Below, piece by piece: positions 1 to 64,000 of a stretch of DNA of 64,000 bases. The notes beneath the pieces were generated by a model. It had not been told where the DNA came from. It saw only the letters and a list, made by a program, of their open reading frames with translations, and searched no databases. The stretch comes from Felis catus (taxonomy: Eukaryota): NCBI RefSeq assembly GCF_018350175.1, contig NC_058382.1, positions 49,168,001-49,232,000 of the forward strand, given 5' to 3'. The position numbers were made by a program, and so were the translations under genes. Numbering within the stretch: position 1 is the first letter of the stretch; the number at the start of each line of letters is the position of its first letter.

Positions 1-102
1 ATCAGGCTGAGACTGTACCCCTTGCCCAAGAGGCAGACAAGTTCCTGCCCCTGGCAGTCAGAGAGGCAAAAGACGCCAGCAGTTGGTACACATAGCAAAC
101 GC

Positions 103-108
103 TTTATT
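103..108 (-). terminator. RFWD3: RFWD3 polyadenylation signal (AATAAA), end of ~2.2 kb 3'UTR
   Basis: tttatt at 103-108 reads AATAAA on the minus strand, ~2.18 kb past the stop codon; GT-rich sequence follows on the minus strand. Confidence 0.7.
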
Positions 109-2287
109 TTCATATTAACATTAAAACATAAAGCACAAACATTAAAACACAGAACATGAACAGAGATCCCACTACCCTGTTTGTCACAGCAGGTACAAGG
201 ATATATGCCAATAAGATATTTGGAGTCTGCTTAACTCCAAACCCTCATATGGGAAACCTCCCTTAGAGACAGGGGGGAGGGAACATGTCGGGGCAGAGCC
301 TGCTGCAGCACAGGAGACCAGAGCCTGGGACTACATGATCTCCTGCTGGATGAGGGATGCAAGGGTAGGATGGCTGGGGGCAAGGTCTTTTCTTTTAAAG
401 AAACCAGTTGAAGTTACATAAATTTCTCTCTAAAATGTCCAAATTTACTGGAGGAATGCAAGAATTGGCAAGACATGAGATTCACCCAACTTCCCTCGTA
501 GTTAAGTCCCTTGGTTCCTCTGCGTGGCGGAATCAATCAGCATCCGCCTTGGTCAAATCCTAACCCTACCGTGGGATTTGTCTCTGCCAAAGACAAAGGC
601 AGCCAGGGCCAACTGCATCCTCTCTGATGACCTGCTGAAACCAGATGAGTCCTGCTTTTTAATCCAAATCCCTTTCTGCCACTGATGCTCTAGGTCTGGG
701 CCGTCATTCTGAATCATCAACATATTGAAAGGAGTATCTCCTCTGAGAAAGAGCCTGGCTCTTTCCCAGGCTCTGGAAACTGGCTTTTTGAAAGATGTCC
801 TAAAACAGAAGGAGGCCACTCTTTAGAAGGCACAACAGGAACTTGAAACTCTGGGGTATCTGTGGCAATAACCCTCTGCTGGTGAGAAATGCTAGAAACC
901 GCGCAGGAGTTGTCGGTCAGAACTATTTTAAAATAAAAATAATAACGCTTCTAGAGCAATTATTTTAAAAAGTCACACTGTTGGCCATCCTGCTTCCAAG
1001 AACGGGGCACTGACCGCCCACACCCTGGGCGCGTTCTATTGTAGACTGCGGTTTAGCAGAGCAGCCGTAGGCGAGGCAAACAGATACAAACGGAAGCCTT
1101 TCCCCCTACTGGAGAAAAGTGAAGTTCGCAATGTTGGACAATCCACGGCTGGAACAAAAGCTGATGGGCTTCTCCCTGCAATCCGCACAGGTCTCCAACC
1201 ACTCTTATCTTCCTGAGAATATTTCACTGACAAGAGTCTTTAAAAAGGCTAGAAGGGAGGCATATCAGAGGAAGCTGAAGTCACACACCAGTTTCACACG
1301 CGGAAGGCTTTAGCTTCTGTTCCCAGCAGTGGTCTCAGCAGCTTCTCTTTTGCAAGCCTGTCTTGCTTAGCCCCTCTCCCTTGACCTCTTTTACGGGGAG
1401 AGAATCAAACAAGAGCTGTGACATGTTGCTCATGTTTTCCTGGTAAGAGGGAAAAGGAGGGGTCTTCAGAGCACTGGTTTATGTAAAATCAATCCGGAGG
1501 TCCTCAGACAGCAAGAAAAAAGGAGGCTTCCCCACTGCTCCAACAACCGGTCTCTTCTCTCGGCTCCCACGATGTGATGAACCTAATGTACTCAGCATTC
1601 CGAGAGGGTCCACAGCGCATCAGCTGCCTCCATCACTGGGCCTGCCAATATCCCAGCACCGCACACCTGGAATGTATCTGCTGCTGCCACAAAGTAGACC
1701 AGATGCGCTCGACCTCACACTTCTGCGGGGATGAGACCAAGTTGCTGAAAGGCTGTCAACACGCCAGGTCAGAAATGGATCAAATTCTTCACCAGGTTGT
1801 ACAGTGCCCTCTTGTGTTCAACTGAAGACTCTTCTGCATCCACGCAACATGGAAATGGTCAGTCTCTTCTGGGACGTTAGCATCCATTCCTGAGTTCGAG
1901 TGACAAGACCACTTAGGTGGGTGTCACACCCTCCAGAAAATGCTTGCTGCACACTCGTTCTAAATGACTGCTGGGAGGATACTCTCTGAGGTCCAGTAGA
2001 ATGTCTGATCAGAAATACAGATTCTCAACAGATTCATGAAGGCTTTGAGCCCAAGACAATGATAACGTAGATGCAGTACCAATCACGTATTCTTTGGATG
2101 GACACCGCAAATACACAGTCTGTAGTGTTTCAGTGACCTGGCCTCTTAGAATCACATTAATTCCAAGGAACCATGATCCCAGAAGTTCTAGGCCACAGAC
2201 AGTAAGCAGAGATCTTGCTCAGGGCTGTTACGTGCTAGCAAACATTTAACATTCACCAGCAGCATGCCTGACAAGTTCCAGACACAG

Positions 2288-2431
2288 TCACTCCCACCGA
2301 TACATGTGGACCATCTTCTCTGTTAAGGTAGCCAAGTAGCTGTTGTGGTTCACCTCAAAAGGGCAGATGTCCAAGACGGGCTGATCGGCCTGCAGTTCCT
2401 GTAGCAACGAGCCACTGCCAGCATCCCACAG
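2288..2431 (-). CDS. RFWD3: RFWD3 last coding exon (exon 13), WD40 C-terminus [47 protein letters not shown]
   Basis: cttctttag acceptor, phase 0, 144 nt ending in TGA at 2290-2288; matches the RFWD3 C-terminus. Confidence 0.95.
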
Positions 2432-2879
2432 CTAAAGAAGACAGACAGAGTTCAGGGTCAGGAGTCATTCAATTCAGCTGGGGGACTTGCTTGCTCTATT
2501 GCTATATTGCTATACAATATAGCGGTTCCACAGCTCCGTACAACACCCGTTGCTCACCACGAGTGCACTCCTTAATATCATGGGACAACTCTGAAAGGGC
2601 TGCAGAGAGAGCGCTGCCAGGGGAGTACGACAGACTGTTCTCAACCTTCACAAAGCCAGGACACACAACATCAGGCGTGGGCTCTGCCACTGTGATCAGC
2701 AATGAGTCTACCTCTGAAAAGCAAGCCCAGCATCCAGCTCTTCCATCAAGGTGCCAGCAACTCTTCTAGGCACAGAACACTCAGCAAGACAGAAAGTCCC
2801 TTTCTCAGCCCTCATGAAATCTATCTAATAACTAGCGCTTGCTTTTCCTTTTCAAAAACTTTTTGTTATGAAAAAATTA

Positions 2880-3305
2880 TTTTTTTTTAACATTTATTTA
2901 TTTTTGAGAGACAGACAGAGCACAAGTTGGGGAGGGGCAGAGAGAGAATGAGACCCAGAATGCAAAGCAGGCTCCAGGCTCTGAGCTGTCAGCCCAGAGC
3001 CCAATGCGGGGCTCGAACTCACGAACTGTGAGTCGGATGCCCAACTGACTGAGACCCACAGGCGCCCCCGTTATGAAAAAAAATTTTTAGGGGGCACCGG
3101 GGTGGCTCAGTCGGTTAAGTGTTCGACTTCAGCCCAGGCCGTGATCTCACAGCTCGTGAGTTCGTACCCTGTGTCGGGCTCTATGCTGACAGCTCAGAGC
3201 CTGGAGCCGGCTTTGGATTCTGTGTCTCCCTCTCTCTCTGCCTCTCCCCTCTCGTGCTCTCTCACTCTCTCAGAAATAAATGTTAAAAAAATTAAAAAAA
3301 AAATT
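2880..3305. mobile_element. Head-to-head pair of feline CanSINEs
   Basis: GGGCGCCTG(G)GTGG-type heads, CT-rich tract and A tails on opposite strands. Confidence 0.9.
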
Positions 3306-3411
3306 TTAATATCAAGTATAGTAGTACAACAAATTATTAAGCTTTTACCATATCTGCTTTACTGATTCTATTGTTTTCTTTACTGACTTCATATCATTTT
3401 ACCCTTAATCT

Positions 3412-3560
3412 ATAGTGCTATCCAGTATGGTGGCCACTAGCCACATAAAGCTATTTAAGTTAAAAATGAAAAAAAAAAATTAAAAAAATTAAGTCTTCAT
3501 TCACACTGATCACATTTCAAGAACTCATGTGGCTAGCACAACTGTATTGGTCAGCAATGC
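3412..3560. mobile_element. hAT-Charlie MER3-like MITE
   Basis: gtgctatccagtatggtggccactagccaca...tgtggctag...tattggtcagca inverted structure. Confidence 0.65.
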
Positions 3561-4268
3561 TCCAAAGCTTGATTACATTTAGGTTCAAGGGCATCTCATA
3601 AAAGGCGCTATGTATTTCATATCTTCTTACATCAAGAGGCAAATTGGGGTGCCTGGGTGGCTGAGTTGGTTAAGCATCTGATTGTTGATTTTGGCTCAAG
3701 TCTGATCTTGTAGTTTGTGAATAACTTGAGCCCCACGTTAGGTTCCTTGCTGACAACATGGAGCCTGCGTTGGATTCTCTCTCTCCCCCTCCACTGCTCA
3801 CACACGTGCGCTCTCTCAAAATAAACTTTTTTTAAGAGGCAAATTATTTTTTGTTAACCCACTTACAGTGAGGTCGATCACTGTGTTCAAGTTATAAAAG
3901 AATGACCCATCCACTCTACAATCCCCCATCAATCATTCATCTTTTGGTGATGAAACTGTTGCCTGAAACAACTGTTTTATAGGAGTTTCAGTAGTTCCTT
4001 AATTTTTGTTTTAAAGGTTCACAAGACGGCCCATGGGATACTACAGCTCATATAAAAAAGAATGAGGCGAATCTACAGATATTGAAATGGAAAGATATCC
4101 AAGCTAGGAAGCTAAATGGGAAAAGAGCACATTACAGAGTGTGTCTCAAAGCGTGCCTGGTGTAAAAACAAGCAATCGTACATATACACATACACAGATG
4201 TGTGCAATCAAGGAGAACGTCGGTTTTTTCGCTTTACATACTTCTGTATAAAAAAATAATAGGCTCAC

Positions 4269-4480
4269 CAGGGCAGAATTTGATGCTTCATCCCCAGTAC
4301 ACACCAGGATGCTGCCATCACTCTCCGGGTTTTGGAAAATGGCACTTTTGGTCAGTAGTTTGCAAGTGGGTCCCCCAAGGAATGTTTGCACAGGATGGCA
4401 GGAACAGACCAGCTCTCCAGCATCGTCCAGCGTGGAGGACATCTCCATCAGCACACTTCGTAAAGTGCTGTGATTTTTAT
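4269..4480 (-). CDS. RFWD3: RFWD3 exon 12 ([14 protein letters not shown]...GDEASNSAL)
   Basis: AG/GT flanks, 212 nt, phase 1 to 0; ORF 4146..4454 contains [17 protein letters not shown]. Confidence 0.95.
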
Positions 4481-4646
4481 CTATGGGACAGAGGAGTCAG
4501 TGTTGCTCCGTGGGGATGATCCCAGGAAATTAATGAAGATCCTGAACCTCACACGATTACAAACTACTGAGTGGAAGAGCCACAGTTTATTAGATCATCA
4601 AGAGTAGCTACAAAGCAAACAAAGCAACAAGAACAAAATAATACAT

Positions 4647-4878
4647 GGGGCGCCTGGGTGGCGCAGTCGGTTAAGCGTCCGACTTCAGCCAGGTCACGAT
4701 CTCGCGGTCCGGGAGTTCGAGCCCCGCGTCGGGCTCTGGGCTGATGGCTCAGAGCCTGGAGCCTGTTTCCGATTCTGTGTCTCCCTCTCTCTCTGCCCCT
4801 CCCCCGTTCATGCTCTGTCTCTCTCTGTCCCAAAAATAAATAAAAACGTTGAAAAAAAAAAAACAAAAAACAAAATAA
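4647..4878 (+). mobile_element. Young feline SINE (SINEC_Fc-like)
   Basis: CpGs intact, Pol III A/B boxes, A-rich tail. Confidence 0.92.
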
Positions 4879-5357
4879 TACAGCACAAATGAAATTCCGA
4901 ACCGCAGGCTAGGATAAAGCAAGTTATCTACAATAGACTTTTGCCTATGAGGGAAACAATTCTCGGCGTAAGCTATCCCTTTTAGTAAAATCACTGTATC
5001 CTGCCGCCCCCTGCCTTGGTTTTTGTCTTCCTTCAGGGCAGGCAGATGACACGAAACTGCGCTGAGGGGGATGCCCTGGCCTCAGGGGCAGGACTCTTCC
5101 TTCCATTACTAAGTCACAGGGGCTCCTAAAGGGGCTAACTCGCTCCAGGGAGTACCTGGCAGAATTTGCCCTGTCACATAAGTGAGGGGTAGAGGCGGCA
5201 TCTATGGAGGAATGCGGAGCCACTAGCCTCAATATAGCAGCAAGAGCTGTTAGCCTGCGAGGGGCTCTCCGGTGCCACCTGAAGGGCAGGGCAAGCTCTC
5301 CCCTCCTCCCCTGAACCGACTTGCTCCCAAACAGAACAAGGACGTCCCAGCACTCAC

Positions 5358-5572
5358 CAGGCCTGTAGGTCACAAGACAATGCCGGGTGCTGCTCTCCGT
5401 CTGAAAGTCTACGCAACCCCCTGGCTCTATGGGCAGCACATGAGGACAATGAGAAAAGCCCATCTTTAGCTCCCAGAAGGAAGCGTTCTCTAAGGTTCCA
5501 GCCAACACGCCACCATAAGGAAATGCAGCCGAGGCAGCTCTGGGTATGTATGACAGGGATACCAGGGGGCAT
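5358..5572 (-). CDS. RFWD3: RFWD3 exon 11 ([22 protein letters not shown]...CLVTYRP)
   Basis: cccttcag acceptor, gtgagt donor, 215 nt, phase 2 to 1. Confidence 0.95.
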
Positions 5573-5702
5573 CTGAAGGGAAAGAAAGGAAACGATGTGT
5601 CACATTCCAATACTTGTACTACTCCAGACTCCACTAGCAGGAGCCCTCAAGCACACTACAGAAGAGGTTAACGACCTCTACAGAAGAGGTTAACGACCTT
5701 CT

Positions 5703-6598
5703 GGGGCACCTGGGTGGCTCGGTTGATTAAGCATTCGACTTCAGCTCAGGTCATGGTCTCACAGTTTGTGGGTTCGAGCCCCATATCCGGCTCTGTGCTG
5801 ACAGCTCAGAGCCTGGAGCCTGCTTCGGATTCTGTGTCTCCCTCTCTGTCCCTCCCCGGCTCGTGCTCTGTCTCGGTCTCTCAAAAATTACCGTTTAAAA
5901 AAAAAAAAAAAGACCTTCTTTGGGTCACTATCCTTTGACATCTGGTAAAATCTACCAACCCATACTGCAGAAACTTTAAAAGAGTACACATATAATCTTT
6001 GGCATCTAATTTCAGAGGAGATGTCACATATTCTAAAATTAGTTTTTAAAAATGACTAGGGGGGCACCTGGGTGGCTCAGTCAGTTAAGTGTCTGACTTC
6101 GGCACAGGTCATGATCTTGTGGTTCATGAGATCGAGCCCTGCATTGGGCTCTGTGCTGACAAACTCAGAGCCTGGAGCGGCCTTCAGAGTCTGTGTCTCC
6201 CTCTCTCTCTGCTCCTCCCCCACTAGTGATTCCTCTCTCCCATCTCACTCTCTCTCAAAAAATAAACATTAAAAAATTTTTTAAAATTAAAAAAAAAAAA
6301 AAGGACTAGGAAATTTAATACTACAAAGTCACAGTTACAAGAGAGCTTGACCAGTGTGAAGTTTCTAGAAATGGGGTTAGATGTGTACACAAGGAAAGTC
6401 AGAAAGGAAATGCAGCTTATACATCTAATAAAGTCTCCAAGATGCAGTTGACAGACCCTTCAATTAAAATATAGCCTGAAGCAAAAACATTTTTTTTAGA
6501 TTTGTGTAAGTAATCTCTACACCCAATGTGGAGCTTGAACTCATGACCATGATATCAAGAGTCACATGCTCTTCTGACTGAGCCAGCCAGGCGCCCCT
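5703..6598. mobile_element. Three CanSINE copies in RFWD3 intron 10
   Basis: SINE heads at ~5703 (+), ~6059 (+) and ~6598 (-). Confidence 0.85.
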
Positions 6599-7613
6599 GA
6601 AAAAACTACATTTTAATTCAGAAACAGGATGGTTTCATTAGAAATGTTCTAAATCTCTTTCTGCAAGCACATGACCAGGAATGTGTGCCAAGAATTCTCT
6701 CAGAAGTGTCAGCCGGTAGACTATGTTCCTGTGAACTTTGTTTCTGCTGAAGTTGCCCAAGTGGTCGCTGTGCCTGCTTTCTTTCATTGCCCCGTCATGT
6801 CACAATGAAGCAAACTAAAACAGAAATGAACACTGCATACCACTATTCTTTCCTTGCTATTTGCTCTATTCGATTGCCTACTCTTGAGCAGATCTCTCTA
6901 CATCAGTGGCAGTTACCATGCTTGCCTGTAGTTCACACTTCTAAAAGTTTACATCAAGTCATCTTCAGGCCTACAGACCACACAACTGAAGCATGATTCT
7001 ACCCCACTCAAATGAAAAGACCTCAAAGTGTTGAGCCTAGGTTTTCGTAACCAGTTACTACTATGGTGATATCTTCTGAAGAGTCACAGTGGTGCTGGTG
7101 AACAGCCATCCTCAGAATCCGGGCTGACTTTATAAACCTCCCAACTTTGTAAATGGTTATAAAGGATAAATCATAGTAATTGGTATCTTTAGACCAAGTT
7201 GGTTTAGCTGGAGATTAGGGAAGTTTTAAATCTTTTTTTTTATAGGCCTACCTTTTACTGATCTCTTCCTGTGTGTTAGACATGTGGACATTAAAGCAAG
7301 TCTGTGTAACAGGCCAAGAATTGAGACCAAGGAGTTTGGTTTTGAACGCAGATCTGACTTCATTTCGCCACACTGGGGGAGGAGCGACTGTATGAACCTG
7401 GCTATACTTGGTTCCAGGGCTTTCGACTGTGTAGAAATACCACGAACACATGCTCTAAGGATCTTAGTGATTCCCAAGTGACAACACCTCACTGGTCTCA
7501 GGAGAACTGCCCTCTGAGGAATTCTGATCAACTGTGAAACACACTCAGAAGACAGGATTCATACAACGGTCCAAGAGAAAGCTGCTACAGGGGAAAAGTA
7601 AGTGGCTACCCAC

Positions 7614-7790
7614 CTGGCTTTCTGGGGTACTAACTCCTGGATGTGACAGCTCGTGTTTCGAAGGTCATACACCAGAATTGAACCATTGACCAGTCCAGCA
7701 TAGATGTGATTACTTTCATCAAGACACCAGCAGCAGCTCCAGACAGGACGTCCAGCGTTGTAAGTCTGGACCACTGTATTTGTCTCCAGG
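7614..7790 (-). CDS. RFWD3: RFWD3 exon 10 ([22 protein letters not shown]...ELVPQKAR), WD40
   Basis: ctccacag acceptor, gtgggt donor, 177 nt, phase 2 to 2. Confidence 0.95.
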
Positions 7791-8702
7791 CTGTGGAGAT
7801 AGAAGACTTTTACAACCATGTGTGAAGGAAATCAATTATAAAACAAAGATGTAAAGACCATCACTGAAATGATAATCCCTTAAGAACACACCCCCACACC
7901 CAAACTATTTGGGATTTCCAATTTCCTCTAGGGACTGCCCAGATAATCCCTTTTAATTCCAAAATATTTATTTTGGGGGTTACAGGTTTTCTTCTTGAAA
8001 TGTAAGGAGATCAAAGAGATATTTAAACAGTACATTCCCTACTCTACCCCTATTTTCTATAATTAGTATTATGCAAGAAATCAATATTCAATGCTGAAAA
8101 AATTAGAATATACCTATGAGAAAAATAAAAACTAACAATCTAACCACCCAGAGGTAGTCATTAATAACACTTTGGTATTTAACCTGCCCTTTGCATCTAT
8201 TTTTTAACACGACTAGAGAAAAAAATCATAACCTATATATACATATAAAACATAATGCTACATGGAGTTTTGGGGCAAATTAAGCTGAAGCATTCTTGAA
8301 AAGTCAAGAGGCTTCTCAGGTCTGACAGTGCTATCATGATGTTCCTCAGATTTAACTGCAGAATAGGAAGCCAACTATCAGACATCTGATCAGAACTACT
8401 TTCTAAAAGATGAAGGCACTAAGTACATCCCATCTGGTTCACAGCAGTCACATGAAAGATGAAATATAGTGACTGAGGGTTACTGATGAGAGAAGTCATG
8501 GCACCCCAGGACAGTGAGTTCCTGGTGAGCATTTCTGTTAGGCAGAATGGTCCTCGTAACAGACCAGCAACAAGCAGTTCCAAGCTGGTTTGGTAACTCC
8601 ATGGTGCCAGGTACCAAGGCTCCTTCCACGTTATCATTCGACCATCTCTAGCGTGTTACTCTCATCTGCGCGGCTTAAGATGCATTTTGTAACATAAGTA
8701 AT

Positions 8703-8865
8703 TTTATTTTTATTTTTTTATTATTTTTTTTTTTAATATGAAATTTATTGACAAATTAGTTTCCATACAACACCCAGTGCTCATCCCAAAAGGTGCCCTC
8801 CTCAATACCCATCACCCACCCTCTCCTCCCTCCCACCCCCCATCAACCCTCAGTTTGTTCTCAGT
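8703..8865 (-). mobile_element. Short 5'-truncated feline L1 3' end
   Basis: polyT followed by catacaacacccagtgctcatccca...ctcagtttgttctcagt, the carnivore L1 3'UTR terminus. Confidence 0.8.
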
Positions 8866-9075
8866 ATAATTTTAAAACATAACGTTGTACGTAACATTTA
8901 TGATGTCGCATCTACTTTGATGAGCAGCACATTTTATATTCAATGAAACTGGATCTCAGAAGACAATGCCTTAGACCACAAAATGCAAGCTAAGGCCATC
9001 TTAATACAGATACTGATTTCTACGCTGTTTAACACTAAACAGCCCAGGCCCCACCGTCCTCCCTAAAGCACTCAC

Positions 9076-9226
9076 CTGGTCAGTTTAATAGTGCTGTCTA
9101 GGGAAGCAGAGAGCAGTAGGCCTTTGGGCTGACTACTGAAAGCCAGTCCACGGATCTGTTTGCTATGCATGGGAATGTACTGACTGCTTTGCATGTTGGC
9201 AGTACTCAACATCTTAACACCAAAGC
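9076..9226 (-). CDS. RFWD3: RFWD3 exon 9 ([12 protein letters not shown]...[13 protein letters not shown]), WD40
   Basis: AG/GTGAGT flanks, 151 nt, requires phase-1 entry. Confidence 0.95.
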
Positions 9227-9379
9227 CTGCCAAAGACAAGAGAGTGTGAAACAGATCACCGAAAGTCAATTCAAGGCAAAGCAAACGACCTTTTCAAGTA
9301 GCTCCTTCGTTCACCTTTCCTGGCATATAAATCCCTGGAAAACAGCTGGTCAAACAAACAAAAAAATTCCCCAGGGTTA

Positions 9380-9840
9380 TAATTATTTTAAAAAGCATAT
9401 TCTACTCCAAATGCCCAGCAACAGGTGAATGGATAAACCACTATGTGAACATGTACACAGAACAGAATGCTACCCAGTAATAAAAGGAAATGAAATATTG
9501 ATATACATATTAATACGGACGAATCTCCAAAACTTTATGCTGGAAGAAGCCAGACAAAAAAGAACAATGCTGCATGATTATATTTAAGTTAAATTCTGGA
9601 AAATGCAAACTAATGTATAGTGACAGAGAGTAGATCAGTGGCTGCCTGGGAATGGGGAGAGGAGGGAGGGGCAGGTGGGAGATGGATTATAAAAGGGCAT
9701 GAGAAAACCTTGGGGCAATAGGTATGTTCATTATTTTGATTACAGGGATAGTTTCAAGGGTGTATACATAATTCACCCAACTGTATACTTTCAATATGTG
9801 CAATTTATTGTATGTCAGTCATACTTCAATAAAGCTATTA
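9380..9840 (+). mobile_element. Old L1M 3' fragment
   Basis: caacaggtgaatggataaa...atacttcaataaagct, typical L1MC/MD 3'UTR. Confidence 0.7.
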
Positions 9841-10418
9841 GCACAGAGACTATTCTACTTGAACCACAGACACTGAAGATGTAGAAGAGAAGGAACAATA
9901 AAGAATGAACACAGGTAATCTCTATATCAGGTGGTTAAGATATGCTACATTTGTTTGAATGGAATAAAAACAGATGACACTTCAAGTATTCTAATTAATT
10001 TGTGTCATTCCAGAAAGGGAAAAAAATCCCCCCCAAACTTGTCCTTGATAGGTCCTTAAAAAGTCATGTTACTGTTCTCTTACTAGGCTATGTAAATATA
10101 TTATATTTGTTTTTACTAAGTATCCATTATTATCCAAGTTATCCACAAACAGGATTTGTCAAATCCTAGATTCAGGATTCGAGTCATACCTCAGCTTCTC
10201 CAGGGAACCAAGTGGGAAAAGTTTATTGTGTTCTCTGCTGAAACAGAATTAGGACAGCCAGAGAGACAAACACAGAAACCACAGGCTTTAAATCAACAAG
10301 GGAACACGAATACTGGCCTAGTTAATGATCAAGAGAAGCAAGGAGAAATTAGCACCAACAGGCTATCAAGAAGAGCTAGCTGTACAGTGTGGAATACATG
10401 CATTAGAAAAAAGGAACC

Positions 10419-12030
10419 GGGGCGCCTGGGTGGCTCAGTTGGTTGGCCAGCCGACTACAGCTCAGGTCATGATCTTGTGGTCTGTGAGTTCGAGCCCCAC
10501 GTCGGGCTCTGTGCTGACAGCTTGGGGCCTGGAGCCTGCTTCAGATTTTTTGTATCCCTCTCTCTCTGCCCCTTCCCTGCTTGCTCTCTGTCTCTGTCTC
10601 TCTCTCAAAAATAATAACCATTAAAAAAAAAAAAAAAAAAGGAACTGGGTGGCTGAGTTAGTTAAGTGTCTAACTTGTGACTTCGGCTCAGGTCTCACGG
10701 TTCCCGAGATCATTTGTGAGATCAAGTCCCACATTAGGCTCTACACTGACAGCATGCAGCCTGCTTAAGATTCTCTCTCACTCCCTCTCTCTCTGCCTCT
10801 CCCCTTCTTGTGAGCTCTCTCTCAAAATAGATAAACTTTAAATAAACAAACAAGAAAAAAGGAATGGGGTCTCCTGGAGGCTCAGCCTCACAAACCATGA
10901 GACCATGACCTGAACTGAAATCAAGAGTTGGACGCTTAACCAGCTGAGCCACCGAGGCATCTCTGAGCTTCCAACTCTTGATTTTTGGCTCAGATCATGA
11001 CCTAACGGTTGTGGGACTGAGCCCCACATTGAGCTCCGCGACAGCGTGGAGTCTGCTTCGGATTCTCTCTCTCTGCCCCTCTTCCTTGCTCGTGAGCTCT
11101 AAAATTTAAAAATAAATATTTTCCCAATTTGGTGAATCTTACTAAAAATGTGGATGGGATACAGAAACATTATAAACAGTCCTTTTATGTTCTCCTCAAA
11201 AGGACTTTCTCTCAACTCACAGCTATAAGTGATTAGAAAAATATATAATAATCTAGGAATTGTACTCCAAATCCTGATTATACCTAAGTTTGGAGGGACA
11301 GAGTTTTGAAGCATTTGAACAGAATGTTTAAGTGAGTAAACAGGAAATCAGGCTAAAGCAAAAAGACCTGACAGCTGGAGGAAATCATATGCTGAAGATC
11401 ATGGAAAGAAACATCTATAACCATCAGGAATAATTTAATTGAGCATATGAGGAGATTTGTTTTTCAACCTTAAGACAATCTAAAATTTGGGGCACCTGGG
11501 TGGCTCAGTCAGTAGAGCCACCAACTTCACCTCAAATCATGATCTCACAGTTGTGAGTTCAAGCCCCACATTGGGCTCTGTGCTAACAGCTCTGAGCCTG
11601 GAGCCTGCTTTGGATTCTGGGTCTCCCTCACTCCCTGCCCCTCCCCGGCTCATGCTGTCTCTCTCTGTCTCAGAAATGAGTATTAAATAAAATTAAAAAA
11701 AAAAAAAAAGACAATCTAAAATTAATCTTAAAAAAGCACAAAATTTGAGAAAATTTAGTATTAATGTATTATTATCAATACTAATCTATGTATTTCCAAA
11801 TTCTTTTATTTGGAATTTGTCAATTTAACACTACTGAACATAAGTATTAAATCTCGTTTCAACTTGAATTAGCCCTTGGGATATTATTTTAAAAAAGAAT
11901 TCGAGGGGTGCCTGGGTGGCTAGTTGGTTAAGCATCCCACTCCTGATTCTGGCTCAGGGAATGATCTCACGGTTCATGAGATCGAGCCCTGTGTTGGGCT
12001 CTGCGATGACAGCACAGAGCCTGCTTGGGA

Positions 12031-12070
<40 letters not shown>

Positions 12071-12490
12071 GTCTCTCTGTCTCTCTGTCTCTCTCTCCCT
12101 CCCCACTCTCTCTCAAAATAAATAAATAAACATTAAAAAAATTATTAAAAAAATATTCTTAGTCTAGGGATGCCTGGCTGGCTCAGTGGGTAGAGCATGC
12201 GACTCTTGATCTCAACGTTCTAAGTCTGAGCCCCACGTTGGGTGTACAGATAACATTTTATCTTATTGATTTAAAGTTTATTTAGAGGAAGAGAGAGAGT
12301 GTGTGCACATGAGCAGGGGAGGCACAGAGAGAGACGGAGAGAGAGAATCCCAAGCAGGCCCCGCGCTGTCATCACAGAGCCCAACACAGGGCTCGATCTC
12401 ACGAATCATGAGATCATTACCTGAGCAAGAATCAGGAGTGGGACACTTGACTGAATGAGCTACTCAGGCACCCACCCTCCTTTTTTTTAT

Positions 12491-12557
<67 letters not shown>

Positions 12558-13130
12558 CAGGCGTGCACATGAGCAAGGGACAGGGGCAGAGGGAAAGAGA
12601 GAGAGACTCTTAGGCAGGTCCCACACTGAGCATGGAACCTGACACGGGGATCATGACCTGAGCAAAAAATCAATCAAGACCAGAGCAAAAATCAACAGTC
12701 GGACACTGAACCGACTGAGCCACCCAGGGACCCCAAGATAACTCAAAAAAACTAATACCTTAAAAAAAAAAAAAATTCCAGTGTAAAATGAATCTGTGAC
12801 AAGGGCAACTGGGCAGCTCAGTTGATTGAGCACCCAACTTCAGCTCGGGTCATGATCTCACGGTTTCCGAGTTTGAGCCCCACATCAGGCTTGTTGCTGT
12901 CAGCCTGTCAGCGCAAAGTCCGCTTTGGGTCCTGTTTCCCGCTCTCTGCCCCCCACCCCCAAACTTACGTTCTCTCTCCCTCTCAAAAAATTAAACATTA
13001 AAAAAAAAAATCTGTGACCTTATTTATTAAAAAAATTTTTTTTGCCCCTAAGTAATATCTCTACACCCAACATGGGGCTCAAACGTAAGTCACATGCTCT
13101 ACCAAGTGAGCCAGCGAGGTGCCTCCACGG
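10419..13130. mobile_element. Dense cluster of about ten CanSINEs or fragments in both orientations, with (GA)n/(CT)n tracts
   Basis: repeated SINE heads and tails; (GA)n at ~12494-12557. Confidence 0.9.
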
Positions 13131-13454
13131 GGCATACAGGGAGTGCTGTCCTTCTCCTTGGCCTACACTAGTAACCCATACTTCCAAGAGCCCCATCTTC
13201 CTCTTACTTTATCACGGTTATTGGCATTTCTGAGCTCTTGGTGAACAAATCTACAGGATGAAGCCAACACTTTGGCCAGACACTAAAGATACCTTTGCAG
13301 TACCTCAGAGGACCTGCGTTAACAGACTAGGAAAGGTGATCTGGTGGGCCGGGGTCAGTGTTCACCCACTAGTGAGTCCTGGATTCTCCAAAAAGAGAGA
13401 GAAATAAATGAAGTCCAATAATGAACATGAATGCTGAGGTTCTGGATGGTTCAC

Positions 13455-13682
13455 CTGGCAGGAAGGAGGACTGAGGAGAAGGCTGTGACACCACCAGGCA
13501 GCTCAGAGTGTCACAGTATGTCATGATTCGGCAGTTTCCTGTCTGAGACACCGTGAAGGTCTTCTGGAAACGGTACTTGTGCTGGCCCTGGCTGGAGGGC
13601 AGGCAGCTCAGCAAACGTGCCTGGGAGCCCCGGGATGCTGTGAAATCTGATCCCGATGCTGCACAAGAAGTTTTTGCAAATC
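13455..13682 (-). CDS. RFWD3: RFWD3 exon 8 (DLQKLLVQHRDQISQHP / RGSQARLLSC...SSFLP) with an apparent 1-nt deletion
   Basis: ttcactttag acceptor, gtgaac donor; 228 nt where flanking phases require 229; the two halves are in different frames. Confidence 0.9.
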
Positions 13683-14177
13683 CTAAAGTGAAAAAGATTT
13701 TGTAAATGTGCAGCCTTTTCATTTGATATTCCCCTCATACACAATTCCTTGATTTAATATGGGATGTTTTCTCCATTATATGAAACCGCTGACATGAATC
13801 CTAGAGGACTGATGCGGTTTTCACAGTATTTCAACCAGCAACTGAACTAAGGAGAGCACAGATCATAAAACAGTAGTGTTCAAAGTCTTTAATGGTCATT
13901 TTGTCTAAACCCATCATTTTAGGGGCAGATTCAGGGAGGTAAAAATGACTTAGGGTTCAAATTATCAGCTAGCTGATTAATTTCTTAAAAGTTCAAATTG
14001 CAGAATTCACCCTCGAGTGTGCACGCTGCCCTAATCAAGAATGAAACACTTGTTCTTGTTTATTTCCTGAAAAGCTTGATAGATCCTTCTTTGTATCTGA
14101 GAGGAACGGAAATCCAATTTAGATTCCTCTTCCGTTTTTATCCCGAAAGCTCTCTGGATGAGAAAGGGTAAACCTAC

Positions 14178-14292
14178 CTGGACACGACTATGAAGCTTAG
14201 CGCACTCATCAGTGAGGACTTGAAGTTGGAGCCGGCACTGTGCCGATTCTAACTCGGCCTGCTTCCTTAGCATCTGCTCCTTTAGTAAGGAA
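14178..14292 (-). CDS. RFWD3: RFWD3 exon 7, coiled coil (SLLKEQMLRKQAELESAQCRLQLQVLTDECAKLHSRVQ)
   Basis: AG/GTAGGT flanks, 115 nt, phase 2 to 0. Confidence 0.95.
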
Positions 14293-14699
14293 CTAGAAGG
14301 GGAAGCCAACAACAGGGGGAGATTAGGAAGGCGGCAAAAGACCTCCCATCAAGATGTCAGATTAAGTTCATGCTCTGATATACACACTTTGCTGTAAATA
14401 TGTCGCGATGGTGAATATGAATGTAACAAAAGAGAAAGCTCTCACATCCAGAAACACTACAGAAAAGTAGCATGCAGGGCTGAACTCGTGAATCACTGAG
14501 GTTCAGTGTTAAGGAAGGCAGTGAGGACCAGGAGTTTGGCTCTTACCATGGAATGAGACTAAAAATGCAAAAATGCCAAATGAGGGAACAGAGCCAAGCT
14601 TATCGCTTGAGTTAGGGCCAAAAGAGTAAAATGGCATGTTAAAAGACCACAAAGTTATCTGCTGGATTAAAAGAAAATAATAAGCTGCCAGCTGTTCAT

Positions 14700-17160
14700 C
14701 AGATACTGACATTAAGTAATACTACAAAAATGAGGCTGAAGTTAAAAAGACAGAAAGTATATACCTGGAAAATACTAAGATCATTTAGAATTCAACAGCA
14801 TGAATAGGTATAAAGAGGAATTATACATAAGGAAAAAAATACACTCACCAAGAACAAAAATAAATTTGTATGTACCTAAAGACACTTTCAAAATATGAAA
14901 TGCAAAAAAAAAAAAAATATTTCCACTCCAACAAGATAGGATAGAAAAAAGATGAAAGCTGGAAAGGAAGGGATAAAGCTGCCCAACTTATCTTCACGGA
15001 AAATTCAAGAGAAGTCACAAATTATTAGAGCTCAGCAAGGCGCTGGAATTAAGATCAAGAAAATTAGATTGGGGCACCTGGCTGGCTCAGTAGGAGTAGC
15101 ATGTGTCTCTTAATGCCGGGGTCGTGAGTTCGGGCCCCATGTTGGGTATAGAGATTACTAAAAAAATAGACTTAAGAAAAAAAAGAAATTTAGATCAAGT
15201 ATTTCCCATATGCCAGGTAACTGATTAGTAAATGTAATACAAAAAGTTCATTCACAACAGCAAGTCTAACAATAACAACCTAGGAATACAGTGAAAGGGC
15301 ATGCCAAGACCTTGATGAAGCAAAGCACACTAGTAGAAGGCACAAGAAAACAGCGAATAAGCGGAAAGATATTATAGAATGCTCATGGCTGGAAAGACTC
15401 AAAATCATGAAGGTGGAACTTCTCAAAAATTTAATGCAATTTCAATCAAGATTTCAAAAGTTTCCTTTGAAATCTTGATTGAAATTACATTAAATGGAAC
15501 TCAGCCAACTAATTTTAAAATTAATACGGAAGAGCAAAGTGCCAAGAATAGCAAAGTCAATTTGAAGAACAAGGTGGGGGGACGTATTTTAAAGCTACAA
15601 CCTGGGAATACTGGGGTGAGAATTAACAAAGAGACCACAGAACCTAAGAGTAGTCCGTTCATATACAGAAACTTAATCTAGCGTAGAGGTAGCAATGAAA
15701 ACTCACACAGGAAGAACATATTACTTATTACACTACAACAACTGGCTATCTGTAAAACGAGATTTAAGAAATATTCAAAACCTATGTAAAAAGCAAAAAA
15801 TTTAAAGACCTTTAGATGATGTTATGTCTTTAAGACTTTGAAGTACTAGAGACAAAAAAACCCACAAAACAAGTGATAAAGGACTGTGTTAAAATTAAAA
15901 ACTCATGTTCAACCAAAGATACCATAAACAAATTAAAGAGACAAGCCCAGACTGGAGGACTATATCTGCAATATACACAAGCAACAAAGCATCAGTACAG
16001 CTGACCCTGAACAACATGGGTTTGAGCCTCGCCAGTCCATTTACTGTGGATTTTTTTCAATAAATACATTGGAAAACTTTTTGGAAATTTGGAACAATTT
16101 GAAAAAACTCACAGATAAACTGCGTAGCCCAGAAATATAGAAAAAATTAAAAGTTAGATATTATTGTAAGGATATAGTGTAGAATACATATAACATATAA
16201 AATATATGTTAACCCACTGTTTATGTTACCAGGGAGGTTTCTAGTCAACAGTAGGCTATTAATAAGTAGTTCACCTTCGGGGGAGTTGAAAGTTATATGT
16301 GGATTTTCTACTGTGGGATGGGCTGGCACCTCTAACTCCTGGGTCAACTGTATAAGGAAAACACAAAAAACTACACAGATCAATAAGAAACAAGCAATGT
16401 ATTTTGCTCAGTATCAATGAACAAATGATATAAGCAAAACTGACAGAAGAGTACGTCCAACTTCATTAATAACTTAGGAAATGCAGATTAAGTAAATACT
16501 ATTTCACTTCATGAGACCATCAAAATTAAGTCTGATAATACAAAGCAGACAAAGTATGAAAAAATAAGAGATCTGGCTTCTGCTGGCGGGAATATATATA
16601 TTGGGAAGAGCTTCTTGGAGGAACAATTTGACAGTATCTAGTAAAGCTGAAATTATATGTGACCTATGATAAAGTAATTCCATTTCTAGACCTAAGGAGA
16701 CTATTGCCCATCTCTCTGCACCGTGGCTTATGTTAACAAAAACTGGAAACCACCTTAACTGTCCACAACTACAAAATATGGATAGGAAAATTCTAAATTA
16801 GAGAACTAGAAGACTATACAGAAGTTAAAATGAATAAGCTAGAGCTACACGAAGTTGGGTATGTGCCCCAATCATAATACTAAACCAAAAAAACAAGTTA
16901 CAGAGGAAAATCATAATCCAATAACATTTGTATAAAGTGTAAAAACTTCCTAAATCATACTATAATATGATTTATAACTCCTCTGAGGAAAGTGATGGAA
17001 TTAAGGACATGTAGTTCACAAGAAAGCTTTTGCTCTATCTGTAATGATTTATTTATTTACTTAAGGCCTTAAACAAATATGGCAAGTTGTTAAGATCTGA
17101 TAAAGTCAAGTACAAGGGTGCTCATTGAAGTCTCTATTTATTGGCATTTTCAAAATGTTC
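14700..17160 (+). mobile_element. Ancient degraded L1M fragment (ORF2 end/3'UTR) with nested insertions
   Basis: A-rich strand with motifs such as aaatttaatgcaatttcaatcaag, caaagataccataaac and ggaaatgcagattaa. Confidence 0.6.
15998..16350. mobile_element. Tigger2/MER8-type TcMar DNA transposon remnant
   Basis: TA|CAGCTGACCC ... GGGTCAACTG|TA terminal inverted repeats with TA target duplication. Confidence 0.85.
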
Positions 17161-17211
17161 ACATTTTCTAAAGAGGATAGGGGGCATACTGATTATGTGT
17201 AATCAGCAAGG

Positions 17212-20068
17212 TTTATTTTTAATTTTACTTCCAGTGTAGCTAACATACAGTGTTCTATTAATTTCAGGTGTGCAATATAGTGTTTCAACAATTCTATATA
17301 TTACTCAGTGCTCCTCAAGGTAAGTGTACTCTTGGGGTGCTTGGGTGGCTCGGTAGGTTGAGTGTCCACCTCTTGATGTCGACTCAGGTCATGATCCCAG
17401 GGTCGTGGGATCAAGTCCCGTGTCTGGCTCTGTGCTGAGCATGGAGCCTGCTTGGGATTTTCTCTCTCCCTTTGCCCCTCTTCCTAGATTGCGCACTTGC
17501 TCTCTTTCAAAAATAAATAAATAATAACAACAACAGTAAGTGTACTCTTAATCTCCATCACCTATTTCACCCATCACCTGCCTCCCCCCCCCCGCCCCGC
17601 CCCATCTCCCCTCTGGTAACCATGTGTTTGTTTTCTATAGTTAAGAGTCTGTTTTTTGGTTTGTCTTCCCCCACCCCCGCCTTTGTCTACTTGTTTCTCA
17701 AATTGCACATGAGTGAAATCATATGGTATTTGTCTTTCTCTGACTGCCTTACTTCACTTAGAATAATACTCTTTAGCTCCATCCATGTTGTTGTAAATGA
17801 CAAGATTTGGTATATATATACTACCTCTTCTTTATACGTTCATCTATTGATGGACACTTGGGCTGCTTCCACAGTTTGGCTATTGTACATAATGCTGCTC
17901 GAAACATAGGGGAGCATATATCCCTATGAATTAGTGTTTTTGTAAACTATGGGTAAATACTCACTAACGTGATGACTGGATTGTAGGATAGTTCTATTTT
18001 TAATTTTTTGAGGCAACTTCCATACTGTCTTCCACAGTGGCTGCACCAGTTTGCATTCCCATCAACAGTGCACGATGGTTCCCTTTTCTCCATATCCTCG
18101 CCAACACCTACTGTTTCTTGTGGTTTTGATTTTAGCCAACAGGTGTGATAGGATATCTCATTACAGTTTTGATTTGCATTTCCCTGATGAGTGACGTCCA
18201 CCATTTTTCATGTGTCTGTTGGTCATGTGTCTGTCTTCTTTGGAGAAATGTCTGGTCATGTCTTCTGCCCATTTTTAAATTGGATTCTTTGGGGTGTGTG
18301 TGTGTGTGTGTATTGATTTGTATAAATTCTTTATATATTTTGGATACTAACCCTTTATCAGATATGTGATTTGTGAATATCTTCTCCCATTCCATAGGCT
18401 GCCTTTTAGTTTTATTGGTTGTTTCCTTTGCTATGCAGAAGCTTCTTATTTTGATGTGGTTCCAATAGCTTATTTTTGCTTTTGTTTACCTTGTCTCAGG
18501 AGACCTATCTAGAAAAATATTGCTACGGCTGATGGCAGAGTAATTAGTGCCTGTGTTCTCTTCTAGGATTTTTATGGTTTTAGCTCTCAAATTTAGGTCC
18601 TCCATCCATTTTGAGTTTATTCTTGTGTATGGTGTGAGAAAGTGGTACAGTTTAATTCTTCTGCATGTAGCTGCCCAGTTTTCCCAATACTATTTGTTGA
18701 AGAAACTGTCTTTTTCTCATTGCGTATTCTTTCCTGCTTTCTCAAAGATTAATGGCCATATAATTGTGGGTTGATTTCTGGGCTTTCCAGTGTTCCATTG
18801 ATCCACGTGTCTATTTTTGTGCCAGTACCATACAGTTTTGACTACTACATCTTTGTAATATAACTTGAAGTCTGAACTGTGATGCTTTCAGGTTTATTTT
18901 TCTTTTCCCAAATTGCTTTGGCTATTCGGGGTCTTTTATCATTCCATACAAATTTTAGGAATGCTTGTTCTAGTTCTGTGAAAAATGCTGTTGGTATTTT
19001 GACAGGGATCACATTAAATGAGTACACTGCTTTGGGCCATATAGACATTTTAACAATATCTGTTCTTCCAGTCCACGAGCATGGAATGTCTTCCGTTTCT
19101 TTGTGTCATCTTGAATTTCTTTCATCAATGTTTTATAGTTTTCAGAGTACAGGTCTTTCACCTCTTAAGTTTATTCCTAGGTTTTGGGGTTTTTTGGTGC
19201 AATTTTAAGTGGGACTGTTAATTTCTCCTTCTACTGCTTCGTCATTAGTATACAGAAATGCAACAGATTTCTGTACACTGATATTTCATCCTGCCAATTG
19301 ACTGAATTCATTTATCAGTTCTACCAGTTTTTGGTGGCCTTTGGGTTCTCTACATATAGTATCATGTCATCAGCAAACAGTGAAAGTTTTACTTCTTCCT
19401 TACCAATTTCGATGCCTTTTATTTTTATATTTTATTTCTCCTGTCTGATTGCTGTGGTGAGAGTGGACATCCCTGTCTTGTTCCTGACCTCAGGGAAAAA
19501 CCTCTCAGTTTTTAAGGATGATGGGTTTTCCATATATCACTTTTATTGTGTTGAGGTAGGTTCCCTCTAAATCTACTTTGTTGAGGGTTTTTTATCATGA
19601 ATCGATGTTGTACTTTGTCAAATGCTTTTTCTGCATCTACTGAAATGACTATGCTTTTTATCCTTTCTCTGAGATAATATATCACACTGGTTAATTTGTA
19701 AATAACAGATCACCCTTGTATCTCAGGAATAAATCCCACTTGATCATGGTTAAAATTTTTTTAAGTGTATTATTGGATTTGGTTTGCTAATACTCTGTTG
19801 AGGATTTCTGTATCTATGTTCATCAGAGATATTAGTCTATAGTTCTCTCTCTCTCTCTCTCTTTTAGTTCTCTTTTTTTGTGTGGTGTCTTTATCTGGTT
19901 TTGGTATCAGGGAGGCACTTGCCTCATAGAATGAATTTGGAAGTTTTCCTTCCTCTTCTATTTTTTGGAAAAGTTAGAAGAATGGTTATTAACTCCTCTT
20001 TAAACTTTGGTAGACTTCACCTGTAAAGCCAACTGGTCCTGGATGTTGGTTTGTTGGGAGTTTTCTGA
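17212..20068 (-). mobile_element. 5'-truncated L1 (~2.85 kb; ORF2 3' half plus 3'UTR) with an internal SINE
   Basis: ORF2-like peptides ([41 protein letters not shown]); flanking duplication gtaatcagcaa(a)ggttt at 17199 and 20069. Confidence 0.9.
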
Positions 20069-22802
20069 GTAATCAGCAAAGGTTTTTTTTTATGTTGTTT
20101 TTTTTTTTAATTTATTTTTGAGACAGAGAGAGACAGAGCATGAGCAGGGGAGGGGCAGAGACAGAGGGAGACACAGAATCCGAAGCAGGCTCCAGGCTCT
20201 GAGCTGTCAGCACAGATCCTATGCGGGGCTCAAACTCACAGACAGTGAGATCATGACCTGAGCTGAAGTCGGATGCTCAACCGACTGAGCCACCCACGCG
20301 CCCCGCAAAGTTTTAAATACAATCATATATTAACTGCGACACCTACAAAGTAAGCTTTTTAAACAAAATTGCCCTCTCCACACAGCTACCATGTAAAAAT
20401 GCTAAGTATTTGTTGGACCAAATATGAAAAAATAAGGAAGAAAATGAAAATCACCTGTAATTCCACTAGTCAGCGACTACCTGTATTTTTTTTTCACTTT
20501 GCAAAAATATAATCACCATAATGTACTTTCACATGACAAAATATTATGTGCACTTTAACATCAGTTTAAACAAATGTGTAGAATTCTATCACATGAATAT
20601 GCCAGAGTTTACTCAATCAGTTAATTCTCTCAGTTTGGATTATTAACAATGCTTACATTTTTTTTTTTAAGTTTCTTTTTGAGGGGGAAAGAGAGAGAGA
20701 CAGAGCACATGAGTGGGGGAGGGGCAGAGAGAGAGACACACAGAATTTGAAGCAGGCTCCAGGCTCTGAGCTGTCAGCACAGAGCCCAAAATGGGGCTCA
20801 AATCCAGGGATAAGATCATGACCTGAGCCGAAGTCGGATGCTTAACAAACCAAGCCACCCAGGCCCCCTGGATTATTAACAATGTTTAAATGAAAAGTCT
20901 CATTAAATAAATCTTTGCACGCATTTCTTCACAAATTGTTTCTTTAGAATAAATGCCTGCAGATTTACTTTTGAAGGCTTTTAAAGCATAGTGCCAAAGG
21001 CCTCTAAAGAGTTGTGTTGGTGTACATTCTTACCAGCAGTGTTGTGAGAAAACCCAAGTCCCTACACTCTTTCAGTGGGGGGATATATATATTTTTAATG
21101 TTCTTAAAGTTTATTTTAAGTAGTGTTATTACCAATTGTTCTTGGGCTTCCAAAATGCTGATAATTTCTTGCACAGCACTACATGTGCAAAGCTTCACTT
21201 AGGAATCTTCCATGGAGAGTGCTGCTGTAGGAGGGCTTAGCGACACGAACAAACAAACGGGGGAACAAATGGCAACACTTAAGCCGTGTGCCAGATGCTC
21301 TTTTCTGTTATTGCTTTGTTTAAAGTATCATTACGCCTATTCTAGGGAAGAGGAGATTAAGACTTGGAGAATGTTCCAAGTGGTCTTGAACTATATACAA
21401 AAAGTAAGATGAGGAATTCCTGACTAAGGTATTTAGCAGCAGAGGCAGGCAGTAAATGTAATCCTTAGGGAAGAATCTGAATACGCTACAAAAATTCCAG
21501 GGACTCACTCTGCTGGGGTCTGCCGCCCACACCAGGTGTGAGGTATTACTGGAGGGCTATAGGTTTCTCTATGACTTTTGATTTGGAGAGGGATTAAGAC
21601 ACCATGGTCTTCTTCCCTGGGTCACGCTACTACAGCCTTAAGTGTCAGAGCTGATTCCAAGTTGGTGGGGATAGCTAAGTGCTCCTGCAGAAGGAAAAGT
21701 CACTCCATTCCTTCTGAATTTACCTGTTCTAATCTGCACATGGCACTCAGGCCCTGAAAGCAGAAACTTACAAGAGGTACAGGGCACAGAAGAAATGAGC
21801 GGCAGGGTCTACCACCTGTCATCCTTCTTTCACCTTTCCCTCCCCCCCCCCCCCTTATTTTAGACCAAGAGAGCGAGCGGGGGAGAGGGGCAGAGGGAAA
21901 AACAGAGCGAATCTTAAGTAGGCTCCATGTTCAGTGTGGAGCCCAATGCAGGGCTCGATCCCACGACCCAGGGATCATGACCTGAGCTGAAATCAAGACT
22001 GGGCTCAATTGAGCCACCCAGGTGCCCCTTCCCCCCGTTTTGAGGAAGGAGATTTTCATGATCCAGGTGTCAGTCTTCCCAGAATGAAAATATTATGTGA
22101 TGAAACACTGGTTAATATTCCTTAGATTACAGGACAGAAACTTGACTTTAGCTGGCCAACTAAAATTGAAAACTAACGTTATCACTGAGAAATCCACTGG
22201 AAACTAATTTAGGCATGGCTGAACTGAGGGTCAGGAATCCGTCTTCCTCCACTGCTTAGCTCTGCTTTCTTGTGCACTGACTTCATTTTTAGATAAGCTC
22301 TCCCTACCCTATAGTTGAGAAGGTTCATTCAGTGAACCTCGGGCCTACACTCACTGAGCTAGCTGAAGTTGGAATTAGTTGTTGCTCTGAAACCGCATTT
22401 AAAAAAAACGTTCATTTATTTTCAAAAGAGGGTGAGAGAGAGAGTGCAAATGGGGGAAGGCAGAGAGACAGAGAGGGGGAGACAGAATCCAACGCAGGCT
22501 CCAGGTTCTGAACTGTCAGCACAGAGCCTGACGCGGGGCTCAAACCCACAAACCGCGAGATCATGACCTGAGCCGAAGTCGGACGCTTAGCTGACTGAGC
22601 CACCCAGGCGCCCCTCCAAAACATCAAGAACACACCATGTAGACCTCCCTCAGAAGACATCAGACGTGTACTTATAAATCACAATGGGAGACCGATTGCC
22701 AGTGATCCCCAGTACGGTCCAAGTAAAGCCCGAGAACCACATTAAGTGTGACTCATACCTCCTTTTTCAGATTTGCCAGGTAGTCAGATTCTTGTCACCT
22801 AC

Positions 22803-22894
22803 CTTTTCATTTGCTCATGTTCACTAGTGTCCAGAGCTCTCAGGGTTCGGGCATAAAGAACCACGATGTCACTGTGCTTGGCTTTCTTGTTGCA
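22803..22894 (-). CDS. RFWD3: RFWD3 exon 6 ([30 protein letters not shown])
   Basis: ctttag/gtaggt flanks, 92 nt; supplies the last RING cysteine. Confidence 0.93.
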
Positions 22895-22990
22895 CTAAAG
22901 AGCCCAACAAGACAAAGTTAGTGTGGTTCTAGGAACCCTGACCTAACATGCTGACTGTGCACATGCACAGTCCTTATGTAGGGTTCTTAC

Positions 22991-23182
22991 CTGAGGACAT
23001 TTTCGTGTCTGTCCCTTGAGCCACTTAGAAATGCACTTATACCCAAAGAGGTGCCCACAGCGTAACGCTGAGAGTCGGTGATCCCCAGCATTGGTCCAAA
23101 GTTCCAAACATATTGTGCAAGTGTCCCCTTCTTCATCATCCATAGGAACAGAAGATGGAAGAGGACTGGTCTTCTGGGGAGA
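22991..23182 (-). CDS. RFWD3: RFWD3 exon 5, RING finger ([43 protein letters not shown])
   Basis: AG/GTAAGA flanks, 192 nt, phase 0; RFWD3-type RING with Gly in place of one canonical ligand. Confidence 0.97.
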
Positions 23183-24166
23183 CTGGACGGAAACCAGAAT
23201 ACATTCAAATTAGAGAGAATGCATATCGGTCTTGAAGAGGATGTGCGACTGTCACATCAACAAAACCACACAAAAACAATACAAACCCAACTGAAAACAC
23301 TGTAGCAAAACCGTAACAGTTCGGAATCACTTGCCATTCTTTGTTAAGACGCAAGCTGCCCAAATGTTTCATAACAAGCCAGGAAAATACTACCATCCTT
23401 TCATCTTAGGAAATTCTTGGATATTTTTTTCATGCAAATGAAGAAAAGGAGCTATGTTTACAAAGATACAAAACAGAACAAAACAGACCTGGCAGTTACC
23501 CAGATAATCAACAACAGGGAATAACAGGTTTGTTATACGTTCAAAATTAGATTCCTAATCAACTCAAGCAGTTATACTTGGCTCATGTAAATCAAAATTA
23601 AAAACAAAAACAGAAAAACAAAGGATATAAACAGCTTACCAAAAACTACAAATGGTTTGTTAAGTGTTTATTTATAACTGAAAAATGCAAATTAAAGTAA
23701 GAGATCATTTTTTCATTTATTAGATGGTATAAGCTGATGTCTGATGACACCAAGCAATGTTGAGGGTTAATGAAGAAATGGGCATGTTTATATATTGTTG
23801 CTGCAGGTAGAAAGTGACACAAATTGTCCATGGCATTATCTATAAAGACTAAAATACGTGTATCTTTCCTTTTTTAAAAAATGTCTATTTATTTTGAGAG
23901 AGACAGAGAGGAGAGAGCATGTGCATGTGAGCGGGGGATGGGCAGACAGAGACTCCCAAGCAGCTGTCAGCGTAGAGCCTGATGTGGGCTCAATCCCACA
24001 GGCCATGAGATCATGACCTGAGCCAAAATCAAGAGTTGGATGCTTAACCGACTGAGCTCCCATGTATCTTTCCTTTGACAGAGCAATCTCTCTGCTAAAA
24101 TATACCTAGCATATATTCGTCACAAATACTTGCAAGACAACTGTACAAAGCACGCACTTGTACCAG

Positions 24167-24226
24167 GGAAGGAAGGAAGGAAGGAAGGAAGGAAGGAAGG
24201 AAGGAAGGAAGGAAGGAAGGAAGGAA
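24167..24226. repeat. (GGAA)n microsatellite
   Basis: directly visible tandem run. Confidence 0.95.
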
Positions 24227-24801
24227 GGGGAGAGCAAGAGAAAGAAGAAACAACTATAGTGTATGTGACAAAAGAGTTGACCAAAAATTTATTTATAGAT
24301 GGGACACTATGCAGTGATTCATGAGAGTCAACTTTATGTACTGATAAAAGGTATAATCAAAACTTAACCTTGTTAGGTAGGTAGGACAAGTTATCCTCAC
24401 ATCTACCCCTACTTTTTATTTTTTAATGTTTATTTATTTTTGAGAGAGAAACAGAGAGACAGAGCACGAGTGGAGGAGGGGCAGAGAGAGAGGGAGACAT
24501 AAATCCAAAGCAGTCTCCAGGCTCTGAGCTGTCAGCGCAGAGCCTGACATAGGACTGGAAACCATGAGCTGTGAGATCATGACCTCAGATCATGACGTCC
24601 AAGTAGGACGTCTAACGCCTGAGCCACCCAGGTGCCCCTACCCCTGCTTTTTTAAACCTATGAGGAAGCAGCCACATAAATAAGTGGACTGGATCCACAC
24701 GCTGACCTCCCACCTACAAAGTCTGCAAACTTTCCACTTTAGCCTGCAGCCTCTTCTTTAAATGCAAATCACCACTTCATTTAAAAGGATGCTCATATTA
24801 C

Positions 24802-24872
24802 CTGTTTGGGAAGGGTCTCTCCTTCACGGATACTTGTAACTTCTTGTTCTGCTGAGGTTCCTCCTACTTGGT
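24802..24872 (-). CDS. RFWD3: RFWD3 exon 4 (DQVGGTSAEQEVTSIREGETLPKQ)
   Basis: ggcag/gtaata flanks, 71 nt, bridges phase 1 to 0 exactly; not in the ORF track. Confidence 0.85.
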
Positions 24873-27800
24873 CTGCCAAGTCATTTCCAGAAATGATAAG
24901 ATTAGTAACGCACAAAAGAAGACAGAAGTCAGGAATGAGAGTCTAGCAGGAGAGCCTAGCGTATCACAGCTTTCCATTTCTAATTGGTAGTATTAACTTT
25001 CCTAAGTTGTGACAGTGAATTTATTTTTTAACTTATTTTGGATATTTTCAAATATGCATAAAACCAGACTGAACAGTATAAATAACATGTAAGTACTCAT
25101 CACCCAATTAAAAAAAAAAATCGATCTTGTCGCCAATCTTTTCCCAACTAAGCCCCCCCAGCCCCATTATTTTCTTTTACAAAGCTTAACAACAAACTCT
25201 AAAATGTCATTTCACTTATAAAAACTTCTGTAATACTAACTGATAAAGATTTCTTTTTACATCAACACTATCCTTATCACGCCTAACAAAACTAATAATC
25301 TCTTAATACTAATACCCAGTTCATATTCAAAATTTCCCAGTTGTTTTCAAGTTACTCATTACACTACATTTATTGCTATCAGAATCTAAGCAAGGCCTCC
25401 ACAACGAGTTTGACTGTTACATATGTGACGTTTTTTTTCACTCTAACAATTCTTCATTTTTATCCCTTCCCTGTCACTGATTTGTTGGAAGATATCTGGT
25501 CATTTGTCTTATGAAACACTCTAATCCCAAATTTGCCTGACTGCTTCCTTGTGGTATTGCTTAACTATTTGCTCTATCACCGATATTTCCTATAAACTGG
25601 CAGTTAAACCTAAGGGCTTCAGTGGATTCAATTCTGTTTTCTGGCAAGAAGAGGGGCAGCAAGAATACTTCTTTGGTTGTATGCTTCTTCTTTTTTTTTA
25701 ATTTTTTAACATTTGTTCATCTTTCAGAGACAGAGACAGAATGCAAGCAGGGGAGGGGCAGAGAGAGAGGGAGACACAGAACCGAAAGCAGGCTCCAGGC
25801 TGTGAGCTGTCAGCACAAGAGCCCGACACGGGGCTCAAACCCACGAACTGTGAAATCATGACCTGAGCCAAAGTCAGACGCTCAACTGACTGAGCCACCC
25901 AGCACCCCTCCCCCCCCCCACCGACCAAAGTTTTTTTTTTTTTTGTAATTTTACTGTACTGCCTCTAGACTTCAAAGTGCTCCCTACTTCTGGGTTTTAT
26001 CACATCTATTATTCTAATAATAGAATGGTTTCTTTTTTTACACTAGGTCTCTGATCCACTTATTTCTTAATTTTATAGTGTGAGGAATGAATCCAGTTTT
26101 TACAATATTAATTTAAAAGTCTCCCTTTTCCCCACTATTTGAGATATTCTCTTTCCAATATACTAGAACTTCATGTATGTTTAGATCTTTTTTCTAGATG
26201 TTCCAATGGAACACATTTTAGATTTAAATGGTTGCATCTCTGGTATTATTTACCTTGTTCTTCTACTTACTGCAAACTGGGCAACCTGGTTATTATCTCT
26301 AGAGTCTTAAACAGACTCAGGGATTTGGGTGGCAGTAACAGTATTTCCTAAGTGCTATGGATGTTTCTTTCTTTTTTTAAATTTTATTTTTAAGTAACCT
26401 CTACACACATCATGGGCTTAAACTTACAACCCTGAGACCAAGAGTCGCTTGCTCTGCTGACTCAGCCAGCCAGGCGCCCCTCTATGGAGATTTCTGATCG
26501 CAACACATCAAAATGCACATTATGGTCTGGTGGTGTCAGCCTGCTTCCTCCATTGAAAGGAATCCCATCAACCTTTCAACCTAATGGTTTTAGGATCCAC
26601 TGCTGATCTTTGCCTAGATACAGAATTCCATGAGGAGTCACACAATTATGACTTTTTCCTGTCATCTCTGCTCCAATATTAGCTGGAGTTTTTCTATTTC
26701 AAAGAACTTCCTTGGGGGTAGGTGGGAGAAATGAAGAGGCAAAGAGAATTTTTAGGGCAGTAAGAGTACCCTGTATAATGATGGGGATGTCATTACACGT
26801 TTGTCGAAACCCACAGAATGGAAAACCTGAGGTGAACCCTAAGGTGAAGCACGGACTTGGAGTGAACATGCCACGGATTAGATGCACCATTCTGGCGACC
26901 GGTGCTAACAGGGAGGCTGTGCACGTGTGAGGACAGGAGTGTGTGGAAATCTCCACGCTGTCCTCTCAATTTTGTTGTGAACCTTAAATACTCTTAACAA
27001 ACAAACAAAACCTCCTTCATCAGCCAATATTTGGTTTTCCTGAATACAGTTCACCCAGGGAAAACAGGATAAATGCGTAATCCTTTATTTACCAGTTTTC
27101 AGAGTAATGCGTCAGGGCTCTAATAACTTAGGATGCTGATAAGTGAGCTTTTAAAAAAGCACATAACTATGAATTAGGATTTTTCACAGATTTGATGTAT
27201 TTCAACCTATATCTCAATCCATACTCCAAGACTGCACCCATTATTCGTTTTGATGCTCAAACTGTCCCATCTTGAAGCCACTTAGGAGCCCCTTTAAAGT
27301 TGCTCCTACGCCTACCGACCTGATGACTCTCTGAGAGATGGCTCCCTTGCTTTCTAGCACAAACGCCCTAGGCTCATTTTGTATATTTCCTATCCCAGTC
27401 TTGGAAAGCCACTTCTCCAAGAAGTCCTGGGTCCCTTTAGTGGGAAAAGACCATAATCTGGGGTATCAGAGGGTAAGCAGGACATATGCTCCAGGGTCTC
27501 TACCCACTACTGCTAAACATAGCTCTACTTGCATAACACATGGCATTATAGTAGGACTTAAAAACTGGCCGACTAGACAGGGTACCGAATTTACAACGCT
27601 TTTCTTTAAATAAAGAACCTACTACCTTATAAGATGTCAAAGAAGATGAAAGAGAATATAAAATGCCATCACAAAGTGACCAACTGACTGGGTCACAGAT
27701 CACATTAAATTTCAAGTCAGATCAAATCCTCTATATGGAATCATGGCCAGTGAAAGCTTTGTACTGTATGAAGCAGGAATCTACTGACATCTGGGGGCAA

Positions 27801-27885
27801 AAGGGAAAGTATCACATCACAAGTCTAGACTTTCTAGCTTTCTGGGTATTAGCCCTGTGAATCCAAAACTGAGCAACATACTCAC

Positions 27886-28082
27886 CTTCTATAACAACGG
27901 CTCTAGGTTCCTCTCCCTGGACAACAACCTCCTCATACTCTGTGGAGCTGTCGGAATCAGAACTACTGGAGACCTGCAAGTCCTCAGAGACAGGATTCCT
28001 GGTCTCTGAACCATGAGACGTGGTTGGCAACTGAGGCTGGGTCCGGCTCACTTGAAAGTAAGCATCCAATGGTGCTCTGGAC
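27886..28082 (-). CDS. RFWD3: RFWD3 exon 3 (SRAPLDAYFQVSRTQP...VSSSSDSDSS...VVIE)
   Basis: tacgtag/gtgagt flanks, 197 nt, phase 2 to 1. Confidence 0.93.
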
Positions 28083-29026
28083 CTACGTAAGCAAAAAGAC
28101 AACAGAATTACATACAGTACCATGGACCATCAACACAAGAAAAAGCCACAGTAATCTGAGAGTAAATCCTGGTCATTTCAACCCATCTCCAGGCAGTTAA
28201 ATGTGCCTTTGAACACTGAAGCACAAATAGCAGTTTTAGGCAGATGTTGGCTGGCCCGGATATTCTCTTTTCCACTCAATTATTACATTAGCCACACTGG
28301 AGGTTGACTCTTGCTAAAACCAAATTCTACTTTACTGGCCTTTGGCCGTGTGTCAGTATCTTTTAAGGGACACAACTCAGCAATCTGTCTCCTGATATTA
28401 GGGGTTGAAAGAGAGTGGGAAAGAAGAAAAAGGGCTCTGCTGATCAAAAATGGCCTCAAGGGAATTCTGCTCCTGCAACAACACAGACCAAGGTCCTTCG
28501 GGGTAGAATGTGAAGTCCTGCTTCAGTCATCATGGTTTTACCTCTTATTTCAAAACATTATTTTTCTTTTTAAGTTTAAATAATGTCGGCATGATATCAA
28601 AAATTAACTCAAGATGAGAAGAGCAGGGAGCAGAATTAACCCTATTCTGGCTGGCTGAATTTTAACCATACCCATTACTGTGCTGTAGTTTCATTCACAA
28701 CCCACCTATCAAACCACACCCTACTTACAGCACAGAATGACATCTGATAGTAAAAATCAGAAAGGTGTTCTGTACTTCCTCTAGCTGATAATTATAAAGT
28801 ATTACTGAAAGGTAATCCACTTTTAAGTTTCAATAACTGTCTTTATAACATTAAGATACATTATTACCCAGAAACATTGTTGGAGACTGCTCACTCAGAA
28901 AAAAATTGATTTCTTCTAGTTCGGCTACAATTTATGGCAAACTAGGGTGTTCTATTAAAAATGATGATAGAATGGAACAAAATAAATATTTGGTATCTAA
29001 TTCAACAGAAGATACACCTTTGTAAA

Positions 29027-29029
29027 AAA

Positions 29030-29083
<54 letters not shown>
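29027..29083. repeat. (GAAA)n microsatellite
   Basis: directly visible tandem run. Confidence 0.95.
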
Positions 29084-29084
<1 letters not shown>

Positions 29085-29354
29085 GTGAATAAATTGAAAT
29101 GAGAAGTAGCAATTGTGAATCCTTTTTGACTCACAATTTAAAAGTGTGCCGTTCAGGGCACCTGGGTGGCTCAGTCGGTTAAGCGTCCGACTTCAGCTCA
29201 GGCCACCATCTTGCAGTTTGTAGGTTTGAGCCCCACATGGGGCTCTCTGCTGTCAGTGTGGAGCCTGCTTCAAATCCTCTGTCTTCCTCTCTCTCTGCCC
29301 CTCCCCTGCTTGCACTCTTTTGCTCAAAAAATAAAAAATACGAATTTAAAAAAA

Positions 29355-32300
29355 GTACACCAATTCAGTGGTTTTCAGCATAACTACAGGTTAGATAACC
29401 ATCACCACTATCTTCTTCCAAAACATTTTCGCCATACCTAAAAGGAACCCTGTACACATATAACCAGTCCTTCCTTCTTCTCCCCTTTCTGCAACCTCTA
29501 GCAATCACTAATTTAATTTCGGTCTCTGTGGACTTGCCTATTCTGGACATTTCATATGGTACAATCATAATATATATGGCCTTTTGGGTCTGGTCTCTTT
29601 CATAACTTCATGATATATACAAGGACCACGTCACCTGTGAATAGCTATAGTTTGATTTCATCCTTTCTAATTGGAATGCCTTTTCTTTCCCTTTCTTTCT
29701 CTTTCTCTCTTTCTCTCTTTCTTTCTAATTGCTCTGGCAAGAACCTCCAGTACAACAGCAAACAGAATTGGCAAATTCTTGTTCCTGACCTTAGGAGCAA
29801 AGCTTTCAGTCTTTAGTAAGTTAGTAAGTTAGATGAGGGTTTTTTTTATTCATGGTCTTTATCAGGCTGAGGAAGTTCCCTTCCACTGCTAGTCTGTTCT
29901 TTTTATCATTAAGGAGTTTTGTCAAATGCCTCTTCATCTATTAAGATGTTCATGTTTCTTTCCCCTTTATTGTATTAATATAGTATCTCACTATTTATTT
30001 TTTTTAACGTTTATTTATTATTGAGAGACAGAGACAGAGCATGAGCAGGGAGGGACAGAGAGAGGGGGAGACACAATTCAAAGCAGGCTCCAGGCTCTGA
30101 GCTGTCAGCACAGAGCCCGACGCAGGGCCTGAACCCACAAACTGTGAGATCATGACCCGAGCTGAAGTCGGACACTTTACCGACTGAGCCACCCAGGGAC
30201 CCTATTTTTTTGTATGTTGAATCAGCCTTCCTTTCCTAGAACAAATCCTGTTTGGTATTAGTGTATAATCTTTTTTATATGTTGTCGGATTCAGTTTGCT
30301 AGTATTTTGTTGAGAAACGTTGTATCTACATTCATAAATTACCAATAAACGATATTGGTCTATAGTTTTCTTGTGATGCCTTTATATGTTTTTGGTATTG
30401 GAATAATACTGACCTCAAAGAATCAGGAAGTATTCCCCCTGCTTCCATTTTTTTGAAAAGTTTGTTAAGTATTGGTGTTATTTCATTTTTTCTTTTAACT
30501 GGGAAAATAACTTTATTTTCTTTAGGTGTATGGACAGATGTTTAGTCTCAGAATGTTTGGAATTGCTTCTCGGTACCAGCAGCCTTGGTGACTTTGAGCT
30601 CAGGGAAGCACACAGACTTGCTCAATGGCTAGCCCTCGCCCACTGTTACATTGTTGCCAGTCTAGACATCCCCGAAGCAGGGGGACAGGTACACAGACAA
30701 GCTCTGGTGGCGTTTTTCAAAGCAGTTGTATTTTTGGAGGTAGTGGAAGTAGGCTCAGTGGATGACAATGGTTCTTTTCATCTTTATCTTCGTCACCAGA
30801 CCAGACAGAATCTGCCCTCGGATGGAGACCTTAGGAGTAAAGGGGCATTTCTTGCCAGTACAGGTGCACTCAATGGCCTCCTTGGGCATCTGGAAGCCCC
30901 AACCAATGTTTTTGTAGTATCACAGGAACTTCTCCTTGCTGGTTTCTCCAAACAAAACCCTCGTTTTTTGTTTGTTTTTTAATGTTTATTTTGAGAGAGT
31001 GAGAGAGAGAGAGAGTGAGAGAGAGAGAGAGAGAGAGAGCGTGCGCGAGCAGGAGAGGGGCAGAGAGACAGAGAGAGAGAATCCTAAGTAGGCTCCACAT
31101 TGTCAGCACAAAGCCCAATGTGCTCGATCCCACAATCCATGAGATCATGACCTGAGCCAAAATCAAGTCAGACGCTCAACTGACTGAGCCACCCAGGTGC
31201 CCCTAGCAGAACCCTCTTCTTATTTTGAAAGATAATTGGCTGCTTTTGGTAGGCATGCTCAGTCAGAATGTCTGCCATCTTCCCAATCGTCTGAAAAAAG
31301 GAAAGTCCAGAGGGTGTCTGGGCTTCCTCATCAACTGCCTATTGATTTCACCTTTAAACATTTGGTAGACTTCACCGGGGAAGCCACTTACTTCTGGGCT
31401 CTTCTGTGTGAATTTTGTTTTTAAATTACTAATTCAATCCCTTTATTTGTTAATCATCTATTCAGATTTTCTTTCTCTTCTTGAAAGAATACTGATAAAC
31501 ATGTCTTCTCAGAAGTTTGTCAATTTCACCTAAATTATCTAATTTCTTGGTATAACCCTGTTCACAGGGGTGCTTGGGTGGCTCAGTCAGTGGAGCATCC
31601 GACCCTTGATTTTGGCTCAGGTCACAATCCCAGGGTCACAGGATTGAGCCCCACATGGGGCTCTGTGCCAGGTGTGGAGCCTGCTTGGGATTCTGTCTCT
31701 CTTCCTTTGCCCCTGTCCTCTGCTCTCTAAAACACCAAAAAAAATCCCAAAACAAAAACAAAAATGTTCACAGTATTCCCTTATAAAATTGCTTTCTTCT
31801 GTAAGAGTGATAGTGATGTTCTTTCACTCCTGATTACTCTGGGTCTTCTCTCTTTCTTGGTCAGTCTACCTAGAAGTTTGTCAATTTTGTTGATTTTTCA
31901 GAAAACCAACTTTTGGATTAGCTGGTTTTCTCTCTTGGTTTTCTATTTCTATGAAATCTGTTTCATTCATATCTGCTCTAATGGTCATTATTTCCTTCTT
32001 TCTGCTTGCTTGCTTTGAATTCTGGATTTTTTATTTTGTTTGCTTTTCTTTTTCTAGTTCCTTAAGCTAAGTTATTGAGTACTTTATCCTTTCTTAGCAC
32101 GGCATTTAACAGCTATACATTTCCTTCTAAACACTGCTTTAGCTGCATCCTAAAAGTTTTGGTATACTAGGTTTTTCTTTTAATTCATCTCAAAGTATTT
32201 CCTAATTTTTCTTGGGATTTCTTCTTTGAACTCTTGGTTATTTAGGAGTTGTGTAATTTCTGCATACTTGTGAAATGCCCCAAATTCTTTGTTACTGATG

Positions 32301-34340
32301 TCCAGTTTCATTCTGTTGTGGTCAGAGAACATATTTTATATGATTTCAATCCTTTAATTTTATTGAGTCTTGTTTTATGCCCTAACATATGATCTGTCCT
32401 GGAAAATCCTCCGTGTGCACTTGAGAAATAGGGATACTCTGCTATTAAGTGAAATTTTCTATTAGATCTAGTAGGGTTACAGTATTGTTCAAGTTTTCTG
32501 GCTCCTTGTTGACTTTCTCCCTAGTTGTTAAACTCATTATCAAAAGTGGAGTACTGACATCTCCTATTATTACCAGTGAATTATAGATTTCTACCACCAA
32601 TTATGACAGTTTTTGCTTCATGTATTGGGGGCACTGTTACAGGGGCATATAGGTTTATAATTTTTATATCTTCTAGATGGATTGGCCCTTTTATCATTAT
32701 AAAATGTCATTCTTGACTCTTATAACAATCTTTAAAAAAATTTTTCTTTAAAGTTTATTCATTTTGAGAGGGAAGAGCATAAGCACAAGGTGGGGAGGGG
32801 CCGGGAGAGAAAGGGAGAAAGAGAGAGAATCCCAAGCAGGCTCCACACCATGAGCACAGAGTCCAATGCGTGTCTTGAATGCACGAACCTTGAGATCTTG
32901 ACCCAAACTGAGGTTGGACGCTTAACCGACTGAGTCACCCAGGCACCCTGACTCTTATAACAATCTTGGTCTTAAGGTCTATTTCATCTGATATTAGTAC
33001 ATTAACTCCTACTCTCTTATGGTTACTGTTTGCATAATGTTATTTTGGTCCATCCTTTTACTCTCAACCTACTAATATCTTTGAATCTAAACTGTCTTGT
33101 AGACAGAATACAGTTGGATTAAAAAAAAAAACAAAACAACTCAATGCTGCTGATCTGCACCTTTTGATTTGTGTTTAATACAACTGCATTTAAGGCAGGA
33201 TTTATATCTACTGTTTTGCTGTTTTCTTTCTTTCTTTAAGATGTCTTTTATTTTTAAGCAAACTCTACACCTAACATGGGCCTCAAACTCACAACTGTGA
33301 GATCAAGAGCCACAGGCTGAAACTGAGAGGCACCCTTGCTTTGCTCTTTTCTATAAGACTATGTCTTTTTTGTTCATATAGAAATGTCTATTCCAAATTC
33401 TAATAGAAAAGTTTAGGGGTGCCTGGCTGGCTAGTCAGTGAAGCGTGTGACTCTTGATGTTGGGGTTGTGGATTCAAGCCCCGTGTTAGGTGCAGAAATT
33501 ACTCAAAAATTTAAAAAATCTTGGGACACCTGGGTGGCTTAGTCTGGTGAACATCCAATTCTTGATTTCAGCTCAGGTCATTATCTCAGGGTTCAAGAGT
33601 TTGAGGAGCCAATAAGTCTCCTGGTCTTCGCTGAGTGTGTGACTGTGTGTGTATGCTGGGGCACACCTTCAGTAATCAGCCAGGCAGGTGACAATTCTTC
33701 CTGCTTGTGCAGAGCCTCAACGCCAATAAGAGTCGAGGAATTAGTGCCTTCTTAGGTCTTTCCTGGGCGCGGGCACAGTTGTACACAGCCCTTGGCATAT
33801 GTGTGGCCTTCTAGATTTCTAAGAATATGTCAGAGCTTTTCAAAACCCCTACGAAGATCTCATTCCTTAGCTCTTCCTTTTAAGCTTTTTGGTTAGTTTA
33901 GTTTGCCCCAGTCGTTACGCACCACCTCAGGCAGCCTCTGGGGAACAGGCTTTCAGGCTTTTTAGACTGGGCCTAAGTGCTAAATCAGGAATAGCCCTGC
34001 AGGTGAGATCTTCTAGGAAACCACCAAACAGGACAAAGAAAGGGAATTCTCTGGGAATGAGGCTCTGAAGGAACTCCCATTCCGTTCTACTCCCTCACGT
34101 TTTCACCGTGATCGCAGGCAGTGGCTTTTCATGGTTACACTAAGCCAAAGAGGGATCTGGGAGCAAGGAATGTCACGAAGCTTACTGTTCTACTGACATC
34201 AGCTGTTTGGTTTGGTTTGGTTTTTAATATTCGCTCCCTGAAAATGGTGTAAGTATCTGTTTAATTCCCAGCATCCTGCAAGTTGATTCTGCTAAATTTT
34301 GCCAACTGTTTCAGAGGTCCGGCCATTTTTACTGATGTCA
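29355..34340 (-). mobile_element. Old L1M element in RFWD3 intron 2, hosting several SINEs and the RPS11 retrocopy
   Basis: T-rich antisense L1 motifs (ttcagtttgctagtattttgttgag, gtggtcagagaacata, gtgtgcacttgagaa). Confidence 0.75.
30481..31304 (-). pseudogene. RPS11: RPS11 processed pseudogene (40S ribosomal protein uS17), split by a SINE
   Basis: pyrimidine 5'TOP-like leader, ATG at 31278 ([24 protein letters not shown]), resumes after the SINE as GETSKEKFL*YYKNIG, ends KVTKAAGTEKQFQTF* at 30550-30548; AATAAA 30512-30517, decayed A tail, no introns. Confidence 0.95.
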
Positions 34341-35151
34341 CTCAGGTTTTCTTTTTAAAAAATACTAATAAGCAACTTTATCAACTTATTTTTGGGAATT
34401 GTGTGTGAACAGCAGCTTTAGCTACCATGAGACCAGCACATAAGAACAGTATTTCTTAAGTACATTTTAATCAAATGAAATCCACACTAAAGTGAGGCTG
34501 AGGGGCTACTGGGCATGCACACTGAGCATTCCTGCATAGAAACTGGTAAAAAAAAAAATCAAGTGATTAAAAAACACTCATTAAGACAGTAAAAGGCATT
34601 TCCAAAGTCAGATGGGGACACAGGAAAGGGGACTATCGTCATGAGGAAGTGCTAGGTTGGGTGTCTTTGGGAGTACAACCTTGAAACCCAAGAAATCCTC
34701 TTTCCCTCCACTTATTATCTCTGAATTAAAAACCAGTGTTAGTTCTTGCCCCTTGCCTAGCCTCTATAGTCCCAGATTCCATAAGCTCCATGAAAACAGG
34801 TACCCTGATCTGTCCTGCTCACAATGTATCTCCAAGGCAAAGTTCAGTCTCTCCTAGAGTGGAATGTCAGAAATATTTGATGAATGAGTGATGATGCTGA
34901 CAGCCAGAATCAGAATCAAGCAGCCTCAAACAAAGAAACGGGAAAGGAGTTTGTGATCTTGGCTGAGAAGCCTGTTAGGAAAATACCTCATTACCCAGTT
35001 TTCTCTGACTCTGGCTTCTCGGTGGATGGAGTCTGAGGCACAGCTGCTCACCCTGGCCCAGGCTGTCAGCACCTGGCCCAGAAATGGTCTATCAGGGGAG
35101 TAAATGCCAAACACCACAGTGAGAAATTCACGTTAAGAATTCAGAAGGTAA

Positions 35152-35375
35152 AGGGGCGCCTGGGTGGCTCAGTCGGTTAAGTGTCCGACTTTGGCTCGGG
35201 TCATGATCTCGCGGTCCGTGAGTTCGAGTCCCGCGTTGGTCTCTGTGCTGACCGCTCAGAGCCTGGAGCCTGTTTCAGATTCTGTGTCTCCCTCTCTCTA
35301 ACCCTCCCCTGTTCATGCTCTGTCTCTTTCTGTCTCAAAAATAAACGTTAAAAAAAAATTAAAAAAAAAAAAAAG
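35152..35375 (+). mobile_element. Young feline SINE with target-site duplication
   Basis: aagaattcagaaggta on both sides. Confidence 0.92.
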
Positions 35376-37221
35376 AATTCAGAAGGTATAAAAAAATAAT
35401 AAAAAGAAATTCAGAAGGTAAAATAAGCAATTGGTCCTGGAAAAGCTCATATTTTTATGTGAATTTAGTGTGGCATTTACTTACAACACAATATTCAGGG
35501 GGAAGAAGTTTCAATACCACATTTACGTGGCTCCAGAATCCATGTTCTCTCCAAGTAACTGCACAGTCCCTGGCCCCTTAGATTTATTCGCTTTGTACAG
35601 ACAAACATACAGTTGTCAAAGAGCTCAACTAACATCCTTCAATATCTAGGTTCTGTAACCCAGTTTCTGAGCACAGAAGCAATTTTCTGATCAGCGTGTA
35701 GCTTCTGTGTATAAATACCTTTTAGGAGAATTATGCTAACGGTGCCAGCAAGAGAATCTGGTCTCTGTGGTATTTCCATTTGTCTCTGTAAATTGGCATC
35801 TGGTTTATAAGCATCACTCTCCTGTGAGTTGGTAAGTGTACCCCACCAAGAGCAATCAGCTCTGCCCCCAACTCCCCTCCCCCAAGAGAGTATACGAACA
35901 TCCAAGGCTGAGGAATACTGTGAGGCCTCCTGGCAGTCAGCCAGTTCCTGGGGACACCATTCTCAACTCTCAGCACACTTACTTTGAAAGGCTCCCCAAA
36001 CAGCACTGCAAGGTGCCTCCCCTATGACACAAACATACGAAATCTTATTCTGCCTTCACAATCAGAATGGCACCTTACATAACAGTAGCATGCGTGTGAA
36101 ACTCCTGTCGACACAAAACGAAGCACATCAACCCTGATGGGTCACATCCAGAAAAGACCAGGCTCCGGAGACTGGACCAGCTGTAACAGAGCACCCTCCC
36201 CTTGCCCCAAACAGTAATCGTCAGAACCCAGGCAAAAGGATGCCAAATCCAGGATCAGAAGGCGCAATCCCAATTCCAGAGGTACCACAGTCAAAACACA
36301 AATGATTCCATCGGCTTCCTCATTTGTAAAACACAGTGAACAGGTGGCCTAGTTACTGCTTGTTAGTATCATCTCTTCATTTCCATAATGTAAGGAAAAC
36401 ACACGGATCTGACCGAAGCTTCCTCTGTCTGTATAGAAAACAAGTGAGATCAGGGTTCCAATACCAGCTCAACTCCATCCCTGCAGTGGCTATGAGACCC
36501 TGAACGAAACACTTTCTCAGGGTCCAAGTTTCCCTCACATATAAAATAAAGATCTTAAATTCAAACTACGTGAAATAAAGGGTTTCAAATAAAGGAGGAA
36601 GTTAAAAAACAGACAAGGCATAGACACCGGTTACTTTTCATAACGACCCTGTCAGGACCTGACAGCTAAGGTCTTCAAGAGGCAAGTTCAACCCAAAAAC
36701 TATAAAAGAAAATTACTTTCAACTCTGCAACACACTCTCGGGTGAGGAGGGGTGGAATGTTTCCCCACTTAGCGAGATAAGCTCTAACTTTATCGACACC
36801 GTACTTTTCACAAGGCTTCTCTGAATCCAGCCCGCCCGTCTTCCAAAGTCTACTACCCCGTTACACGGAATGCCAATGAACAACGGATCCTGGATAGCCG
36901 AAGTGTGGACTCAGGACTTAAAAAGTACTTCTGCGACGTGCCAGCGATCTGAGGAAGAGCCACTTACTTCTCCAGAAGCCGGTGCCAACAAACCAGCACC
37001 TACTTTCCAAAGCACCTCAGTGTAACTGAGTCCCTCAGTTACTCTGTGAAGTGAATAAGGCAAGCGCTTTCATTTTCATCTAACTCCCGAGGAAACGGGG
37101 GTTCAGCAAGGCCACCTGATTTGCCAAAAGTCACAGCGGCAGCCCTCGGCGCACTAGGGCCAGAACCGGCGTTGGCAACTCCCAGGGCGGCACCGATCCC
37201 GAGACGGACACGAGTTTTTAC

Positions 37222-37691
37222 CTGGCACGGTCAGTCCTCTGAGATGCTCCGGGTCTTGACCTGCGGGAGGCAGACCCCCTCCTCCTGGCCCTCACTGGCC
37301 CCACGTTGTTGTCTGAAGGGGGCCTCAGGAACTCCAGCATGCCGTGAAGCCTCTGCAGCCCGCTGAGGAAGCTGTTCATCGACTCCAGTGACGACACTTG
37401 GACGGGGCGGTTAACACCAGGTCCCTGCCCGTGCTCCTCCGAAGCTCCCGGATGAACGTCCTCCACACCATCTTCTCCCAACCGCTCCACTTCCTCCGTC
37501 GGGTCCGCAGACACCTGCGGAGCAGGCTGGAGCGGGGGCGGCCCCCCGTGGCTGCCGGCCACTTCGGCAGGTAGAGGCTGGAGCGGGGACGGTCCCTCCT
37601 GGCTGCCGGCCACTTCGGCAGGGGCGGGCTGTTCTGCAGCATGATGCTCTAACTCCATCTCAAGACTATACTCCATTTCTTCATGAGCCAT
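37222..37691 (-). CDS. RFWD3: RFWD3 exon 2, first coding exon (MAHEEMEYSLEMELEHH...ASQRTDRAR)
   Basis: acceptor ccccag|TG ATG (exon starts 37693), donor gtaaaa; matches the RFWD3 N-terminus including SMNSFLSGLQRLHGMLEFL. Confidence 0.93.
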
Positions 37692-40600
37692 CACTGGGGA
37701 AGTAATGTTCGTAAAAAGTATCAGCAAAGGAGAGAAAACATGCCAGGTAGCCGATATAATCACATCTAAGTCTTCTAGATGTTCTGTTTAAGATCATTCT
37801 CGGCAAAACTGAAAATCTTCAAGAGATTTTAGTTACTTATTTTAGGTCAGAAGGGTTCGGCCATCAACTTTTTCCCTCCGTAACAAGTACTTATAAAACT
37901 AGCTTTCCGGCTTACCCTTTACAAATGTGAAGGCATGTGATCACAGATGTTTCTAAAGCAGAAACATCTAGGAAATAAGAGGGTTGAACTACTGTATCTG
38001 AAAGTAATTTCCCAGACCTCCTGCAGTTCTTTGTCATGACCTGAAAACAGAGATTTACCAAAACAAATGCACAGAACGCTACATCTGATTTTAGTGGGCA
38101 ATATTCATCTTTCACAGCACCAAGTTACAAAGGATAAACAGAAAAAGGACATTTTTACACTTGCAAAATTAACTCAATACTAACTCAAAACAGAAATTTA
38201 CCTAATTTTTCCAAAAAAGGCTGAGCAAACCTGATTTACTTCATCCTTGCCATTATTTTTGTTTCCCCTCTCTAATGCCATTTGTTAGCCCATTTAACAA
38301 ATGTTTATTCAGTGCCTGTCATGTCCCTTTCCTTATTTGGTTCTTGTCTCTAATTCCACTATGTTAATCCATTCAAGAAATATTAAGCACCTGTTAAGTA
38401 GTCAGATCCCCCATAGAGGCAATGACAGGATAAAACTGTGTAAAGGATAAAATTCTGTCACAGAGTTTACATTCTAGCAAACACGAGAATAATCAAATAA
38501 ATGTGGAAATTATACATGGTGATATTTGGTTTTGGGAGGAGTCGCGGATTACCATTTTAGATGCTCTTTCAGAAAGACTGAAAATTGAGCCCAGGCATGA
38601 AGGACTAAAAGAAGCTGGCCATAGGAAGAGCCAAAGAAGAGTTTCAGAAGGAAAACAGTACACAGCTCCCTGATGAGCATGGGTTTGGTAAAACAGAAAC
38701 CAGACAGATGTAATGAACACAGTAATGAAGAGTGCAAGTATGGGATGAGGTTGATGAGGCCAAACACTAGCACTAAAAGCTTTGGTAAGGAGTTTCTTTT
38801 CTTTCTTTCTTTCTTTTTCTTTATTTGAAAGAGAGAGAGCGTGCACATGCACTAGCAGGGCAGAGTGGGAGAGAGAGAGAATATCAAGCAGGCTCTACGG
38901 TCAGTATGGAGCCCGACACGGGGCTTGATCTCACAACCCTGGGAACATGACCTGAGCTGAAATCAACAGTCAAGAGTCACCCGGGCGCCCCAGGAGTTTC
39001 TTTTATGTTAGGAATGGACTGTAGGGGGAGCAAGATTGCAAGTAAGCTAAGCCGTTTACAGACTACTTGTGGGAGTGCAAACTAGTGGTCCAGAAGCTTG
39101 GGCAAGAGTGGTAGCAGCGGAGATGGAAAGTAGTAGACAGCTGTAAGAACTGTCAGCATAGACATGTCACTTAAAATCATAGATTAAACTACCTAAGAAG
39201 GAAAGGGAGAGAAGAAAAGTGGGCCAAGGATTCAAAACCGAGAGGTTAACATTAAAAGGATAAGTTACAGGACAAGAGCGCAGAACAAAGGCTGTGAAGG
39301 AGGAGAAAACCTGGTAGAGCATGACGTCTCGGTCTTGGAAGAATGTTTCAAGGAGGGAATGGTCAAGTGTGTCTAGCGCAGAAGAATGGTCACTAGATTT
39401 AACAATGTAGCGAGGACACATAACCTAGAAAAGAGCAGTTTCCGCACAGCGAGGGGGCCCGAGGCCACACTGGGGTGGGCCAAGTAAGTAGATGGAATAC
39501 AATACACATGCTGGATGAAGCACACGTATCTTTCTTTTTCTAGTCATTCCTGAAAACCCATTAACATGACAACTCCCCCCAACTGCATTAGAGAAAGGAT
39601 AAAGGATAAATCACAAAGACAAAGCAAATTCAAACAGGGCATGAGACAATGCAATTTTTGCTAGAACTGGTAACTTCTTAGTAGAGCTGAAAAGATGAAG
39701 CCCAAATGACTGCAAAGAGGGGGTTACTGTGTGCTACAGAGAAGCAAGCGGACTCCCACCGAGGGGACTGCAGAAACCAGGCAACACAGAGGACAGTGTT
39801 GAACGTGGAGCTGAAGAACAGGACTGGTTGAAAGCCTGTCTCAAACGAACAAAAGCCAGCCAAACACACACCTCCTCCACCTCTGCTGTAGGAAGCTGGA
39901 GGTTTGTACCAGACAGGCTTAAGACCAGCATGGGTGACAGCAAAGCAGTGAAAATAAGCAGTTAAGTGCAAGTCTACAAACTGAACAGTGTGAGACTCTC
40001 CCAACTCTTCTCCTCACTTTTTCCCCCTGCACAAATCCGGGACACAATATTCTGGTTTATATACGTCCTCTACCTAAAGCAGGAAATTAGAGGACTCTTC
40101 TCTAGAAAAAAAAAAACCAACCTAAAAATACTGACAGTTGTGAATCCCCAAGAAAATGGGTGAGGCTCTGTCCCTCTATCTAACAGTAAAAGCCTACTAC
40201 CTGATAGCTTGACAGGGTTCAGCCACTCATATAAAGCTTCCAAACAGCCTCAAGGGGGAGGGCAGGGGCTCTCCTTAAAAAGGAACTAATAGCCAAGGAC
40301 CAACTGACATTTTGAGTAAAGCCTCCAAAATGAGGGAGAGACCAGAGCAGACAAACAAAAAACTTGGAGGGAAGAAAGGAAATTAATGCAAGAAACTGTA
40401 AAAAACAAAACAAAAACCAAAAACATATACAAACAAAAACAAAACAAAACAAAAAACTCCTCAAACTTACAAGAAAAGAATACCAGGGAGGAAAAAAGGA
40501 CACATTGGAAAACAAGGAAGAGCTCTGGGAAATGAAAAATGACAGATGACAGCCAAAATAAAATATTTAATACAAGGATCGGAAAAAGTCGAGGAACTCT

Positions 40601-41959
40601 TTCAGAAAGTAGAATAAAAGATGATCAAAAAAAGACAGTAATAAAATAAAAATGTTAAGCCAGGATATTTCATTACCTTTAGTCCTGGAAAGAGAACTCA
40701 GAAAGTGGAGAAGAAACTAAAACAGGTTATAGAGGAATCCACTATAATGCCATTTTTAGGATAATGAAAAACATGAAAAATCATGCTACTATCTGGACTT
40801 ATACAACTGTAGTACAAAACAAACCTGGGCATGAAAAATAACAAATTCAGGAAGAGAGTTCCGAGGTTCTCATGGGCTTCAACTCTATATATGTATGTAT
40901 GTATGTGTGTGTGTGTGTGTCTATATATATACCTTTTTTTATTTCTTAAAAAAGAAAAAGAAAAAAGAAAAGGATGCAATTACAGCAAAAGGTTTGTTAG
41001 ATCCAGATGGTGTGTGCACAGGTTTTTATTTTTTATTATTCTCCCTACATATCAGTATGATTAAATATTAGAAATGAAGTTTCTTCCCACCTTATGTCAG
41101 TTTTCATTTAAGAGCAACCAGTTTTCATTAGAACAGCAAAGCAGACAGCTGAATCCAACCGATTCATTACGGTATACACCGCAGCAACAAGTACACAGCA
41201 GGTGCTAAATACCTACTGAATTATCCACACACCTAGCGGCAGTCTGGAGCAAAGCTTCCCAACCACTGCGGGGAAATATACATCCTCCAGCCCAGGACTA
41301 TGTCAGGAGTGACCAGAGCCAAAAAGCCACCCCAAGCCTTGAGCTGCCTTGTCCTGGACCTCGGCATGCCATACAAATGCCATTTTCTATGTGTGGCGTT
41401 TAAGTGGACGCTTAAGACGTTAATTTTCCACTTGTCATCTTTCCAAACTTTGTTACTCAGATGTAAGTCTGTAACAGGTGGGACGATGGCCGCCAATTAC
41501 AGGATAAGGGGCCGAGGCATGCAGTCTAGCCTATGTGGTTCAAATCCCCGTACTACCTGTGGCACCTTAGGCCGGTTTCCTAGCCTCTCTGTTCAACTTG
41601 TTCATTTCTAAAACGGGGAATAAAAATATTTACTTTTTATTTATTTACTGAGTAAATAGTATTTACTGAGCGCCTGGGTGGCTCAGTCGGTTGAGCGTCT
41701 GACTTCGGCTCGGGTCATGATCTCACGGCTCATGAGTTCGAGCCCCCCGAAGGGCTCTGTGCCTGCACAGAGCCTGGAGTCCGCTTCGGATTCTGTGTCT
41801 CCCTCTTTCTCTACCCCTCCCCCGCTCATGCTCTGTCTCTCTCTCAAAAATAAACATTCAAAAAAATTTTTTGTAAGTATTTACGTCACAGTGTCGCTGC
41901 GAAGTAAAGCTGGATAAAACCAAAGAACAGGTTCCTCCGTGAACTTGAAAGTTACGCAA

Positions 41960-42720
41960 GTAACGGGCGCCCAGCGGGAAAGCAATTCTATTTGCACATG
42001 AAGAGCTAGGGGCTCGGCACCCCGGATGGAGAACGGCCGGCGGCGGACTCTTCTCCTGCCTTTCCTGCCTTCACCCCCACCTCCGGCACCTCCCCGGTCA
42101 AGCCAGAAAAAGCGTGGGTTCGGGGCCCTCAACCCCAACCGTTGGGGCCGCCCGGAGCCACCGAACCTCCCTATGCTGCCAGGTTCTGTGCCCGCCCGCA
42201 GCTCCCCTCGTGGGGGCGACCCCAGGCCCTGCAGCCAGGGATCCAGCCCGGGAAGTTATCCTGGAGCCAAGGCCTGGGTAAAGGCAAGTGCTCCCCTTAC
42301 CTAAGGCCGGGGGATACACTGCAGGGCTTGCAAAATCGCTGCGGTGGCGGCCGTTTCTTCGGAAGAACTCGCACACTTCGGGGGCAGCAGCTACTTCCTG
42401 AGCAGCTCAAGCTGCCCGCCCGACTTGCGGGCGCAGCCTGCTCCTATTGGACAGCACTCCTAGACGGCAGCCAATACCCTCTCTTCTTCTTCCGTTGGTC
42501 TCCGCGGGCTGAAAAAGCGGCACTCTCATTGGCTGGTTCTTCATTGGCTTGTTCTTCGTAAACTGACTGCGCGAGGCCACGCGCAAGGGGTCCTTGTACA
42601 ATTGGTAGAAATCTTCGTCCGTCACCTTGTGCCCAGCCCACAAAGAGAAGACTCCAACAAGGGTTTCCCCGCTCTTTATTTGAACTTTCTGGCGGGAGAA
42701 AGTTGTAAAAAGATCCTTCG
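41960..42720 (-). promoter_or_regulatory. RFWD3: RFWD3 CpG-island promoter with CCAAT boxes, E2F-like sites and a CHR-like motif
   Basis: CpG-dense; CCAAT/ATTGG at 42446, 42471, 42528, 42543, 42601; TTTCCCCGC 42664, TTTGAA 42679, TGGCGGGA 42690. Confidence 0.8.
42301..42420 (-). other. RFWD3: RFWD3 non-coding exon 1 (5' end approximate)
   Basis: strong donor TTAG|GTAAGG at 42301/42300 inside the CpG island, directly downstream of a CCAAT cluster. Confidence 0.65.
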
Positions 42721-43899
42721 GATCTTTCTGGAGCCCGATCCGTGGGACAACCCAGCTCATGTATATCCTTTCGTGAGGTTGAAGAGCTCCTGAAAAAGAA
42801 CTTGCTTACACCATCTCTTTAATCCCAAACCATTGCAATAAATTGCTTGCTAATAGTAGCAAACTATTGTAACTAGGTGACTATGGTCACATTATTTGAC
42901 AGCAAACATTTTTTGAGGAATCTTGCTTAAAGTCGAAATCTCACTTTTTAGAAGGAAGACCTAAAAATCTAAACCTCAGGCAGAGACTGCACATTGCCAA
43001 AATTTTATTTACTCAGCTGTCAATTTTCAGTGGAATTGGTGGCAGAGGAGAGCATAAATAATTGAAAGTCATGGATAATCCAATTTTCTCCTCTGAACCT
43101 GTTAACCAAAGTCAGTGTTAGCATTTGTATTTTTTTCGTTTCCTGCCGCCTAAGGGACCTGCTACTGAGCTGTATAGCCTGGCTAATATGAGGAGAAAGA
43201 AATTTGCTTTTGTAAACAAACATAAATGAAAAACGTATGTACTCATATAAATCCTGCATGTTCAATGGAGCAAAATTAGAGGATGCAGAGAAGCAAAAAA
43301 CAAAAATGGTCTCTATCCAGAGAAATCATTATTAACTTTGTTTAAAATCTTCCTTTATCTAAATATATACATTTAGATATAGATGGGATAGTGTTTTAAT
43401 CTTAAAATATATTTTTTGAATTGCTTGCCATGTTAATAAATACATAGGCACATTATTGAATACTGGGTGATTCTTTGAAAAAATTTTAAATAAAAATAGG
43501 TGACATATCACGTGATAAAAAAAATTGGACAACACAAAGAGCTGTTTCGTGAAAAGTATACAGAATGTTTCTAAATGGTTCTGATATTCATTCATGATGC
43601 ACCTGCTGGACTAGCTAGGAGAAAAACAATAAAGACACAAGTCAGAAACTTATAGTCTTGGGCACCTGGGTGGCTCAGTCCATTAACCACCTGACTTGCG
43701 CTCAGGTCATGATCTCACGGTTCGTGAGATGGAGCCCAGCTCACAGCCTGCTTGGGGTTGGTTCTCTCTCTCCCTCTCTCTGCCCTTTCCCTGCTCACGC
43801 TTGCACACGCTCTCTCTCTTAAAATAAATAAACTTAAAAAAAATAAAGTGCAGCACATCCATAAAACTACAATACGCTGCAGAGCTGCAATGCAAGTTG

Positions 43900-45830
43900 G
43901 GAAAAAGAACAATCTCCTTTACCAAATATTGACGACCAGAACAGTGTTGGCCTGCAGTCCTTTTGCTAATTCCCATAGCAAAGAGATAATAGACTTAAAT
44001 GTAAATTCTAAAAACTATAAAACTTCTGCAAGAGAGCAGAAGAAAATATTCCTGACCTTGGGTTAGGTAAAGATTTTTTAGATATGACCCTCAAAAGCAT
44101 GACTCATACGAACAAAAACTGATCAATTGGATCCCATCAAAATTTAAAACTCTGCTCTCCAAAAGACATTGTTTGGAAAATGAAAGATGAACTGCACACA
44201 GGTAGAAAAAATTTGCAAATCATGTATCTGATAAAGGGTTTGTACCCACCATTTATAGAGAACCCTCAAAACTCAATAACTGGCAAAACAAAACAACCCA
44301 ATTTAAAATATGGGCACAAGATTTGAACAGACACTGGGCCAAAGAAGATGTATGGACAACAAGTTAAATGAAAGGATCCTCAACATTATTAGTCATTAAG
44401 GGAATGTAAATTAGAGGCTCAATGACATACCGCCATTATATAATTATTAGAATTGCCAAAATTAAAAATCCTGGCCATACCAAATGTTGGCTAGGATATA
44501 GAGGAACTGGAGCTACACTGCTAGTGGCATGGAAAATTCCACAACTCTTTTGGAAAACAGTTTGACAGTTTCTTAAAAAGTTAAATGTGATCTTATGATC
44601 ACATATAATCCAGCAATTTGTTTTTAGGTTTGTACCCAACAGAAAGGAAAGCATATGGTCAAATAAAGACTTGTATGTGAAAGTTCGTAGCAGCCTTATT
44701 TCTCATAGCCAAAAGCAATAGACAATTCAAATTTTCATCAACAGGTGAATGGATAAAAAATGCGAAATCCATACAATGCAATTGTTTTCAACAGTCAGAA
44801 GGAATGAATTAGCAATACATGCAAGCACGTGGATGAATCTTCAAATAATTATATTGAGTAAAAGAAAGCAAATTTTACACACCGAATGATTTCAGGCACA
44901 TAAAATCTTAAAATGGAAACTAATCTATAGTGGCAGAGAGTAGGTCAGTGGTTGCCTAGGGGGAAAGGGGAGTAGAAGGCAGTGATTACAAAGGAGCATG
45001 AGGACGCTTTGGGAGTTGATGGGTATATTCATTATGTTGATTGCGGTGGTATATACATACATCAAAACTTATCAAATTACATTGGGGGGTCTGGGTGGCC
45101 CAGTTGGTTAAGCCTCCGACTTTGGCTCAGGTCATGATCTCCTGGTTTGTGGGTTCAAGCCCTGCATTGACTCTGTGCTGACAGCTTGGAGCCTAGAGCC
45201 TGCTTTGGATTCTTGTCTCTTCCTCTCTCTGCTCTTCCCCTGCTCACACTCTGTCTCTCCCTAAAAAATAAGTAAACATTAAAGAAAGTTTTAAAAACTT
45301 ACCAAATCACACACTTTTAAGTATTATAGTTTATTGTATGATAATTATACCTCAAAAATGCTGCTAAAAGTCAAGATTGCGGGGCAGGAGTGGATTGTAT
45401 GGGCATAATGGAACTTTCTGGCATGATGATAATGTTTATTATCTTGATGGGGTTTAAGTTACTCATGTGTATACATTTGTGAAAACTCATCACATGGTAT
45501 GTTTAATATTTGTGCATTTCACAACATCGAAAATTTACCTGCCCCCTGCCCCCAAAACGCATAAACAAACATTAAACTCTAGTTCATGATAGAAATGCTG
45601 AAGTGTTTAGAAATGAAGTGTACTGATGCCTGATATTTTCTTTTAAATGCATAAAAAATAAGGATGGGTTAATGGGTATAAAGAGGCATGGTTATAGAGG
45701 TGTGTGATAAATATAGTACATCGTTAGTTGTAGAATTTAGGTGATGAGTACACAGGTGTTTGGAGTGTAACCCCACTGATTTTTTGGTGTATTTGAAAAT
45801 TTTCATAAATAGTGTTGGAGAAAAAAATTA
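43900..45830 (+). mobile_element. Old L1MC-like 3' region upstream of the RFWD3 promoter, with a SINE insertion
   Basis: gacttaaatgtaa, tatctgataaagg, caacaggtgaatggataaa motifs. Confidence 0.75.
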
Positions 45831-46169
45831 GGTACAAGGCCTTAGAGGATGTCCTGTGGAAGAGAGGGACCCAGGAGATTAAGTGTTGTAAGTTTCTTTT
45901 CTTTTTTTTTTATGTTTTATTTCATTTTTGAGAGAGAGAGAGAGTGCAAGTGGAGCAGGGACAGAGAGAGAGAGGGAGGCACAGAATCCAAAGCAGGCTC
46001 TAGGCTCTGAGCTGTCAGCACAGAGCCCAATGCGGGGCTTGAACCCATGAACTGGGGGATCATGACCTGAACCAAAGTCGGAGGCTTAATCGACTGAGCC
46101 ACCCAGGTGCCCCTAAGTGTTGTAAGTTTCACAGTGAATCCACTTCTGCTGTGGGTCTGCCTGAGTATA

Positions 46170-46207
46170 CATAATTAATCTACAAGAAAGACTTCTCATT
46201 GTACCTC
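46170..46207 (-). pseudogene. MLKL: Possible MLKL terminal exon remnant
   Basis: good acceptor tcccttgtctttgctgtag at 46208 in the expected position, but weak protein similarity (GTMRSLSCRL). Confidence 0.25.
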
Positions 46208-47353
46208 CTACAGCAAAGACAAGGGATTTTAAAGATGAAAATTGTAGTACCCGATAAACTCTAGAAAAGAATACTTTTAAATGTTCAGCCTGTCCATATT
46301 TATTCTTCTCCATTTTTTTATTTATAGAAAAAATATGTTCCAGGTTTTTAAAGAAACAAGAATAAGTAAACAGTAAAAAAAAAAAAAAAAAAAAAGAAAT
46401 CAGCCATAATTTTATTCCTCAGAGATGATTACTAGACTATAAGCTCCAAATGTATTTTGTCTATTGTCTCCTCAGTGATCAGAACAATGCCCAGCGCATT
46501 TGCTATTGAATGACTTGGGATGAGTTCTGGGGGGGGGGGGGGGGGGGGGGGGGTGGGGAACAACACGTAGAGGTAAGTGTTAGTGTATCCTAGGTAAAGC
46601 ATACACCATGAGCAAAAGCGTAAAAATTCAGAACAAATGGGCCACATGCAGGAGACACGGGTCTGAGTCCGTCAGGGTTTAAAATTGAGAGCTCTTAGGC
46701 TAACATACTGTGTCCTCTACAACACTAAAATAATTTTTAATAGATGCCAACTTTTAAAAAGATGAAAAATTTACAGAAAAATATGAATTTTCAGCAACTT
46801 TTTTTTTTTTTTTTTTGCATAACAGAAAGCTCTGGAAATATTAGAACCCCTTTCCTATGTGATAAAAATAGGCTGGAGCAGAGTAGAGGCTGTCCTTCTC
46901 TACAAAGTTCATTTGTTTGCTGAAGTCCCCTCCAGGCTCAACTTAACACATTTAGGTTCCCCTCCTAGACTCTTTAGGTAACCAGAGTTTGCAGTCTCTA
47001 GTAGGAGAGCTCTGGGATCTGATACTGGAAGTTAGGTTTGGGTCAGATATACAAGGCCACGGGTATCCACTGAAGAATTCGTACCGATTTCTATGGGCAA
47101 GGGGAAGGATTGAACAGTGTTTGCTCAGTTACTACCCTTTATACTCTGTAGTAACTTTAGTGGAAACACTTCCCCATTCCAGGGATGCTCTCCTCTGTCT
47201 GGAGCTTTGTGGAAGGTCTGAGAGATGTGGATCTAGAATGGGAGGAGACATTCCCAGGGACGGAGATGGTGTGAAGAAACTATGGATAAGCAGCTAATAA
47301 CATGGTGAGATAAAAATCCGAGGAGGAGAAATTATCCCAGGGATACTGGAAAA

Positions 47354-47475
47354 TGGAAGGAAGGAAGGAAGGAAGGAAGGAAGGAAGGAAGGAAAGAAGG
47401 AAGGATGGAAGGAAGAGAGAGAGGGAGGAAAAAAGACAGAGAGAGAGAGAGAAGGGGGGGAAGAGAGAGAGAAAG
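47354..47475. repeat. (GGAA)n/GA-rich low-complexity tract
   Basis: directly visible. Confidence 0.9.
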
Positions 47476-47539
47476 AATATAGGCTGGCGTAAAGTAATCT
47501 GCCTTCTGAACCTACTTTGGACTAAGCAGTGGCCTTAGG

Positions 47540-47745
47540 GCAGGGTTTCTGAATAACACTGATGTTTGGCTGGATAATTCTTTGTTGTAGGGGGCTCTCC
47601 TGTGCACTGTAGGGTGCTAAGCAGTATCTGTCCACTAGATGCCAGTAGCATGCCCCACCCGCCAAATTGTGAAAACCAGCAATGTCTTAAGAGATTGCCA
47701 AATGTCCCCTGAGAAGCAAAACCACCCCTGGTTGTGATCCACAAA
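47540..47745. mobile_element. MER20-like hAT MITE inside a former MLKL intron
   Basis: ggataattctttgttgt...cctgtgcactgtagg...cactagatgccagtagca...aaatgtcccctg. Confidence 0.8.
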
Positions 47746-47811
47746 GGAAATCTTTCACAAATGTGAAATAACACGTGTGGTTCATGCTCTTCAGACCGCA
47801 AAGAACCCCAC

Positions 47812-47949
47812 CTTTAAGAGAGAGCCACCTGGAGGGCTCCCGTGCCTGGGAATCATCAAGGATCTCCTGCAACTGTGAAGGGCAGTCATCACCCAGTGGC
47901 TCCTAGTGCCGGTCCACAGATACCAGCTGGTAAATTTTAGAATCACAGC
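47812..47949 (-). pseudogene. MLKL: MLKL pseudo-exon (penultimate): [44 protein letters not shown]
   Basis: similar to human [45 protein letters not shown]; in-frame TAG at 47905-47903; AG/GT intact. Confidence 0.92.
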
Positions 47950-48196
47950 CTGGCATGGAAACAATGACATGAGAGGTTTAAAAAATTGCTCTGGCACTCA
48001 CATACCTCTCTGGATGCTAATGGCTGGCATCAGAACTAGGGAAGAAACAAGAAACAAGAGCTTCCAGTGACCCCACTGACCAGTCCGGGCAATGCCCACT
48101 TTGAAGAATGGACCTCCCAGGACAGCATTGATGGGAATCTCTAGTCTATTGAAAGGGGAACCCAAACCCATCTGAGCCAGCCTTCACACTGGTTAC

Positions 48197-48246
48197 TTTC
48201 AAACGGGATCTTCCCAGTGACGATTTCCCAGAGGACAATTCTAAAG
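48197..48246 (-). pseudogene. MLKL: MLKL pseudo-exon, kinase subdomain IX: [16 protein letters not shown]
   Basis: similar to human SFGIVLWEIATGDIPFQ; 50 nt; expected acceptor AG reads GG; donor GTAACC. Confidence 0.92.
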
Positions 48247-48463
48247 CCAAAAGAAAACCAAGAAACTGAACAATCATGACGGGTTTCCCTTTTTCCATAC
48301 CTCTCTATTTCCATAAAGCTCTGAATTTTCTCATTACCACCCAGTACCACTCAACAGAGTTGAGTTCTGAGGGTCCTCAGAAGTTTAACTTGGGCTTTCC
48401 CACTCGGTTCACTGAGTTAGAATCTTCACGAGAAGACGGACATAGCTGTATATTTAAGCTTTT

Positions 48464-48677
48464 TTTTTTTTAACTTTTTTAAATTTATTTTTGAGACAGA
48501 GAGAGACAAAGCATGAACGGGGGAGGGGCAGAGAGAGAGGGAGACACAGAATCCGAAACAGGCTCCAGGCTCTGAGCCATCAGCCCAGAGCCCGACGCGG
48601 GGCTCGAACTCACGGACCGAGAGATCGTGACCTGAGCTGAAGTCGGAGGCTTAACCGGCTGAGCCACCCAGGCGCCC
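48464..48677 (-). mobile_element. Young feline SINE inserted at the 3' edge of an MLKL pseudo-exon
   Basis: perfect duplication ctgtatatttaagctttt at 48446-48463 and 48678-48695. Confidence 0.95.
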
Positions 48678-48829
48678 CTGTATATTTAAGCTTTTATGGC
48701 ATATTTATTATACACATTTTCCAGTATCTGAAGTGAGAAGTAGGGTGCAGAATTGACTCTCTTAGCCTTTTTTCTCCCAGTTTCTTAACTGATGGAAGTC
48801 TGTGATTTGCTCACTTGAAATCCTACAGG
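48678..48829 (-). pseudogene. MLKL: MLKL pseudo-exon, activation loop: PVGFQVSKSQTSIS*ETGRKKAKRVNSAPYFSLQILENVYNKYAIKA*IYS
   Basis: similar to human [51 protein letters not shown]; TAA stops at 48787-48785 and 48688-48686; acceptor reads AA, donor reads CT. Confidence 0.92.
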
Positions 48830-49249
48830 TTAGACACCAAGGCGACTTACAGACAGAACGAAATAGCACAATCTTGGGTGGGGGTGGGGGGTAGAGGGCA
48901 GAGGGCTGGTGTTACTCATGACTGTCAGGGAAAAACTACAGGACGTATTTCCACCGGTATCTTCTACCTGGGTGACTACACTAGTAACATTATGGATTCA
49001 ACTTATTATTGGGCAGCAACCAAGAGAAACACAGAGAAGTTTCTTCTGTATAAAATGGGGCAACGCGGATCACTCGAGATAATGGTTATAAAGCACCTGT
49101 AAACTTGGTAAGTTGTAGTTGTCCTCGCATTCCTGTATTAGATACGGGGCTTTCTCAGTTGAGGACTCAACTCCACTAAGTGAGGCTGGACAGGGTGCAC
49201 AGAGCCACCCTATGGCTTGCTTTCTCTCCGAAGCAGGCGAAGACAGAGG

Positions 49250-49597
49250 GTATTACTCTAAAGCGAAGTAAGTCAGAGAAAGACAAATATCCTATGATTT
49301 TGTATGTGGAATTTAAGAAGCAAAACAGATGAACATAGGGGAAGGGAAGGAAAAAAAAGATGGGATAAAAACAGAGAAGGAGGCAAACCATAAGAGACTC
49401 TTAAGTACAGAGAACAAACTGAGATCAAACTCAGGGGTGGGGGATGTGGGTGGGGGCTGGGCTACACAGGTGGTGGGCATCAAGGAGGGCACTTGCTGGG
49501 ATGAGCACTGGGTGTTGTATGTAAGTGAGGAATCACTAAAGTTTATACCCGAAACCAATACTATATGTTAACTAACTTGCATTTAAATTAAAAAAAG
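49250..49597 (+). mobile_element. Carnivore L1 3' end
   Basis: aagtcagagaaagacaaata...gggatgagcactgggtgttgtatgtaag...actaacttg followed by an A tail. Confidence 0.85.
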
Positions 49598-50553
49598 ATG
49601 ATGTGAAGAAACCAATTTTGCATCATGTTAATTAGAGTTTGTTGATTACTATAAAATTGAAAATTGCTGTTCTGCCTTCGCTAAAAAAAAAAAAAATAAA
49701 TAAATAAATAAAAAATCATGCCCCACGTCGGGCTCTGTGCTGACAGCTCAGAGCCCGGAACCTGCTTCGGATTCTGTGTCTCCCTCTCTCTCTCTACCCC
49801 TCCCCTGCTCACACTCTGCCTCTCTCTCTCTCAAAAATAAATAAGCGTTAAAAAAAAATTAAAATTAAAAAAAGCAGCAGGTGAGAAAATGATATGGGGG
49901 CATCCCTCACCCCCTCTGGTCTATCCGACCCTATAGGATGGCCAGCCTCTGCCTTTGGATTTAATATGACAACTGTGAGTTACTCTGTTGGCCCTGCTTG
50001 GTCAACACCGTGACTTTAAAGAAGCCACAGCACAACTGATGTTCCCTTTGCTCCACGCACGCTGGCCATTAGTGCCATGCCTTAGTCCAGAGAACTGCCA
50101 GCCCCAAACTCAGCCAGACACCCAACTCTAGAGGCAAGGTCAGGAAAAGGAGTAGACGCTTAGATGGCTCATTCCCCTTTCACTCACATGTTTACTGAGC
50201 ACTGACGTCCTCTGACATCTAACGCCCCGCTGGATACCGGGGATGAAAGGCTGAGAAGCACATGTTTCAGTCCGGTGAGGACCACGAGAGTGGCACGGGC
50301 ACGGTGTTTGAGAGCACTTATATCCCACTGGCGAGGGGGAAAGGCATCTGAAAGTCAGGAAAGACCTATCTTGTGTTATTTAAGGGCTGTCCCAGGCACT
50401 TGTAAGGCTGGAAGAAAGTCATCTGTGGATGACAAAGAGAATATTCTTCTAGCATTTGGGAATTGTGGACATCGAGTTAACAAAACCTTTTCCTCTTCTG
50501 TAAAAGGATCTTTCAGTTAACTTAAAAAAATTTTTTTTAATGTTTATTTATTT

Positions 50554-50598
<45 letters not shown>

Positions 50599-51549
50599 CA
50601 TGACTGGGGGAGGGCAGAGAGGTAGACACAGAATCCAAAGCAGGCTCCAGGCTCTAAGCTGTCCACATAGAGCCTGACGTGGGGCTCTATGAACTCATGA
50701 ACCATGAGATCATGACCTGAGCTGAAGTCGGACGCTTAACCCACTGAGCCACCCAGGCACCCCTCAGTTAACTTTTTAGCTCCATTCCCCTGAGAACCTG
50801 ATAAGGGCAGATGGTCATCTATGTGCCCAAATATTGCTGATGATTAAAGCCCCCTGATTGGTAAATTGCTTATGAGCTAGGGGTTGGGAGGGTATGAGAA
50901 CTATAAATGAGGGATGCTGGGCTCTGTGGCCACTCTTATTACTGACACACCCTTTGTGGTGACACCTGAAGATATGCCCATGGAGTTGTTACAAGAGAAT
51001 ATTGACTCCTGTGTGTCACAAGGCTTCTAAGCCTGGATGGCCCCACACCCACCGGAGGGAAGCCTCTTTCGCTAGCACCTGGGGTGAGAGCAAAGAGAAT
51101 ATCTCCTGGATGACTGTGGGGACAGCTGCGGGGACTCCCACTGGAGAGAGGGATTTGATGCTATCCTCTGCCAAGCCATGTATCCTGCATGCCATTACTC
51201 TCAATGCCAAGTGTGGCTTATGGTAGTCTCATGAGTCTGAATGCCTAGTTGGATCTAGGAAAATCCTGCAGGGACACAGAAGTGGTGTCCAGGTATTTAA
51301 GTGGAAATGACTCTTAGCCTGTCCCTGCTAAGCAGGTGTGAGGGAAGATAGGCATCAGAACAGCAGGCAGGATTGAGCCTATCCTGTGGTGGGCACACGG
51401 AAAACTGTCCAGGCAGGTGTAGAGGTGAGCCCAGTGCTAAGGTTAAGGCAGAGAAACAAGCAAGCACAGCCTTTCCGGGAAACATGTGTCCCTTTCCCAG
51501 CATTAGTGACACAGGTCGAAATCAGAGTCACCCGGAAGACTGTGCTCAC

Positions 51550-51634
51550 CATCACTTTGTAGCAGTCTGTCACCAGGAAGCTCGAGCTCTTGATGTTTCC
51601 GTGGGGTTCTGCAGGTGCTTCCAAATGGTGCTGT
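51550..51634 (-). pseudogene. MLKL: MLKL pseudo-exon, pseudo-catalytic loop: QHHLEAPAEPHGNIKSSSFLVTDCYKVM
   Basis: similar to human [28 protein letters not shown]; CAG acceptor and GTGAGC donor intact, no stop. Confidence 0.9.
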
Positions 51635-51779
51635 CTGACACGACCAAAAGCATTATATACCCACATCAGTTGTTTGACGGCTATGGATGAAGGGCGAGGG
51701 GCCCTGGGACAGGGACGGGAGGCTATAAAACTTTTAGGCACTTTCAACTACCCATAAGTGCCAAGGGTCTTCATAATTT

Positions 51780-52300
51780 TACATATAGAAATTTTACATA
51801 TAGAAAACCCAAAGAATTCATAAAATTCTTTTTACTAGAGCTAATAAATGAATTCAGGGGTACCTGGGTGGCTCAGTTAGTTAAGCCTCCGACTTCCGCT
51901 CAGGTCACGATCTCCCAGTTCACTAGTTCAAGTCCCCTGTCAGGCTCTGTGCTGACATCTCAGAGACTGAATCCTGCTTCAGATTCGTTGTCTCCTGCTT
52001 TCTCTGCCCCTCCCCCACTCACGCTCTGTCTCTCTCTAAGAAATAAATAAGCATTAAAAAAAGTAAAATAAATGAATTCAGCAGAGTTGCATGATACAAG
52101 ACTAACACATGAAAGTCAGCTGTGTTTCTATAAATCAGTAATGAAAAAGACAAGAAGGAAATTAAGAAAACAATTCCATTTACAATAGCAGCCAAAAGAA
52201 TAAAATATTTGGGAGTAAATGTGAGCAAGTGGGTGAAAAGACATGTACGCTGAAAATGACAAAACAGTGCAGAAAAAAAAAAGAGCTCTAGGAATAAATA
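51780..52300 (+). mobile_element. L1 ORF2 fragment split by a SINE
   Basis: tatagaaaaccc...ctaataaatgaattcag (duplicated around the SINE)...aattccatttacaatagca. Confidence 0.8.
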
Positions 52301-52518
52301 TGTGGACCCCACTCCTCTCCATCCTGCCAATCTCTTGTAGGTGCCTCTATTTGCAGCCAATAAGCAAGTGAAGAAACTGACGCAGTTCACACACAGTATG
52401 GCGTGGAATGGGGGAAAGATGCAGAGTGAATCGGGAGAACAAATGGAAAATAACTAGCACATCTCGTAATTCTAATGTTTGATGTCTTTGTGAGTGTATT
52501 TCTGTTGCATATTGTTTC

Positions 52519-52645
52519 TTTTCTTTTTTAATATAATTTATTGTCAAGTTGGCTAACATACTCTTGGTTTTGGGGGTAGATTCCCATGCTTCATCACTTA
52601 CATACAACACCCAGTGCTCATCCCAAGTGCCCTCCTCAATGCCCA
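52519..52645 (-). mobile_element. Minimal L1 3'-end insertion with 18-bp target-site duplication
   Basis: tctgttgcatattgtttc at 52501-52518 and 52646-52663. Confidence 0.88.
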
Positions 52646-53199
52646 TCTGTTGCATATTGTTTCCATCAGCTTTTATTCATGGTGCCTTTTTTCCTTGTGC
52701 GTTTTGTTTTGTTTTTATTGTGAGTTATAGTCCTTGGAATTTTATCTGTGGGAATTTTAGGGGACCTTGATTTATGTTGCATTTCTCCACAGAAATTTAT
52801 AAGGGCTCCTGCTGAAAGCCCTGGGGTTTCACCAGTCGGGAATACTTTACATGAAATTTTTGACCTGGGGTGTTTCAGACCACCCAGTTTGCATAAATTC
52901 AGGCTTCAGACCTCCATCAGGGCTGTGCTTGTGGTTCTACATTCTCAAGAGAAACTTTCTCCTCTCCATGCAGGCAGTGCCCTGGGAAGGTAGGTTTATT
53001 TCTGGTTCACTCTTACACTGACAATACAGCCCTTTGGGTTCTGTGGCAGACATATATGGTGACCCTGTTCTCACCCTTCTGTCCACCTCTGGTCTTAACC
53101 TTAATTGTGGCAGAAGGTTCTGTCTGACCACTGTCTCAGCTTTGATTTTGGCCACAGTTACAAGCGGAAGCTCCCACTCAGCTTGTAGTAATTGTATCC

Positions 53200-53483
53200 C
53201 ATTTCAAGTACACACATCCATCTCTCTGCTTTTGCTCCAGGACCTTTGTCAAAGAATCTGGTTGGCTTACATGCCTGGACAACTTGTAAGTGAGGAGGGA
53301 GTAGACACCCGGGAAGAAATCCTCAACCAACAGGAAAGGAAGCTGGTCGATAAACGTTCCAGCCTCTTGTCCTTTAGGTGGACAATCCTGGCAGATACCC
53401 TGTCTGCTTCTCAAGATGACCCTGTAGAATCTGCATAAGAACCTCACACACTCATCCTTAAAATTAAAAAAAAAAATGTTTAC

Positions 53484-53535
<52 letters not shown>

Positions 53536-53832
53536 TAAGCAGGGGAGGGGCAGAGAGAGAGGGAGACACAGAATCCAAAGTGGGCTCCAGGCTCTGAGCT
53601 GTCAGCACAGAGCCCGATGTGGGGCTCAAACTCACAAATGGTGAGATCATGACCTGAGCCTAAGTCAGATGCTTAAGCAACTGAGCCACCCAGGCGCCCC
53701 TCACATACTCATCCTTATATGCTCTCCCCCACTTTCCCTTTCTAATCCTTCCCAATTCCTCACTCTATTTCCACAATCACCTCCCAAATTAACTACTATG
53801 TCCATGTTCTCGTTTTAGGGACCCTAAATGAA
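53200..53832 (+). mobile_element. Possible ancient ERVL LTR16-like solo LTR split by a SINE
   Basis: 3' end cacctcccaaattaactact...ttttagggaccctaaa resembles the LTR16 terminus as recalled. Confidence 0.4.
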
Positions 53833-55284
53833 AATCGGTTCCCCCCGCTTTATGCTTTTGCCAAAACAAGATCTCCTTCTCCTTCTCCTTCTTTCTCCTT
53901 CTTCTTCCTCTTTATCACTTCTTTTTTCCTGCTACAAGCTTATAAGGTATTGGGGATGGAGTGAAGATGAGAGTTCTGGCATTTTCCAAATTTCACATTC
54001 AACTTGCAGCATCCTTAGTAGGTACAAATTATTCATTGTGCTATTATCACCTCACTGTAAAGAAAGCTCCAGTCAAATCTCTACAGCCAGCATATCTTCA
54101 TAGAAAATTAGAACCAGAAACTCATCAACATAGTTCCAGGTTTCCCTCAAAAACATCAGATGAGACAAAACAGTAAGTCAAGAGAACACGTAAAGTGGAA
54201 AAGTGCTGGAATTTTACAACCAGTGACATCTGATTTGCAGTCACGAAGGCAGTCAGAAGGGGCAGAGCCCCATGCTGTCAGCAGAGGGCAGCAGAGGCCA
54301 GAGAACAGGTGGAGAAGCAAGACTCCAACAATGTAACCCGTCAGAGATTTGACAGAGACAAGACTAACATTTATTGAAGCCTGTTACAAGTTGGGCATTG
54401 TGCTGGGCACAATAAGAAATGGTACAAAGTTCAAAGACAGAGAACAGAAGCCAGAGCCAATGGAGGAAAAGAACGGAGTCCAGTTAAAAGGGCAGTTCTT
54501 CAGGTCAGCCAAGAAACGCCCAAAGACAGCCTATCTAGAAGTACAAGCACAGCGCCAGAAATAAATAGAATGGCTAGGGCCTGTCCTCTGCCAGGGCAGC
54601 TGGCTTGTTGGTACAGAATCAGATAGGGTAAATTGCTCGGATCACTGAATCATTCAGCCTGGATATTTACACCAATCAGAATTTCAATGGCCCTTTGCCT
54701 GAGCAAACATTCAACTTTCTTGATGGTTTTGTGTCTGCTCCCACTACAGAAATAAATATAATCACGTGCCATGAGTTCCAGGCTTTCCCATCATGCTATC
54801 TGTGTTGGCATTTTGATAATGCCCCTGCTTGCTTTAGATCTGATCTTTGGCTCATGTCTCTTGCACATGATAATAAATTCCCTGACTTTACTAGACGGTC
54901 GCTGAGCAAGGAATGCACCATGAGTACCAATTTGCTTGAGGTTAAGAGCCTCATAGCACTTATATTCTTTTCTGTACAGTGAGACTTACTGTCTTTCAAA
55001 GGCTCTGTGGAAATTCCTAACCCCCTGGAAAGTTCTAGTGGGCACAGGAAGCTCTGGGGGAATCTGTCCAATGTTCACCAAGAAGACTTTCTCATTAATA
55101 GGTTGGCTTGGTTTTACTATTTTTTCCCCTAAATCTTATTATCATGCTATAAACTTACTTGGATTTCAGTGTTTCTTATGAGTTTTGTTTCAATCTTTTT
55201 AAATAAGTTTTTTCCAGTGCTTTTTTTTTTTTTTTTTTTTTTGCTCAAACTTGTTCATCTTAGACTTTTCTCTGATGGACTTAC

Positions 55285-55600
55285 ATATTTACACCCAAGC
55301 AATCTCTTCCTCTGTGCTTCCTTCTTGTTTCTTCCTGTTCCTTGGGTGCGATGCTCTGCTGTCAGATTTCCAGCAACATCGAGGAAACACAGGTTGTGAT
55401 TTCTGCCGCTTGGATGGGCCGGATTGCAGGAGCTTGTGGGATGGGTGGCTCAGACAGGTCACACCTGTCTTCAGGCTGGGAGCCACATGGACAAAGTCAC
55501 CGCGTGGCTGCTGGAGCAGGGAGAGGCAGCAGGGGCGGGGGCTCTCGCCTCGTCGCCAGAGTCTCACCAACGTTAGCTTTCTATCCGCTTCCCCATCTTT
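55285..55600 (-). pseudogene. MLKL: Probable MLKL non-coding exon 1 and proximal promoter remnant
   Basis: unique, mildly CpG-rich segment just downstream of the FA2H 3' end, with consensus donor AT|GTAAGT at 55285/55284 and a GC box (GGGGCGGGG ~55532); syntenic position. 5' end uncertain. Confidence 0.5.
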
Positions 55601-56340
55601 AGGCAGGCGAATTCACAGCCCACCTCCGCCGGACCGATTGAATTAGACACTGAGGGTGGAGGACTTGGATCTGTACTTCGACAGGTTCCCCAGGTGGGAA
55701 CTGACGTGGCTGAGAAGGCATCCCAGGAAACTAGGTTACATCTAGACCGAACTGGCCTGAAATTCTAGTTCCCACTGTGGGCATTTGTTGTTACAGCCTT
55801 TCCCCCTTCATTTTAGGAAAGTCGACTGGAACCTCATTTGGGATCTGATAAATTCCAGAAGAAACACTTCCCCAGTGGTGCATCAAGGCGGCTGGTAAGA
55901 ATGCCGACCCTCCAGCTCCAGCCCATGTCCCGGCAGTGAGGGGAGATGTGGTCTGCGGAGAATTTTAAGACAGTAATAAGACCGAATAAGAGGATAAGAG
56001 TTGGCAAGCTTTGCAGCATGGAGCCTGCTTGGGATTCTCTCTCTCCCTCTTTCTCTGCCCTTCCCCTGCGCCTGCCTGCTCTCTCAAAATAAGTAGAATA
56101 AACTTGAAAAAAGAAAGAGTCGGCAAGCTTTTTATCATCACTATGCTCCAGCAAGTCCACACAGCCTGGTCAGTAGTAACATAAACACCCCTCCCTGCTG
56201 GACCAACTGCCTTCTTCCCCTCCCCCCCCCCCCCCGTCACCCCTCCCCCACTCCCCCCCCCCCCCCCCCCCGCCATGAAGTTTGGTGAGGCCCCAGTCAA
56301 CAAGTGCCAACAAACTTTTGTTGATTTCTTTTTCAAGGTT

Positions 56341-56405
56341 TTTATTTTTCAAAATATACAATTTATTTACACCTTTATGTCACAACTGTAGTTTGTATAT
56401 TTATT
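56341..56405 (-). terminator. FA2H: FA2H polyadenylation signals (three AATAAA)
   Basis: tttatt at 56341, 56362 and 56400 in an AT-rich segment ~1.4 kb after the FA2H stop. Confidence 0.7.
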
Positions 56406-57752
56406 CCAAAATCTTTAAATAACTCCACAGTAAACAGTACAAATCACAGGATCCGTCAAGCTGCTTCTCTGTAGCCTTTACACTCTTAGAGATTCTAAAA
56501 TGTTTCAAGTAGTAACGGTTTCTGGGTGAGAAGAGAACAAAAACGGGACAAAATGTCTTACATAAGCCTGATGTGTGGGATTAGATATGGCGATCTGAGC
56601 AGCTACTCGGTCGGGGGCCAGACTAAGGGCATTGATATAGTTGATAAATAAGACCCTCTCATGAGCAGTGAGGGTTTTGGTTACGAGGCGGGGGTGGGAA
56701 CCTCATCTGCTGGGGGAGGTGCAGGGAAGCAGCTGGGGAGGGGGTAAGGCACCGCATGAAGGCTCCTTCTCGGCGTGAGGAGGTGCTGGCTGGAAGGGTC
56801 CTGAGTGGGGCGGCGGAGGCCCACCGGTGCCAGGCGGAGGTCAAGAATGGCCAGAGACGGGGTGGGGCTCCTGCCCACCGAGAGGCCCCGGTCGCCTCCC
56901 CCGGGGAAAAGCTGTGTGATTCTGAAGGCAGGTGGGGAGGTGGCTAGAGGAGCTGGCGGTTCCTCAAGAAAGGGGCCCGGGGTCCCGCCAGCTAGGAGGC
57001 CATGCCAGAGGCCCCCCGCCCCTCTGCACAGGCCGGTAAGGGCCGGGCGTGTGGCTGGGGCACGTGTGGCAGCCTGAGGCATCCGGCGGTGCAGCTGGCA
57101 TTTGTGATCGGGGGCAGGGGACAAAGGCACTGCTCCGGGTCTGGAGGTGGCCCATGGGAGGCATCATGTTGTCTCTCTCTTTGTGAGAGCCCTTCATCCA
57201 CCTCAGTGCTCTCCTCTCATCAGGAGAACAGCCAGAGCCACCAAACCCTCCCCGGGAAGGGAGGAAGAGGAAGACGAGGACCCCTGGCCCCGTAGACTCA
57301 CTTTGCTGTTAACACCGGCAGCTCCACCACTGGGCGGTGGGGGGGGTTCTCCCAGGTGGCCCAAGGTGCTGAGACACAGGTGGGTCACAGGCCTGGCCCC
57401 AGGGGTCAGTTTCCTTCATTCCCCTTGGGAAATTCCCCATTGGCCAGGTCCTGAAGCCATCCTGTGGGCAGGGAAGCTAATGGAGAGGCCAGGACGCTCT
57501 AGAAAAGAGATAGACCCTGAGAGCCACCTGGGCGCCTCGTGGACATGACCCTCCAGTGGGGGGTCAGGAGGGCAGTCTCAGGGTCTGTCTCAGTCTTCCG
57601 GGTCTCTCCAGCATGCCCCCACCAAGCCCAAAGGCCCGACAAAGCCTGTCCCGCCTGGCCAAGCGAACCTTCTTTGCAGGGTCTGGATGGGGGGTGGGGG
57701 TGAGGCAGGGGCCACGGCTGGGCTGAGGGCAGGACGGTGGGGCTGGGAGTTG

Positions 57753-57832
57753 TCACTGCATCTTCAGGTGGGGCTCTTCCGGCATAAGGGTGTGGAAGAA
57801 ATGATCCCACAATTTAGTGCTGATGCCAAATC
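57753..57832 (-). CDS. FA2H: FA2H last exon (GFGISTKLWDHFFHTLMPEEPHLKMQ*)
   Basis: ttctctag acceptor, 80 nt, phase 1, TGA at 57755-57753. Confidence 0.95.
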
Positions 57833-58299
57833 CTAGAGAAGGAGAGAAATGGGGAGAAGATGAGGGACCGGTGAAGGCGTGGGAGAAATTTCCTCGGGAA
57901 GGGAGCCTGGGGAGGGCTAGCACGCAGGCAGGGTTTGAACATCTGTCCCCGCTGGCCTTCCCATCTCTCAGGGCCCTCCTGGCAGAGGTTGAGAGCAGAG
58001 TACTTGTGTTTGTAGTCTCCCAAGGATGCCACTGGAATAAACCCAAGTTCCTTATCCAGCCTGTGTTTGGTGGGAGAGCCTGGCCCTTGCCTGAGTCTCT
58101 TCCCCTCTGTCTCACACTTCAGCTTCTTCCTTCTCTTTGGAGATGTCAAGTTCATTCCTGCTGCAGAGGCTGGAACAGAGGCTTTGCACCTGTTGCTTCT
58201 GGGATGTTCTTTCCCCAGACATTGGATGCTGGCTTCTCTTAGCTTAGGCCTCAGCTGTAAAGACACTTCTGCAATGATATGTTCCTAGACCACTTTACC

Positions 58300-60110
58300 T
58301 AGTGCTGTTTCATCCAATGCGGTAGCCACTGACCTGTGTGGCTGCTGAGCCCCGAGAATGTGGCTGGAGCTACGGAGGCACTCGATTCCTAATTTCATTT
58401 CATTTCATTTCATTTTTTTTTTTCTAATGCTAATTTATTTTTGAGGGAGATAGAGACAGAGACAGAGCGTGAGTGGTGGAGGGGCAGAGAGAGAGGGAGA
58501 CACAGAATCCGAAGCAGGCTCCAGGCTCTGAACTGTTAGCACAGAGCCCGATATGAGGCTGGAACTCGTGAACCACAAGATCATGACCTGAGCCAAAGTT
58601 GGAGGCTTAACCTACTGAGCCACCCAGGTGCGCCCCCCCCCCACCGTTGTAAGTTTTAATTTCATTTTATTTAAAAAATTTTTTTTAAATGTTTATTTAT
58701 TTTTGACACAGATAGAGACAGAGCATGAGCAGGGGAGGGGCAGAGAGAGAGGGAGACACAGAATCCGAAGCAGGCTCCAGGCTCTGAACTGTCAGCACAG
58801 AGTCCGACATGGGGCTCGAACTCACAGACCACGAGATCATGATCTGAGCCGAAGTCGGACACCCAACAGACTGAGCCACCCAGGTGCCCCAATTTCATTT
58901 TATTTTAAATAACTTTAATTCCAATTTAAAATTTTATAGTTGACTGAGTTACTGGAAAACTTTTTTAAATTAATTAATTTATTTTTTACGTTTATTTATT
59001 TATTTTGAAGGGGGGGCAGAGAGAGAATCCCAAGCAGGTTCCCTGCTGTCAGCAAAGAGCCCCACACAGGGCTTGATCTCCTGAACTGTGAGATCATGAC
59101 CTGAATTGAAATTAAGAGTCAGAAACTTAACCAACTGAGCCACCCAGGCACCCCTATTTATTTATTTTGAGAGGGAGACAGAGTGAGCGAGCAAGAATCC
59201 CAAGCAGGCTTTGCACTGTCAGCATGAAGCCTGACTCGGGGCTCAAACTCACAAACTGTGGGATCATGACCTGAGCCGAAATCAAGAGTCATGAGTTGAG
59301 TGATTATTCAACCAACTGAGCCACCCAGGCACCCCGATCTACTGAAAAACTTTTAGGCATGTTTAGGACAACTCACCTAATGTGAATTCACTTTTTTAAA
59401 TAGTCAATTTTATAAACTCTAAATACAGATCAAGTATTTCTAATAAGGGGCGCCTGGGTGACTCAGTCGATTAAGCGTCTGACTTCGGCTCAGGTCATGA
59501 TCTTGTGGTTTGTGAGTTCGAGCCCCGCATTAGGCTCTGTGCTGACAGCTTGGAGCCTGGAGCCTGCTTCGGATTCTGTGTCTCCCTCTCTCTCTGCCCC
59601 TCCCCTGCTCATGCTCTATGTCTCTCTCAAAAATAAATAAGCATTAAAAATTTTTTTAAAGCATTTCTAATGAAAACTTAGCACTTGAATTGAGATGTGC
59701 CGTAAGTGCAAAGTACACACTAGATGTTGTGAAGATGTAACATAAGAAAAATAATGTAAAATATCTCATTAGCGATTTTTTATATTGGTTACAGGCGGAA
59801 ATGGTAATATTTTGGTTGTATTTGGCTTAATAAAATATATTGGTTTTTTTACTTTTTTTAATGTTAATTTTTTTTTGAGAGAGAGAGACGGAGTGCAAGC
59901 AGGGGAGGGGCAGAGAGAGAGGGAGACACAGAATCCAAAGTAGGCTCCAGGTTCCAACCTGTCAACACAGAGCCTGACATGGGGCTTGAACCCATGAACC
60001 AGAAGATCATGACCTGAGCTGAAGTCAGATGTCCAACTGACTAAGCCACCCAGCGCCCCTTAATAAAATATATAATAAAAATTTTTTAAAAAATGTTTTT
60101 ATTTATATTT

Positions 60111-60148
<38 letters not shown>

Positions 60149-60405
60149 AAGCTTGAATGGGGGAGGGGCAGAGAGACAGAGACAGAATCTGAAGCATGCC
60201 CAGGCTCCAAGCTGTTAGCACAGAGCCTGATGCAGGGCTGGAACCCATGAGCCGACGTCAGGCGCTTAACCCACTGAGCCACCCAGGCACCTGTAAAATA
60301 TATTATTAAAACTAACTATATCTGTTTAATTTTGCTTGTTAACGTGGCTACTAGAAAATTTGAAATCACATCTGTGACTCGCGTTGTTTTTATGACACAG
60401 AGCCG
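58300..60405. mobile_element. MER33/Charlie5-like hAT element fragmented by seven CanSINEs (FA2H last intron)
   Basis: gtgctg..tccaatgcggtagccact at the left end, gtggctactagaaaatttgaaatcaca at the right, gaattgagatgtgccgtaagtg internal. Confidence 0.7.
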
Positions 60406-60627
60406 GACCCTCCCCGACAGCTCGTGGTTTCTTTTCTTTGAGGCCCTCATCACTGTCTAAGGTTATCTTTGCTGTTTGTCTCCCGGTGGGTACGGTGGGA
60501 GCCCCCGGCTTGCCTTCCTGTGTATCCCCAGCACCCAGAACAGTACCCGACCCTTGGTAGGGGCTCACTGGTGGCTGTAAAATAAATACGAGAACGAATG
60601 AGGGAGGCTGGGAGTGGGCGGCCTCAC

Positions 60628-60880
60628 CTGACTGCTGATGTGCAAAGTGATGCTTGACGTGGTGAGCCTTCATGTTGTACAGGTAGGAGCCCTTGTGCGG
60701 CGAGCCGAAGTGCAGGTAGTAATGTGTCATGTCGTAGAGGATGTACCCCAGGAGGCCCCCAGTGAACACAGTGCCCCCCACCGCCTCCGGCAGGAGGAGC
60801 TGTAGCAACGCGTAGAAGAAGGCAATGCCCAGAGAAGCCGGCACCGGGGGAAAGACCAGGCGGGACTCATCGAAGGGTGC
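60628..60880 (-). CDS. FA2H: FA2H penultimate exon ([12 protein letters not shown]...[11 protein letters not shown]...[14 protein letters not shown])
   Basis: AG/GTGAGG flanks, 253 nt; histidine boxes of fatty acid 2-hydroxylase. Confidence 0.97.
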
Positions 60881-62189
60881 CTGCGGAGGGAGAGGCTCAC
60901 GCGTCAGCAGACGGCCGGGCGGGCGGCCTGCCTGTGGTCCCAGCACCGCAGAGGACAGGGGCAGAGCCGCCCGCGCGTTCCAGTGAGGCGGCAGCAACCT
61001 GTCACGGGTGGGCTTGGCACCTTCGGTGGCTTTGGGGAGGGCAGGCCACCATGCTTGAAGGCCCTTGAGAGACTGTCCCGCTCCCAATTTCCAAGCCAGG
61101 ACGGGCCCTGGAGACCTGTCCAAGAACAGGGCGGCGGACGTGATGTGGGCGGCCGGCGGGCTCCCAGCCCAGGAGGCCACGTTGGCCCTGGAACTTGTTA
61201 GGTGCTAGAGAGGAGCCTCACCGCCAGATACCATGCGGGGTACCCGGACGGAGGCCTGATGTTGTCTGGGGGGCCAGCGCACCAGCAAGAGGAGGTTAAC
61301 GCAGGCTCACAGGGTAGACCGGTACCAGAAGTGTGAGCGGATGCGGTCTCCCTGTCCCCACCTCCTAGGGGGCGTTCCAAGGGGGTGTGGTCACAGTGAA
61401 GCAGCTAAGAGAGCCGAGCCTTAGACTCCAGCTTCAACAGCCAAGGGCCTGGCATAGAGGTAAGGTTTTAGAGACTGCTTGGTGAGTGTTCTGAGAAGGG
61501 ACAGACCCTCTCTGGGCTGGAGGAGAAGAGAGAGAGAAAGCAGGTAATAGCCACAGAGCAATGCGCGGGTGTGGGCCTCCCCCCCCCCCCCCCCCCCCCA
61601 TCCCAGGACCAGCTCCTGGAAGAAAAAGGCAGGAAGGGAGGGAAGCGGGGAGGGAGAAAAGAAGAAAGACAGTTGAGAGCACAGACTCTGGGGTTCACAG
61701 AATGGGGCCCAACATCCTGGCTGTGCCAGGTGTGACTTTGGACAAGTTCCTCAGTTTCTTAATTTCTCTAAGCCTCAGTTTGCGGCTCTGCGGAATGGGG
61801 AGAACTGTAGCACCATCCTCAGAAGGAAGCTCCACCAGGACAGTGAGTTTTTAGTTTTGTTCTGCTGTGTCTAGAACAGTGCCCGCAGGTAGTGAGCGCT
61901 CAGTGAACGTCTGTCGAATGAACGAACGAACGAATGAATGAGATGCTGTGAGGATTAAAGATGACGGCTGAAATGTACCTGCAGCGTGCCTGGTGTCAAT
62001 AATGAATGGTGTGCAGACACGCATGCTCACTCCGTCCACGCCCGCTTCCAGTTACGACCCAGTCACCCCTCTGAGCAGCAGCAAATGCCCTGATGGCCAC
62101 TTGTTCCCGGCCTGACTCCCAGAAAGATCAGCAGCTCCCCCGAGCGGGTCACGGTTGCCAGGCCCCGGGCAGGAGCCTGCCCTGCTCAC

Positions 62190-62362
62190 CTTGTGGTGCT
62201 GGCCATGCAGGACGAAGTGCAGCAGGATAAGGTAATAGCTGTCCCCGGGGGGCTTCATGTGGAACAGGAAGCGGTGGATGAGGTACTCCGTGAGGCTCCA
62301 GAGGAGCAGCCCCAGCACGAAGAGGCCCGGGAACACGGACTTAGGCATGGCCACCGAGTACT
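62190..62362 (-). CDS. FA2H: FA2H exon 5 ([18 protein letters not shown]...[10 protein letters not shown]...LHGQHHK); upstream exons lie beyond the window
   Basis: ctgcag/gtgagc flanks, 173 nt, phase 1 to 0; HxxxH and HxxHH boxes. Confidence 0.97.
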
Positions 62363-62667
62363 CTGCAGAATGGCCAGACAGAGGCAAAGTCAGGGCAGAC
62401 AGCCCCAGTGGGCGCTAAGGCCTGGTGGCTCCAGACACGCCATCTCACGGCCCCGTCACCTTGGGGGCTGCTGCTCTCCATCCAGCAGCTCTGGGGCCGG
62501 GCCACACTGATGGGACTCTTGGGTCAAAATGGGAAGGAGGCCGTGAGGGGCTGCGGCGCTCAGAGGGGTCCTCCCTGGGAACAATGGGGCTGCTGGCCAG
62601 AGGTCTGGGATCTTCCTTAGGGGGACTGAGGGGAGCAGCTGTTGCCAGTGCTGGAAATTTCTCTGGT

Positions 62668-63255
62668 GCTATGTTCTGAACGTGTTCCCCCCACCCCCCC
62701 TCAAATTCATAGGTGAACAGAAACATCACTGCCAATGCGATGGGATTAGGAGGTGGGGCCTTTGGGAGGTGATTGCATCATGAAGCGGGAACCCTCCTGA
62801 ACAGGACTAGTGTCCTTATAAAAGAGACTGCACGGGGTGCGTGGGTGGCTCAGTCGGTTAAGCGTCTGACTTCAGATCAGGTCATAATCTCGTGTTTCTT
62901 CAGGCTCTGTGCTGACAGCTCAGAGCCTAGAGCCTGTTTAGGATTCTGTGTCTCCCTCTCTCTCTCTGCCCCTCCCCGACTCATGCTCTGTCTCTCTCTC
63001 TCAAAAATAAATAAACATTAAAAAAAAGCGGGGGGGGGGGGGGAAAGAAGGGCAAAGACTGCACCTAGCTCCTTCCCCTTTTGGCCATGTGAGGACATCA
63101 TAAGATATTTGAGACCTGCAAGAGAGGACTTCACCTGACCAGGCTGGCATCCTGATCTGGGACTTTTAGTCTTTTGAACTGTGAGTAATACATTTCCTAT
63201 TTTTTATAAGTCACCCAAGCTGTGATGTTTGATTAAAACGGTCCAAATGGCTGAC
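62668..63255 (+). mobile_element. MaLR LTR (MLT1A/MST-like) interrupted by a SINE
   Basis: tgctatg...ttaggaggtggggcctttgggaggtgatt...gaactgtgagtaatacatttc; agactgcac duplicated around the SINE. Confidence 0.8.
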
Positions 63256-63714
63256 GCTTCTGGGAAGGGTGACTTTGTTTCGGTGGCATAAGGGAGAGGG
63301 AGGGACGATCCCAATGAAGCCAGCAGAGCCTGGGGGTTATTGATGAAAGCTGTTAACAACCCGGGATCGGGATCGGTGGGGCTGGGGGTAGGGCAGGAGG
63401 GACAGGAAACCCAAGCAGAGAAATCTTAGCAGACAAGACTTAAAATCACATCTGTGAGGGAGACGTGAAACAACCGAAGATGATTCGCTCGGAGACCAGA
63501 AGACTTCAGAGATGTAACTGTCATCAGGTGCGAGTTCCCAACACCCAGTGGTCTGAGGACAGCCCGCAGTCGCTGAGGGTCTCCTTCCCTTTCCCCATTC
63601 ATTCTTTGACTTCATGGTGACGTCAGCTCTGGTCACTGTTTTCTCCAAGCCTAACCTCACCCTCTTAGCTTTACTTTTCCCCACAAGCCACTCCTTTGGC
63701 CAGACTTCCTCTCC

Positions 63715-64000
63715 CTTTTTAAGAATAATAGTCTCACTGAAATATAATTCACATGCCGTACAATTTACCCACTTAAAGTGTATAATTCAGTGGTTTCTAG
63801 TATACTCAGGATTGTGCCACCATCACTAGTCAATTTTAGAACATTTTCATCCCCCCAAAAAGAAACCCTGTATCCATTACCAGTCACTCCCCACTTTCTT
63901 CCACACCCCCGCCACTTTGCAACCCGTGGAAACCACAAGTCTATGTTCTGTCTATGGATTTGCCTATTCAGGACAGTTGATATAAATGGACTCATAAAAT
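63715..64000 (-). mobile_element. L1MB-like 3'UTR fragment
   Basis: gaaatataattcacat...tttaaagtgtataattcagtgg...tgcctattc. Confidence 0.75.

Follow-up and report, generated by a model that had tools for sequence, protein, structure and literature searches.

MLKL is the pseudokinase that executes necroptosis, as the terminal effector of that pathway. A first-pass annotation of the cat genome described four minus-strand fragments of MLKL between FA2H and RFWD3, and such fragments raise the question of whether they are the ancestral gene in decay, a copy of it, or pieces of another kinase, and whether anything functional remains. We addressed this question in a window of 64,000 nucleotides (the whole stretch of DNA analysed, to which all coordinates refer) and in the 2.43-Gb genome. 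We conclude that the locus very probably holds a unitary, non-processed pseudogene of MLKL in its ancestral place, of which the 3' end alone survives, the 5' part being gone and no functional copy existing.

Four pseudo-exons encode the MLKL C-lobe

All four pseudo-exons described in the first-pass annotation, with their frames and phases, could be read in the DNA. Pseudo-exon A (51550-51634, minus strand) covers the catalytic-loop region, contains no stop codon and retains an intact acceptor (cAG) and donor (GTGAGC). Its nine PDB matches at E<=10 are all MLKL, headed by 6vc0_A (E 2e-4), and tblastn aligns it with residues 311-345 of P0008, which by its source name is the MLKL of Carlito syrichta and in which, among six proteins tested by Pfam, MLKL_N accompanies a complete kinase domain. 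Pseudo-exon B (48678-48829, minus strand), which reads GFQ for GFE and QTSIS in the activation loop, corresponds to P0008 residues 346-393 with 62.5% identity (tblastn), and MLKL accounts for 11 of its 11 PDB matches (top E 1.1e-10). Pseudo-exon C (48197-48246, minus strand; donor GTAACC intact) corresponds to P0008 residues 385-410; taken alone it is weak (PDB E 0.13-0.19), yet its order and phase are correct. Pseudo-exon D (47812-47949, minus strand) retains its acceptor cAG and donor GTGGGG, and the top 11 of its 15 PDB matches are MLKL (E<=1e-6; best 6vc0_A, E 2.5e-12), the remaining four having E>=0.48. The four pieces follow MLKL residues 311-455 in colinear order, and the motif EPLGDDCP is found in them, in the frames originally proposed.

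An exhaustive search of 1.84 billion representative proteins gave 17 matches to pseudo-exon D at E<=1e-3; eight of the ten that were looked up have a source name, which for four of the eight is mixed lineage kinase domain-like. A word-indexed protein search with exons A and D gave no candidate, exon D being found only by the exhaustive search, and a scan of metagenome contigs for relatives of exon D produced 599 pattern matches, none of them confirmed. Run on 143 open-frame pieces from 45.5-57 kb, Pfam missed every one of the four true exons, and we therefore give little weight to Pfam negatives on short exons. MLKL-like sequence is confined to about 47635-51634 of the window, so the interval first assigned to the relic, 46170-55600, does contain it but is too wide.

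The lower end of this range is set by a candidate terminal coding exon at 47635-47708 (minus strand), which translates as (G)DIWQSLKTLLVFT and runs on to a stop codon. A strong acceptor, ttttgcttctcAG, precedes it at 47710-47709, its phase agrees with that of exon D, and its LKTLLVFT matches LKKLSVFT of P0008 at six of eight residues (E 0.19 in a PAM30 tblastn); by default BLASTP this exon has no alignment, and its assignment to MLKL is tentative. The stretch 47128-47193, considered earlier as the terminal exon, was rejected for want of a PDB match.

Reading frame, splice sites and a SINE insertion

The phases of the pseudo-exons are mutually consistent. Exon A opens with one base and closes on a codon; exon B opens on a codon and leaves AG, to which exon C supplies C (AGC, Ser); exon C leaves A, which GC from exon D completes to AGC (a Gly position in orthologues), and exon D leaves G. 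Extending exon A upstream raised the score against 6vc0_A from 23.8 to 28.4 bits. The bases concerned read AFGRVR in the cetacean model P0005, whereas the spliced model P0009 has GAARGLYR at that place; the added stretch is therefore conserved intron, the extension was rejected, and the exon A acceptor of the first-pass annotation stands. Likewise, an alternative exon C acceptor, tttAG, was discarded: with the original model S-F-R stands for S-F-G and no indel is needed, and that model also suits the AG left by exon B and the gtatgt-like donor.

Read directly from the DNA, the lesions are those first reported. There are three in-frame stops, TAA at 48787-48785 and TAA at 48688-48686 in exon B and TAG at 47905-47903 in exon D; two dead acceptors, AA at 48831-48830 (exon B) and GG at 48248-48247 (exon C); and one dead donor, CT at 48445-48444 (exon B), where ctatgt stands for the expected gtatgt. 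The other five of the eight pseudo-exon boundaries still have AG or GT, and the pseudo-exons, about 425 bp in all, contain no frameshifting indel. Exons A and B lie 2720 bp apart, B and C 431 bp, and C and D 247 bp, all of them distances of intron size.

The four-exon structure described at first holds, but it lacked a further lesion. A 216-bp SINE with an A-rich tail (48461-48677, minus strand) splits the 3' end of pseudo-exon B, in its last 15 bp. It is flanked by a perfect 15-bp target-site duplication, AGCTTAAATATACAG, with copy 1 at 48678-48692 and copy 2 at 48446-48460 (minus strand), the latter followed immediately by the dead donor CT. The element has 40 BLAST matches in the window, and the best other copy (4648-4860) is 94% identical. 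The stop TAA at 48688-48686 lies within the duplicated bases, and because both copies contain it, this stop of exon B is older than the SINE insertion; any order given to the remaining lesions would be a matter of inference. With three stops, two acceptors and one donor lost and a SINE in exon B, no open, spliceable MLKL reading frame exists here.

The relic lies at the ancestral locus

The 3' exons of FA2H lie upstream of the relic and the 5' exons of RFWD3 downstream, with all three genes on the minus strand, as the first-pass annotation had proposed. On the FA2H side, fatty-acid hydroxylase (PF04116) is matched by an exon carrying the histidine motifs (60628-60871, minus strand) and by a further exon within 62055-62414 (minus strand), with E 8e-6 for profile positions 41-116 and E 2.6e-5 for positions 1-38. 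A tail exon at 57753-57832 (minus strand; stop at 57755-57753), without Pfam matches, we take to be the last coding exon of FA2H, and its phase suits the donor at 60627-60626. AATAAA signals follow at 56405, 56367 and 56346, where FA2H transcripts would putatively be polyadenylated. On the other side lies an open frame at 37221-37787 (minus strand; ATG at 37691), also without Pfam matches, whose N-terminal motif presumably marks the first coding exon of RFWD3, with a putative CpG-rich promoter at about 41.5-43 kb. Farther on are a RING-finger exon (22946-23209, minus strand; zf-RING_2, E 1.7e-9) and WD40 exons within 4149-13734 (minus strand; open frames 13372-13734, 4948-5646 and 4149-4496), which match PF23419 WD40_RFWD3 with E 1e-11, 4.5e-20 and 1.7e-17 in colinear profile order. 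The published ancestral order is RFWD3-MLKL-FA2H (PMC8445033). The intron 3' of exon D is itself conserved with model P0004, at 67% over 98 translated residues.

The 5' part is missing and no second copy was found

The promoter and all upstream exons would be expected between the 3' end of FA2H and exon A (51635-56345, minus strand), and neither Pfam read-through nor any other search detected MLKL sequence in that stretch. A three-frame read-through of 45301-60300 (minus strand) against PDB at E<=10 gave nothing beyond the four exons; the library searched contained mouse chain 4btf_A as well as human chain 6lk5_A at full length. When eight MLKL-family proteins were compared with both strands of the whole window by tblastn, P0008 residues 1-310 were absent save for one chance-level match (E 0.63), and residues 210-310 (pseudokinase N-lobe and brace) had no match at all. 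Neither P0012 residues 1-183 nor P0008 residues 1-209 matched anything in the window or the genome, and a genome-wide search for the four-helix bundle (Pfam MLKL_N, PF22215) gave three matches at E<=10, none of them above the cut-off. Because the FA2H 3' end and the first surviving exon are only about 4.7 kb apart, a small space with no matches, the 5' part and promoter were presumably lost by deletion and not by extreme decay.

Searched against the 2.43-Gb genome, P0012 gave two matches, both inside the relic, and P0008 gave 39, all in its kinase part (residues 210-469); identity exceeded 50% only in the two within the relic, and the best others reached 30% and 28%. A comparison of the kind suggested in the first-pass annotation, made with these MLKL-family proteins, recovers the relic exons and, among the candidates scored, no intact MLKL. 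No second copy and no MLKL N-terminal domain is detectable across the genome among the candidates of a loose first look; since only such candidates are scored, a very divergent copy could be missed.

Alternative explanations

Could another kinase have left these fragments, or could the similarity be due to chance? The weakness of exon C alone and the commonness of IVLWEI-type motifs among kinases speak for this, but every PDB match of exons A and B is MLKL, non-MLKL matches of exon D begin at E 0.48, the pieces are colinear with MLKL, and the relic is 54-65% identical to P0008, as against 19-45% for other kinases of the genome. MLKL-specific C-lobe sequence is thus present by comparison with PDB, the 1.84 billion proteins and the genome's own kinases; the best matches point to MLKL, as had been claimed, and we consider an origin from another kinase exceedingly improbable. 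A processed MLKL retrocopy landing by chance between FA2H and RFWD3 would account for MLKL-like coding pieces, but for nothing else. The split points fit the phases, AG or GT persists at most boundaries, location and orientation are those of the ancestral locus, and models of other mammals share conserved intron sequence beside exons A and D. Because of the intron-sized gaps, the splice-site remnants and the conserved flanking intron, the relic is no intronless cDNA copy away from its parent locus, and we see almost no chance that it arose in this way; the earlier view of an intron-containing ancestral locus is upheld.

An assembly artefact, a collapse or mis-join hiding the 5' exons, might be suspected from the short, SINE-rich gap between FA2H and exon A. 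We find this scarcely credible: the window contains no N, the genome is chromosome-scale with 71 contigs, whole-genome searches found the MLKL N-terminus on no contig, and an index-level look-up of 46170-55600 gave 15 runs with at least half of the sampled words. Somewhat more could be said for a relic that still functions, whether through a non-coding RNA, by lending exons to the transcript of a neighbouring gene or through a short C-lobe peptide decoy binding RIPK3, since most splice sites (five of eight) survive, no indel shifts the frame, and the cetacean model P0009, a gene prediction, extends into the orthologous counterpart of the RFWD3 CpG island. This too we judge very unlikely, given stops in two of four exons, three dead splice sites, a SINE in exon B, no promoter region or start codon, and no Rfam family in 44000-58000. 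Models P0004, P0005, P0009 and P0012 had also been considered as carnivoran models that keep N-terminal exons, and this idea was dropped: by their source names P0005, P0009 and P0012 come from cetaceans and a bat, and the P0004 sequence is cetacean-like.

We therefore return to the unitary pseudogene: an intron-containing relic with disabling lesions at the orthologous locus. The surviving piece, four certain pseudo-exons and perhaps the short terminal one, represents the pseudokinase C-lobe, about residues 311-455 of an MLKL of 471-478 residues, and it is disabled by the SINE insertion, by three nonsense codons and by mutation of two acceptors and one donor. Lost with the promoter are the upstream exons, which encode the N-lobe, the brace and the membrane-permeabilising four-helix bundle. 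A protein product is impossible and, with no other copy, MLKL-dependent necroptosis should be absent from the animal. The first-pass annotation likewise held canonical RIPK3-MLKL necroptosis to be impossible, which follows from these findings and agrees with the literature.

Comparison with known losses and with functional MLKL

Loss of MLKL in Carnivora, which the first-pass annotation correctly gave as already reported, goes back to Dondelinger et al. 2016, as cited in PMC8445033, PMC8411117, PMC12119088 and PMC11014510, and MLKL was also called lost by an automated screen in cat, dog, ferret, panda, walrus and Weddell seal (PMC7498332). Gene and conclusion are the same here, namely no functional MLKL and no canonical necroptosis. 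The citing passages give no exon-level anatomy; in the cat the four to five 3' exons persist and the 5' two-thirds are absent, so that the gene is neither wholly deleted nor merely mutated. Cetaceans likewise have MLKL as a unitary pseudogene in this locus; it carries a premature stop and has lost 5' exons, exons 2-5 in nine of 11 species (PMC8445033). The cetacean models P0005 and P0009 can be aligned with the cat relic over its exons and the adjoining intron. The cetacean loss differs in being independent and in belonging to another order, in keeping the first exon and N-lobe (in P0009, Pfam finds the N-lobe and a portion of MLKL_N) and in the additional loss of RIPK3. Leporids, like the cat, lack the MLKL gene between intact RFWD3 and FA2H; in the rabbit neither partial nor complete MLKL could be retrieved (PMC8445033), but the cat retains a recognisable 3' relic.

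Functional orthologues exist elsewhere, in P0008, in MLKL structures solved for several species (PDB 6vc0, 6lk5 and 4btf) and in pangolin, whose MLKL is reported intact (PMC7225364). Exon by exon, the cat C-lobe is 53-65% identical to P0008 and, by hand count, 61-86% identical to 6vc0_A. The relic still shows a GFE-type motif, HG(K/N) in its catalytic loop and QTS(I/M)S in its activation loop; unlike functional MLKL, it has no four-helix bundle, brace, N-lobe or open reading frame.

Implications

The relic is a genuine but known unitary pseudogene, MLKL loss and pseudogenes in Carnivora being already in print, and it leaves known biology unchanged. The lack of MLKL and the reduced set of inflammasomes in carnivores have been discussed jointly as shaping pathogen carriage (PMC8411117). 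What the present analysis provides is a coordinate-level record of the MLKL remains in one genome, which reconciles the wordings "deleted" and "pseudogene" for the cat: the 3' exons survive and the 5' two-thirds do not. The lesions can be used to check sharing across carnivoran families, and if the breakpoints and the TAA and TAG stops proved common to feliforms and caniforms, the relic would allow the steps by which necroptosis was dismantled in the carnivoran stem to be dated and put in order. The most far-reaching reading, which as a whole we regard as unlikely, is that this exon-level anatomy is itself unreported and that a deletion of promoter, four-helix bundle and N-lobe beheaded the gene while its RIPK3-facing C-lobe exons drifted neutrally, in a genome whose RIPK3 has also lost its catalytic Asp; a bolder form would have the relic still transcribed and put to some regulatory use.

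New in the present work are the SINE with its target-site duplication, the missing upstream part and the HRN motif of RIPK3. In the RIPK3 of this genome, HRN replaces the catalytic HRD, the catalytic Asp having become Asn.

Pseudo-exons of MLKL in the cat genome

The assembly searched comprises 2.43 Gb in 71 contigs, and the window (G000:C39:49168001-49232000) contains no N. Four minus-strand stretches of the window, which we call exons A to D, translate in the frames assigned to them in the first-pass annotation, where they had been attributed to MLKL. Exons A, B and D were each queried separately against all PDB chains, with matches at E ≤ 10 listed. All nine matches to exon A (best 6vc0_A, E = 2e-4) and all 11 to exon B (best E = 1.1e-10) are MLKL, as are the top 11 of the 15 matches to exon D (best E = 2.5e-12), the remaining four having E ≥ 0.48. 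For exon C, which is too short for a query of its own, the read-through translation aligns with the IVLWEIATGK(I/V)PFE stretch of MLKL at E values of 0.13 to 0.19. Identity to 6vc0_A, counted by hand on the printed alignments, is 18/26, 30/49, 12/14 and 26/42 for exons A, B, C and D, respectively. When exon D was compared exhaustively with 1.84 billion proteins, 17 matches reached E ≤ 1e-3; among these is P0008, a protein of 478 residues named in its source as MLKL of Carlito syrichta, with an MLKL_N domain and a complete kinase domain. On the PDB matches, the attribution to MLKL is upheld.

Exon A (51634-51550) is free of stops and has a cAG acceptor and a GTGAGC donor. Exon B (48829-48678) has tctAA in place of an AG acceptor and contains two stops, TAA at 48787-48785 and TAA at 48688-48686. 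Exon C (48246-48197) keeps an intact GTAACC donor and is preceded by ttttcttttGG, a dead acceptor, while exon D (47949-47812), with a cAG acceptor and a GTGGGG donor, has a TAG at 47905-47903 in a position occupied by Gln in the orthologues. The phases are compatible at all junctions. All lesions originally counted (three stops, a dead acceptor at each of two exons and a single dead donor) were recovered when the DNA was read again.

Lengthening the query upstream of exon A raises the score by 4.6 bits. However, the cetacean gene model P0005 translates the bases concerned as AFGRVR, whereas P0009, a spliced cetacean model, reads GAARGLYR there; given this disagreement the stretch is conserved intron, and the acceptor first proposed for exon A is right. 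At the other end, a possible fifth, terminal pseudo-exon at 47708-47635 (minus strand) has a strong acceptor and a fitting phase, and reads LKTLLVFT where P0008 has LKKLSVFT; it remains a candidate because default BLASTP finds nothing for it.

We also observed that 27 residues of the bat model P0012 correspond to exon C, out of frame, plus the next intron. The out-of-frame translation at 48167-48247 (minus strand) is 89% identical to these residues, so on this alignment the public bat model is probably mis-spliced at exon C.

A SINE insertion later than a nonsense mutation

Directly after the last base of exon B lies a SINE of 216 bp with an A-rich tail (48677-48461, minus strand); it sits between the two identical copies of a 15-bp direct repeat, AGCTTAAATATACAG, at 48692-48678 and 48460-48446. 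The second stop of exon B sits within this repeat, and both copies carry the TAA; the nonsense mutation is therefore older than the insertion, and the SINE is not the first lesion of the gene. The second repeat copy is followed by ctatgt, a donor of the gtatgt type with a G to C change. BLAST with the relic copy finds 40 matches of the same family in the 64-kb window, at 67-94% identity (for example 4648-4860, 20102-20303 and 58679-58889). The family is tRNA-derived in appearance, and its 5' end is presumably that of a carnivore CAN-SINE; the motif at this end was looked for in the literature without success.

The locus between FA2H and RFWD3

The relic had been placed between FA2H and RFWD3, and the flanking exons, all on the same strand, agree: FA_hydroxylase exons (62055-62414 and 60628-60871) lie upstream and RFWD3 WD40 exons (PF23419, E = 1e-11 to 4.5e-20) downstream. 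A putative last coding exon at 57832-57753, which we take to be the tail of FA2H, is compatible in phase with the donor at 60627-60626, and AATAAA signals at 56405-56346 suggest the 3' end of that gene. On the RFWD3 side are a RING exon (22946-23209, minus strand, E = 1.7e-9) and a minus-strand open frame with an ATG at 37221-37787, presumably the RFWD3 N-terminus; database support for the latter assignment was sought and not found. The sequence at 41.5-43 kb is rich in CpG and probably represents the RFWD3 promoter.

In tblastn, the read-through tail of P0009, the fin-whale model, matches the CpG island at 42.0-42.6 kb; within this putative promoter of RFWD3, residues 332-398 align at 49% identity (E = 5e-10) with 42397-42597 (minus strand). 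Judging from this alignment, the model evidently continues past the whale MLKL relic into the orthologue of 42397-42597, and its tail looks like an annotation artefact; read in this way, the match also confirms conserved synteny. The gene order in human and mouse is RFWD3-MLKL-FA2H, as stated in excerpts of PMC8445033.

Surviving extent and copy number

Translation of 45301-60300 (minus strand) in three frames, with X for stops, was compared with a PDB library that includes full-length human (6lk5_A) and mouse (4btf_A) MLKL. MLKL matches fall at the four exons only (in the three frames, 10 of the 19, 5 of the 11 and 11 of the 21 sequences matched), with no further MLKL-like stretch in this interval at E ≤ 10. 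A tblastn comparison of the kind proposed in the first-pass annotation, run with eight MLKL-type proteins against both strands of the whole window, likewise finds, apart from the match of the P0009 tail, the four exons alone, corresponding to P0008 residues 311-476; residues 1-310 give only a chance-level match on the other strand (34959-35000, E = 0.63).

Across the genome, Pfam MLKL_N has three matches at E ≤ 10, none above the cut-off, and P0012, which has MLKL_N and the C-terminus, has two matches, both within the relic. P0008 has 39 matches at E ≤ 1, all inside residues 210-469, and only the two in the relic exceed 50% identity. The best of the others, at 30% and 28%, are kinase domains at G000:C17:52853485-52854243 (plus strand) and G000:C31:4625043-4625777 (minus strand), each in one open frame (487 and 525 aa); these are kinases other than MLKL. 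Exons A, B and D and 691 bp of relic DNA, used as queries, each match only themselves. The window and genome searches thus reveal no second copy, nor do they detect anything of the four-helix bundle, the brace or the N-lobe. Since only about 4.7 kb, partly SINEs, separate the putative FA2H 3' end from exon A, deletion is inferred to be the likeliest mechanism by which the 5' part was lost.

Known loss of MLKL and the state of RIPK3

The interpretation as a unitary pseudogene of MLKL at the ancestral locus, like the observation behind it, proved right, and the gene loss is already known. Citing papers credit MLKL loss in Carnivora to Dondelinger et al. 2016. The abstract of PMC8445033 describes MLKL as deleted in carnivores, and its results refer to carnivore pseudogenes identified earlier, without further discussion there. 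Excerpts of other papers explain the inability of carnivoran cells to undergo necroptosis by missing MLKL (PMC8411117), list the gene as lost in six carnivorans (PMC7498332) and report it intact in the Malayan pangolin (PMC7225364). The original 2016 description and the supplements of PMC8445033 aside, we found no exon-level description of the relic in the open literature. The detail added here is modest: how much of the gene survives, the SINE with its age relative to one of the stops, the absent 5' two-thirds and the HRN of RIPK3.

RIPK3 was found through its RHIM and confirmed against PDB, the top six matches being RIPK3 (E = 5e-47). Its catalytic-loop region lies at 3655-3990 (minus strand) of L016, the RIPK3-bearing stretch (G000:C15, about 74519154-74519489). 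The VAVK lysine and DFG are kept, and the RHIM lies about 3 kb downstream. The catalytic loop reads LLHRNLKPSN against LLHRDLKPSN in mouse RIPK3 (HRN for HRD), in agreement with the published account, as excerpted from PMC12119088, that a catalytic residue of feline RIPK3 is mutated and activation of cell death fails.
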